DNA of 33,796 nucleotides from a virus. Position 1 is the stretch's first letter; each line of letters begins with the position of its first letter. This document shows positions 1 through 33,796 of the stretch, one piece after another. The notes under the pieces were generated by a model. That model had not been told where the DNA came from, did not search any database, and saw only the letters and a list, made by a program, of their open reading frames with translations. The position numbers were made by a program, and so were the translations under genes. The stretch is from the IMG/VR virus record IMGVR_UViG_3300045988_115677. One strand, given 5' to 3'.

Positions 1-55
1 CGTGGGCGTCTCAGACGGCGTCCGCCTTGCGCGGCGCTTCGGCGGGCGTGGACCG
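1..55. repeat. Terminal direct repeat, copy 1 (contig-closure overlap)
   Basis: cgtgggcgtctcagacggcgtccgccttgcgcggcgcttcggcgggcgtggaccg is identical to 33742-33796. It lies inside an open reading frame that continues across the junction. Confidence 0.95.
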
Positions 56-626
56 CGAAGCTGCCCGCTACCTGGGGGCGTGGGGGCGTGATCATGGGCG
101 CAGTATGGGGTTCGCCCGCCCAGCCCTGGCTGATTCTTCTCTCGATAGGCAGCTGATGCTGTCTGGGCCGATCCGAATAAAAACCCTTGTTGGAAACGGG
201 GTGGACCGCTTTTCGGCTGTTGCTGATGCGAGGCGCCGTGTCGGCGCGACCGCGATGAAAGCGGTGCGCGACCGCGATCGCTTGGACGTTATCTATTCTT
301 GCCGGAAGCAGCGCGTCCGTTGTCGGCGTGTCACGGTCGGGAAGACGTGCGCTTTCTGTTGCATGCTCGCGGCTCGCGGCCCCGTGTATACGAAAGACAC
401 TGCCGCCTTCCAGGCGCACGTCTACTGTGACTGCACGTACGAGCCTGTTGATGTGCCGAACGCAAAATGGAAAGCCACCGAAGCGTCTGACCACGACCTG
501 GACCTCGTGGACCTGTACGATGAGGCTGTGGCCTCGCAGAAAGCTGCCGGCACCAGCGGGCTCGGTGATCTCCTGGCCCGCATGCGCCGGTCCGGCAGTG
601 GTCTGCTGTCGGACGGGGTGAGCTAA
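1..626 (+). CDS. MuF/SPP1 gp7-like minor capsid protein, 3' part (wraps from 33621)
   Basis: Same frame as 33621-33796. Position directly after portal. C-terminal Cys/His cluster KTCAFCC...HVYCDCTY is typical of MuF-like proteins. Confidence 0.65.
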   Translation, partial: WASQTASALRGASAGVDREAARYLGAWGRDHGRSMGFARPALADSSLDRQLMLSGPIRIKTLVGNGVDRFSAVADARRRVGATAMKAVRDRDRLDVIYSCRKQRVRCRRVTVGKTCAFCCMLAARGPVYTKDTAAFQAHVYCDCTYEPVDVPNAKWKATEASDHDLDLVDLYDEAVASQKAAGTSGLGDLLARMRRSGSGLLSDGVS

Positions 627-656
627 ACTATCCGCAGCACTACGTCAGGAGACGAA

Positions 657-1229
657 ATGGCAGACCAGCCCAGAAACGTCCGCGACGCCGACGAGGATGC
701 GAAGCCTCAGCCGGGCGCCACGGAGACCAGGCAGGACACCCCTGCCGCCCAGACCGAGCCGGACGCGAAGCCTCAGCCGGGCGCCGAGCCCGCGAATGAT
801 GCGCCCGCAAAGCCGGCCGCGGACACGCCCGAGTCGAAGCCGACCGAGGAGCCTGACGGGGCTGAGTCGAAGCCGACCGAGGAGCCCGGGCCCGCTCCGG
901 CTGACGAAGCGTCCGCGCCTGAGGCTCAGGCGGCCGGGGCCTCTAAGCCTGAGGATCCGCGCATCGCCGACCTGCAGGCCAAGCTTGCCGCCGCGACCGC
1001 ACAGGCCTCTGCTGTTGTTGCGCTCGCTAACGCCGGCCTGCCCGTCAGCCTCGCCGGCCTCGTCGCTGCCGGCAACCCCGACGACATCGAATCCAACGTG
1101 GAGGCGCTTGCCCAGGCCATCGATGACGCGGCCGCGCAGAAGAGTGCCCCCGCCCAGCCGTCTCTTCCGCCCGACGCGGATGAGCCCGAAGAGGACATGC
1201 GGGCGCGCGCCCGCAGGATCTTCGCCTGA
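657..1229 (+). CDS. Capsid scaffolding protein
   Basis: RBS caggag upstream. 190 aa with an acidic Pro/Glu/Ala-rich N-half and a helical Ala-rich C-half. Lies immediately upstream of the major capsid gene. Confidence 0.6.
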   Translation: MADQPRNVRDADEDAKPQPGATETRQDTPAAQTEPDAKPQPGAEPANDAPAKPAADTPESKPTEEPDGAESKPTEEPGPAPADEASAPEAQAAGASKPEDPRIADLQAKLAAATAQASAVVALANAGLPVSLAGLVAAGNPDDIESNVEALAQAIDDAAAQKSAPAQPSLPPDADEPEEDMRARARRIFA

Positions 1230-1256
1230 TCGAACAGACACTGAAGGAGAAACCAA

Positions 1257-2186
1257 ATGGCGAACTTCGCAACGACCGGCAGGAAGGTCGTCCTCTCGGA
1301 CATTGCCTCCCTCCACTACCTGTCCAGCATTGCTCTGACCGTCAACCGTGACGCCGAGGCCGGCTATGAGCGCGGCTACGGCTCGACCGTTGACGTTGCC
1401 ATGCCTGTTGAGGCCGCTTCTGGCACGCGCAGCAGCGCCCAGCGTGAAGCCCGCACCGCTATCACGTTCGGTGACCTGACTCGCAAGTACGTCCCCGTCA
1501 AGCTCGAGGATGAGCTTTACTCTGCGGTTCGCCTGCCTTCCGAGTGGCTGACCTGGACGCTCGCTGACTTTGAGCGCGAGGTAGTTAAGCCTCAGGCTGA
1601 GGCGGTCGCTTCCCTTGTCCCCGCGAAGCTCGGCGCCGTCATGGCGACCGTTCAGGCTTCGCAGGCCGCCGACCCGAACGCTGCCGGCGTCGCCTACACC
1701 GACGCGAAGGCGCTGAAGTTCGCGGCTAACGGCTCCAACCTCCTTGAGGTCGTTGCCCGTGCCAACCGGATCCTCAACAAGCAGAATGTCCCGTTCATCA
1801 ACCGGACCCTTGCTGTTGGCTCCGGCGTCGCCGAGGTGTTCCGCAAGAACAAGGACCTCCTGAACGTGTCCTTCTCCAACGACAACGGCGGCCTGCTGCG
1901 CGACGCCACCATCGCGAAGGTCGGCGGCTTCACTGTCGTTGAGGAGCCTGCGCTCCCCGAGGCATTCTCTGTGTTCTACGAGAAGAACGCTTTCGCTCTG
2001 GCCGTTCGCGCCGCCGACGTCCCGGCCGGCGCTACGTTCGGCGACAGTGCCGCGCAGGACGGTTTTGCTCTGCGTCACATCTGCGACTACGACCCGACGT
2101 ACGCTGAGGACCGCTCTGTTGTGGACGCTTACTTCGGTGCCGCCGTCCTTGATGCTCGCCGCGCTACCGCGGCCGGCCTGAGCTGA
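1257..2186 (+). CDS. Major capsid protein (HK97-fold expected)
   Basis: Strong RBS gaaggag. 309 aa. Canonical position between the scaffold and head-tail connector genes. Confidence 0.75.
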   Translation: MANFATTGRKVVLSDIASLHYLSSIALTVNRDAEAGYERGYGSTVDVAMPVEAASGTRSSAQREARTAITFGDLTRKYVPVKLEDELYSAVRLPSEWLTWTLADFEREVVKPQAEAVASLVPAKLGAVMATVQASQAADPNAAGVAYTDAKALKFAANGSNLLEVVARANRILNKQNVPFINRTLAVGSGVAEVFRKNKDLLNVSFSNDNGGLLRDATIAKVGGFTVVEEPALPEAFSVFYEKNAFALAVRAADVPAGATFGDSAAQDGFALRHICDYDPTYAEDRSVVDAYFGAAVLDARRATAAGLS

Positions 2187-2195
2187 GCGGACCGC

Positions 2196-2642
2196 ATGAT
2201 GGCTGTTGCCCCGCTCGCTTCTGTCGAGGACCTCGCCGGCTGGCTCGGCGAGCCTATAGCCGACGACGCCGACAAGAAGCGGGCGGGGTGGCTACTCCGT
2301 CGCGCCTCCTCCCTCGTGAACGAGGAGGCCGACCGTGTCCGCGACCCGTGGACTGTTGAGACTGTCCCGCCTGGCGTTCAGGAAATCGTGCTGTCGTGCG
2401 CTGCAAGGGCGTACGACAACCCTGAAGGCTGGACGGGAGAACGTCTTGATGACTGGATGGGGACCGGCAAGAAAGTTGACGAGGCGGGCTTGTTCTTGAC
2501 GGCGACGGAGCGGCGCGCCCTGCTTGCGTACGCCCCTTCAGGGCCGTCCGGGGTGGGGATCCTCCGCACCACACGGGAGGTGTGGCCTCCCGCCACGCTG
2601 AACTCTGCGCCGTATACGTTCACGGAATGGGCGCAGCCGTGA
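2196..2642 (+). CDS. Head-tail adaptor/connector protein (gp6-like)
   Basis: 148 aa, first gene after the capsid gene. N-terminal LASVEDLAGWLG... resembles phage gp6-like connector proteins. Confidence 0.55.
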   Translation: MMAVAPLASVEDLAGWLGEPIADDADKKRAGWLLRRASSLVNEEADRVRDPWTVETVPPGVQEIVLSCAARAYDNPEGWTGERLDDWMGTGKKVDEAGLFLTATERRALLAYAPSGPSGVGILRTTREVWPPATLNSAPYTFTEWAQP

Positions 2643-3007
2643 GCGCCCCCCGCACCCGCCGCCGCCGGGCCGACTGGCTCATGACCGACACTTGTGTCAT
2701 TGATCGGCCGACCGGCTCCATGAACTGGAATCCCGCCACGAAACGCGACGAGCCGACTCTTGAGCGCGTCTACGAGGGGAAGTGCCGGATGAGGCAAACC
2801 ACCATGTACGGGGCGTCGCAGACCGTGGGTGGTCACACGTACACGGTGCAGCAGACAGAGCTGCATATTCCGTACGGCTCCTATGATGCCCGGGTGGATG
2901 ACGTCGCTACGGTGACCGGCTACCGGTACGGTTTCCGTGTGCGCGGCCTAATCAACCTGACGCACGCGACCGCGCAGCGGCTCCTCGTGGACGCGGTGAC
3001 AGCATGA
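2639..3007 (+). CDS. Head closure / head-tail joining protein
   Basis: GTG 2639 overlaps the upstream stop (GTGA), which I prefer over the track start at 2582. 122 aa, in synteny with the head-tail joining module. Confidence 0.5.
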   Translation: MSAPRTRRRRADWLMTDTCVIDRPTGSMNWNPATKRDEPTLERVYEGKCRMRQTTMYGASQTVGGHTYTVQQTELHIPYGSYDARVDDVATVTGYRYGFRVRGLINLTHATAQRLLVDAVTA

Positions 3008-3390
3008 GCGGCAGCCAGGTTGACGCGTCACAGCTGACCGCACTGGCGTCCGACTTCCTGTCCGCCGGCGAGGCTACTGAAGCGGTCAAAGTGTCCGTCC
3101 GGAACGCGCTGGACAGTGCGAAGGAACGCGCCCGCAAAGACTATGCGGCGTTCCCGGACAAGGGAATCGCGAAGGTCGGCCAGGAGTTCTCCTACGACAC
3201 GAAGGGGAATGGCGCTGTAGTGGAAGCTCAGTTCGGGCCGTCGAAGCCGCGGGGCGCCCTCGCTAACATTGCGATCTGGGGGACTTCCCGTGGTGGTGGT
3301 GGTTTGCCTCATCCGGCCGAGTACATGGATGACAGCGTCGTCAACGAGATAGGGGACACCATGAACGAGATCGTAAGGAAGCTGTCATGA
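3004..3390 (+). CDS. HK97 gp10-like neck/tail component
   Basis: ATGA overlap with the upstream gene. 128 aa. Third gene of the head-tail joining block. Confidence 0.5.
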   Translation: MSGSQVDASQLTALASDFLSAGEATEAVKVSVRNALDSAKERARKDYAAFPDKGIAKVGQEFSYDTKGNGAVVEAQFGPSKPRGALANIAIWGTSRGGGGLPHPAEYMDDSVVNEIGDTMNEIVRKLS

Positions 3391-3809
3391 TCAAACTGTC
3401 CCCGTTCGTGAAAGCTGTGGAGCGGGCCCTGCGGGAGCGGTGTAAGTATTCCGTGTACCTCGGTGAGGTTACGATCGATAACCCGCCGATGCCGTACGCC
3501 CTGGTCGGCTTCCCGAAAGCGAACCTGGGGGACGCGCCCACCCTCGACAATGTCGTGTCAGAGATTAGTTTCCTGCAACCTGTCACGACGGTCGCTTCCA
3601 CGGCGGACCGGCTCCTTGTAGTCCTGGACGACGTGCGCGCCGCCCTGGAGGGGTATGAGCTGCGGGTCGGCCGGCAGCACTGCGAGCCTCTCGTCTTGGA
3701 GTACTGCTCCGCTATGCTCCGCGACAACCAAGTGGCCCTCCCTGAGAAGAAACACCCCATGTACGCGGTGGACATGTGGCGGATCCGGGCGGTCAACCGG
3801 TTCCACTGA
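3387..3809 (+). CDS. Tail terminator / tail completion protein
   Basis: ATGA overlap with the upstream gene. 140 aa. Lies directly upstream of the major tail protein gene. Confidence 0.5.
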   Translation: MIKLSPFVKAVERALRERCKYSVYLGEVTIDNPPMPYALVGFPKANLGDAPTLDNVVSEISFLQPVTTVASTADRLLVVLDDVRAALEGYELRVGRQHCEPLVLEYCSAMLRDNQVALPEKKHPMYAVDMWRIRAVNRFH

Positions 3810-3871
3810 GATACACTGACGACATCTACTGGTACGCCGTCACCGCGGCGGCGGCATGGATAGGAGAGCAA

Positions 3872-4663
3872 ATGGCTACCAGCATCCGTACGCTCGGCGA
3901 TGGGCGCATCACCCTCGTGGCGCTGGCCGACGACAAGCGGGCCGCTGACCCGAAAAACCCGACCGCCGCCGAGCTTAACGCCGGCCTGCACTTGGAGATG
4001 CAGGTCATGAAGTCGGACTACAAGCTCGGCTCGAAGGGGTCGACTTCCGTTGAGGAGCCCGTCCTCGGCGCCGCCGGCAAGGGGACTGTGCCTGGCCCTG
4101 CCGAGTACGAGGGCAATGTCAGCGTCTACCAGTTCTTCGATGACGACGGCAACTACGTTGTTTCCGACGACTCGAGGGCCTGGGATCTGCTGAAGCGCAC
4201 CGGCCTTGAGTATGACCTGTACGAACGTGAAGGCAAAAAGCCGGAGGTCCCGTTCTCTGACGGCGACCACGTCGACTGGTACCGTGTCGCCAACGGCCAG
4301 CCCCAGAAACCCGACGACCGCACGTCGTACACGAAGCGCACGGTGACGCTGTTCATCAGCGATGCCCGCGAGAACGATCTCGTTCTCGGTGGCGGTGCCG
4401 CGGCGGCGGCCCCGACGATCACGTCGATCGACCCTGCCGGCAAGAAGGCCGGCGACACGGTCGCTATCTCTGGTACGAACTTTGTTGGGGTTACCGGCGT
4501 GACCTGCACGGTTGCCGGCAAGACCGCCCCGGTTGCTTCGTACCGTGTCGTGTCGTCCTCGATGATCACCGCAGTGCTGCCCGCTGGCGTCCAGACCGGT
4601 AACTTCATCGTCACCAACAGCAAGGGCTCGTCTCCCGGAAGGTCCTACACTGTGGGCGCCTGA
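3872..4663 (+). CDS. Major tail protein with C-terminal IPT/TIG-type Ig-like domain
   Basis: ATG 3872 is preceded by ggagag and is in frame with track ORF 3776..4663. The C-terminus PTITSIDPAGKKAGDTVAISGTNFVGVTGV...FIVTNSKGSS looks like an IPT/TIG Ig fold. It precedes the chaperone and tape measure genes. Confidence 0.7.
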   Translation: MATSIRTLGDGRITLVALADDKRAADPKNPTAAELNAGLHLEMQVMKSDYKLGSKGSTSVEEPVLGAAGKGTVPGPAEYEGNVSVYQFFDDDGNYVVSDDSRAWDLLKRTGLEYDLYEREGKKPEVPFSDGDHVDWYRVANGQPQKPDDRTSYTKRTVTLFISDARENDLVLGGGAAAAAPTITSIDPAGKKAGDTVAISGTNFVGVTGVTCTVAGKTAPVASYRVVSSSMITAVLPAGVQTGNFIVTNSKGSSPGRSYTVGA

Positions 4664-4680
4664 TAGGCTTCCCCTTGTGG

Positions 4681-4720
4681 GGCCCGGCTGGGAGTGTTGG
4701 CGGTCTCTCCCGGTCGGGCC
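4681..4720 (+). terminator. Hairpin / attenuator after the major tail protein gene
   Basis: 14-bp stem with two G-U pairs (ggcccggctgggag / ctcccggtcgggcc) and a 12-nt loop, 18 nt after the stop, followed by tctaccatttcc. There is no strong U tract. Confidence 0.45.
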
Positions 4721-4767
4721 TCTACCATTTCCGCCGCACCGCTTGACCGCCGCTGAAGGGGACAGCC

Positions 4768-5301
4768 ATGACTGACACGTCGCAGATTACTGAGGTTGAC
4801 GCCGAGGATCGTACTGGCGACGCGGGCGAGCCTGAGAAGTTCGACTTCGCCCAGTGGATGGCTGGTTTTCAGCCGACCCGGAAAGCTTGCATGCTGTACG
4901 GGCGCACGGATCTGCTCGCCGTGATTGACCGCCTTGATGAGGAGGCCCGCCTGCCTGGGCTTGCCGACGAGCGGAAGAAGGAGCTTCTCGCCGAGGCGCA
5001 GGAGACGCTCGAGACCCTGAAGGCGTCGGGTGTTGAGTTCGTTGTGCAGACCATGTCTGTGTATGCGCAGAAGGAGCTCATGGAGCGCCTCGGTCACAAG
5101 GCGAAGGGCGATCCGGTTACCCATGAGATGGAGTGCGCCTTCCTGGCCGCCCACATCGTGGAGCCGACCGGTGTGACCGGTGAGGACATCGCCGGACTGT
5201 ACAAGGCGTCCCCGCAGCAGGTGGAGAAGCTGTCTCGCGTCGTGCGGATGGTCGACACGGAGAGCCCCACCATTACGGCCCCTTTCTCGTCGAAGTCCTG
5301 A
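4768..5301 (+). CDS. Tail assembly chaperone (G analogue)
   Basis: 177 aa acidic protein between the major tail and tape measure genes. RBS gaagggga upstream. Confidence 0.7.
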   Translation: MTDTSQITEVDAEDRTGDAGEPEKFDFAQWMAGFQPTRKACMLYGRTDLLAVIDRLDEEARLPGLADERKKELLAEAQETLETLKASGVEFVVQTMSVYAQKELMERLGHKAKGDPVTHEMECAFLAAHIVEPTGVTGEDIAGLYKASPQQVEKLSRVVRMVDTESPTITAPFSSKS

Positions 5302-5660
5302 GCGCCCCGACAGGACAGTGGCTGCGGGCGCGCGTGAAGCACGCCCTGCAATGGGGGCGGCCGCCCACTGGCATTCTGCGGGAGTCGTCAGATTGGGTTC
5401 CGCAGGATTATGTCCTCGCTGAGGCGTACTCCATGTTTGAGGACTCCCTGTGCCCGTGCGGGTGCGGCTACCCGCGCGACCTCGCGTGGGACGAAATGAT
5501 GGACGGGTGGTTCGAAGTTCGTCAGGAAGTGTGCTACGCGAAAGCGGCGCGAGAGCAGTGGGAGGCTGAGCATGCGGAACGGAATCGTGACGGTGAGCTG
5601 ATCGACCCGCCGAAGAAAGGGGCGCTCGTCTATGTCGCGGACACGCGCGATGAGGGCTAG
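4768..5660 (+). CDS. Tail assembly chaperone, -1 frameshift fusion product (G-T analogue)
   Basis: Slippery heptamer C CCT TTC sits in the zero frame at 5280-5286, 12 nt before the G stop. The -1 frame is open from 5286 into track ORF 5334..5660. Confidence 0.6.
5280..5286 (+). promoter_or_regulatory. Programmed -1 ribosomal frameshift slippery site (CCCTTTC)
   Basis: X XXY YYZ pattern in the correct phase (gcC CCT TTC). Location is the conserved one in siphovirus chaperone genes. Confidence 0.6.
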
Positions 5661-5694
5661 GTAAACTGGGGACCGGTTAACGTCGGAAGGGGCC

Positions 5695-8600
5695 GTGGTG
5701 GCAGATCGTACAGTCGTGGTGAAGCTGACGGCGGACGCGTCCGGCGTGAAAGCGGGCATGTCCGAGGCGTCTGCGGCTACCAAGTCCGCCGCGGACGCGA
5801 TGCAAGGCGCCGGTCAGGCTGCGCAGGGCGCCGGCGACCAGATGGGGAACGCCTCCGACAAAGGCAAGACCGGTCTCGCTGGGCTGGCAGACTCGGCCCG
5901 TCAGAACGGGGCCGCGTGGACGACGCTCGGCACGACTGTTGCCGGCGCGGGTGCGGGTCTGCTCGGCCTGGCGGGGATGGCTGGAACGATGGCTGCGAAC
6001 TTCGATGCGTCTATGTCGTCCGTGCAGGCGGCCACTCACTCCTCGTCCGAGGAGATGTCGCAGCTGCGAGAGGCTGCCATCCAAGCCGGCGCCGACACGG
6101 CCTTCTCTGCGACCGAGGCCGCCTCTGGTATCGAAGAGCTGGCTAAAGCCGGCGTCTCCACGAAAGACATCCTCGCCGGAGGACTTTCCGGGGCTCTTGA
6201 CCTGGCTGCCGCCGGCGAGATCAGCGTGTCCGAGGCTGCGGAGGTCGCGGCTACCGCAATGGTTCAGTTCAACCTGAGCGGCGATAAGGTTACGCACGTC
6301 GCCGACTTGCTTGCCGCTGGCGCCGGCAAGGCGCAGGGTGGCGTGCACGATATGGCGTACGCCCTGAAGCAATCTGGCCTCGTAGCTTCCCAGGCCGGCC
6401 TCAGCATCGAAGAGACGACCGGGTCTATCGCTGCGTTCGCCTCGGCGGGCTTGATCGGCCAGGACGCCGGCACCAGCTTCAAGACGATGCTTCAGCGCCT
6501 CGAGAATCCCTCCAAGGGCGCGAAGAACGCGATGGATGACCTGGGCATCCACATTTACGACGCGCAGGGACACTTCATCGGGATCACCGCCGTCGCCGAG
6601 CAGCTGCGCAACGGGATGAAAGACCTGGGTGAGGAAGAGCGCAACACGGCGATGAGCACGATCTTCGGGTCGGACGCTATCCGCGCCGCGAACGTGCTCT
6701 ACAACGAGGGCGGCGAGGGGATCCAAGGGTGGATCGACAAGGTCAATGACGCCGGCTATGCTGCCGAGACTGCCCGCCTGAAGCAAGACAACTTGAAAGG
6801 TGACATTGAGAAGCTGGGCGGGTCCTGGGAGACCGCCATGATCAAGATCGGGTCCTCCTCGCAGGCTCCCGTGCGCTCCGTTGTCCAGCACATCACTTCC
6901 CTGGTAGATAAGCTCGGGGAGCTCGGCAGCGGGACGCAGTCGATGATCTTCAATTTCGCTGCATTCGGAGGGGCTGCGCTGACGGCGGTTGGCGGGCTCA
7001 TGGTGATGGCTCCGAAGATAGTCGAAATCAAGGACGCTATGAACACCTTGAACTGGACTGCTGCGGGCTTGAAGGGCAAGTTGGGTGAGGTCGCTACTGG
7101 CATGACTGGCTTCGGGCGGGCCGGCCGGATGATGATCACTGCCGCCTTGATTGAGGGCGTGAAGCACTACGGCGACGAGGTTCGGCGTACGGGCGTGTCT
7201 GTGGATGAGATGTCTGCGGCGCTCGCCCATGGTGGTTCCGTCATGAACAACCTCGATTTCGATAAGGGGAAGTATTCCCTGCAGGAGTACTCGCAGGCCC
7301 TGGCGGACATTAGCCGCCCATCGGTGTGGTCTTCCGTGCAGCAGCACCTGGCGTCGTTCGCGGATGGTATCTCTGGCGCCTTCGGCGCGGACACTCGGTC
7401 TGACCTGCAGCGCACGAAGGACGCACTGGAGACGACGGGGAAGGCCCTGTCGGGGATGTCAACCGATGAGGCCGTGTCGCAATTCAAGAAGCTTTCATCT
7501 GAGATGACGAATGGCACGAATAAGAGCATGATCGACCTGATCAACTCTATGCCGGATTTCAAGGCCCACCTGAATGAGGTTGCGAAGCAGATGGGTTTGA
7601 CTGCGGACGACAATACGCGTCTCGCTATCGCCCTCGGCCAGATCGACCCGAACGCCCAGCAGGCAGCTGGCGGCACCAGCCAGCTGGATGCCGCGATCCG
7701 CAAGGCGAAAGAGGGGACCGACCAGATTGTCCCCTCGATCGAAGAGGTCATCAAGGGGATCAAAACGTACGGTGACACGGTGATCGCAAACTCCAACGCG
7801 GACATCAAATTCCAGGAGGCGTTGAAGAACGTGAATGACGCCGTGAAGGAGAACGGCGCTACCCTGGATATCACGACGGAGAAGGGGCGGAAGAACCAAT
7901 CCGCTCTGAACGACTTGGCGTCCGCGACGTTCGCGCAGGTCCAGGCCGCCCAGGCGGCCGGCGCCGGGCAGGATGAACTGCAGTCCAAGATGGAGACTGG
8001 GCGCGAGGCGTTCATCTCTGCCGCGGAATCTATGGGGCTCACCGAGGACGAGGCGGTTGAGCTCGCTGACAAGTATGGGTTGATCCCCGACAAGATCAAC
8101 ACTGAGGTCACGGCCGACACCAGTCAAGCGACCGAAGCCGCTGACGGCGCGACCGCTGAGATTAACGGGATGACCGGCACGATCAGCATTTCCGGCGACG
8201 CCGCGCAGGCTGACTACACGCTGACTGTTACTGCGGACTCGGTGAACGGCACGACCGGCGTCATTGACATTGACGCCGACAATGACAAGGGCCTGTCTGG
8301 CCTGCAGGAGACCGTGCAGACTATCGATAACAGCGACGGCACCGTGTCCATCTTGGGTGATGCGACTGGCGCCCGGTGGGAGAAGGACTCCATCCACACG
8401 GAGATTGATGAGACTACGGGTACTGTGACGATATCGGGCAATGATCAGGCTAGCGGCAAAGTTCGAACCGTCAAGTACAACATCGATCAGCTGCACGACA
8501 AAGAGATCAGCATCACCACCAGGATTAAGCAAATTTTTACGTCCGTCGGCCACTGGATCGGTGACCACATGCCGAAAGGGTCGTGGTTGCGCGCCGAGGG

Positions 8601-9012
8601 CGGGCCAATCACCCCGATCAAGGGGTACGCGAACGCTGGCGCGGTCCATGGCCCTGGCGGGCCGAAGGATGACTGGATTCCGGCGTGGCTGTCCAATGGC
8701 GAGCACGTCTTGACGGCGGCAGAGGTGGCGGCTGCGGGCGGTCAGGATGCCGTGTACCGCCTGCGGAAGCTGATCCGTGACGGCGACATCAAGCGGTACA
8801 TGGAGGCGACTCGCTTCGCCGATGGTGGCGCCGCTGGCGCTGTCTCGCCGTCCGCCGGCGGTGCCGGCGCAATTTCCGTGAAGACACTCCGCCGCGCGAT
8901 GGATGGCATGAACCTGGAGCTGACCATCGACGGGCAGACCACGTTGACGTCTAGAATGAAAACTGTCGCCGACCAGCGAGTGGTGACCGCTTACCGCATG
9001 AGCAGGAGATGA
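5695..9012 (+). CDS. Tape measure protein
   Basis: 1105 aa, the largest ORF. Follows the chaperone pair. GTG start with RBS ggaagggg. Ala/Gly-rich helical sequence with hydrophobic segments. Confidence 0.85.
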   Translation: MVADRTVVVKLTADASGVKAGMSEASAATKSAADAMQGAGQAAQGAGDQMGNASDKGKTGLAGLADSARQNGAAWTTLGTTVAGAGAGLLGLAGMAGTMAANFDASMSSVQAATHSSSEEMSQLREAAIQAGADTAFSATEAASGIEELAKAGVSTKDILAGGLSGALDLAAAGEISVSEAAEVAATAMVQFNLSGDKVTHVADLLAAGAGKAQGGVHDMAYALKQSGLVASQAGLSIEETTGSIAAFASAGLIGQDAGTSFKTMLQRLENPSKGAKNAMDDLGIHIYDAQGHFIGITAVAEQLRNGMKDLGEEERNTAMSTIFGSDAIRAANVLYNEGGEGIQGWIDKVNDAGYAAETARLKQDNLKGDIEKLGGSWETAMIKIGSSSQAPVRSVVQHITSLVDKLGELGSGTQSMIFNFAAFGGAALTAVGGLMVMAPKIVEIKDAMNTLNWTAAGLKGKLGEVATGMTGFGRAGRMMITAALIEGVKHYGDEVRRTGVSVDEMSAALAHGGSVMNNLDFDKGKYSLQEYSQALADISRPSVWSSVQQHLASFADGISGAFGADTRSDLQRTKDALETTGKALSGMSTDEAVSQFKKLSSEMTNGTNKSMIDLINSMPDFKAHLNEVAKQMGLTADDNTRLAIALGQIDPNAQQAAGGTSQLDAAIRKAKEGTDQIVPSIEEVIKGIKTYGDTVIANSNADIKFQEALKNVNDAVKENGATLDITTEKGRKNQSALNDLASATFAQVQAAQAAGAGQDELQSKMETGREAFISAAESMGLTEDEAVELADKYGLIPDKINTEVTADTSQATEAADGATAEINGMTGTISISGDAAQADYTLTVTADSVNGTTGVIDIDADNDKGLSGLQETVQTIDNSDGTVSILGDATGARWEKDSIHTEIDETTGTVTISGNDQASGKVRTVKYNIDQLHDKEISITTRIKQIFTSVGHWIGDHMPKGSWLRAEGGPITPIKGYANAGAVHGPGGPKDDWIPAWLSNGEHVLTAAEVAAAGGQDAVYRLRKLIRDGDIKRYMEATRFADGGAAGAVSPSAGGAGAISVKTLRRAMDGMNLELTIDGQTTLTSRMKTVADQRVVTAYRMSRR

Positions 9013-9013
9013 C

Positions 9014-10339
9014 ATGGCAGACCAGTGGATGGCCGGGTTCACGGCGGCGCATACGGGGCTCCTGAGTGTTGTCCCGGAGCCGTCACCGGAAGGGTACGCC
9101 TCCTACCCGGTGTACGTCACGTCCGACAGTGACCGGGTGTTGATCTGGCATCCGCAGGACAGGTCTGCGGTGTCGGACCCGCTCGCCCCGATCGGCATCC
9201 CGACCACGTACACGCAGGCCGGCCTGCCTCCGGTGACGTTCACGCGCCGCTCTACGGGGTCGGACATCATCTCGGACTGGTCGGGGCATGTGCGCGCTCG
9301 TGTCGATTTGATGCCGTCCACGTCGTACACGTACGAGGGCGGCCTGTCTACGGTTACCGCTTCGACTGGCGTCGTGGATCGGTGGAGTGCGGTCCCTTTG
9401 CCGCGGGCGACAACGGTCGAGTGTCGCACGAAAACACTGGACGACTTCCGGACGCTTCGTAACCTCGTGGAGATGGCCGGCTATCTGATCGTCGCCCATG
9501 ACACGGAGAGGTGTCGCATCCCTGGGTGCACGATCGAGCCGATCCGCGTGGTTGCCGTGTCGAAGGCTACTGGCGAGCAGACCGAGGCGCGCGCCCGCGG
9601 CACCGTGGAGTGGCAGCTGTCCGTGACGGAACGGTCGAAGCGGAAGATCTATACGGACGCGGAGCATGCCGGATGGACGTATGGCGCTACCTACGCGAAG
9701 GCGGGCGTCAGCCTGGGGACATTCTCCCCTTGTGTGACCTGGGGTGAGTGGATGCAGTTTGAGAAGGACATCCACGACGGCAAAGTCCAGCAGCGTCTCA
9801 CGTATCTGTGGGGCGGTCCCGACCACCCGGAGGATGACAAGGCGATCGGTGGAGACCGGTCTGAGAACTGGAGTCCGCATGGGGGGCCGACCCGTACCGC
9901 CGGCGTCCGCAACGTGACGCCGACCGCGGGGGTGCAGAGCTTCCGGCAGTCGCAGCCGGGGCACCGCATTCACCTGTCTATGTATGCCCGCAGGATCACG
10001 CAAGACAAGTACGGCCTGTCTAACGTTTCTGTTGGCCTGTGGTGCTCGGACGGGTTCGGGAGCGCCTCAAGGAGCCGAGCTTTCGTGTACGATCCGTCCA
10101 GTGTTACGAAGTCCCTCCCGGACGACAATGGGTGGGTACTCGTCCAGGACGACGTGACCGTCCCTGACGGGAAGCCGTGGGTCGCCCCGTACGTCCTGCT
10201 CGACGGTGCGGATGTGCCACTGACGGAGTTCGGAGAGTTGACGATGGCGGACATGGACGCACAGCAGGGGTCCACCCTGCAGACCCGCACGTACCATGAC
10301 GTGTGCGTGCTGCTCGCGGGGCAGGAGGACCGGAGATGA
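9014..10339 (+). CDS. Minor tail protein (distal tail protein position)
   Basis: 441 aa. Starts 1 nt after the tape measure stop. Called from its position after the tape measure gene. Confidence 0.55.
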   Translation: MADQWMAGFTAAHTGLLSVVPEPSPEGYASYPVYVTSDSDRVLIWHPQDRSAVSDPLAPIGIPTTYTQAGLPPVTFTRRSTGSDIISDWSGHVRARVDLMPSTSYTYEGGLSTVTASTGVVDRWSAVPLPRATTVECRTKTLDDFRTLRNLVEMAGYLIVAHDTERCRIPGCTIEPIRVVAVSKATGEQTEARARGTVEWQLSVTERSKRKIYTDAEHAGWTYGATYAKAGVSLGTFSPCVTWGEWMQFEKDIHDGKVQQRLTYLWGGPDHPEDDKAIGGDRSENWSPHGGPTRTAGVRNVTPTAGVQSFRQSQPGHRIHLSMYARRITQDKYGLSNVSVGLWCSDGFGSASRSRAFVYDPSSVTKSLPDDNGWVLVQDDVTVPDGKPWVAPYVLLDGADVPLTEFGELTMADMDAQQGSTLQTRTYHDVCVLLAGQEDRR

Positions 10340-11649
10340 GGCCCGGCCCGAGCATTCCGGAGATGAATGATGCGGGCCGCTGGTCCGCGCGGATGGATAT
10401 CCGCTACGGCCCCAGGCTGTTCAAGGACATCCCGATGACGTCCTGCTCCCTGGATTGGGGGGAGCTGAAGGTAGACGGCACGTCCGCTACCGCCCCGGCC
10501 TCGCTTCGTGTGGGCGCCCCTGACGACTATGCTCCGCGGCACGAGGGAGACTTCTACTCCAACTACGGGCAGATGATGTGCCCGTCCGTGACCTGTGAGT
10601 TCGAGCATGGCGGCAAGTATGAGATCCCGTTTGGACGGTTCCGCATCACTGAAACATCGCAGTCGCCGGAGTCGACCCCCGTGCAGGGGAAAGATCTGCT
10701 TCTCGACCTGGAGGAGAATCCTCTGTCGTGGCCCCACTCCCCGCGCCCGGGGGGCACGCTGATAACGGAGATGAACCGCCTGAACCCGAATCAGGGCATG
10801 ACGGCGGTCCGCGTCCCTGACTCGCGCCGCGACTACCAGATCAGCTCCTACCTGCAGCTGCCTACGGACTTGCTCGTGTCGATGTCGATGATCGCGAAGG
10901 AGGCAGGGTGTGGTCTGCGAATGTCGTACCGCGGCGAGATTGAGGCCTACCCGCTGCCGACGCCGTCATCGGCGCCCGTGGAGACGTACTCGCAGGAGTC
11001 GCACATGGTGATCGGTGCGGCCCCCGTCCAGTCGCCGTCGGGACGTATTCCGAACTGGTACTCCGTTGTGGCGAAGGGGGATGGGTCCCGTCAGTACACC
11101 GTCCACAAGGGAGACTCGTACGAGTCTGCCGTGAAGGACGATGAGAAGAATAAGACCGAGGTTGAGATGGCGGTCGACAACCTTTACCTGAACAAGGAGC
11201 GCGTGTGGGCGGAGAACGCGACCCCCACCTATCAGAAGGATGCGGCGCGCTGGTCGTGGTCCAGGCAACTGAACCCGCATTGGACGCGCACGGAGAACGG
11301 CTGGAAGTCCGACTACGACTTCAACTTCTACGTGAAGATGAACCAGGCCTACGGCTACTACCATCCGTCCTGGTATGGATGGGTGTCGAAGACCACGGAC
11401 CTGTCGTCGCAGAAATCCTGGGACAAGGTGGTTGAGGAGGCCAACAGGTGGGCGAAGTTCGGCATGGACCGGGCGAAGTCGTGGCGCGTCCAGCTGGTCG
11501 CCGACCCGCGCATCGAGGTTGGTGACGTCATCGCCGTGGAGTACAAGCAAGGGAAGTGGTGTGCCATATCCGTGACGTCCTTCTCTCTGGATTTGATGGA
11601 CCCGTCGCAGCCGATGACCCTGACTGGCGCAGAGCTGCGCGCCTGGTGA
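10336..11649 (+). CDS. Minor tail protein (tail tip/hub position)
   Basis: ATG 10336 overlaps the upstream stop (ATGA), which I prefer over the track start at 10303. 437 aa. Confidence 0.55.
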   Translation: MRPGPSIPEMNDAGRWSARMDIRYGPRLFKDIPMTSCSLDWGELKVDGTSATAPASLRVGAPDDYAPRHEGDFYSNYGQMMCPSVTCEFEHGGKYEIPFGRFRITETSQSPESTPVQGKDLLLDLEENPLSWPHSPRPGGTLITEMNRLNPNQGMTAVRVPDSRRDYQISSYLQLPTDLLVSMSMIAKEAGCGLRMSYRGEIEAYPLPTPSSAPVETYSQESHMVIGAAPVQSPSGRIPNWYSVVAKGDGSRQYTVHKGDSYESAVKDDEKNKTEVEMAVDNLYLNKERVWAENATPTYQKDAARWSWSRQLNPHWTRTENGWKSDYDFNFYVKMNQAYGYYHPSWYGWVSKTTDLSSQKSWDKVVEEANRWAKFGMDRAKSWRVQLVADPRIEVGDVIAVEYKQGKWCAISVTSFSLDLMDPSQPMTLTGAELRAW

Positions 11650-11665
11650 CGGTACACTGTGGTGC

Positions 11666-14600
11666 ATGACCGCATCTGACTTCAGCTCGGCCGGGTCGCT
11701 GTTCCTGGACATGCAGGACGCCCGGAAGGGACACGCCGCCTCCGACTCCATCACCCGGTGGGTGAAGGGGCAAGTTGTTGATACGCCAGACACGGACCCT
11801 ACGCTGCCTGCGGGATGGGTCCGCGTCGGCATGCCGTATAACGAGCCCGACACGTACGTGACCGGCGAAACCCCGGGCCTGTACACGTGGAAAGGGGCGA
11901 TGGTCACCGTCAAGATGCACTCTGATGGGACGCTCCTGTCGATCAGTGATGGCCAGGATGAGCCCGGCGATGAGCGGACCCAGGTGGAACGTCTCGGCCC
12001 GGCCGGCAGGGAGATTGCCGGCGCCATGTCTGATGCCGTGAAAGCGCAGAAAGCCGCAGAGGAGGTCAAGGGGCGTGCGGACGTTGCCGCAAAGGACGCT
12101 GCTGCCGCTCAGAAGGCCGCCCTGGATGCGAAGACTGCCGCGGATGCCGCCATGCAGAAGGCGACGACAGTGGAGGGGCGGGCGGCGGATCTGGACGGCA
12201 AGATCGCCGCCGCCCAGCAGGCCGCCGATGAGGTCAAGGCTGCGGTCGCTGACGCCGACTCCAAGGCCGCCGACGCGCAGAACAAGGCACAGGCAGCCCT
12301 GGAAGCAGTAAAGAAGTCCGGGGACAATGCTGCTGCCCTGGCTGCGGCGACCGAAGCGAAGCAAGCTGCAGCCGCCGCTAAGACCCTCGCCCAGCAGGCG
12401 CAGACGGCCGCTCAGCAGGCGCAGGCGTCCGTGTCTGACGCCGCCCAGAAGGCGGCGAAGGCGCAGACCCTTGCGGAGAAGGCTGACGCGAATGCGGCGG
12501 CTGTGAAGTCGACGGCAGAGTCGGCTGACGCCGCGGCTAAGAAAGCCGCTTCGGATGCGGCGGCAGCGCAGGCGTCCTACAGGTCGCTGCAGGCCACCGT
12601 GTCTGCGAACTCTGCCGACCTGGCTGCCGCGAAGTCAAAAGCAGATCAGGCTACGAAGGACGCGGTGGCTGCAAAGGACGCCGCCTCGAAAGCCACCGCT
12701 GACGCACTGGGTGCCCGTCAGGCCGCTGATGCTGCCTCGAGTAAGGCGTCCACGCTGGCCGGCCAGGTGACAGTGTCGCCGTCTGCGCCGGTCTTGGCTG
12801 ACGGGCAGGGGAAGCCGAAAGGTGCCGTGTGGTTCGTGCAGAACGGTCAGGGTGTGCTCACGTCCCAGTATGCGTGGGACGGGGCGAAGTGGTCGCTCAT
12901 GCCCGTTGACGGCAGCGTCATCAAGGATGCAACGATCACGTCCGCGAAGATCGGGAACGCGGCTATCGGGTCCGCTCAGATTGCTGACGCAGCAATCACG
13001 GACGCGAAGATCGGCGGCTTGTCGGTCAGCAAGCTCATGGTTACGGGCGGAGCGAAGATTCCCCGGGCCGTGATCGACCAGTTGGCGTCGGATGAGGCGT
13101 TCATCGGGAAGCTGTCCGCTAACAGCGTGACGATCGACCCGGAGAACATGTTGCGCGACCCGGGGTTCACCGGGTCACCTTCCGGCGTGTGGAGTCCGTC
13201 CGTCCCTGCTGGCGGCAGCGTCGCGTTCGTGTCGGACATCAAGGATGCACCCGGCGGCCGGTCGTCTGGGGCCCGGCTGGCCGGCGGTACTACGGCGGAG
13301 GCGCAACTGAACCAATCGTTCAAGATCCCCGCGGGGAAGGTGTGGGTGCTGCGGCTTACGTACCGCTACCTGCTGGGGTCTGCTGGCGGCCTGCAGCTGA
13401 AGGCCGGCGGAACTTCCCTCCCCGCGTTTCCTTACAAGGATGCGGGGTGGCATACGGAGGACGTGGACTGGACTCCGGCCAGCTCGGTGACGGGCGGCGT
13501 CTGCCAGGTGTGCGCGAGCAAGGGCACCAAAGCTGAGGTTGCCGCGGTCGTCTTGTGTCAGAAAGTCGGCGCGACCATGCTCGCCCCTGGCAGTGTCACG
13601 TCTGACGCCATCTACGCGAGCAAAGAGCTGTGGGCGAAGGTGTCGGCTTTTGGGTCTGTGACCACGGAGATGCTGACCGCCGGGAAGGCCACCATCACTG
13701 GCGAGGCAGTTGTCGGCGACTTGAAGGGCAACCGCATCCAAGGGTCGGAGATCTTGGGGTCCGGGATTTACGCGTACTCGAAGTCGGCGGAGGCGCAGAA
13801 TGCCGCCAAGCCGAAAGTGAAGGTGATGGACGCCGGTGATCGCGAGTACAAGAGCATGCCCGTCGACCTTTCGCTCGCGTGGACAAACAAATATGGTGAC
13901 TCAGACAGTGACGGTCTGTGCACTATCACCTCTGCGAGCAAGACTGAGCTGCGCGGCAAGTACACGTCGCGCCTTGACTTCACATACAACGCCTGCTGGG
14001 AGGTTAACTTCACCTTGCCGGCCGGCAACGTGATCGAGCCGTCGGTGGAGTTCTTTGTGGCTCACGTGCAGGACGGGGGAGGCACGATAGGGTCGGAGAT
14101 GCAGTTCAATCTGTTGCGTGACGGCACACACTTGTCGCGCAACAGATCGCTGGGCGGCTATCAGGTGCTCCAGCTGAACTCGTGGCGCGCAGACCACCAG
14201 GGGAATAGGGAGTACTATCTGCGGATTTTCCCGCTGTACACTCCGACGAACATTGTCGTCCGGAATATGACGGTGTACTGGTCCACTCAGGCCGATAGCA
14301 CGTCGGTGCGGCTGGCTAACAACCATGTGTGGTTCAGGGACGTCAACGTCGAAAACGACAACAACATTCACCAGAACTACCTGAAGATCTCCACGTCAGG
14401 TATCTATGCCTCTCAGACGAACCAGTTGCAGTATCAGCGGCCGCTGAAGTCGCTCGTCATGCCGCCACACTTTGTCGGCACGACAAACCAGGAGCGCATC
14501 CTGCCTTGGCGACATCCGGAGTGGTATCCGGGGCGACTGAACAACCCCACGCCATGGTTTGAGTACGACTCTCAAGATTTTTGGATCAATGACGACTACG

Positions 14601-14917
14601 TGCCGGTGACCAACGTTGCCGGCCTGTACTGGGTGGCTTTCCAGGCTACGGTGTCCAGCACGTACCCGTCTCATTGGCGGTCCTTGCGGGTCGAGGTGCA
14701 GCCCGCACTGAACTGGGCTGTCGGGATTGGTTCCACCGTCGCCGTGGAGCCCAACGCCTCGAACATTAAGGTTAGCTGCGCGGGCATCCTTCAGTTGAGG
14801 ACGTCTCAGGGGCTCTACTGGCGCTTCTCCCACGCGTCGCCGGACGCAAGCGGGGACGATAGCGGGGTCCTGCACATCACGAACACGCGCCTGTCGGCGA
14901 TGTTCATCTCAAAGTAG
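11666..14917 (+). CDS. Tail fibre / receptor-binding minor tail protein with long Ala-rich coiled coil
   Basis: 1083 aa. Residues about 125-390 are an Ala/Lys/Asp/Gln coiled coil. This is followed by fibre-like I-x-D-A-x-I repeats (ITSAKIGNAAIGSAQIADAAITDAKIG) and beta-rich C-terminal domains. Confidence 0.65.
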   Translation: MTASDFSSAGSLFLDMQDARKGHAASDSITRWVKGQVVDTPDTDPTLPAGWVRVGMPYNEPDTYVTGETPGLYTWKGAMVTVKMHSDGTLLSISDGQDEPGDERTQVERLGPAGREIAGAMSDAVKAQKAAEEVKGRADVAAKDAAAAQKAALDAKTAADAAMQKATTVEGRAADLDGKIAAAQQAADEVKAAVADADSKAADAQNKAQAALEAVKKSGDNAAALAAATEAKQAAAAAKTLAQQAQTAAQQAQASVSDAAQKAAKAQTLAEKADANAAAVKSTAESADAAAKKAASDAAAAQASYRSLQATVSANSADLAAAKSKADQATKDAVAAKDAASKATADALGARQAADAASSKASTLAGQVTVSPSAPVLADGQGKPKGAVWFVQNGQGVLTSQYAWDGAKWSLMPVDGSVIKDATITSAKIGNAAIGSAQIADAAITDAKIGGLSVSKLMVTGGAKIPRAVIDQLASDEAFIGKLSANSVTIDPENMLRDPGFTGSPSGVWSPSVPAGGSVAFVSDIKDAPGGRSSGARLAGGTTAEAQLNQSFKIPAGKVWVLRLTYRYLLGSAGGLQLKAGGTSLPAFPYKDAGWHTEDVDWTPASSVTGGVCQVCASKGTKAEVAAVVLCQKVGATMLAPGSVTSDAIYASKELWAKVSAFGSVTTEMLTAGKATITGEAVVGDLKGNRIQGSEILGSGIYAYSKSAEAQNAAKPKVKVMDAGDREYKSMPVDLSLAWTNKYGDSDSDGLCTITSASKTELRGKYTSRLDFTYNACWEVNFTLPAGNVIEPSVEFFVAHVQDGGGTIGSEMQFNLLRDGTHLSRNRSLGGYQVLQLNSWRADHQGNREYYLRIFPLYTPTNIVVRNMTVYWSTQADSTSVRLANNHVWFRDVNVENDNNIHQNYLKISTSGIYASQTNQLQYQRPLKSLVMPPHFVGTTNQERILPWRHPEWYPGRLNNPTPWFEYDSQDFWINDDYVPVTNVAGLYWVAFQATVSSTYPSHWRSLRVEVQPALNWAVGIGSTVAVEPNASNIKVSCAGILQLRTSQGLYWRFSHASPDASGDDSGVLHITNTRLSAMFISK

Positions 14918-14932
14918 AACAGGAGTTATGGG

Positions 14933-15622
14933 ATGGCTGACACTAGATGGGACGGGGCGGTCGTCCCGACCGCGTATTCGGACCTACTCGGCGCATGGGG
15001 GAGGTTCAGCGACAGCGTTGGCACGTTCATCCGTGTCGCGTCGATGCAGGAGGCGCGGGCCCGCCTCGCGCAGGCGCCGGCCGGCGTGGTGACGTCCGCG
15101 TCGCCGGCGATGTTCCTGATCGGCGGCGTCTTGTACTCGGCGGACGGGTCCAGGACTGGCGCTGACTACAATATCGTGCCCGTGTCAGGGTACTCTGGCG
15201 TGCTTGTTGACCATTGGGACAAGTCGGACGGGCGAGGCCGACCGACGTCGGATCACACGACACGCCGGTGGGGGCAGTCCACGTTCCAGCTGCCTGTCCG
15301 CACCCTCCTTGAGTTCAGCTTGGACGTGTGCGTGTCGATCGTGCACTCTGACTTCAACTCGGAGGATGAGAAGAACAAGGCCAGCGGGTCCTACTACTTC
15401 GGCTTCCTGCTTGACAACGTCAACCAATGGCAGACTGAGCTGCAGTACAACAGGACTTTCATGACGCATCATCTCTCTTGGAAGATGGAGGCCGATGCGG
15501 GCACGCACACGGCCGCGTACACGACGACCGGTTCGTACGGTACTGACCCGTACTGGCATTTCGATGGCGGCGTCTACCCTGGCACACGGTTCCGCGTCTT
15601 CTCGCTCGGCGCCACGGACTGA
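14933..15622 (+). CDS. Minor tail / tail-tip accessory protein (unknown function)
   Basis: RBS aggag. 229 aa, beta-rich. Directly downstream of the fibre gene. Confidence 0.45.
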   Translation: MADTRWDGAVVPTAYSDLLGAWGRFSDSVGTFIRVASMQEARARLAQAPAGVVTSASPAMFLIGGVLYSADGSRTGADYNIVPVSGYSGVLVDHWDKSDGRGRPTSDHTTRRWGQSTFQLPVRTLLEFSLDVCVSIVHSDFNSEDEKNKASGSYYFGFLLDNVNQWQTELQYNRTFMTHHLSWKMEADAGTHTAAYTTTGSYGTDPYWHFDGGVYPGTRFRVFSLGATD

Positions 15623-15694
15623 CGCCCGCACCGTTACCTGCCTCTCCTGTGAAACAATCGGGGGGGGCAGGTTGCGTCACTACTTGGAGGGGTC

Positions 15695-17017
15695 ATGGCT
15701 ACACTGGAGCCGTCGGAGAGTCGCCGCGTGCGCACTGAGGCGCTGCGCGGCAGCGTGCAGATTTCCGCGTACGGGGCGCCGGATGGTGCCGGGTGGGCGC
15801 GGCAGGCCGCCGCGCTCGGCGGCACGCACATGCGGCTGACGAATATTTTCGAGGAGTCGACTGTTCAGGCGGCCGCCAACGGTGGAGACAAGCTCGGCGA
15901 GATGGACAGCAAGGTGCGCGCCGCCGTAGACGCCGGGTTCCGCATCATTGTTGATTTCTCCTACTACCGGAACCTCCTCATCAAGGAGGGGACGAACCCG
16001 TACTTCCTGGAGTGGTCGGCGTGGCTGGCGCCGATGGCGCAGATCCTCGGCCGCCAGTTCCCGGGCGCCGACTACGACTATGCGCACGCCCCTGAGGTGG
16101 CTGCCGTAGCCCTGTCGGGGGAGCCTGACATCCTGTGGGGTGACAACAACCCTGTCCAGCAGGCGAAGTCGGCTGACCGGTACCTGTGGGCGCTCCAGCA
16201 GCAGGTGACTGCGGTCCGGAAGTTGGATTATGACGGCCCGGTCACTGCCGGCGGCTTCAATCATCTGAACTCCGACGGGCCTGATCGGGGCGCGTACGGC
16301 GACGCGGTGGACCGGCTCGCTGGCGTGCCTTGGGTGGACGCGCTGACATTCCATGGGTACGACGGGCCGGCGAAGCTGAAGTCGGGCATCCCCAAGTTCG
16401 TGGATGTTGCCCAGTCCGGAGGGAAGCTTGCACTCATGGAGGAGTGCGGCTTCAACTCAGATAACACGGCGGACGCTGCTAGGGCGGCGAAGTTCCGGGA
16501 GTTGGTTCCGTGCGTTGCCGCGTCCGGCCTGGCCGGTCTGGGGTTGTGGAACGTTGGGGACTACAACGGGTTTGACGTGCGCGCCACCCACCCTGAGGCG
16601 ATGAAGGCGTGGAACGAAGTTGTTGCTGCGCTGCCCGTGTTGGGGCGCGCCGGCGGCGCCTCGCTGGTTGGCGGTGGCGCCCCAGCAGCAAACCAATGGG
16701 TGTTTTTTCCTGGGGACGCCACGCCTGGTGACACATTCATGGCAGTCCTGGAAGGGAACGCTCTTTGCGTGGGGCCCCGCTCGGAGTGGGGGTCGGTGAC
16801 GGTCCCCGCGGTCGGGCAGAAGCGGCTGGCTAATATCCCGCCGGCAGTACTCGGAGGCCGGAAACCTCAGCGCACCTGCTATCCGCTGTTGAAAACTGAC
16901 GGCACGTCGGACGGGTCCACGGTTGAGGTGTGGCCGAACGGGACTGTGGTCACGAACGTCGTGCCGAATGGTGGTGGGAGGCGTGTCTGCCCGATGATGT
17001 ATGCCCCTCTCGCGTGA
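15695..17017 (+). CDS. TIM-barrel glycoside-hydrolase-like protein (clan GH-A/GH5-like) with C-terminal beta domain
   Basis: RBS ggagggg. By-eye motifs in clan GH-A order: FRIIVDF, ALSGEPD (candidate acid/base Glu, but GE rather than NE), TFHGY, LALMEECGF (candidate nucleophile), GLWNV. Confidence 0.4.
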   Translation: MATLEPSESRRVRTEALRGSVQISAYGAPDGAGWARQAAALGGTHMRLTNIFEESTVQAAANGGDKLGEMDSKVRAAVDAGFRIIVDFSYYRNLLIKEGTNPYFLEWSAWLAPMAQILGRQFPGADYDYAHAPEVAAVALSGEPDILWGDNNPVQQAKSADRYLWALQQQVTAVRKLDYDGPVTAGGFNHLNSDGPDRGAYGDAVDRLAGVPWVDALTFHGYDGPAKLKSGIPKFVDVAQSGGKLALMEECGFNSDNTADAARAAKFRELVPCVAASGLAGLGLWNVGDYNGFDVRATHPEAMKAWNEVVAALPVLGRAGGASLVGGGAPAANQWVFFPGDATPGDTFMAVLEGNALCVGPRSEWGSVTVPAVGQKRLANIPPAVLGGRKPQRTCYPLLKTDGTSDGSTVEVWPNGTVVTNVVPNGGGRRVCPMMYAPLA

Positions 17018-17052
17018 CTGTCGTCGCCCTCCCCCGGTGGGACACTTGGCCC

Positions 17053-17526
17053 ATGCATGAGATTTCTTTTCCTCCGCTCCCGGCGGAGCTGATCGGCGCG
17101 GCCCTGGCCGGTGTCGCTTCATGGGTGGGGTGGTTGTTCGCGAGGGCGGACCGGACTGCGGACCGGCGCGTTGAGGCGCTGGAGGCGGTCACGAAGGCGT
17201 TGACTCGCAGGGTGCAGACCCTGGAGGAGGGGCGCGAAAAAGCGGAGGCGGCGCGCGACCTCGCTGAGGAGGAGGCGCACCGTCTCCGCATCCGCGCGTT
17301 CCGACTGGAGGAGTACGCGGCGGCTTTGCTGAGGTGGGGTGTTGGTTTGGTGGCGATGATGGCGCCGGCGGAGAGGCCGCCTAAGCCGCCGTCACCGCCA
17401 GCCGACCTCGATGATGTGGGCGATTTGGGTGGCTGCGGCGTGCCGACTGTTCCCTTTCCAGCGGGCGCCGCCTCCGGTCACGTACCAGGTGACGCCTCGG
17501 CGGGTGAGGGCTACTCGGGTTCCTGA
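17053..17526 (+). CDS. Membrane-anchored coiled-coil protein (unknown function)
   Basis: ATG 17053 lies after the upstream stop. N-terminal TM segment LIGAALAGVASWVGWLF, then a charged coiled coil. Its 3' end overlaps the convergent gene 17392..17649 by 135 nt. Confidence 0.4.
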   Translation: MHEISFPPLPAELIGAALAGVASWVGWLFARADRTADRRVEALEAVTKALTRRVQTLEEGREKAEAARDLAEEEAHRLRIRAFRLEEYAAALLRWGVGLVAMMAPAERPPKPPSPPADLDDVGDLGGCGVPTVPFPAGAASGHVPGDASAGEGYSGS

Positions 17527-17649
17527 TGGTCGTCGGCCTCTGCGGATGATCGCTTCGCGGGGGCCGGTCGCTACTTTCAGCTGGGTGCGGTCGAGGCCGC
17601 ACGCGTCGATGATGGTGAGGGCTTCGCTGACGACGCCGGCGGGGGTCAT
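17392..17649 (-). CDS. Hypothetical protein (85 aa), last gene of the leftward arm
   Basis: The start codon abuts the stop of the upstream small TM gene. High third-position GC. Confidence 0.5.
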   Translation of the reverse strand: MTPAGVVSEALTIIDACGLDRTQLKVATGPREAIIRRGRRPSGTRVALTRRGVTWYVTGGGARWKGNSRHAAATQIAHIIEVGWR

Positions 17650-17817
17650 TCAGTTCACCCCCAGCCACTGCCAGAGGCCCCAGATGGTGAGGGCGGAGCC
17701 GAGGGTGGTGAGGCCGGCGGCGAGTGCGGCGATGACGTAGGCGATGCCGGCGAAGATGAGCTGGCCGGCCCGGTTGAGCTTGCGGTCGACGCTGGGGGTG
17801 GGGGCTGCGTGGCGCAT
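17650..17817 (-). CDS. Small membrane protein (55 aa), absent from the ORF track
   Basis: My translation is MRHAAPTPSVDRKLNRAGQLIFAGIAYVIAALAAGLTTLGSALTIWGLWQWLGVN. RBS gaaaggaa lies 5 nt upstream. It fills the gap between flanking genes exactly. Confidence 0.55.
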   Translation of the reverse strand: MRHAAPTPSVDRKLNRAGQLIFAGIAYVIAALAAGLTTLGSALTIWGLWQWLGVN

Positions 17818-17828
17818 CTGGTTTCCTT

Positions 17829-18053
17829 TCAGTTGGTGCGGACGATGACGATGGATCCGGCGGGGGCGGTGGCGTAGGAGCCTTTCTGGGCGCCTGCGCG
17901 GCCGCCTCGGAGGGTGAGGGTCCGGTAGGCGGGCCGGCCGGGGGTTGGGGTGTTGGACTCGACCCGCCAGGTGGCGCCTTCGCGGATGATGAGACTTCCG
18001 GCGGAGACGTCCTCTATGGGGGACGGCCGTGTTGGCTGGTGGGGGTGCATCAT
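17829..18053 (-). CDS. Hypothetical protein (74 aa)
   Basis: RBS gaaaggaa upstream. Tightly packed in the leftward operon. Confidence 0.5.
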   Translation of the reverse strand: MMHPHQPTRPSPIEDVSAGSLIIREGATWRVESNTPTPGRPAYRTLTLRGGRAGAQKGSYATAPAGSIVIVRTN

Positions 18054-18094
18054 TTGGTGTTCCTTTCCGAGGTTGTGGGAGGCCTTCTGGCGGC

Positions 18095-18316
18095 CTATCG
18101 CCGGGCCGCCTGGGTGGCTGCCTGGGCTGCGCTCTTGAGGGCGCTGTAGAGGCTCTCAGGGGTACTTTCGGGCCCGTAGGGGACGCGGGTCGGCCGGCCG
18201 CCTCGGGGGTGGATGGTGACCCATCCGTCCTCGACGGTGACCTTGGTGCCGGCGGCCAGTTTTTGGTCGGCGATGACGTTCCAGGCGGCGATGCGGGCGA
18301 TGGTTGCGGCGTTCAT
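18095..18316 (-). CDS. Hypothetical protein (73 aa)
   Basis: RBS gaaaggag upstream. In the leftward operon. Confidence 0.5.
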   Translation of the reverse strand: MNAATIARIAAWNVIADQKLAAGTKVTVEDGWVTIHPRGGRPTRVPYGPESTPESLYSALKSAAQAATQAARR

Positions 18317-18331
18317 GGGGGCTCCTTTCGG

Positions 18332-18359
18332 GGCCCCCGGGGCGTCTACCCCGGGGGCC
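18332..18359 (-). other. Perfect 11-bp GC hairpin between two small genes
   Basis: ggcccccgggg cgtcta ccccgggggcc. On the - strand it lies between the stop at 18369 and the RBS of the gene starting at 18316. No U tract. Confidence 0.6.
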
Positions 18360-18368
18360 TCTGGGTGG

Positions 18369-18611
18369 TCAGAGGGCGTTGAGGGCGTCTGCGTCGAGGC
18401 GGCCCATGGTGGTCAGCCAGTCGCAAAGGTCGCTGTGCAGGCCTCCGTTGGGAGAGCCGTCGTAGGGGAGGCCCCACTGGTCGACGTCCTGGAAGGCCTC
18501 TTGGTCGCCGATGGTGAGGGTCCAGCGGGTGAGGTTGTTGTTGGCCGCGTCGGTGCGGGGGGCGGCGTCCAGCCGGGCGGCCTGCAGGGGGGAGGTGGTG
18601 TTGGCGGTCAT
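18369..18611 (-). CDS. Hypothetical protein (80 aa)
   Basis: ATG 18611 with RBS gaaaggaaa is preferred over the track start at 18635. First gene after the internal terminator. Confidence 0.5.
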   Translation of the reverse strand: MTANTTSPLQAARLDAAPRTDAANNNLTRWTLTIGDQEAFQDVDQWGLPYDGSPNGGLHSDLCDWLTTMGRLDADALNAL

Positions 18612-18735
18612 GTCCGTTTCCTTTCTGTCAGTCAACTGATCGGACGTAGGTGATGCTTCCTGCTGCGGGGGTGGGCGTCAACCTCGCGCGCCCGTGAGTT
18701 CGGTCACGCGAGTGTTTGGGGGGCGGGATTGTGCG

Positions 18736-18781
18736 AAAAACTCGGCTCCCTCGGACGGTGGAGATAGCGGAGGGAGTCGAG
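18736..18781 (-). terminator. Intrinsic terminator inside the leftward arm
   Basis: On the - strand: CTCGACTCCCTC, a 17-nt loop, GAGGGAGCCGAG (11 of 12 bp), immediately followed by TTTTT. It lies 80 nt after the metallophosphoesterase stop in a roughly 250-nt non-coding gap. Confidence 0.6.
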
Positions 18782-18859
18782 CTGTGAGACGCCGCGGGCC
18801 CGCACTCTAAGACCGCGTCGGCCTGTCGGGCGATTAACGACACGCGGCCGTGGCGGAAG

Positions 18860-20011
18860 TCAGGACCACAGCCGCCACTCGGACGAGGTCCCCGCCCCCA
18901 GCTCAAACGTTAGAAGGGCCGGGGCGGACGACTCCCCGCTGGCGTTCTGAAACCAAGAGCTGCCAGGGTCGACAGTTGGGGCGCAGATGATCTGCCGGCT
19001 GTCCCCGACCGTCTGCACGGAGAAGGAGTGCCAATGGCCGTGCAGGAGCACGCGGGCGTCTTGCATGCCTGCCACGCAGCCGAACGCCTGCCCGCGGAAC
19101 CAGTCGGCGACGCGGTTCTTACTGCCGGCCGCGTGCCCGTGAGTGACCCCCATGACCGTGCCGTCCTGGGCGTGCACTGTCAGGGACTCCAGGCGGGGGG
19201 ACGGGGCCAGGAAGCTGACGCCCTCGTATCCGGGCCGGCCTTCTAGGGCCATCTGAATGTTCGATTGGATCAGGAGTCCGTAGTCGTCCGCAGCGATGTT
19301 CGCCCGGTTGGACCGGCCGATCCCCGTGCGGACCTGGCAATGGTTGGACGGCACCGCCACGTAGGTGACTGACGGGCAGGCCATGGCAAGCTGCCGGACA
19401 CAGTCCGCGAGGACTGCCTGGGCGGTGCGGATCTGTTCAACGAGGCCCATGTCGCATGTCTGCGCCTGGCTGACCGTGTTCGTGAAATTCTCTGTGCTGT
19501 CGCCGCAGTCCACCATGATGACCTCGTCGTAGTTGGCGGCATCGAGGGCGATCCGGGCGATCGCGGAGCGGACCGCTTTGACGGTCTCCTTGGTTCCTCC
19601 GCGGGCATCCGTCTTGCCGATTTGCATGTCAGAGATGACGACCACGTACGTGCCCTTCCGGGGGCGGTCCACGGCCGGCGTCGCCTCGTTAGCGAACAGG
19701 GGGGCGATGTCGTCGTAGGCCAGGCGCTTCACCTCTGCTCGTTCTGCTGCGCCGGGCGCCCAAGTGATCTTCTCGTAGGAGCCGTCCGCCAGCCGGACGG
19801 TCTTACCGCGGGCGGTGATCGCTTCGGTGGGGATTCCGAAGTATGCGTCGGTGCCCTGCTGGCGTTGCTCGGAACGGCGCTTCAGGGCCTTCCTGTGGCG
19901 GCGGACGGCAGCCTCGCTGGTGCCGTACTCGTCGGCAATAGATTGGTTGGTGCGCCGCTGATGCTGGGGGAGTGAGTCGTTCGCGATGATGGCTTCGTCG
20001 AGGGGGGACAT
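18860..20011 (-). CDS. Calcineurin-like metallophosphoesterase (Mre11/SbcD-type nuclease-like) with N-terminal HTH-like segment
   Basis: ATG 20011 with RBS gggggag. Phosphoesterase motif series VVISDMQIG, VDCGDSTEN, VPSNHC, GVTHGHA, LLHGHWH. Confidence 0.65.
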   Translation of the reverse strand: MSPLDEAIIANDSLPQHQRRTNQSIADEYGTSEAAVRRHRKALKRRSEQRQQGTDAYFGIPTEAITARGKTVRLADGSYEKITWAPGAAERAEVKRLAYDDIAPLFANEATPAVDRPRKGTYVVVISDMQIGKTDARGGTKETVKAVRSAIARIALDAANYDEVIMVDCGDSTENFTNTVSQAQTCDMGLVEQIRTAQAVLADCVRQLAMACPSVTYVAVPSNHCQVRTGIGRSNRANIAADDYGLLIQSNIQMALEGRPGYEGVSFLAPSPRLESLTVHAQDGTVMGVTHGHAAGSKNRVADWFRGQAFGCVAGMQDARVLLHGHWHSFSVQTVGDSRQIICAPTVDPGSSWFQNASGESSAPALLTFELGAGTSSEWRLWS

Positions 20012-20013
20012 GT

Positions 20014-20286
20014 TCACTCCCCCGCCTTGTAGTTGTTGACCCACTGGCGGAGATGGAACATGTTGAACCCTGCCCACGAGTCGTAGACGCGGCCGGTGTT
20101 CCTGTCGGCGACGTAGCAGACGGGGGCGGCGGCGTAGCCGTGCTCGTTGGCGAGTTCCTGCGCGGTCTTGTCGTCCTTGAATCGTGTTTCCATGTAGGGC
20201 GTGCCGTTCTTAGTGAGGTACCGCTTGGAGGAGCGGCACTGCTGGCAGCCAGGCAGGCTGGCAATGTAGATCTCATATGAGGCCAT
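20014..20286 (-). CDS. nrdH: NrdH-like glutaredoxin
   Basis: 90 aa. CQQC redox motif near the N-terminus. WAGFN resembles the NrdH WSGFR motif. RBS aaggag. Confidence 0.6.
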   Translation of the reverse strand: MASYEIYIASLPGCQQCRSSKRYLTKNGTPYMETRFKDDKTAQELANEHGYAAAPVCYVADRNTGRVYDSWAGFNMFHLRQWVNNYKAGE

Positions 20287-20324
20287 TGCTTGTTTCTCCT
20301 TGCTTATGGGGTGTGGGGTTGAGT

Positions 20325-20355
20325 GGCGGGGGCCGACAGTCGGCCGGCCCCCGCC
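20325..20355 (-). terminator. GC hairpin downstream of ssb (possible terminator or RNA stabiliser)
   Basis: 10-bp perfect stem ggcgggggcc / ggcccccgcc with an 11-nt loop, 10 nt after the SSB stop on the - strand. No U tract. Confidence 0.35.
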
Positions 20356-20365
20356 GTCGGATGCG

Positions 20366-20803
20366 TCAGAAGGGGCAGTCGCCGAAGTTGGACTGTCCGG
20401 CTAGCGGGTTCGCTGCGGCCTGGCCGAGCTGGCCGGGCTGGTGCTGGCTCCGAGCGTCTCCGTCCCGGTCGGCCTTGCGGATGTACCCGCAGAGGCGACA
20501 GTTACGCAGGTCATGGTCGATGCCTGCCCTCTCTCCGGTGTGCCACTCCCGGAGGGTCATCGTGCCGGTGACGGTGACCCGGTCGCCTTTCTTAAGGGTG
20601 TCTGCGATGTAGGTGTTCTCCTCACCGAACAGGGCGGCAGACACGTACAGCGGGGCGCCGTCGTCGTCCCACCTGCCGGTGGACTTGTCCTTCGCTCTGC
20701 GTGTAGCGCCGATGCGAAGGGAGATGATGGGGGTGCCGGACTGTGCGTAGTGGACCTCGGGGTCCTTGACGAGGGTGCCTGTGGTGGTGGTTTCAACAGC
20801 CAT
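20366..20803 (-). CDS. ssb: Single-stranded DNA-binding protein
   Basis: 145 aa. N-terminal OB-fold-like sequence (GTLVKDPEVHY...GDRVTVTGTM), a Gly/Gln-rich linker and a C-terminal tip FGDCPF resembling the SSB acidic D-x-P-F tail. Confidence 0.8.
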   Translation of the reverse strand: MAVETTTTGTLVKDPEVHYAQSGTPIISLRIGATRRAKDKSTGRWDDDGAPLYVSAALFGEENTYIADTLKKGDRVTVTGTMTLREWHTGERAGIDHDLRNCRLCGYIRKADRDGDARSQHQPGQLGQAAANPLAGQSNFGDCPF

Positions 20804-20817
20804 GGTGGGGTTCCTGT

Positions 20818-21048
20818 TCAGTTGATGAGGGCGGCTTTTATCTGGGCGTCCTGGAGTCGCGCGTAGTCGTACGCCTGGAAGTCCTCTACGGAGCCTGCGG
20901 GGACAACGGAGATGACCGCAGGCTGGCCGACCGACTCGACCGCGTTGTGGTCTGCGCGGTCGATGACGACGGGGATGTCTCCGTGCTTCTTGATGATGTC
21001 GGTGAGGTAGCCGATGAGCTCTTCGGCGGTGATTACCTGGGCGGTCAT
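20818..21048 (-). CDS. Hypothetical protein (76 aa), member of a recurrent domain family in this genome
   Basis: ATG 21048 overlaps the upstream stop (ATGA), with RBS gaaagga. Its N-terminal helix TAEELIGYLTDIIKKHGDIPV matches three other segments (see findings). Confidence 0.55.
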   Translation of the reverse strand: MTAQVITAEELIGYLTDIIKKHGDIPVVIDRADHNAVESVGQPAVISVVPAGSVEDFQAYDYARLQDAQIKAALIN

Positions 21049-21422
21049 TCTGCGGGGTCCTTTCTGTTGGCGTGGTTCAGGATGGTGACGAGGTCTGTGA
21101 CTGTCATGGTCACCCATTGGTCTCCGGCTTTGGCGTTGCCGTGGCGTTTGTGGATGACGATGCCGGTCAGGCCTCCGATGTTCGACGCTTCAGTATGCGC
21201 CTCTCGCATCCATTGAGGCAAGCCCATCTTAGTCACATTCTTGCATTCGACGGCGATCTGTCTGCCGCGGCAGGCGACCCCGTACAGGTCGCCCGAGTCG
21301 GCGGCGCCGGTCTTGACCTGCCGGTCGACATGACAGCCTTCGAGGCGGTCGTCGAGATGGTCGGCGATGAGCCGTTCGAATCTTGACCCTGCGGCTTTAG
21401 CGGATCTCAGGTTGCGTCCCAT
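21045..21422 (-). CDS. PD-(D/E)xK nuclease, Holliday-junction-resolvase-like (Hjc-type)
   Basis: 125 aa. Motifs GSRFERL, DSGDLYGV and IAVECKN in the order expected for Hjc-like resolvases. Confidence 0.6.
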   Translation of the reverse strand: MGRNLRSAKAAGSRFERLIADHLDDRLEGCHVDRQVKTGAADSGDLYGVACRGRQIAVECKNVTKMGLPQWMREAHTEASNIGGLTGIVIHKRHGNAKAGDQWVTMTVTDLVTILNHANRKDPAE

Positions 21423-21784
21423 GCTTCACGCGGCTCCTTCTTGACTTGGTCATGGATGGTGGCCAGCTGGTCCTGCAGGTATTCACGCATCTCGGTGGTG
21501 TCTTCCTGGCGGGAGGTCAGGTAGGCGGCGGCGGCTGCGAAGCGTGCCCGCAGGGAGTCGAGGCCGGCCTGCCAGGAGTCGCGGGCGGCGATGTTGCCGA
21601 CGTGTCTGCGCGCGTACCAGCAGGCCTTCGCCATATCTTCTCCGTACGTGGCCCCGTCCTTGATGCCGGCGCGGAGCGCGTACTTCAAGACGTTGCCGAT
21701 CAGGAATGTTTCCCGCTCGGTCAGGTTGATGACCTCGACAGGCCACTGCGTGTAGTGGGCGGGGTGACGCACGCTGTCGTTCAT
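21407..21784 (-). CDS. DUF3310-like protein
   Basis: 125 aa. N-terminal HPAHYTQWPVEVINL...GNVLKYALRAG matches the DUF3310 signature as I remember it. Confidence 0.55.
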   Translation of the reverse strand: MNDSVRHPAHYTQWPVEVINLTERETFLIGNVLKYALRAGIKDGATYGEDMAKACWYARRHVGNIAARDSWQAGLDSLRARFAAAAAYLTSRQEDTTEMREYLQDQLATIHDQVKKEPREAWDAT

Positions 21785-22455
21785 GAGATCACCGCCATGG
21801 GGGTGCCGTCAGTGTCGGCGCGGTACTGGTCCCACCCGCCGGCGTGGCCAGTCTTGACCGTGTTGAGTACGAGCAGGCCGTCCGCCTGTTCGAAGCCGAT
21901 GCCGCCGCCGGCGACCACGGCGACAGGGGTGTCGTTGCCGTACCGGAAAGCGGCGTCCTGCAACTGGCCCATGAGGCGGCCGATGGTGAGGGTGCCGGCT
22001 TCCTGGGTGGCGTAGTCGCGGACTGTGGCTCCGGTGCCGGTGGATCCGAAGCCTCCCTGGCCGCGGGGCGTGTCGTCTTCTACGGCGCCGACCTCCATGT
22101 GGACGGGCGGCTGGGGAAGGATGATCAGCTGGCAGATCCGCTCTCCGGCAGCGATGAGGGCCGGTTCGGCGAGTGCGGTGACAAGGAGCTTGATGTTGCC
22201 TCGATACCCGGAGTCGATGATTCCAACGCCGTTAGGGATGGTGAGTCCTTTCTTGCCGGCAGAGGAACGGAGCGTCAGCTGCCCGTAGTAGCCGTCGGGG
22301 ATGGCGACCCGGATGCCCAGGTCGATCGTGTACATGGCGCCTGAGCGGACCAGGCAGCCCTGCCCTTCGGGGACGTGCAGGTCAAGGCCGGCGTCCGTGT
22401 CGTGGGCCCGCGCGGGGTCCTGCACGTTCATTGTCTTCTGGACGGTGACTTTCAT
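21781..22455 (-). CDS. dut: dUTPase fused to an ~80-aa C-terminal extra domain
   Basis: dUTPase motifs AGLDL, RSS, GIIDSGYRG and RGQGGFGSTG lie within aa 1-140. Residues about 145-224 have no dUTPase counterpart. Confidence 0.8.
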   Translation of the reverse strand: MKVTVQKTMNVQDPARAHDTDAGLDLHVPEGQGCLVRSGAMYTIDLGIRVAIPDGYYGQLTLRSSAGKKGLTIPNGVGIIDSGYRGNIKLLVTALAEPALIAAGERICQLIILPQPPVHMEVGAVEDDTPRGQGGFGSTGTGATVRDYATQEAGTLTIGRLMGQLQDAAFRYGNDTPVAVVAGGGIGFEQADGLLVLNTVKTGHAGGWDQYRADTDGTPMAVIS

Positions 22456-22469
22456 GTTGGTGGTTCCTT

Positions 22470-22838
22470 TCAGTGCTTAGCCCATGGGGAGCGGTCTCGG
22501 CCTCTCGTGAGGTCGTGTGGCTCGGAGTGGTAGGAGTCGATTTCGTTTTCCTCCCAGGCGAGAGGCGAGTGGCCGCCTGCGATGACGGCGGTTCTGTGTG
22601 CGGCTGTAGAGTTTTTGTTTGGGCTGATCGGCTGGCATTGGAGCCGCTGCCACGCGCAGGCCATGCGGAGTCTGGCCTCGGGGTTGACGTACTCGCCTGC
22701 GCGGCCTTTGGTGACCATGCGGGGAGGGACGCCTGCCGCTCGGGCGATGCGGTGTTCGTCGTAGCCGATCCACATGAGCGACAGGATCCGCCGCTGCAGC
22801 CCGATCGGGGTGACGAGGGTGACGGGCACTGCTGTCAT
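22470..22838 (-). CDS. Helix-turn-helix DNA-binding protein
   Basis: 122 aa. LQRRILSLMWIGYDEHRIARAAGV looks like an HTH. ATGA overlap with the recT stop. Confidence 0.5.
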   Translation of the reverse strand: MTAVPVTLVTPIGLQRRILSLMWIGYDEHRIARAAGVPPRMVTKGRAGEYVNPEARLRMACAWQRLQCQPISPNKNSTAAHRTAVIAGGHSPLAWEENEIDSYHSEPHDLTRGRDRSPWAKH

Positions 22839-23680
22839 CGGTTGGTCTCCGGGTTCCTGCCGGCCTGCCAGGTCGAGAGCACAGCCTCCAGGGAGTCGGG
22901 GTCATCCATGCTGGCGCCTCCTTCTTGGGCTCGTTTCCACACGTCGCCCGGGCTGCCGCCGGTTTCCTTGCAGTAGTCCATGAGCATGGTGCGGGTCATG
23001 TTGCGGCGAGCTTCCTGCTCGGAGCCGGGCTCCGGGTTCGGTGCGGGGACCGTGGTGGGGCTGTCGGGGATGATCCCCGTTTCGTGCTTCCGTTCGGTGG
23101 GGGGCGGCACGTCCTTGGGGCCGGGGGCGCTCTCGGCGATTCTGCGGGCTTTTTCTTGGGCGTCTCCTCGTTCGGTTGGGGTGGTTTCCTCGGTGTGTCC
23201 ACGCAGGTTCTGAGGTTCGCTCGTGAGCTCTTCTGCGGTGTACACGTTCCCGGCGAGGGCGTCCGATGCGCCCTGACGGCACACCTCGGTGATGGCGCGG
23301 GCTCGGAGCATCTGTCGGGGGTACTGCGTCCACGGGCCGCGGTTGCCCCACAGCCCTGCCTCGCGGGCCTTCTTTTCGTCCCAGGTGACGGTGAACTTGT
23401 AGTCGGGGTCGTCGGCGCGGATGATGCTAGCGGTGACACTGTTGCCGTCTTCGTGGATGCGGAGCTTGTGGCCGGCCCGGCGGACGATCGCCCCCATAAG
23501 GTCTGCGGACATGGTCATCTTGCCGCGGGCTACGACCATGGATTGCATGACCTGGGTGTAGGGGACGCCGAGGGCGTCGCCGATGTCCATCGCCCAGATA
23601 ATGTCGGCCGGCTTGCCTCGGTACTCGGCGGGGATGAGGGATGACTGGGAGACGATCTTCGCGTGTTCGATGCGGTCCAT
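22835..23680 (-). CDS. recT: RecT-family single-strand annealing recombinase
   Basis: Start ATG 23680 (MDRIEHAK...) with RBS gaaaggaa. RecT-like core ...GPWTQYPRQMLRARAITEVCRQ.... The longer track ORF (to 24097) overlaps two better genes. Confidence 0.7.
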   Translation of the reverse strand: MDRIEHAKIVSQSSLIPAEYRGKPADIIWAMDIGDALGVPYTQVMQSMVVARGKMTMSADLMGAIVRRAGHKLRIHEDGNSVTASIIRADDPDYKFTVTWDEKKAREAGLWGNRGPWTQYPRQMLRARAITEVCRQGASDALAGNVYTAEELTSEPQNLRGHTEETTPTERGDAQEKARRIAESAPGPKDVPPPTERKHETGIIPDSPTTVPAPNPEPGSEQEARRNMTRTMLMDYCKETGGSPGDVWKRAQEGGASMDDPDSLEAVLSTWQAGRNPETNR

Positions 23681-23985
23681 TAGAGGGTTCCTTTCATGAC
23701 TGTTCCGAGGAGGGCGGCGGCTACGTCGGCGGGGTGTGAGTCGCACTGGTAGGGGACGTCGGCGCGGGAGCGTCCCGCTTGGATGGTGACCCCGGCTTCG
23801 CCGACGCGGGCGGAGAGCAGGTCTTGCTGGTCGGTGAAGATGAATAGGCGGGCCGGGTCTGCGTCTACGAGCGGTTCGTCGACGATGAACTGCGGCCCGG
23901 GGTGGTGGCGGAGGCAGCATTCGGCGATGAGCCTGGCCATGGGGGCTCTGTCTTGTCTGGGGGCGAATCGGCCGATCATGACCAT
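23680..23985 (-). CDS. Hypothetical protein (99-101 aa)
   Basis: Packed in the operon. The alternative ATG 23979 gives an ATGA overlap with the upstream stop. Confidence 0.45.
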   Translation of the reverse strand: MVMIGRFAPRQDRAPMARLIAECCLRHHPGPQFIVDEPLVDADPARLFIFTDQQDLLSARVGEAGVTIQAGRSRADVPYQCDSHPADVAAALLGTVMKGTL

Positions 23986-24260
23986 GCCTCGCGCGCGTCG
24001 TTAAGGGCCCGGCGGATGGCGTTGTTGATGGCGTCCCGGGCGCCGTCCGGGTCGCAGGCGTAGCGGCTGCCGCCGGCGTCGAGGGCGTACAGCCCATCGT
24101 CGGTGACTGACGCGATCACGCTATCCCTCTCGGTGTGGGCTTCGATGTAGGGAGAGCCGTGGGTGGTGCGGTGGAGCGCGGCGTATTCCGAGACGGCGAG
24201 GTGGTCGCGGATGGCGGCCAGGAGAGGAAGGAGGAGGCGGGACTGCATGAGCGGCGACAT
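23976..24260 (-). CDS. Hypothetical protein (94 aa)
   Basis: RBS gaaaggga upstream. In the operon. Confidence 0.45.
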   Translation of the reverse strand: MSPLMQSRLLLPLLAAIRDHLAVSEYAALHRTTHGSPYIEAHTERDSVIASVTDDGLYALDAGGSRYACDPDGARDAINNAIRRALNDAREAWS

Positions 24261-24272
24261 GGGTGGTCCCTT

Positions 24273-24827
24273 TCAGTTGGTGGGCTTGATGGCGGTGAGG
24301 ATGTCGGCGATGGCTTCGCGGGCCTGGGATAGGTTGCGCTTAGAGGCCGGCCAGCGATGACTGTGGGTGATCGCCCAGGCGGAGAAGTCCGAGTTCCGGC
24401 CTTTCTCGATGTGGATGGCACCGGGGCCGTAGCCGACCTCTGCGACTTCGGTGCCGTCCGGGAGCGCCCCGGTGATGGCGGGGTCGCCGCCGGCGAGGAG
24501 GTCGGAGAGCTGCTCGAGCAGGTCGGCTGGGGTCATCTCTCGCGCCTCTCGTTCGCGGAGATCCCCTGACAGTGGCGACGTGTGGGCGTAGTCCAGCATG
24601 GTGGCTAGCTGCTCGCGCATGGCGTTTGTGTCGTCGGCCGCCCAGGCGCCACCGCCCGGCTGCGAGTACCAGACGTACATGCCGTCATAGTCGTAGACGT
24701 TGGTCTTCCTGGCGGTGCCCTCGACGGCGATCATTCGGTCGCCGAAGTCGTCGGACTTGGCGATGGTCGCGGACTCGCCTTCGCGGAGGAGCGGCTGAAG
24801 GGCGGTGAGGATGTCTTCGAGTGTCAT
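24273..24827 (-). CDS. Hypothetical protein (184 aa) with internal tandem duplication of a ~90-aa module
   Basis: ATG 24827 (MTLEDILTALQPLL...) is preferred over the track start at 24917. The second half restarts with MTPADLLEQLSDLL.... Confidence 0.5.
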   Translation of the reverse strand: MTLEDILTALQPLLREGESATIAKSDDFGDRMIAVEGTARKTNVYDYDGMYVWYSQPGGGAWAADDTNAMREQLATMLDYAHTSPLSGDLREREAREMTPADLLEQLSDLLAGGDPAITGALPDGTEVAEVGYGPGAIHIEKGRNSDFSAWAITHSHRWPASKRNLSQAREAIADILTAIKPTN

Positions 24828-24837
24828 GTCGGGGCTT

Positions 24838-25008
24838 TCAGCTGTGGCGGACGTTGACTGTCCGGGTCTTCCCGGTGGAGGGGTCTGTGTAGTGGGCGCG
24901 TCTCCAGTCGGCGGCATCGATTCGCGCGACCCTGCGCCGGTAGGACGCCGCGTACTTTTTGGCTGACCGTGCTCGTTTGGAGGGGGTGGTGTTCTCGGGG
25001 ATGTTCAT
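24838..25008 (-). CDS. Small basic protein (56 aa), absent from the ORF track
   Basis: My translation is MNIPENTTPSKRARSAKKYAASYRRRVARIDAADWRRAHYTDPSTGKTRTVNVRHS. ATGA overlap with the stop of gene 25005..25298. It fills an otherwise empty 170-nt gap. Confidence 0.45.
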   Translation of the reverse strand: MNIPENTTPSKRARSAKKYAASYRRRVARIDAADWRRAHYTDPSTGKTRTVNVRHS

Positions 25009-25298
25009 GGCAGTGGGAGGTTTCTGAGGGTCTGTTCGGCGTCGGCTTCCGTGGTGGCGTGATCGAACGAGGGGGCCTGGGGTGCGGGGCGGTTCGAGGA
25101 TGCGACCACGACGTGGAGGCTGTCATCGATGACTGCGACCCCGCGGCTCGGGATGATCACTGACCATCGGATGGTGTCTCCGAAGGGGGAGCGGACGGTT
25201 ACTGCTTTGGCTTCGGCTGCCCAGCCTCGCCGGCCGATGTCGCGGGCGATGTTGTTGGCGAGTTCCTGCGCGGTGGGCAGCTTCTTCCGGCGGAACAT
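25005..25298 (-). CDS. Hypothetical protein (97 aa)
   Basis: The start shares one nucleotide with the upstream stop (TAATG). In the operon. Confidence 0.45.
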   Translation of the reverse strand: MFRRKKLPTAQELANNIARDIGRRGWAAEAKAVTVRSPFGDTIRWSVIIPSRGVAVIDDSLHVVVASSNRPAPQAPSFDHATTEADAEQTLRNLPLP

Positions 25299-25591
25299 TA
25301 GTCGTTCTCCAGGCAGAGGAGTGTGCAGACGATACGGCCGGCGTCTTCTGGGCGGGTGGGGTATGTGACGTGCGTGCCGGTGGCTGACGTGTAGGCGATC
25401 CTGTCTTGGTAGACGGCGACTTTGGCTGTGCAGTCCGTCTGGCCGGTTTCGGCGATGGCTACGACTGCGGCTTCCGGGTGGCCGGCGGCGCCGACGTGGG
25501 TGGCTACTGCCCCGTAGCCGATGGTGGTGAGGCGGATGTAGTTGGCGATCTGGGTGGCGACGCGGTTCTGGGTGGGGGGTGACAGGCGCAT
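25298..25591 (-). CDS. Hypothetical protein (97 aa)
   Basis: RBS gaaagga upstream. In the operon. Confidence 0.45.
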   Translation of the reverse strand: MRLSPPTQNRVATQIANYIRLTTIGYGAVATHVGAAGHPEAAVVAIAETGQTDCTAKVAVYQDRIAYTSATGTHVTYPTRPEDAGRIVCTLLCLEND

Positions 25592-25626
25592 GTTGTGTCC
25601 TTTCTGTGGGGTCTTCTGGGGGGCTG

Positions 25627-25887
25627 TCAGGCGCCGGCCCGGCTCTGGTACTGGGGGTGGGGCGCGAGGGCGTCAGCGTGGCGGAGGATGGCCTTCCTGC
25701 GGTTGCTGGACCGGGTCGCTTTGATGGCGACCGGCAGGCCGATGACCAGCGCCGGGATGGTGGCCGGCCCGACCCCGCCGGCGAGGAGGCCGGCGACCGC
25801 GCCGAGGACGGCGACGATTGAGAGGGTCGCGATCCAGGCGATCAGGGTGGTGGCTGCGCGGCTGGGGAGCTGGGCGGTGGTGTTCAT
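25627..25887 (-). CDS. Membrane protein (86 aa, two TM segments), first gene of the leftward arm
   Basis: Strong RBS aaggagg. Hydrophobic segments TLIAWIATLSIVAVLGAVAGLLAG and IPALVIGLPVAI. Confidence 0.55.
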   Translation of the reverse strand: MNTTAQLPSRAATTLIAWIATLSIVAVLGAVAGLLAGGVGPATIPALVIGLPVAIKATRSSNRRKAILRHADALAPHPQYQSRAGA

Positions 25888-25933
25888 TTGGGTCCTCCTT
25901 GGTGGGGTTGGTTTCTATCGAGTTGTTGGTCTT

Positions 25934-25962
25934 AGTCTCCTGTGTTTCGGGCGGGAAGTCAA
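25934..25962 (-). promoter_or_regulatory. Candidate leftward promoter
   Basis: On the - strand: TTGACT (25962-25957), 17 nt, GAGACT (25939-25934), about 45 nt upstream of ATG 25887. The -10 is weak. Confidence 0.25.
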
Positions 25963-26120
25963 GGCACGGCAGGGTGACGTCCGACACGGCCGTGGGTGGG
26001 GGTGCCGCCGTCCCTTCGTTCTCCTTGCTTTTCTCTCACCGAAGCGCAAGGGGGACCGTGGTCCTAGGCCGGTCCCGCGCCCGCGCGCGCCCGCGCCCCC
26101 GTACGGGGCTATGACACCAA

Positions 26121-26170
26121 GGGAGAGATATCTAGGTAGTAGATAGTAGATACCTGTGGATATGTGGATA
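26121..26170. promoter_or_regulatory. AT-rich element with AGTAGAT tandem repeat (candidate DNA unwinding element)
   Basis: About 40 percent GC by hand count, against roughly two-thirds for the genome. Contains the palindrome agatatct and then ggtAGTAGATAGTAGATAcc, abutting two DnaA-box-like sites. Confidence 0.4.
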
Positions 26171-26400
26171 ACCCCATCTTTCGTTGCTATGGTGCGGCAG
26201 CCCTGTCCACAGGGGGTTGTGGGTAAAGTTGTATGCACATGTGAATTGCTTGTATGCACAAGTACTTTTCCACAGGTTATCCACAACCAATCCACAGGGT
26301 TGTCCACACGGTTATCCACAGGGGTGACGAGGATGGCCTGGGACCGAAGTCCCCGCACTGGGAGGAGTTATCCACAGGGTGTGAGCTAACCTGTGGACAC
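26155..26400. promoter_or_regulatory. Cluster of ~10 DnaA-box-like 9-mers (candidate origin of replication or DnaA-binding array)
   Basis: Minus orientation: 26155-63 ATATCCACA, 26163-71 TTATCCACA, 26392-400 GTGTCCACA. Plus orientation: 26203-11 CTGTCCACA, 26266-74 TTTTCCACA, 26277-85 TTATCCACA, 26288-96 CAATCCACA, 26300-08 TTGTCCACA, 26312-20 TTATCCACA, 26368-76 TTATCCACA. Confidence 0.6.
26229..26260 (+). repeat. Direct repeat TTGTATGCACA x2 at 21-bp spacing in AT-rich DNA
   Basis: Copies at 26229-26239 and 26250-26260 are identical. The palindrome cacatgtg lies between them. About 38 percent GC locally. Confidence 0.8.
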
Positions 26401-26427
26401 CAACCACCACCACCGTCGGAGGACCAC

Positions 26428-26640
26428 ATGACTCGCACCCTTTCGTTCCTCGTTGGCATCTCTGCCGCCCTTGCCACCCTCTGGTCTCTGGCTCAGCTGT
26501 GGATCGCTCTCACTGTCGGAGAAGCGAACGTGATCTCTCTGGTCGGCTGGGGGTTGGCCTCAGCGATCCTGTGGGCCCTTCTGCGGCCTATCAGGTGGGC
26601 CAGAGCCCACGGCCTGCACCCTGGGTTCCATCGCCGCTGA
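26428..26640 (+). CDS. Small membrane protein (70 aa, two TM segments), first rightward gene
   Basis: ATG 26428 with RBS ggagga, in frame with track ORF 26254..26640 (whose 5' part lies over the DnaA-box array). A strong terminator follows. Confidence 0.55.
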   Translation: MTRTLSFLVGISAALATLWSLAQLWIALTVGEANVISLVGWGLASAILWALLRPIRWARAHGLHPGFHRR

Positions 26641-26663
26641 GGAGCTCTGAGCGCCTCTCGGGC

Positions 26664-26703
26664 GGGGGTCTCGACACGCCGGTGTCGGGGCCCCCTTCTT
26701 TGT
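26664..26703 (+). terminator. Intrinsic terminator
   Basis: 14-bp stem gggggtctcgacac / gtgtcggggccccc (two G-U pairs), loop gccg, followed by ttctttgt. Starts 24 nt after the stop at 26640. Confidence 0.75.
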
Positions 26704-26874
26704 GCCCTCTAACCGGAACGTTTCCGTCCTGTTCTGTTCCTCTTCGCTCGAGGGGGTGCCCCGCGATGCGGGAGGGGGAGTGGTGTTAGGGCCTAGTTGC
26801 AGGGGGGCGACTTCGTACCCAGCCGTTCTTTGTTCTGTCAAACCATGCGGTACAACCGGAACGCATGTGTCCCA

Positions 26875-26903
26875 CTTACACTAGAACGTCAGTCGGTTAA
26901 CGT
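26875..26903 (+). promoter_or_regulatory. Candidate rightward promoter upstream of the T-depleted region
   Basis: CTTACA (26875-80), 17 nt, TAACGT (26898-903), matching TAnnnT. Lies in locally AT-rich DNA with the tandem TTAACGT-T-TTAACGT. Weak match only. Confidence 0.2.
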
Positions 26904-27423
26904 TTTAACGTGTGAGTTCCCCCACCGAATTCGGGGGCCTAGGAGCCGCCACCGTGTACAGTGGGGGGGAAAGGGGGGGCGGCGAAGAGCCCGACCGTCC
27001 AGGTCGGCCCGCCCAACGGGAACGACACAGCCAGCAACAGAACAACCCCCCGACAGAGACACAACCCACGGAGCCCGCCACCACGGAACAGCCCAACAAA
27101 CACGCAGCCGAACCTGAACAGCCAACAGGGAACAGCAACCCGCCCCCCAGGTTAAGAACAACCCGACCAGGACACAGCCAGCAAGACAAGCCACCCACAA
27201 GACCAGCCCACCCCCTCAGAAAAGAACTGCAACCCACAGGACAGCCACCAACAAACAGTAACCACCACCCAACAGAGGGACGGCCCGAACCAGGAACCGC
27301 AGCACACCAAGCGGGTGGGGCGGGAGTTAAGGAGGGGTCTAAGGGGAGCAGGCCCCCACACGCCACAGCCCCCACCACCCCGGAACCGGGACCCACCAAC
27401 CAAACACCGCCACCCACCAGACA

Positions 27424-27446
27424 CCCCAACCCCAAACCCCAACCCC
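27424..27446 (-). repeat. G-quadruplex motif GGGGTTGGGGTTTGGGGTTGGGG (C4A2-type repeats on the + strand)
   Basis: Four C4 tracts on the + strand at 27424-27, 27430-33, 27437-40 and 27443-46, separated by AA, AAA and AA. Confidence 0.8.
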
Positions 27447-27530
27447 AACCAGAAACCAAACACCAAAGCCAGGACCCCCACCACCCTCCAGCCGCCTCAC
27501 CACCCACACCCCACCAGGTACCCTGCACAC

Positions 27531-27986
27531 ATGCCATGGGCCACATCCAACCGACGTCAACGCTTGCCAACAAACTGGAACAAACTCAGGAAGCAAGTCC
27601 TCGCAAAAGCAAACTACAAATGCGCAGGCCTCGACCCAGCCACCACCCCACCACCCACCAGTGGAGAGGCACAAGGGAGGGCACACCGGTGGCACCACCC
27701 GGCATGCACCATGCGCGCAACCGACGTCGACCACATCATCGCCGGCGACAACCACGAACTAAGTAATCTCCAAGCCCTGTCGCACGCCTGCCACACAGCC
27801 AAGACCACACAAGAGAACGCCGCAGCCAAGGCGCGCATACGCGCCACAGCCACACGCGAACAGCCGCCACACCCAAGCGCGCGCGCAACACAAACAAACA
27901 AAAAAGAAAAACAAAACAAAACAAAAGCAAAAGCAAGCAAAAGCAAAACCCAAGCCGAAACGACGCGACGCGAAACTTGGAACTGA
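27531..27986 (+). CDS. HNH endonuclease (packaging-associated type) with Lys-rich C-terminal tail
   Basis: HNH core DVDHIIAGDNHELSNLQALSHACHTAKT. N-terminal RRQRLPTNWNKLRKQVLAKANYKC is typical of phage HNH proteins. The start is uncertain, because the frame is open back to GTG 27315. Confidence 0.65.
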   Translation: MPWATSNRRQRLPTNWNKLRKQVLAKANYKCAGLDPATTPPPTSGEAQGRAHRWHHPACTMRATDVDHIIAGDNHELSNLQALSHACHTAKTTQENAAAKARIRATATREQPPHPSARATQTNKKEKQNKTKAKASKSKTQAETTRRETWN

Positions 27987-28170
27987 AAAAAAACCGCGCC
28001 GAAAAAAACGAAGCCACCCCCTGGCACCGACTCCCCTCCCCCCACACACGAAAGACCGGGGGAGATAGCAATCACGGAGTGGGATGCCCGGAACGACAGC
28101 GTTTGGGGTGACGGCGGCCACTGTGGGCGCGTGCGTGGCGGAACTCGGACGGCCCCGTAACCTTGTTGTA

Positions 28171-28188
28171 GGCGGCCGACCGGCCGCC
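28171..28188 (+). other. Hairpin immediately upstream of the endolysin RBS
   Basis: ggcggcc gacc ggccgcc (7-bp stem), followed by gggaaggagagg and ATG 28202. Confidence 0.5.
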
Positions 28189-28201
28189 GGGAAGGAGAGG
28201 C

Positions 28202-29623
28202 ATGGGCGTTAGCTCCATTGCTGCATCCCAGATGCAGTACTGGTGTCAGGCCGGGCCGGGGAAGCCGCAGGGTGGGGCCTACTCGGTCGGCTACTCGCAG
28301 CCTGACCGTCTATTCTCGTACCGTGACAGCGACGAGGATGGTTGGCTGCAGTGCGACTCGAACATGGACTGCTCGTCCGCGGTGCGGGGGGCGATCAACT
28401 ACGGCCTCCACAAGGCGTGGGGGTACGGCTGGGGTGACGGCCGGCTGTTGCCTGAGTCGACGTGGACGGGGTCGATCCGTTCTGAGTTGACGTCTCGCGG
28501 CTGGTATGAGGTTCCGTGGTCGGATGCGTCCTTGTACCCGGATGGTGGTTTCCAGGACGGCGACGTGGTCCTGTCGGAGGCGGCTTCCGGCGGGGTCGGC
28601 CATGTTGCGATGGTTGTCCCGGATGGGCTGGCTGAGGCGTGGATTGCTGAGGACGGCACGATCGATGGGTATGTGGGCGACCAGACTGGCTCTGAGACCA
28701 GGGTTGGCGACTACGCGACCCACGTGTACACGCGCGGCGGCAGGTGGACGCATTGTCTGCGCCTGCCTGAGGGCGGTGACAGCCCTTCTGGCGGCCGTTC
28801 TTCGTCGTCCGGGTACTCGGGTAGGACGATCGCGAATATGGGCGCCCTCGTGGCCGCTGCGGACGCTGTGGGGCTGCCCCGGTGGGTGGCTCTTGGTTTG
28901 GCTGAGCAGGAGTCGAACGGCGAGAACGTGTTCGGCCATGACGCTGGCGGCGCCTATCAGGGCGGCGGTGAGGTCACGGAGGCGAAGTTCCGTGATTTCT
29001 ACGCTCAGATCAGCGCTGGGGCTACGTCGAACGGTGTCGGCCCGACCCAAGTGACGTACCCGGGCTATTTTTTCAATGACCCGGATCGCGCCTGGTGGGA
29101 CCCGCAGGCTTCGTCGGAGGTCGGCTTCGGGATTTTGGCCGGCTACTTGGGCGGCGACTACTCGTGGGACTCCCTGTGTCGGGCTGGGTCTACGTACAAC
29201 TGCGGTAACCCGAACGACCGTTACGAAACGTACGGGCAGTCTTTCGCGTCGCTGGCTTGGGCGTGGAAGGATCAGCCGCTCGGCGACTATGCCGGCGGCG
29301 GTGTGTCATCTACCGATGAGGAGCTGGAAATGTCTGCTGCTGTTGATCTTCTGACTGAGATCCGCGATTCGCTGCGCGCCGGCAAGGAGGGCGACCACTA
29401 CGCCGGCGACATGGCTTGGTACTCCGGGGCGATCCGCGATGAGTTGCGCTCCCTGAACTCGAAGGTGCAGGTCATCTCTGACGCTGTCACTCCGGGCATC
29501 GCGGGCGTTAAGTTCGACGGGGACCTGTACAACGCGGTTAAGGAGACTCGGAAGTCCCTCGCTGTCATCGAGCGGCGCTTGAATGCCCAGCAGGGCGGCC
29601 AGGACGTCGGCGGTGACTCATGA
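28202..29623 (+). CDS. Endolysin: N-terminal NlpC/P60- or CHAP-like cysteine peptidase plus central lytic-transglycosylase-like domain
   Basis: RBS gaaggagagg. Candidate catalytic Cys in NMDCSSAV and His in GVGHVAMV. SLT-like LGLAEQESNGE...GVGPTQV. The C-terminal ~110 aa are helical and contain no cell-wall-binding motif that I recognise. Confidence 0.7.
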   Translation: MGVSSIAASQMQYWCQAGPGKPQGGAYSVGYSQPDRLFSYRDSDEDGWLQCDSNMDCSSAVRGAINYGLHKAWGYGWGDGRLLPESTWTGSIRSELTSRGWYEVPWSDASLYPDGGFQDGDVVLSEAASGGVGHVAMVVPDGLAEAWIAEDGTIDGYVGDQTGSETRVGDYATHVYTRGGRWTHCLRLPEGGDSPSGGRSSSSGYSGRTIANMGALVAAADAVGLPRWVALGLAEQESNGENVFGHDAGGAYQGGGEVTEAKFRDFYAQISAGATSNGVGPTQVTYPGYFFNDPDRAWWDPQASSEVGFGILAGYLGGDYSWDSLCRAGSTYNCGNPNDRYETYGQSFASLAWAWKDQPLGDYAGGGVSSTDEELEMSAAVDLLTEIRDSLRAGKEGDHYAGDMAWYSGAIRDELRSLNSKVQVISDAVTPGIAGVKFDGDLYNAVKETRKSLAVIERRLNAQQGGQDVGGDS

Positions 29624-29748
29624 TCGTCCTTTTCGCTGTCGCTGCCGCCATCCTGGGCGCCTACTGGGGCGGCCTGTGCGAGGGCGTTGAGAACGGTTAC
29701 CCATGGGAACGAATGAACAAGGAGAAGAAGAATGACTCTGACGGCTGA
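29620..29748 (+). CDS. Small single-TM protein (42 aa) in the lysis cassette, absent from the ORF track
   Basis: ATGA overlap with the endolysin stop. My translation is MIVLFAVAAAILGAYWGGLCEGVENGYPWERMNKEKKNDSDG, a TM segment plus a charged tail. It overlaps the holin start. Confidence 0.45.
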   Translation: MIVLFAVAAAILGAYWGGLCEGVENGYPWERMNKEKKNDSDG

Positions 29749-30082
29749 GCAGTCCGCGACCCTGACGGCGGTCGCTGCGATCGTGTGGCCTCTGATCCAG
29801 GCGGCCCTGGACAAGCCGTACTGGACGCCTTCCCGTCGGCGGATGATCGCCCTGGCTGCGATTGTCGTGATCGCGGTCGGCACTTGGTTTGTGGGCGCCT
29901 ACCCGGCGACCGCCGAGGCGGCCGCCACTCAGGTCTTGTCTGTTGCCGGCCTCGTCCTCGGCGCTTACAACGTCCTGAAGTCCGTGAAGATCAACGGGAT
30001 CAGCGTCCTGGATTGGGCCGGTATTGTCACTCCTGGTGGTGTCGACCTGCGGAAGTCGGAGGGTGGGGCCCATAAGGCCTGA
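29732..30082 (+). CDS. Holin-like membrane protein (116 aa, ~3 TM segments)
   Basis: RBS aaggag. Hydrophobic segments AVAAIVWPLIQAAL, MIALAAIVVIAVGTWFVGAY and VLSVAGLVLGAYNVL. Adjacent to the endolysin gene. Confidence 0.6.
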   Translation: MTLTAEQSATLTAVAAIVWPLIQAALDKPYWTPSRRRMIALAAIVVIAVGTWFVGAYPATAEAAATQVLSVAGLVLGAYNVLKSVKINGISVLDWAGIVTPGGVDLRKSEGGAHKA

Positions 30083-30102
30083 CCTGCCCCCGACCTGCGG
30101 TC

Positions 30103-30139
30103 CGGCGGCCGTCTCGCATATCCCGCGGGGCGGCCGCCG
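30103..30139 (+). terminator. Hairpin after the holin gene (possible terminator; also a candidate packaging-site region)
   Basis: Perfect 9-bp inverted repeat cggcggccg / cggccgccg with a 19-nt loop, followed by ttggtttcc. Lies in the 107-nt gap before terS. Confidence 0.35.
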
Positions 30140-30189
30140 TTGGTTTCCGGCGGTATGATTGGGGCACGCTACGACCGAGAGGGGCTGAG

Positions 30190-30561
30190 ATGCCGCAGAA
30201 ACCGCCGCCGCGGCTGAGTAAGTCCGCCCGCCGCATGTGGGATGACATCACGGCAAGGTGGGAGCTTCGCCCGGACGAGGTTCGCCTGCTGGAGGACGCC
30301 TGCCGGGAAGCGACGATCCTCGACAAGATCGAGCGGGAGCTTGCGGGCGCCGATTACGTGATGCCCGGGTCGCAGAAGCAGCTGCGCGCCCACCCGCTTC
30401 TGTCGGAGGTGCGCCAGCATCGCGTGGCGATGGCGCAGCTGCTGTCGAAGCTGAACCTTCCGGACGAGGAGGCGGACGCCAGGGCGCAGGCCTCTAGGTC
30501 TGAACATGCGTCTATCGCGGCGGCCGGCAGGTGGGGTCTGACTCGTGGCCAGGCCTCGTGA
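30190..30561 (+). CDS. Terminase small subunit (P27-family-like)
   Basis: 123 aa. The sequence ...LSKSARRMWDDITARWELRPDEVRLLEDACREATILD... is typical of P27-family small terminases. Immediately upstream of terL. Confidence 0.7.
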   Translation: MPQKPPPRLSKSARRMWDDITARWELRPDEVRLLEDACREATILDKIERELAGADYVMPGSQKQLRAHPLLSEVRQHRVAMAQLLSKLNLPDEEADARAQASRSEHASIAAAGRWGLTRGQAS

Positions 30562-32296
30562 GCGGAAAGCCGCCAGCGGAGACGACCCGCGCCTCCTCGC
30601 GGAGATCCGCGAGTATTACGAGGGGCGCCTGAAGTCTCGTCCGGCGGTGCTGCCGGGGGCTGGTGGGCCGTTCCCGGCGGTTGCGTACGGCCCGGTGTGG
30701 GCCGTGAAGGACGGCGCCTGGCTGCAGCCTGAGCACACCGTCGGCTGGGACGTGGCCTGTTGGACGTCGGCGCACCTTGCTGGGCCTGGCGGCGGCCCCT
30801 TCTTGTTCACGGACGAGCAGCTGCGCTTCATGCTTTGGTATTATGCGACAGACTCGGCTGGGAGGTTCCTGTCGCCCACGGTGGTTCTGCAACGGTGCAA
30901 GGGGTGGGGCAAGGATCCGCTGGCTGGCGTTATCGCCCTCGCGGCGCTCTGCGGCCCGTCCGTCCCATTCGTGGGGGGGGACGGCGTGGTGCGCGGACGC
31001 CGCGAGGAGTCACCCTGGATTCGCCTCCTGGCGGTTTCCCAACAGCAGACAGAGAACACGATGGGGGCGATCCGCGCCCTGGCGCCCCCGGACGTTCGTG
31101 AGGACCTTGCGATCCGGGTGGTAACGACACTGGTTCGCCCGACTGACGGGAGTGCGGGGTTCATCACGGCGATCACGTCGAATCCTGACGCGGCCGAAGG
31201 GGCGCGCGCCACCCTGACCGTATGCAACGAGACACAGAACTGGACGCGGTCGAACTCTGGCATGGCGATGATGGGTGTCGTCCGCGGTGACGCAGCAAAG
31301 TCGCCGCCGGAACGGCAGGCCCGGGTTTTGCACATCTGCAACGCTGCTAGGGTCGGTGTCGAGTCGGTTGGGTTGTCTGTCCGTGAAGGCTGGGAGGAGC
31401 ACGGCGGGAGGGGCGCCGGCCTCATGTACGACTCGTTGGAGGCACCCCCCGACGCGCCGCTGACTGCGGAGGCCGCACCTGAAGTGGTTGAGTCTGTTCG
31501 TGGCGACGCGTCCTGGCTGACACCGGACCGTATCGTCCAGGACATCATGGATCCGTCTACGCCGCCGTCTGAGTCGCGCAGGAAGTGGTACAACCAGGTG
31601 GTCGCGTCCGAGGATGCGTGGCTGACCCGCGAGGAGTGGGACTCCTGTCTTGATAAGGAACTGCCTGCGCTGGACCCCGGAGACGAGGTTGCAGTGTTCT
31701 TCGATGGCGGTAAATCGGACGACTCGACCGCCTGCGTGGCTGTCCGCATCAGTGACGGCGCTCCGTTCGTGGTCGGCGTGTGGCAGCGGCCGCCTGACGC
31801 CCGCGCCCATAACTGGGTTGTCGATCGGGCTGCGGTCGATAAGCGCGTCCGTGACTTCTACGAGCACCATAATGTGGTTGCCCTGTGGGCGGACCCGTCT
31901 CACGCCGTCGAGGATGAGAGCATGGAGCAGTTCTGGGACTCGGTCGTGGACGGCTGGCATCGCGACTATGGTCGCCGGCTGCGGCTGAAGGCCTCTCAGG
32001 GGCACTCCGTGAAGTGGGACATGTCCTCGCCGGCGAACCAGAAAGCATTCGTGCACGCCGTCCAGGTCGCGACCACCGACATAGTCGAGCATGCGTTCGT
32101 CCATGACGGCGACGCGAGGCTACGCGCCCACGTCCTCCATGCTGTCCGCTACCCGACGCGGTTCGGCATGTCGATCTCGAAGGACGGCCGAGAGTCACGC
32201 AAGAAGATCGACTTGGCTGTCTGCATGATCGGCGGTAGGATGATCCGTAACATATGGCTGAATAGCCGCCGCCGGAGCAGAGGATCGATATGGTGA
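30545..32296 (+). CDS. Terminase large subunit
   Basis: 583 aa. GTG start overlaps the end of terS. Walker-A-like CKGWGKD. Precedes portal. Confidence 0.8.
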   Translation: MARPRERKAASGDDPRLLAEIREYYEGRLKSRPAVLPGAGGPFPAVAYGPVWAVKDGAWLQPEHTVGWDVACWTSAHLAGPGGGPFLFTDEQLRFMLWYYATDSAGRFLSPTVVLQRCKGWGKDPLAGVIALAALCGPSVPFVGGDGVVRGRREESPWIRLLAVSQQQTENTMGAIRALAPPDVREDLAIRVVTTLVRPTDGSAGFITAITSNPDAAEGARATLTVCNETQNWTRSNSGMAMMGVVRGDAAKSPPERQARVLHICNAARVGVESVGLSVREGWEEHGGRGAGLMYDSLEAPPDAPLTAEAAPEVVESVRGDASWLTPDRIVQDIMDPSTPPSESRRKWYNQVVASEDAWLTREEWDSCLDKELPALDPGDEVAVFFDGGKSDDSTACVAVRISDGAPFVVGVWQRPPDARAHNWVVDRAAVDKRVRDFYEHHNVVALWADPSHAVEDESMEQFWDSVVDGWHRDYGRRLRLKASQGHSVKWDMSSPANQKAFVHAVQVATTDIVEHAFVHDGDARLRAHVLHAVRYPTRFGMSISKDGRESRKKIDLAVCMIGGRMIRNIWLNSRRRSRGSIW

Positions 32297-33624
32297 ACGG
32301 ACCGTGGGATGACATTGCGGCTCGCCGTGACGAGGCGAGGGCGCTTGCCGCCCAGCGTCGCGAAGAGATTGCCCCCGGGGCGTCTACGCGGACCGCGGCC
32401 AGCGGTCCCCTGTATGGGGTTGATTCAGACAGGGCTGACGCCACGAAACGACGCCTGAAGGCGTTGTCGCTCGGCCCTACTCTGGGGCTACTGTTGGACA
32501 CGCTGGCTCGGCAGATAGTCGCTGACGGTATCTCTTCCGACCGGGACGATCAGGGGTCCGCTAGGCTGTGGGGGCCGTGGGAGGCGTCGGGCATGCCGTC
32601 TAGGCAGACGGCCCTGTGGCGCGAAGCTCTCATTGATGGCGCCGCTTATGCTGCCGTTCTGCCGTCGAACGGCCCGTCCGTGCTGCCGCTGCCGGCCTCT
32701 AGGGTCGCCTGCGATTGGGGTGGCGCGGAGGCAAACGAATGGCCCGTTGCGGCTGTTGTGTTGCGCGGCGACGGCGCCCCGTGGCGTTACCTGACCGCCG
32801 CCGAGGAGGTGGACTGTAAGACTGGCGCCGTCCTCTGGTCTGGAGCTCTGCAGCATTGCCCTGTCGTGCGTGTCGCCCCTTATCAAGCGCTGGACGGCGA
32901 ATGTGAATCCCTGGTGGATAGGCTGCGTCTCCCCGCCCGCCGTTACATCAAGACCGTGCACGACCGCCTCCTCGTCCAGCATCACAACTCGTGGCGTGTT
33001 CGTACTGCGACAGGCCTTGCCGATCCGGGATCCCCCGAGGAAGCGGAGCGACAGAAAGCCCTCCTGGAGCACGGGGATGTGCTGACCGGGGGCGAGGGCG
33101 TGCAGTTCGGGTCGCTGCCTGAAACGAACCTGCAGTCGTTGCTTGACGCCGAGAAGGCTGACCTGGGGACGCTGGCTGCGCTCGCGTCGGTGCCGTCCTG
33201 GGCGCTGTCTGGGGCGCAGCTAGTCAACCTGAGCGCGGACGCTCTCGCTGAAGCCAAGGCAGCCGAGCGCGCTCACCTGCAGGCGCTCACGCGCGCTTTT
33301 GGGCGCCCCGTGTGCAACCTCGTTCGCCTGTGCGCTGCCGTTGACGGACGCCGCGACGACTCCGAAGACACCACGCTCTCTGTCGACTGGCGGGACACTG
33401 AGGCCCGCTCCTTGTCGCAGGCGGCTGACGCTCTCGGGAAGCTGTCGCAGACGCTGGGCGTGCCCGCCGCGCTGCTGTGGGACCGCATCCCCGGCGTGTC
33501 GCCGTCCGAAGCGGCCGGCTGGAGGGAGTACGCGGACGCGCACCCTGACGCGCTCACCTCGTACGCACAGGCTCTCGCCGGCGCTGACAATCCTGGCAAG
33601 GTCGCAGCCTTGGAGGAGGAGTGA
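32290..33624 (+). CDS. Portal protein
   Basis: 444 aa. ATG overlaps the terL stop. Lies between the terminase and MuF-like genes. Confidence 0.75.
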   Translation: MVNGPWDDIAARRDEARALAAQRREEIAPGASTRTAASGPLYGVDSDRADATKRRLKALSLGPTLGLLLDTLARQIVADGISSDRDDQGSARLWGPWEASGMPSRQTALWREALIDGAAYAAVLPSNGPSVLPLPASRVACDWGGAEANEWPVAAVVLRGDGAPWRYLTAAEEVDCKTGAVLWSGALQHCPVVRVAPYQALDGECESLVDRLRLPARRYIKTVHDRLLVQHHNSWRVRTATGLADPGSPEEAERQKALLEHGDVLTGGEGVQFGSLPETNLQSLLDAEKADLGTLAALASVPSWALSGAQLVNLSADALAEAKAAERAHLQALTRAFGRPVCNLVRLCAAVDGRRDDSEDTTLSVDWRDTEARSLSQAADALGKLSQTLGVPAALLWDRIPGVSPSEAAGWREYADAHPDALTSYAQALAGADNPGKVAALEEE

Positions 33625-33796
33625 CCCTTATCGGCGACCACCGCGTCGCTGTTGGTGCGCTCGCCACGAAAGCTCGCGACTCCGCAGTCGACCTGTTCGA
33701 TGTGGTGCTCGACCCGGACAGCCTGGACGCGTCGTCTGCGGCGTGGGCGTCTCAGACGGCGTCCGCCTTGCGCGGCGCTTCGGCGGGCGTGGACCG
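33621..33796 (+). CDS. MuF/SPP1 gp7-like minor capsid (head morphogenesis) protein, 5' part (continues at 1..626)
   Basis: GTG 33621 overlaps the portal stop (GTGA). The frame stays open to the contig end and is in phase with ORF 27..626 through the 55-bp overlap. Total is about 248 aa on the circular map. Confidence 0.65.
   Translation, partial: MTLIGDHRVAVGALATKARDSAVDLFDVVLDPDSLDASSAAWASQTASALRGASAGVD
33742..33796. repeat. Terminal direct repeat, copy 2 (contig-closure overlap)
   Basis: Exact 55-bp identity with 1-55. Confidence 0.95.

Follow-up and report, generated by a model that had tools for sequence, protein, structure and literature searches.

A putative oriC-type array of DnaA boxes with an unwinding-type block in the divergent control region of an uncultivated phage

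Results

Gene layout and features of the locus

The DNA analysed here, referred to as the window, is the whole stretch of 33,796 nucleotides in the IMG/VR record IMGVR_UViG_3300045988_115677, which represents a circular and complete phage genome with a terminal overlap of 55 bp, ~33.7 kb in length and ~65% in GC. Packaging, head and tail genes are present, and dnaA and dnaN are absent. The sequence-only reading had placed an array of DnaA boxes between two divergent transcription arms, and the gene map bears this out, because the array is bordered on one side by genes read leftward (17650-25887) and on the other by genes read rightward from 26428 onward. The leftward early block (to 17650) encodes RecT, an exonuclease, SSB, a RusA-like resolvase, dUTPase, a DUF3310 protein and a glutaredoxin-like protein. 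The following features were recorded at the locus.

25627-25887, minus strand: first gene of the leftward early block, an 86-aa predicted membrane protein
26097-26108, no strand: GC-rich perfect palindrome CCCCGTACGGGG, read from the sequence
26110-26152, plus strand: AT-rich stretch of 43 bp (GC 37% versus ~65% for the genome), a candidate duplex-unwinding region
26133-26149, plus strand: DnaA-trio-like repeats TAG G TAG TAG A TAG TAG, five TAG in 17 nt
26150-26154, plus strand: spacer ATACC, 5 bp, from the trios to the proximal box
26155-26171, minus strand: tandem DnaA boxes, proximal ATATCCACA (26155-63) and distal, perfect TTATCCACA (26163-71)
26203-26226, no single strand: two boxes face to face, CTGTCCACA (26203-11, plus) and TTACCCACA (26218-26, minus)
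26229-26263, plus strand: direct repeat TTGTATGCACA(T/A)GT, two copies 21 bp apart, found by repeat search
26266-26320, plus strand: five head-to-tail boxes in helical phase, TTTTCCACA, TTATCCACA, CAATCCACA, TTGTCCACA and TTATCCACA
26340-26353, plus strand: short stem-loop GGGAC-CGAA-GTCCC, from sequence reading and repeat search, function unknown
26368-26400, no single strand: right-hand boxes face to face, TTATCCACA (26368-76, plus) and GTGTCCACA (26392-26400, minus)
26428-26640, plus strand: first rightward gene, a 70-aa hydrophobic protein with a GGAGGA ribosome-binding site

The gene at 26428-26640 is missing in the relatives L011 and L014 and in the 66-69% group, where a T-poor region directly adjoins the array; it is dispensable and probably lies outside the element. 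Rfam (gathering thresholds) and tRNA scans of the array region were empty, hence it is not a known RNA. A sigma-70 scan of 25500-27100 gave no promoters, and the manual search for actinobacterial TANNNT -10 elements yielded one candidate, TACTAT (minus strand, 26148-26143). Since this single candidate is not conserved in the relatives, no promoter is claimed. An integrase was not found in the window, which does not by itself show a lytic lifestyle.

Many related contigs begin ~2460 bp upstream of the terminase gene, from which a genome end near 28085 can be inferred, placing the array close to one end. GC skew was rejected as an origin signal. The composition skews, in the window as well as in the related contig L044, track the coding strand of the A+C-rich early genes and not the replication direction, and therefore provide no independent origin signal. 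The phage has no close cultured relative (top terminase identity 45%), and a megablast of the array region gave no match among isolated phages.

Sites of the DnaA-box array and their enrichment

DnaA-box-like 9-mers with a CCACA core (CCACA/TGTGG) occur eleven times in 26153-26400, whereas ~0.7 would be expected by chance (0.72 when counted over 251 bp). The sequence-only reading had counted ten boxes; all of these lie where it had placed them, only the number was too low. The four perfect TTATCCACA boxes at 26163-71 (minus), 26277-85, 26312-20 and 26368-76 (plus) were verified, as were the perfect TTGTCCACA at 26300-08 and the head-to-tail run of five boxes from 26266, 26277, 26288, 26300 and 26312, with spacings of 11/11/12/12 bp. 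The remaining CCACA-core sites are located at 26155 (minus), 26203 (plus), 26218 (minus) and 26392 (minus), and the boxes 26155-63 and 26163-71 overlap by one base, being 8 bp apart. The longer core TCCACAGG, which had been reported for seven sites, is present in exactly seven copies in the window, all of them inside 26153-26397.

Comparison with shuffled sequences points in the same direction. With at most one mismatch, TTATCCACA finds 10 matches window-wide, 8 of them in the array, versus 1.8 +/- 1.2 in shuffles, and the scan for TTWTNCACA gave 6 matches in the window (5 in the array) versus 0.32 +/- 0.51. These five strict matches are packed into 214 bp, with 0.32 expected in the whole window. 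A DnaA-box cluster, defined as 9-mers matching TTATCCACA or TT(A/T)TNCACA that are clustered beyond chance, is hence present. The earlier statement that the array is flanked by the most AT-rich DNA holds true for stretches of 200 bp, of which 26116-26315 has the lowest GC in the window (0.47), but at 60-100 bp the region is second to an A-run at ~27890. The only other repeat is the two-copy TTGTATGCACA, and an iteron family distinct from the DnaA boxes was not found. The direct repeat TTGTATGCACA(T/A)GT may represent either two weak boxes or a promoter element, its function being undetermined.

Comparison of the left-hand block with the BUS

The basal unwinding system (BUS) of bacterial chromosome origins comprises a DnaA box, usually as tandem pair in which the trio-distal box is closer to the consensus; 3'-GAT-5' is the commonest trio, at least three trios are required in register, and trios and distal box are most often 10-13 bp apart (PMC8287927). 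In the phage, a long GC-rich run (26066-26109) closes with the palindrome CCCCGTACGGGG, which marks the left edge of the AT-rich stretch. Two of the three plus-strand TAGTAG copies in the window fall into 26133-26149, and no other 18-nt stretch reaches five TAG. The tandem pair with the trio-distal box nearer to the consensus is present. Between the last TAG (ending at 26149) and the distal box (from 26163) there is a gap of 13 bp, which satisfies the rule that trios lie at most 16 bp from a box and typically 10-13 bp from the better-conserved one. AT-rich DNA beyond the trios is also found, although this stretch is shorter than in the compared chromosomal loci.

Two further hallmarks are not met. 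The TAG triplets are grouped 1+2+2 and split by single-base slips, because of which the demand for three or more consecutive in-register trios (NAN) is not fulfilled; the longest in-register NAN run is 2, and the same applies to all relatives. Moreover, the block does not occupy a chromosomal position beside dnaA or dnaN.

Conservation in related phages

The sequence-only reading had left it to related phages whether the array is conserved, and the block, the CCACA cores and the spacing are indeed kept in ~20 related uncultivated phages. The terminases of 16 distinct relatives are only 66-69% identical, and across these relatives the AT-rich/TAG/spacer/tandem-box block is the best-conserved non-coding DNA. 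The palindrome is kept as CCCCGTACGGGG or CCCCGTTGGGG in these 16, the AT-rich blocks CTATGACACC and AGATATCTAGGTAGTAG are nearly invariant among the relatives, and the tandem boxes 26155-26171 are invariant in nearly all of them. The length of the 5-bp spacer is likewise invariant, its sequence being mostly GC-rich (GTGCC, GCACC, GCCCC, GGGCC).

Further to the right, the inverted box 26218-26 (TGTGGATAA/TGTGGGYAA) is well conserved and box 26203-11 retains its CCAC core. Only the second copy of the direct repeat (CTTGTATGCACAA) is conserved in both sub-clades, the first copy not being found in the 66-69% sub-clade. In the five-box run of the 16 relatives the CCACA cores are near-invariant, the spacing is gap-free and the 11/11/12/12 phasing is essentially fixed, and changes in the 5' halves remain within the known degeneracy of DnaA boxes. 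The third box of this run is weak in 15/16 relatives (CAAT, CGAT, TGAT or CAAA). The uneven box strengths resemble E. coli oriC, in which high- and low-affinity sites are combined. A GGGAC...GTCCC element similar to the stem-loop at 26340-26353 was also found in relatives, and box 26368-76 is conserved in the 95%-identity group. In L044/L215 the early block is inverted and the module is still attached to its 5' end, away from the HNH/end region. An apparent absence of the array in L044/L045 was dismissed, because the early block is inverted there and the array is located at the other end of the contig.

Identity to bacterial origins and related modules in other viruses

The 22-mer CCTGTGGATATGTGGATAACCC (26153-26174), which covers the tandem boxes and their flanks, was matched exactly in 28 bacterial genomes from many phyla, with ~0.02 matches expected. 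It is located between dnaA and dnaN in 5/5 loci with flanking ORFs that were tested, and DnaA-trios precede it on the same strand in most of the 28 genomes. In a Bacillus example the order of trio, spacer and box reads TAGTAGTAATAGTAATAG-GGCC-TGTGGATATGTGGATAA. The phage TAG repeats have the strand and orientation of the TAG/TAA trios in the Bacillus, Chloroflexi, Clostridia, Rubrobacter and Gracilibacteria loci, whereas the spacer between trios and box is 4 bp in the chromosomal examples and 5 bp in the phage. Some bacterial loci with the 22-mer have just TAG TAG followed by a non-A triplet, yet these are in register. The central claim of the sequence-only reading, host-type DnaA boxes in an oriC-style array, is therefore supported, since 22/22 bases match bacterial tandem boxes and the TAG repeats lie on the expected strand at the expected distance. 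Judged by these matches, the box motif is not phage-specific.

The same scan of the genome collection gave origins of many phyla and no prophage or obvious host. The phage host is probably an actinobacterium. The sole sample clue toward the host is run ERR589404.

Similar modules occur in other viruses. TAGTAG, a 4-5-bp gap and tandem boxes recur in 35 viral contigs, about a dozen of which are unrelated to the phage clade, and neither dnaA nor dnaN was present in the fetched flanks of 17/17 checked viral contigs carrying this module. A 4.8-kb gokushovirus also carries the trio-plus-tandem-box module. Box arrays with 11-bp phasing were also found in E. coli phages, Arthrobacter phages and microviruses. 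The T7-like phage P483 has ~10 boxes in its terminal region, yet it encodes its own replication system, and in the Arthrobacter phage Seahorse the array lies within 100 bp of the right end. At least three in-register NAN trios were counted in 18% of 101 viral tandem-box 17-mer contexts versus 14% at random positions; generic NAN runs are thus only weakly enriched beside viral tandem boxes, and it is the specific TAGTAG coupling that stands out. The record 'Bacteriophage sp.' MT836067 was rejected as a phage example, because dnaA and dnaN on the record identify it as bacterial. No description of DnaA-trios or of this unwinding system in phages was found in the literature.

Replication genes and a candidate DNA-binding protein

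Pfam, PHROGs and NCBIfam searches, run on the early ORFs and on the main late ORFs without annotation, detected no initiator, helicase, loader, primase, polymerase or Rep. The confident AlphaFold models of the two largest unknown early proteins (122 and 184 aa) gave no significant fold match to replication proteins in the PDB. The 122-aa protein (22470-22838), which had been called an HTH protein, is confidently modelled with five helices, and its fold matches to XRE-type repressors are non-significant (best E 0.6). It diverges by 35-40% between the sub-clades, and the boxes stay constant. The hallmark of a phage repressor/operator array, i.e. a lineage-specific motif co-varying with a phage DNA-binding protein, is not met, nor is that of an iteron/Rep origin, i.e. 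a cognate Rep gene on the replicon.

Discussion

A likely oriC-type origin that works with host DnaA

The sequence grammar, the identity to dnaA-dnaN modules, the conservation and the lack of detectable initiation genes are direct observations. Since an oriC grammar is combined with the lack of recognisable replication-initiation genes, the phage most likely borrows host DnaA. We consider it somewhat better than an even chance (roughly 0.55) that 26097-26400 is an oriC-type origin working with host DnaA; DnaA binding, unwinding and all later steps are inferred.

This interpretation would imply the following course of events. After injection, the 33.7-kb genome would circularise and host DnaA would first take the consensus boxes (26163, 26277, 26312, 26368). 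The weaker boxes, namely those spaced by helical turns in 26266-26320 and the inward-facing ones at 26203, 26218 and 26392, would then be filled by ATP-DnaA. A DnaA filament might grow from the tandem boxes 26155-26171 across the 5-bp spacer onto the plus-strand TAG repeats and open the 37%-GC stretch 26110-26152, with the palindrome 26097-26108 possibly limiting the bubble. The phage DNA would be replicated by host helicase, primase and Pol III, and the phage RecT, exonuclease, SSB and RusA-like resolvase may turn the products into packageable concatemers.

Several known systems share parts of this architecture. The closest likeness is to the BUS (e.g. B. subtilis incC boxes 6 and 7; PMC8287927, PMC6669920, PMC10721633), with which the phage shares order and polarity of AT-rich DNA, TAG (3'-GAT-5') repeats, spacer, weaker proximal box and consensus distal box. 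In contrast to the BUS, the phage copy is not beside dnaA/dnaN, has a 5-bp instead of a 4-bp spacer and slipped trios, and its AT stretch of ~43 bp is capped by a GC palindrome. With E. coli oriC it has in common head-to-tail 9-mers ~11 bp apart, a mixture of consensus and weak sites, and outer boxes that face inward. E. coli R1 reads TTATCCACAGGG, like the phage consensus (oriC sequence confirmed in 5425/5426 genomes). In E. coli oriC, R1 is on one side and R4, C1, I3, C2 and C3 are on the other side with 2-bp gaps. However, the GATC clusters and IHF/Fis sites of E. coli oriC were not identified in the phage, and the probable host is an actinobacterium, where origin architecture differs. Iteron origins (F ori2, P1 oriR, pSC101, RK2 oriV) likewise combine tandem DnaA boxes with an adjacent AT-rich region and are carried by mobile replicons, and the phage query also matched the F-plasmid tandem boxes, but these origins need their own Rep and iterons, whereas the phage is without a detected Rep gene or conserved iterons. 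Finally, oriC minichromosomes have the same predicted mode, in which the replicon provides cis DNA only and the host all proteins, but they are laboratory constructs.

There are also arguments against an origin. The spacer is 5 bp and not the usual 4, the trios are slipped and fewer than three are in register. DnaA-box arrays alone are not origins, as seen in P483 with its own replication system and ~10 boxes. The AT-rich stretch is short (43 bp) and within a region that needs divergent promoters, hence a regulatory role fits the position equally well. Moreover, recombination-dependent replication could largely suffice for a phage that has RecT, an exonuclease and SSB.

Other roles for the array

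It cannot be ruled out that the array titrates DnaA or that DnaA controls the divergent promoters. The boxes could form a DnaA-controlled switch and not an origin, repressing or activating both the early operon to the left and the operon to the right (HNH and, after circularisation, the structural genes), with precedents in the autoregulation of the dnaA promoter and the DnaA stimulation of lambda pR. Such a switch, which would tie phage expression to the host DnaA-ATP level, i.e. the growth state, is compatible with an array that takes up the sole intergenic region between the divergent gene blocks, that keeps its place 5' of the early block despite the inversion in L044/L215, and that has box-only counterparts in phages with their own replication machinery (P483). 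We nevertheless regard it as unlikely, as it leaves the TAG repeats, the fixed 5-bp spacer, the AT-rich stretch and the exact origin-module match unexplained, eleven helically phased sites exceed known DnaA-regulated promoters, and a sigma-70-type promoter was not detected, the TACTAT -10-like hexamer not being conserved. Under the origin interpretation, early and late transcription are probably influenced as well by DnaA bound to the boxes, because the element lies in the divergent promoter region.

It is even less probable that the array primarily acts as a datA-like sink, by which phage copies titrate or inactivate DnaA, stop chromosomal initiation, and free replisome and nucleotides. The dense cluster of consensus and near-consensus boxes would suit this role, hundreds of boxes being offered at high phage copy number, and datA and DARS demonstrate that a cluster of boxes need not be an origin to act on DnaA. 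Like the phage array, datA/DARS are DnaA-box clusters outside oriC that act via DnaA; they contain fewer boxes, rely on IHF or Fis, and are not known to include an unwinding module. A sink does not need trios, an AT-rich stretch or strict spacing and orientation, yet all of these are conserved, and it does not explain how replication of an initiator-less phage starts. As a side effect of an origin, however, titration could still take place.

A function in DNA entry, as proposed for T5, would mean that the boxes, ~1.7-1.9 kb from the right genome end, bind membrane-associated DnaA as an anchor or to control injection. The injection-stop array of T5, like that of the phage a conserved non-coding multi-box array in a virulent-type phage, has been described as reminiscent of oriC and consists of eight boxes, with pairs 3 bp apart in large inverted repeats with a 52-bp spacer; a replication role of these boxes was considered unlikely because T5 origins map near the genome centre (10.1101/866236). 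The phage array is close to the genome end inferred near 28085, and the arrays of Seahorse, P483 and T5 (first-step-transfer DNA) are likewise near genome ends. Nonetheless, we see very little room for an entry function. The T5 model itself is only proposed, the first-entering end of the phage is unknown, and in L044/L215 the array has followed the early block and no longer lies near the HNH/end region. Neither trios nor AT-rich stretch are explained by it. T5 differs in encoding its own replication proteins and in having no reported trios in its array; conversely, the T5-type arrangement is not met in the phage, where the tandem pair overlaps by 1 nt, the gaps in the run are 2-3 bp and large inverted repeats were not found.

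The last alternative, already raised as a caveat in the sequence-only reading, that a phage-encoded binder such as the 122-aa helical protein (22470-22838) uses the sites as iterons or operators and their DnaA-box likeness is coincidental, can draw on the longer core TCCACAGG common to seven sites and on the five-helix model with XRE-type HTH regulators as best, albeit non-significant, fold matches, but hardly withstands the finding that the motif with GG flank and 11-bp phasing also occurs in bacterial origins and in unrelated phages of unrelated hosts, which is evidence against a phage-specific binder, that the protein diverges and the boxes do not, and that neither a Rep-like protein nor a second conserved repeat family was found. 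XRE-type proteins normally bind palindromes as dimers and not head-to-tail 9-mers.

Significance of an oriC-type origin in phages

To our knowledge, the known phage origins depend on recombination, on protein priming, or on an initiator or RNA polymerase of the phage. If true, replication started solely by host DnaA on an oriC-like module would be a new entry among phage origin types, and a natural virus with an oriC-minichromosome strategy has not been described in the literature searched. Its replication would directly depend on a host cell-cycle regulator, with consequences for slow-growing or stationary cells, and the host range could be bounded by DnaA-box and trio preferences. The variant trios with 1-nt slips and 5-bp spacer in ~20 genomes represent a natural experiment on how strictly the DnaA filament keeps its single-strand register, which is an open point in the unwinding-system model. 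In applied terms, the 300-bp element might serve as a minimal replicon in high-GC actinobacteria from humans that are poorly tractable, and the combination of TAGTAG, 4-5 bp and tandem boxes offers a simple search key for more elements in viromes. As a tentative proposal, for which we would give slightly less than even odds, the phage clade might represent a natural 'viral minichromosome' that has no initiator but a working mimic of the origin unwinding module, its replication being started by and tuned to the host DnaA-ATP cycle, and this strategy may have arisen repeatedly. If it does recur, origin mimicry would be an overlooked and widespread way by which viruses take over host replication.

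Genome organization

The first and last 55 bases of the window are identical, hence the record represents a circular assembly with a genome of 33,741 bp. Its GC content is about 65% and the main features are as follows.

28202 through the junction to 17526, + strand: rightward genes for the small and large terminase subunits, portal, protease, capsid, tail proteins and a protein with an endolysin-like domain
17650-25887, - strand: leftward block with RecT, exonuclease, SSB, RusA-like resolvase, dUTPase, DUF3310, a glutaredoxin-like protein and several small unknowns
26153-26400: DnaA-box array, with tandem boxes at 26155-26171 (- strand)
27531-27986: HNH endonuclease gene, upstream of the probable genome end

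Many related contigs begin near 28085, which is probably the genome end. Searches with Pfam, PHROGs and NCBIfam detected no integrase, initiator, helicase, loader, primase or polymerase. The phage has no close cultured relative. The best terminase matches, from Bifidobacterium, Microbacterium and Mycobacterium phages, are 40-45% identical; the exact capsid protein is present in run ERR589404. The host is presumably a high-GC actinobacterium, which remains an inference.

Some peculiarities of gene structure and base composition were also observed. The 420-aa ORF at 22835-24097 (- strand) is probably over-extended; RecT homology begins at residue 139 or later (MDRIEH...), and the Arg/Pro-rich N-terminal part overlaps a separate gene at 23976-24260. 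The early genes (17650-25887, -) have an A+C-rich coding strand, with + strand GC skew up to +0.3 and AT skew down to -0.48, while the structural genes (28202-17526, +) show almost no skew. The same bias exists in the related contig L044, where the early genes lie on the other strand. Moreover, the + strand is nearly T-free over about 1.1 kb at 26980-28060 (2-7% T; A+C 72-78%), which covers the whole HNH gene and a proline-rich ORF upstream of it and includes a telomere-like G-quadruplex motif, GGGGTTGGGGTTTGGGGTTGGGG, on the - strand at 27424-27446. Such a T-poor region is also found downstream of the array in relatives (L011, L014, L022 and others).

The box array and its conservation

The sequence-only reading had proposed an oriC-like array of ten DnaA boxes. 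Its coordinates were all correct and the clustered boxes are real, but the count has to be raised to 11 CCACA-core sites in 26153-26400, where 0.72 are expected. TTWTNCACA occurs six times in the window, five of them in the array (0.32 in shuffled controls), and TTATCCACA with at most one mismatch ten times, eight of them in the array (shuffles 1.8); the consensus of the array sites is GGTTATCCACAGG. The five head-to-tail boxes, with spacings of 11, 11, 12 and 12 bp, were likewise recovered, and the claimed AT-richness holds at the 200-bp scale, since the lowest-GC 200-bp window of the genome is 26116-26315 (GC 0.47). Besides the boxes, the sole repeat in the region is the two-copy TTGTATGCACA, the first copy of which is not kept in the 66-69% sub-clade, hence nothing points to a Rep-iteron system. 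Between the first early gene and the AT-rich stretch, at 26051-26109, lies a series of GC-rich palindromes (GGACCGTGGTCC, CGCGCCCGCGCGCG..., CCCCGTACGGGG), which might form a structured 5' leader or impede unwinding.

A terminase search yielded 50 related viral contigs, and the array is present in every one that reaches far enough upstream, in the 95%-identity as well as the 66-69% groups. When 16 distinct sequences were aligned, no other non-coding DNA was as well conserved as the block of trios (here the TAG repeats upstream of the boxes), spacer and boxes. Spacer length is 5 bp throughout, with a GC-rich spacer sequence in most relatives, and the slip pattern TAGGTAGTAGRTAGTAG is kept. The CCACA cores and the 11/11/12/12 phasing hardly change, while box positions 1-4 vary only among TTAT, TTGT, TTAC, TTTT, TTTC and ATAT. 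Fifteen of the 16 relatives have a weak third tandem box (CAAT, CGAT, TGAT or CAAA); weak sites that are conserved and helically phased also characterise the ATP-DnaA oligomerisation regions of E. coli oriC.

The loss of the array in the contigs L044 and L045 was only apparent, because the whole early block is inverted there and the module remains at its 5' end (L215). In this sub-lineage (L044 1-9400 and L215, IMGVR_UViG_3300019854_000001) the inversion extends from RecT to exonuclease, all genes share one orientation, HNH immediately follows the early genes, and dUTPase and DUF3310 are fused in one ORF.

Resemblance to bacterial origins

The exact 22-mer CCTGTGGATATGTGGATAACCC (26153-26174), which contains both tandem boxes, was found in 28 species-representative bacterial genomes, whereas about 0.02 are expected by chance. 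The carriers include the Bacillus cereus group, Rubrobacter, Chloroflexi, Clostridia, Gracilibacteria and the actinobacterium Herbiconiux, and in all five loci tested with flanking ORFs the 22-mer lies between dnaA and dnaN. Judged from sequence, without binding data, the binder common to all these organisms can only be DnaA. Trios precede the 22-mer on the same strand in most of the 28 loci, as TAGTAGTAATAGTAATAG-GGCC-TGTGGATATGTGGATAA in Bacillus, TAGTAATCGTAGTAG-AGCC-... in Chloroflexi and (TAA)n-GGCC-... in Rubrobacter.

This layout corresponds to the basal unwinding system (BUS), which is known from B. subtilis and has been predicted for 85% of bacterial origins. In the BUS, tandem boxes, the distal one closer to consensus, are separated by 10-13 bp from at least three NAN trios, most commonly 3'-GAT-5', followed by AT-rich DNA (PMC8287927). 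The phage reads GAGATATC-TAG-G-TAG-TAG-A-TAG-TAG-ATACC-TGTGGATA-TGTGGATAA-CCCC. Order and polarity of the parts are identical, the distal box is perfect, with 13 bp between it and the last TAG, and GC is 37% in the AT-rich stretch (26110-26152); of the three + strand TAGTAG copies in the genome, two sit in the module. However, the spacer has 5 instead of 4 bp, and single-base slips break the trios, so that no more than two trios stand consecutively in register and the formal trio criterion is missed. E. coli oriC has the same polarity as the phage, with the unwinding element, GCCC and then TGTGGATAA at R1 (5425 E. coli genomes).

Box arrays in other viruses

A sensitive BLAST search with the region retrieved non-coding box arrays near the genome ends of unrelated phages, none with obvious trios.

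Arthrobacter phage Seahorse (L001), 49-95: four boxes, 11-bp period, right end
T7-like E. coli phage P483 (L002), 1420-1560: about ten boxes, head-to-tail, 11-bp period
Microvirus mar31 (L003), 2935-3057: eleven tandem GGTTTTCCACA units, 11-bp period

The box motif is universal and not phage-specific. More than 120 IMG/VR contigs carry the tandem-box 17-mer, none with dnaA or dnaN in the fetched flanks. The stricter arrangement of TAGTAG, 4-5 bp and tandem boxes is shared by 35 contigs. Of these, about 22 come from this clade and a dozen or so are unrelated, and several of the latter carry canonical in-register trios, such as (TAG)5-TACC- in L158 and (TAG)5-GGCC- in L224. Eight unrelated contigs (L158, L224, L219, L201, L228, L229, L227, L234; 12 to 275 kb, 31-69% GC, no dnaA/dnaN in the fetched flanks) combine in-register TAG trios and a 4-5-bp spacer with TGTGGATATGTGGA. 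In the 4.8-kb ssDNA microvirus Gokushovirus WZ-2015a (L203, KT264804; 370-520 and 660-740), the non-coding region contains a module of the canonical, textbook origin type, in which an AT-rich run leads to TAGTAGTAGTAG-GGTGC-TGTGGAAATGTGGATAA and five or more additional DnaA boxes; a second box group is situated about 250 bp away. The unverified 'Bacteriophage sp.' record MT836067.1 (L204) was rejected as a phage example, because it is bacterial chromosomal DNA, which at 322-3021 carries dnaN and dnaA (50% identity to a DnaA query) on either side of an origin-type module.

Possible functions of the array

We favour the array as a host-DnaA-dependent, oriC-type origin, with a probability of roughly 0.55 in the absence of binding data, since this reading alone accounts jointly for the trios, the fixed spacer, the AT-rich stretch, the phased strong and weak boxes and the lack of a phage initiator. 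Against equating boxes with an origin stand the missed trio criterion, the array of P483, which has its own replication system, and the case of T5, where a preprint, pointing to origins mapped near the genome centre, regards a replication role of the boxes as unlikely (10.1101/866236). Regulation of the divergent promoters by DnaA as the sole role is possible but doubtful; the array does occupy the divergent promoter region, and for this reason a regulatory effect in addition to an origin role is likely. Titration of DnaA, though possible, seems improbable, and a T5-like role at DNA entry is a remote possibility. Equally improbable is the binding of a phage-encoded protein, the caveat of the sequence-only reading with its 122-aa HTH protein (22470-22838), which is opposed mainly by the 22-mer common to many bacteria. 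This protein gives a confident five-helix model (pLDDT 85) with only non-significant fold matches to XRE-type regulators (best E 0.6), and the 184-aa protein (24273-24827), modelled as a tandem alpha/beta repeat, has no significant match; both are confined to this phage clade. The small early proteins at 24273-24827, 23976-24260, 25005-25298 and 18095-18316 (- strand) look like variants of one alpha-beta-alpha unit, which is repeated in tandem in the 184-aa model; all four are restricted to the clade, without detectable relatives.

DnaA boxes are known in P1, F and T5, and Ori-Finder occasionally lists them in phage papers. The literature searches turned up neither DnaA-trios nor an unwinding module described for any virus. 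Hence, the new aspect would not be the boxes, already known from phages and plasmids, but a putative oriC-type module on a phage without a detected initiator.

Follow-up and report, generated by a model that had tools for sequence, protein, structure and literature searches.

Rho utilisation (rut) sites use both C and U. The regions that contain them have been reviewed (PMC12360218), and a model for their prediction is available (PMC6144790). C-rich single-stranded RNA is the preferred substrate of mycobacterial RNase E, which cuts 5' of C and depends only weakly on the surrounding bases (PMC10641625); among the actinobacteria, this preference for C-rich RNA has been examined in mycobacteria only. 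The locus described here is a T-poor block of about 1 kb in a window of 33,796 nt (the whole stretch of viral DNA that was analysed, IMG/VR record IMGVR_UViG_3300045988_115677). It resembles rut regions and Rho-dependent attenuators such as lambda tR1 (rutA/rutB) in a large excess of C over G, in being untranslated and unstructured and in its position between transcription units, after an intrinsic terminator. Unlike these regions, the block is about 5-10 times longer, is almost free of U and spans a coding gene.

The window is the circularly permuted genome of a cos-type siphophage of ~34 kb, and the host of the phage is probably an oral high-GC actinobacterium. The block is the right-terminal segment of this genome and stops at the inferred cos (Table 1). 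More than 15 independent contigs begin inside this 22-nt span, several with Nextera adapter remnants or fold-back artefacts, and contig L067 terminates in it (...GGAGGGAGCA); contigs break also at other low-complexity tracts. A contig-start hot-spot near 27490 was considered as the boundary of a direct terminal repeat and rejected, assembly dropout at C-run and A-run tracts being the simpler explanation. At cos, A+C falls from ~75 % to ~47 % in the close relatives (95 % TerL) and to ~50-58 % in the 67 % TerL group, and the composition domain ends at most ~40 nt from cos in every lineage. The left genome end has no mirror-image domain. The HNH gene is followed by cos and by the genes for TerS (30190), TerL (30545) and the portal protein (32290), with one extra gene pair in between and an endolysin-like gene between cos and TerS. 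Genes for an exonuclease, SSB and RecT are present in the phage, those for a polymerase or helicase are not, and tRNA or tmRNA genes were not found. The DnaA-box cluster next to the block is a putative phage origin. In relatives without the accessory insertion module (sequences L013 and L028), the C-rich tract begins directly after the last DnaA box; the module is missing from every locus of the 67 % TerL group as well as from L010 and L013 (blastn). Besides the features in Table 1, it contains the regulated-promoter-like block, the hairpins at the 5' side and, of the CA-rich block, the first ~360 nt. The accessory nature of these ~360 nt, the cos end and the neighbouring DnaA-box origin were absent from the original prediction and are added here.

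Table 1. Features of the T-poor block and its surroundings, in positions of the window
Feature	Position	Strand	Evidence or remark
DnaA-trio-like TAGTAGATAGTAGATA	26128-26150		just before the DnaA boxes
DnaA-box cluster, at least 10 boxes, TTATCCACA-like, both orientations	26150-26400	.	sequence reading; repeat families D8, D11
Accessory insertion module	26376-27346	+	blastn coordinates, terminator scan
Small TM ORF in insertion module	26431-26640		
Intrinsic terminator in insertion module	26664-26700		terminator scan
P1, promoter/operator-like block, highly conserved	26823-26925	+	14-sequence alignment
G-rich 5' segment, putatively hairpin-forming	26919-27011	+	G7-A3-G7 at 26964-26984; invariant hairpin GAGCCCGACCGTCCAGGTCGGCCC at 26987-27010
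CA-rich non-coding tract A	27012-27321	+	T confined to invariant islands AACCTG, CAGGTTGAGAACAA, AGAACTGCA
G-rich Shine-Dalgarno-like island GGGAGTTAAGGAGGGGTCTAAGGGGA, conserved	27322-27347	+	start codon absent downstream
Core C-rich tract	27348-27518	+	C 53 %, G 14 %, T 0 % over 27341-27486; (CCCCAA)-like repeats
TACCCT, TANNNT -10-like hexamer	27519-27524	+	6 nt before HNH ATG
HNH endonuclease gene, 151 codons, recoded to A/C	27531-27986	+	phrog_333, tblastn, alignment, codon statistics
CA-rich trailer with C-runs CCCCCTGGCACCGACTCCCCTCCCCCCACACAC	27987-28058	+	72 nt, ends at cos
cos, physical genome end, inferred	~28059-28081	.	GGGGAGATAGCA...; contig starts, composition step

Computed base counts for 26985-28060 were A 34.6, C 40.4, G 20.3 and T ~4.7-4.8 %, against A 16.7, C 29.9, G 35.1 and T 18.4 % in the whole window, a shift that is almost purely transitional (G to A, T to C) with purines at 55 % vs 52 %. 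Positions 27001-27480 contain 12 T (2.5 %) and positions 27001-28020 contain 47 (4.6 %). The three longest T-free runs of the window, 27341-27486 (146 nt), 27839-27976 (138 nt) and 27005-27114 (110 nt), all lie in the block, outside of which the longest run has 56 nt; the hand counts of T and of the first two runs in the original prediction were exact to the base. The sliding-window analysis that it proposed placed all extremes in the block: the T minimum of 200-nt windows (0.015 at 27005; mean 0.184, sd 0.043), the maxima of A (0.475) and C (0.55), the minimum of G (0.11) and an AT skew of +0.85 and +0.69 across 27001-28000, with -0.48 to +0.36 elsewhere in the window. An estimate of 85-90 % C plus A in the core held for the T-free cores (86 % in 27341-27486, 83 % in 27839-27976), but not for the whole block (75 %). 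The overlapping ORFs described earlier (26797, 26912, 26961 and 27315 on the + strand; 26889, 26905, 27152, 27339, 27614, 27736 and 27759 on the - strand) are present as listed, and the caution against trusting them on length was justified, none being conserved among relatives. A cumulative T walk set the onset of T depletion at ~26918. The block is not an assembly artefact, because the same T-poor block was found again in dozens of independent metagenomic contigs. It contains the tandem arrays (ACCCCA)4.5 and (CAAAA)n; expansion of tandem repeats was rejected as the source of the bias since these arrays account for small parts only.

The alignment of relatives, likewise proposed at the outset, revealed a preserved composition and no preserved frame in the upstream tract. 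The ~550-600 nt before HNH read as non-coding because indels break the frame and stop codons switch it among relatives, which bears out the earlier view of about 550 nt of apparently non-coding DNA. Among 11 distinct sequences, 21 indel events were counted, sixteen of 1 nt, two of 2 nt and one each of 4, 10 and 11 nt, none a multiple of three, and conserved TAA islands shift in frame relative to the HNH ATG. A single start codon, GTG 27315, occurs in 519 nt, where ~25 are expected. The length of the tract is nearly constant (hairpin to ATG, mode 544 nt), and searches with Pfam and PHROG profiles gave no match in it. In the 95 % TerL group as in the 67 % group, the conservation of the core C-rich tract concerns composition and not sequence. 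Tract A holds nine copies of ACAGCC vs 1.8 expected; blastn and tblastx comparisons with the early regions of relatives returned compositional noise only as to its origin. Searches of 50,697 phage records (megablast, blastn) yielded no relative of the block, the matches being confined to 40-95 nt of the HNH catalytic core, and a literature search found no earlier description of such a block.

HNH is a real gene under purifying selection, as its frame is free of indels among nine sequences and changes are in excess at third positions (variable columns 32/29/59 by codon position). The protein matched phrog_333 (E = 2.8e-27) and, weakly, Pfam PF01844 (16.9 bits, under the 21.4-bit cutoff), retained DHI..GD(N/D)H..NLQ..C..CH..K in the alignment and was homologous to actinophage HNH genes in tblastn. 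Its location next to cos and near the terminase and portal genes is that of packaging-associated HNH proteins. Compared to its orthologs it carries an extra P/T-rich insert of 20 aa and a K/Q/N/T C-terminal tail of 32 aa, the latter encoded by the A-rich (CAAAA)n tract at ~27880-27960. Synonymous sites and amino acid usage are bent towards A/C: third positions are A 38, C 43, G 16 and T 3 %, against ~A 5, C 38, G 42 and T 15 % in late genes and A 8-16 and T 10-14 % in the orthologs, and 80 % of the Lys/Gln/Glu codons end in A. These counts agree with the earlier remark that HNH codons end in A or C, unlike codons elsewhere. The trailer behind HNH is conserved in sequence across clades and may be a cos-flanking recognition element.

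The hexamer T-A-N3-T precedes the HNH ATG in 26 of 26 distinct relatives, at a spacing of 6 nt in 24 and of 7 nt in two, within surroundings of ~3 % T; the variants are TACCCT, TACACT, TAGGAT and TACCAT. This invariant TANNNT is a new finding of the present analysis. Because it lies 6-7 nt before the ATG and a Shine-Dalgarno sequence is absent, transcription is predicted to begin with the A of the ATG, which would make the HNH mRNA leaderless. On this reading, the upstream tract is probably not simply a leader of HNH. Further upstream, P1 contains TTGACC, TTACAC-N16-TAACGT and (T/A)AACGTGTGAGTT, the last invariant but for its first base. AACCGGAACG occurs twice at a distance of 143 nt, at 26711 and, inside P1, at 26854. 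The P1 motif is confined to genomes with the insertion module, and P1 is a putative promoter. A scan with the sigma-70 consensus found no promoter; this consensus is too strict for actinobacterial promoters.

The transcript of the + strand had been described as essentially unstructured, and it is by far the least structured RNA of the genome. Among 562 RNA windows of 120 nt on the + strand, the 11 least structured all lie in 27001-27960, and the mean folding energy of the region is -19.6 vs -45.8 kcal/mol. The C/G ratio of 100-nt windows reaches 6.1 in the block, the highest of the genome. The sequence shares features with rut sites: a C-rich, G-poor stretch of at least ~80 nt, little structure, no conserved frame and hardly any start codons (1 per 519 nt). 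A Rho entry site or decoy and a CA-type effect on translation, both proposed at the outset, are therefore plausible candidates, whereas the proposed leader of the late operon is conjectural. A search of 25.4-28.4 kb against Rfam (E <= 1) gave no match, and RNAalifold detected no convincing covariation in three alignments, with one compensatory pair kept. The proposed tendency of the complementary strand to form G-quadruplexes proved weak: canonical motifs do not cluster, the - strand having a single one (27424-27446) and the + strand one at 26963-26979, slightly farther upstream.

In the first alignment set (5-9 sequences), singleton substitutions were 102 from AC to GT and 34 from GT to AC; in the upstream tract of the 11 distinct sequences they were 47 and 9, vs 135 and 131 in late genes. 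Per site, C-to-T was ~5-fold rarer than A-to-G, a new T being the rarest change. As recent changes erode the T-poverty ~3-5:1 and new T is the rarest of them, the substitution pattern indicates that it is upheld by selection and not by mutation pressure. In the 67 % TerL group the composition is conserved although the sequence is not alignable. T-poverty is a selected property of the HNH-sense strand, neither a property of the protein nor a mutational by-product; the non-coding indels, the synonymous bias of HNH and the substitutions against the bias support the strand-specific constraint on the nucleic acid, not on a protein, that was originally suggested.

A weaker bias of the same kind (G to A, T to C, at synonymous sites) is present in all non-late genes, on either DNA strand; its presence in the early genes had not been noticed in the original prediction. 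The share of A-ending Lys/Gln/Glu codons is 0.14 in late genes, 0.31 in early genes and 0.80 in HNH, and T at fourfold sites is 0.18, 0.06 and 0.02, respectively. The early genes are encoded on the opposite DNA strand, yet show the same sense-strand bias, and the presence of the bias in non-late genes of either strand favours a cause at the RNA level. The C3 bias of the early genes could partly be ordinary actinobacterial codon usage. In relatives, T-free runs of 80-100 nt lie both in front of and inside the rightward early operon, at a distance of 3-3.7 kb from cos. In the window as well as in L028 the bias tracks gene orientation, not the DNA strand. A skew from bidirectional replication at the DnaA-box origin was rejected for its wrong polarity and for this dependence on gene orientation in L028. 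Comparable bias is absent from the HNH gene of Bifidobacterium phage Bbif-1 and the right end of Microbacterium phage SuMoo; hence the extreme form is specific to this clade.

As a tentative explanation, which we regard as possible while still doubting it, the block may be a spacer of U-free, start-codon-poor, structure-poor and C-rich RNA and work, upstream of cos, as a factor-dependent attenuator or insulator. The selected molecule would be the RNA of the HNH-sense strand. A transcript nearly free of U would have virtually no AUG, GUG or UUG, few stop codons, no U-tract terminators, little pairing and far more C than G. Lacking starts, terminators and pairing, the upstream tract would stay ribosome-free and single-stranded, and such C-rich RNA would be a preferred substrate of Rho and, in mycobacteria, of RNase E. 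Transcription that arrives from the origin region, or from the promoter-like block at ~26.9 kb, would stop in the tract or have its RNA degraded there and so not run over cos, the late operon and the HNH promoter unless it is antiterminated; no antiterminator was identified. HNH would be made separately from its own predicted -10 element as a leaderless mRNA, and its CA-rich, structure-free body would suit leaderless translation. Several points speak against an attenuator. Rut sites need no exclusion of U, yet U is most strongly excluded while G is tolerated at ~20 %; the end of the domain at most ~40 nt from cos would be explained by a function of the DNA end as well; and C-rich early mRNAs would be liabilities if Rho reads them. 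Mycobacterial Rho is reportedly insensitive to bicyclomycin, and bicyclomycin may be the wrong inhibitor here.

It is unlikely, though worth stating, that the exclusion of T (U) is itself the device and the block a kilobase of 'blank' nucleic acid with a new function. Such a molecule would lack start and stop codons, -10 elements on either strand, U-tract terminators, A/T-containing palindromes and pairing, and HNH, being located inside it, would have had to recode. One candidate function is a decoy or sponge that saturates the C-directed RNA surveillance of the host (Rho and actinobacterial RNase E), another a T-free shield against thymine- or adenine-directed defence at the end that is probably injected first.

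Similarly improbable is a function of the terminal ~1 kb as DNA, as a recombination substrate or a shield at the cos-cut end. This segment would be packaged last and, by analogy with lambda-type siphophages, injected first. Resection 5' to 3' by the phage exonuclease would leave a C/A-rich, T-free strand with a 3' end that would suit the RecT annealing protein, in agreement with a gene set of exonuclease, SSB and RecT without polymerase or helicase. Alternatively, a duplex with a T-free and an A-free strand might evade restriction at A/T-containing sites, DarT-type T-specific ADP-ribosylation of single-stranded DNA or the loading of nucleases, which would fit T being the most strongly excluded base; however, restriction is lethal anywhere in the genome, so a refuge of 1 kb is of no obvious value. 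The step down in composition at the cos motif in all lineages points to the DNA end, but HNH always adjoins cos, so this boundary cannot be told apart from the end of the HNH unit. Microbacterium phage Footloose, with defined physical ends, has a milder A/C-rich domain in its last ~640 nt (T 8 %), yet its last 50 nt are unbiased. The missing mirror-image domain at the left end, the T-free runs of relatives 3-3.7 kb away from cos and the same sense bias in early genes on the opposite strand are not expected from a DNA-end function.

Protection of the RNA or tuning of its translation, in place of attenuation, has slightly poorer prospects and is judged unlikely as well. A U-free, G-poor mRNA would evade U-dependent endoribonucleases, pauses, terminators and structure and so be translated efficiently, above all when leaderless, and rare A-ending codons would hold the potentially toxic HNH at a low level. 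Many mRNA interferases of toxin-antitoxin systems have U-containing sites. The strong exclusion of U, the extension of the bias to all early mRNAs and their 5' UTRs, the predicted leaderless state of HNH and its A-ending Lys/Gln/Glu codons (80 %) are all in line with this explanation, which leaves unexplained why ~550 nt before the HNH promoter, encoding nothing, are T-free. Moreover, the preference of mycobacterial RNase E for C-rich single-stranded RNA would render such RNA labile and not protected.

A mutational strand asymmetry as in vertebrate mtDNA, with deamination of the - strand (C to T, A to G) while single-stranded near the origin or end, which would shift the + strand to A and C, is very unlikely. 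The almost purely transitional shift with its nearly unchanged purine content (55 % vs 52 %) and the adjacent DnaA-box origin would suit it, but recent substitutions run 3-5:1 against the bias and exclude a mutational equilibrium, the bias follows gene orientation in the window and in L028, and the remaining T is confined to invariant motifs. Transcription and replication are known to cause asymmetries that enrich the coding or leading strand in G/T, opposite to the block. Least credible of all is that the upstream tract encodes a Pro/Thr/Gln/His-rich disordered protein, a Pro/Thr/Gln-rich version of which was the original alternative, or an N-terminal extension of HNH (ORFs 26912-27766 and 27315-27986): long ORFs in several frames and the near-constant length (mode 544 nt) would permit it, but it is rejected by the sixteen 1-nt and two 2-nt indels among close relatives, the lack of a frame open in all of them, TAA islands that switch frame, the missing Pfam and PHROG matches and the sole start GTG 27315 in 519 nt.

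If the RNA-level reading is true, the block is an unusually clean natural case of selection on base composition itself, in which composition overrides codon preference and even the amino acid content of an essential packaging nuclease. It would then offer a handle on Rho, RNase E and leaderless translation in phages of high-GC Actinobacteria, where these are poorly studied. Six-frame-open regions in such phages are not to be annotated as genes, and assemblies of metagenomes break at such tracts. Sequence alone is enough to place the predicted cos, DnaA-box origin and HNH promoter in an uncultured oral phage clade.

Among other known systems, the RNA-based prophage origins of cluster A mycobacteriophages (PMC7157519) are likewise non-coding transcribed regions of ~400-500 nt tied to replication in actinophages. 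However, the Alma ori is without strand asymmetry, for which an RNA-primed origin of this type was rejected as a model, and these origins have no sequence similarity to the block. The poly(C) tracts in the 5' UTR of cardio- and aphthoviruses and telomeric (CCCCAA)n repeats share a long C-rich tract of unclear function, and CCCCAACCCCAAACCCCAACCCCAA stands near the DNA end; those belong to RNA viruses and eukaryotic chromosomes, the block has only ~4 telomere-like units, and its C/A strand has the 3' end at the terminus, a polarity opposite to that of telomeres. The L-strand of vertebrate mitochondria also has an A/C-rich, G-poor sense strand with altered amino acid usage, but there the bias arises by mutation, through deamination of the displaced strand, without exclusion of T, while here selection acts on 1 kb only. 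CA multimers, reportedly described by Martin-Farmer and Janssen in 1999, act as downstream enhancers of leaderless and leadered translation in E. coli. Like them, the HNH body is CA-rich, unstructured and located downstream of a probably leaderless start; those multimers are short synthetic repeats and cannot account for 550 nt upstream of the start. The HNH protein itself differs from the HK97 gp74 type by codons and amino acids driven to A/C, two low-complexity additions, an apparently leaderless mRNA and an endolysin-like gene before TerS, but shares with it the conserved motif residues and the location immediately left of cos, with TerS, TerL and portal beyond.

On the + strand, positions 26985-28060 are composed of 34.6 % A, 40.4 % C, 20.3 % G and 4.7 % T, compared with 16.7 % A, 29.9 % C, 35.1 % G and 18.4 % T for the window overall. 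In 200-nt windows this block holds the whole-sequence extremes for lowest T, highest A, highest C and lowest G, and its AT skew reaches +0.85 versus -0.48 to +0.36 elsewhere. The hand counts of the original prediction, 12 T in 27001-27480 and 47 T in 27001-28020, were exact, as were its T-free runs at 27341-27486 (146 nt) and 27839-27976 (138 nt); a third run lies at 27005-27114 (110 nt), and the longest elsewhere in the 33.8-kb window has 56 nt. A cumulative walk placed the block edges at ~26840-26920 and 28100, with the onset of T depletion at 26918. Within 27012-28058 the hexamer ACAGCC occurs nine times (1.8 expected, z = 5.7), GAACAGC four times and CCAGGT three times, the last always at an invariant position, and an inverted repeat AACCTG (27109)/CAGGTT (27146) has invariant core bases. 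Directly 5' of the block lies a G7-A3-G7 tract (GTGGGGGGGAAAGGGGGGGCGG, 26964-26984), kept in relatives; the + strand has only one other canonical G4 motif. The related contig L085 begins ~20 nt upstream of it. A second, far milder T-poor stretch (642-901, <6 % T in 100-nt windows) belongs to the late gene 657-1229, which has 47 % C at second codon positions; it presumably reflects an Ala/Pro/Thr-rich protein, hence an amino-acid effect.

The gene layout, obtained by GC3-guided ORF calling and profile searches, identifies the window as a ~34-kb siphophage genome in circularly permuted form. Compared with Bifidobacterium phage Bbif-1 and Microbacterium phage Footloose, TerL identity does not exceed 45 %, no close cultured relative of the phage was found, and the related contigs stem from metagenomic assemblies in IMG/VR and ENA. 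The gene that directly follows cos encodes an N-terminal endolysin-like domain, which shares 54 % identity over 160 aa with the lysins of two viruses from saliva; upstream of TerS is an unusual place for a lysin gene. We infer an oral actinobacterial host.

Genes and non-coding features of the phage genome
Feature	Position	Strand	Remarks
Late genes	657-17017	+	GC3-guided ORF calling, profile searches
Early genes	17650-25887	-	exonuclease, SSB, RecT-like, dUTPase-like, kinase-like; ORF calling, profile searches
Divergent control region			between early genes and block
Small membrane (TM) ORF	26431-26640		within insertion
Strong intrinsic terminator	26664-26700		within insertion
Conserved promoter/operator-like block	26823-26925		within insertion
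Hairpins and first 360 nt of the CA-rich block (CA tract A)			within insertion
HNH gene	27531-27986	+	phrog_333, E = 3e-27
Endolysin-like protein gene	28202-29623	+	473 aa, PF25309
TerS	30190	+	profile searches
TerL	30545	+	profile searches
Portal	32290	+	profile searches

HNH is a real gene, 38-39 % identical to actinophage HNH genes with conserved motif residues, free of indels in nine relatives and with 32/29/59 variable columns by codon position. Its third positions hold 38 % A, 16 % G and 3 % T, compared with 8-16 % A, 28-34 % G and 10-14 % T in the orthologs of other actinophages. The amino-acid usage has moved towards K, N, T, Q, P and H, and the additions are a P/T-rich insert and a K/Q/N/T tail with scant codon-position periodicity. 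The ~550 nt before the gene are non-coding. Eleven distinct relatives, 83-87 % identical, presented 21 gap events in this upstream tract (16 of length 1, two of length 2, and one each of 4, 10 and 11), none divisible by three; the frame of conserved TAA islands relative to the ATG differs between genomes, no reading frame is open across the tract in all relatives, and 519 nt of it contain a single ATG, GTG or TTG versus ~25 expected. A TANNNT hexamer (TACCCT, TACACT, TAGGAT, TACCAT) stands 6-7 nt upstream of the ATG in all 26 distinct HNH starts (window copy TACCCT-N6-ATG, 27519-27533); the outer T, A and T are always kept, the inner bases vary, and a Shine-Dalgarno sequence is absent from all 26. 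Because the hexamer is kept amid a context of ~3 % T, the evidence is strong that it represents a -10 element, from which a leaderless HNH mRNA would start. Leaderless mRNAs are common in Actinobacteria. With HNH predicted to have its own -10 and no leader, the upstream tract is probably not simply the HNH leader.

In the more distant relatives (67 % TerL identity) the tract upstream of HNH is unalignable save for the last ~35 nt, and its composition is the same. Singletons in the block changed from AC to GT in 102 cases versus 34 from GT to AC; a recount of the upstream tract in 11 sequences gave 47 versus 9, and the late genes of the same genomes were balanced (135 versus 131). C-to-T, normally the commonest change, was ~five-fold rarer per site than A-to-G; 11 polymorphic columns were C/T versus 76 A/G, and nearly all surviving T lie within invariant motifs. 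Since the singletons run against the bias and new T is rare, the composition is off mutational equilibrium and held by purifying selection, strongest against T. The bias operates at the level of the nucleic acid.

At least ten DnaA boxes at 26150-26400 (TTATCCACA, TTGTCCACA and variants, both orientations) are preceded by a DnaA-trio-like TAGTAGATAGTAGATA, and the cluster (26125-26400) is probably a phage origin using host DnaA. In relatives, e.g., L028, genes for rep and DnaB are located upstream; profile searches revealed no polymerase or helicase among the window phage genes. A direct repeat of TTGTATGCACA within the DnaA-box region (26229-26265, two copies, 10-nt spacer), with one copy kept in the 67 % group, could serve the origin as an operator or a promoter element. 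A 970-bp insertion (26376-27346) is limited to a subset of the close relatives. The 67 % group has a homolog of its membrane ORF upstream of the origin instead, and in genomes without the insertion the last DnaA box is directly abutted by the C-rich tract. The promoter/operator-like block is the best-conserved non-coding sequence of the region and contains TTGACC, TTACAC-N16-TAACGT and (T/A)AACGTGTGAGTT, the latter invariant except for its first base. The motif AACCGGAACG, restricted to genomes with the module, occurs at 26711-26720 in a near-palindrome (CGGAACGTTTCCG) and, 143-144 nt apart, at 26854-26863 inside the promoter/operator-like block; a third copy, CCGGAACG, lies just past cos at 28088. 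A regulator may bind this motif; genome-wide enrichment of the 8-mer was not significant (5 observed, 2.6 expected).

More than 15 independent contigs start within a 22-nt span equivalent to 28059-28081; at precisely this point some of them have Nextera adapter remnants or fold-back duplications. One contig terminates at ...GGAGGGAGCA. The putative cos, GGGGAGATAGCA/ATCAC..., has the motif G(G/A)G(A/G)TAGCAATC common to the relatives of the 95 % and 67 % TerL groups. At this motif A+C drops in every lineage examined, from ~75 % to ~47 % in close relatives and to ~50-58 % in the 67 % group, and T climbs from ~5 % to ~15 %. The case for cos, and for the block ending at it, is strong but short of proof because contig starts or ends also recur at the C-run tract and the (CAAAA)n tract, the equivalents of ~27490 and ~27880-27905 (L009, L019, L024, L029, L030, L064, L068, L084, L086); such low-complexity tracts appear to break short-read assemblies.

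For codon usage, the early genes on the - strand (17650-25887) were compared with the + strand gene ranges 657-17017 and 28202-33624, and the synonymous choices of early and late genes differ clearly. The A-ending share of Lys/Gln/Glu codons is 0.14 in late genes, 0.31 in early genes and 0.80 in HNH, and the T-ending share of two-fold pyrimidine-ending codons 0.24, 0.09 and 0.04. Fourfold sites have A 0.05, C 0.38, G 0.39 and T 0.18 in late genes, A 0.12, C 0.62, G 0.20 and T 0.06 in early genes, and A 0.47, G 0.12 and T 0.02 in HNH. Early sense strands are C/A-rich on either DNA strand; as the early genes on the - strand share the bias, it tracks the sense of the transcript instead of a DNA strand, likewise in L028 with early genes in both orientations. 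The 11 least-structured of 562 + strand RNA windows all fall within 27001-27960; on the - strand, it is early genes and the early leader that hold the least-structured windows. T-free runs of 80-100 nt are also seen in the 67 % group upstream of and within the rightward rep/DnaB operon, 3-3.7 kb from cos. Together, these observations point to a cause at the RNA level more than to one at the DNA end.

An RNA of the + strand of the block would have two to six times as much C as G, and with almost no U it would lack initiation codons and U-tract terminators, contain few stop codons and form hardly any helices. Such an RNA would stay naked. Rho prefers naked, C-rich RNA as its substrate (PMC12360218), and mycobacterial RNase E prefers C-rich single-stranded regions, cutting 5' of C (PMC10641625). 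The most economical reading of the sequence, possible rather than probable, is that the tract acts as a factor-dependent attenuator or insulator, placed between upstream transcription, from the origin region, the membrane ORF and the promoter/operator-like block acting as a regulated promoter (P1), on one side and the putative HNH promoter, cos and late operon on the other. The message for HNH would then be leaderless and CA-recoded. Rho, however, does not need the exclusion of U. A role at the DNA end, as RecT substrate after resection or as a shield of the end probably injected first, would fit the coincidence of the block end with cos, but with a bias that follows transcript sense it is rather doubtful. 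Protection of the RNA or tuning of translation we consider unlikely. Mutational asymmetry is very improbable, since the singletons run against the bias. The overlapping ORFs predicted on both strands are present; that the upstream tract encodes a disordered protein is scarcely credible.

No Rfam family matched the block, no similar DNA was detected in 50,697 phage records, and no prior description of such a block was found in the literature searched. C-rich Rho-loading leaders and cos-adjacent HNH genes are already known. As far as our searches show, new are a kilobase-scale, selection-maintained, nearly T-free domain engulfing a coding gene, its termination at cos and the matching weaker signature over all non-late genes; we doubt that the domain is something categorically new. 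A comparable bias was not found in the phages SuMoo or Bbif-1. A Gordonia malaquae prophage has a milder version around HNH, and the cultured cos phage Footloose (L078, TerL 44 % identical) a milder A/C-rich right-end segment (record 38800-39680), with ~8 % T over ~640 nt, spanning the HNH gene and a small downstream gene. Footloose is a possible experimental model.
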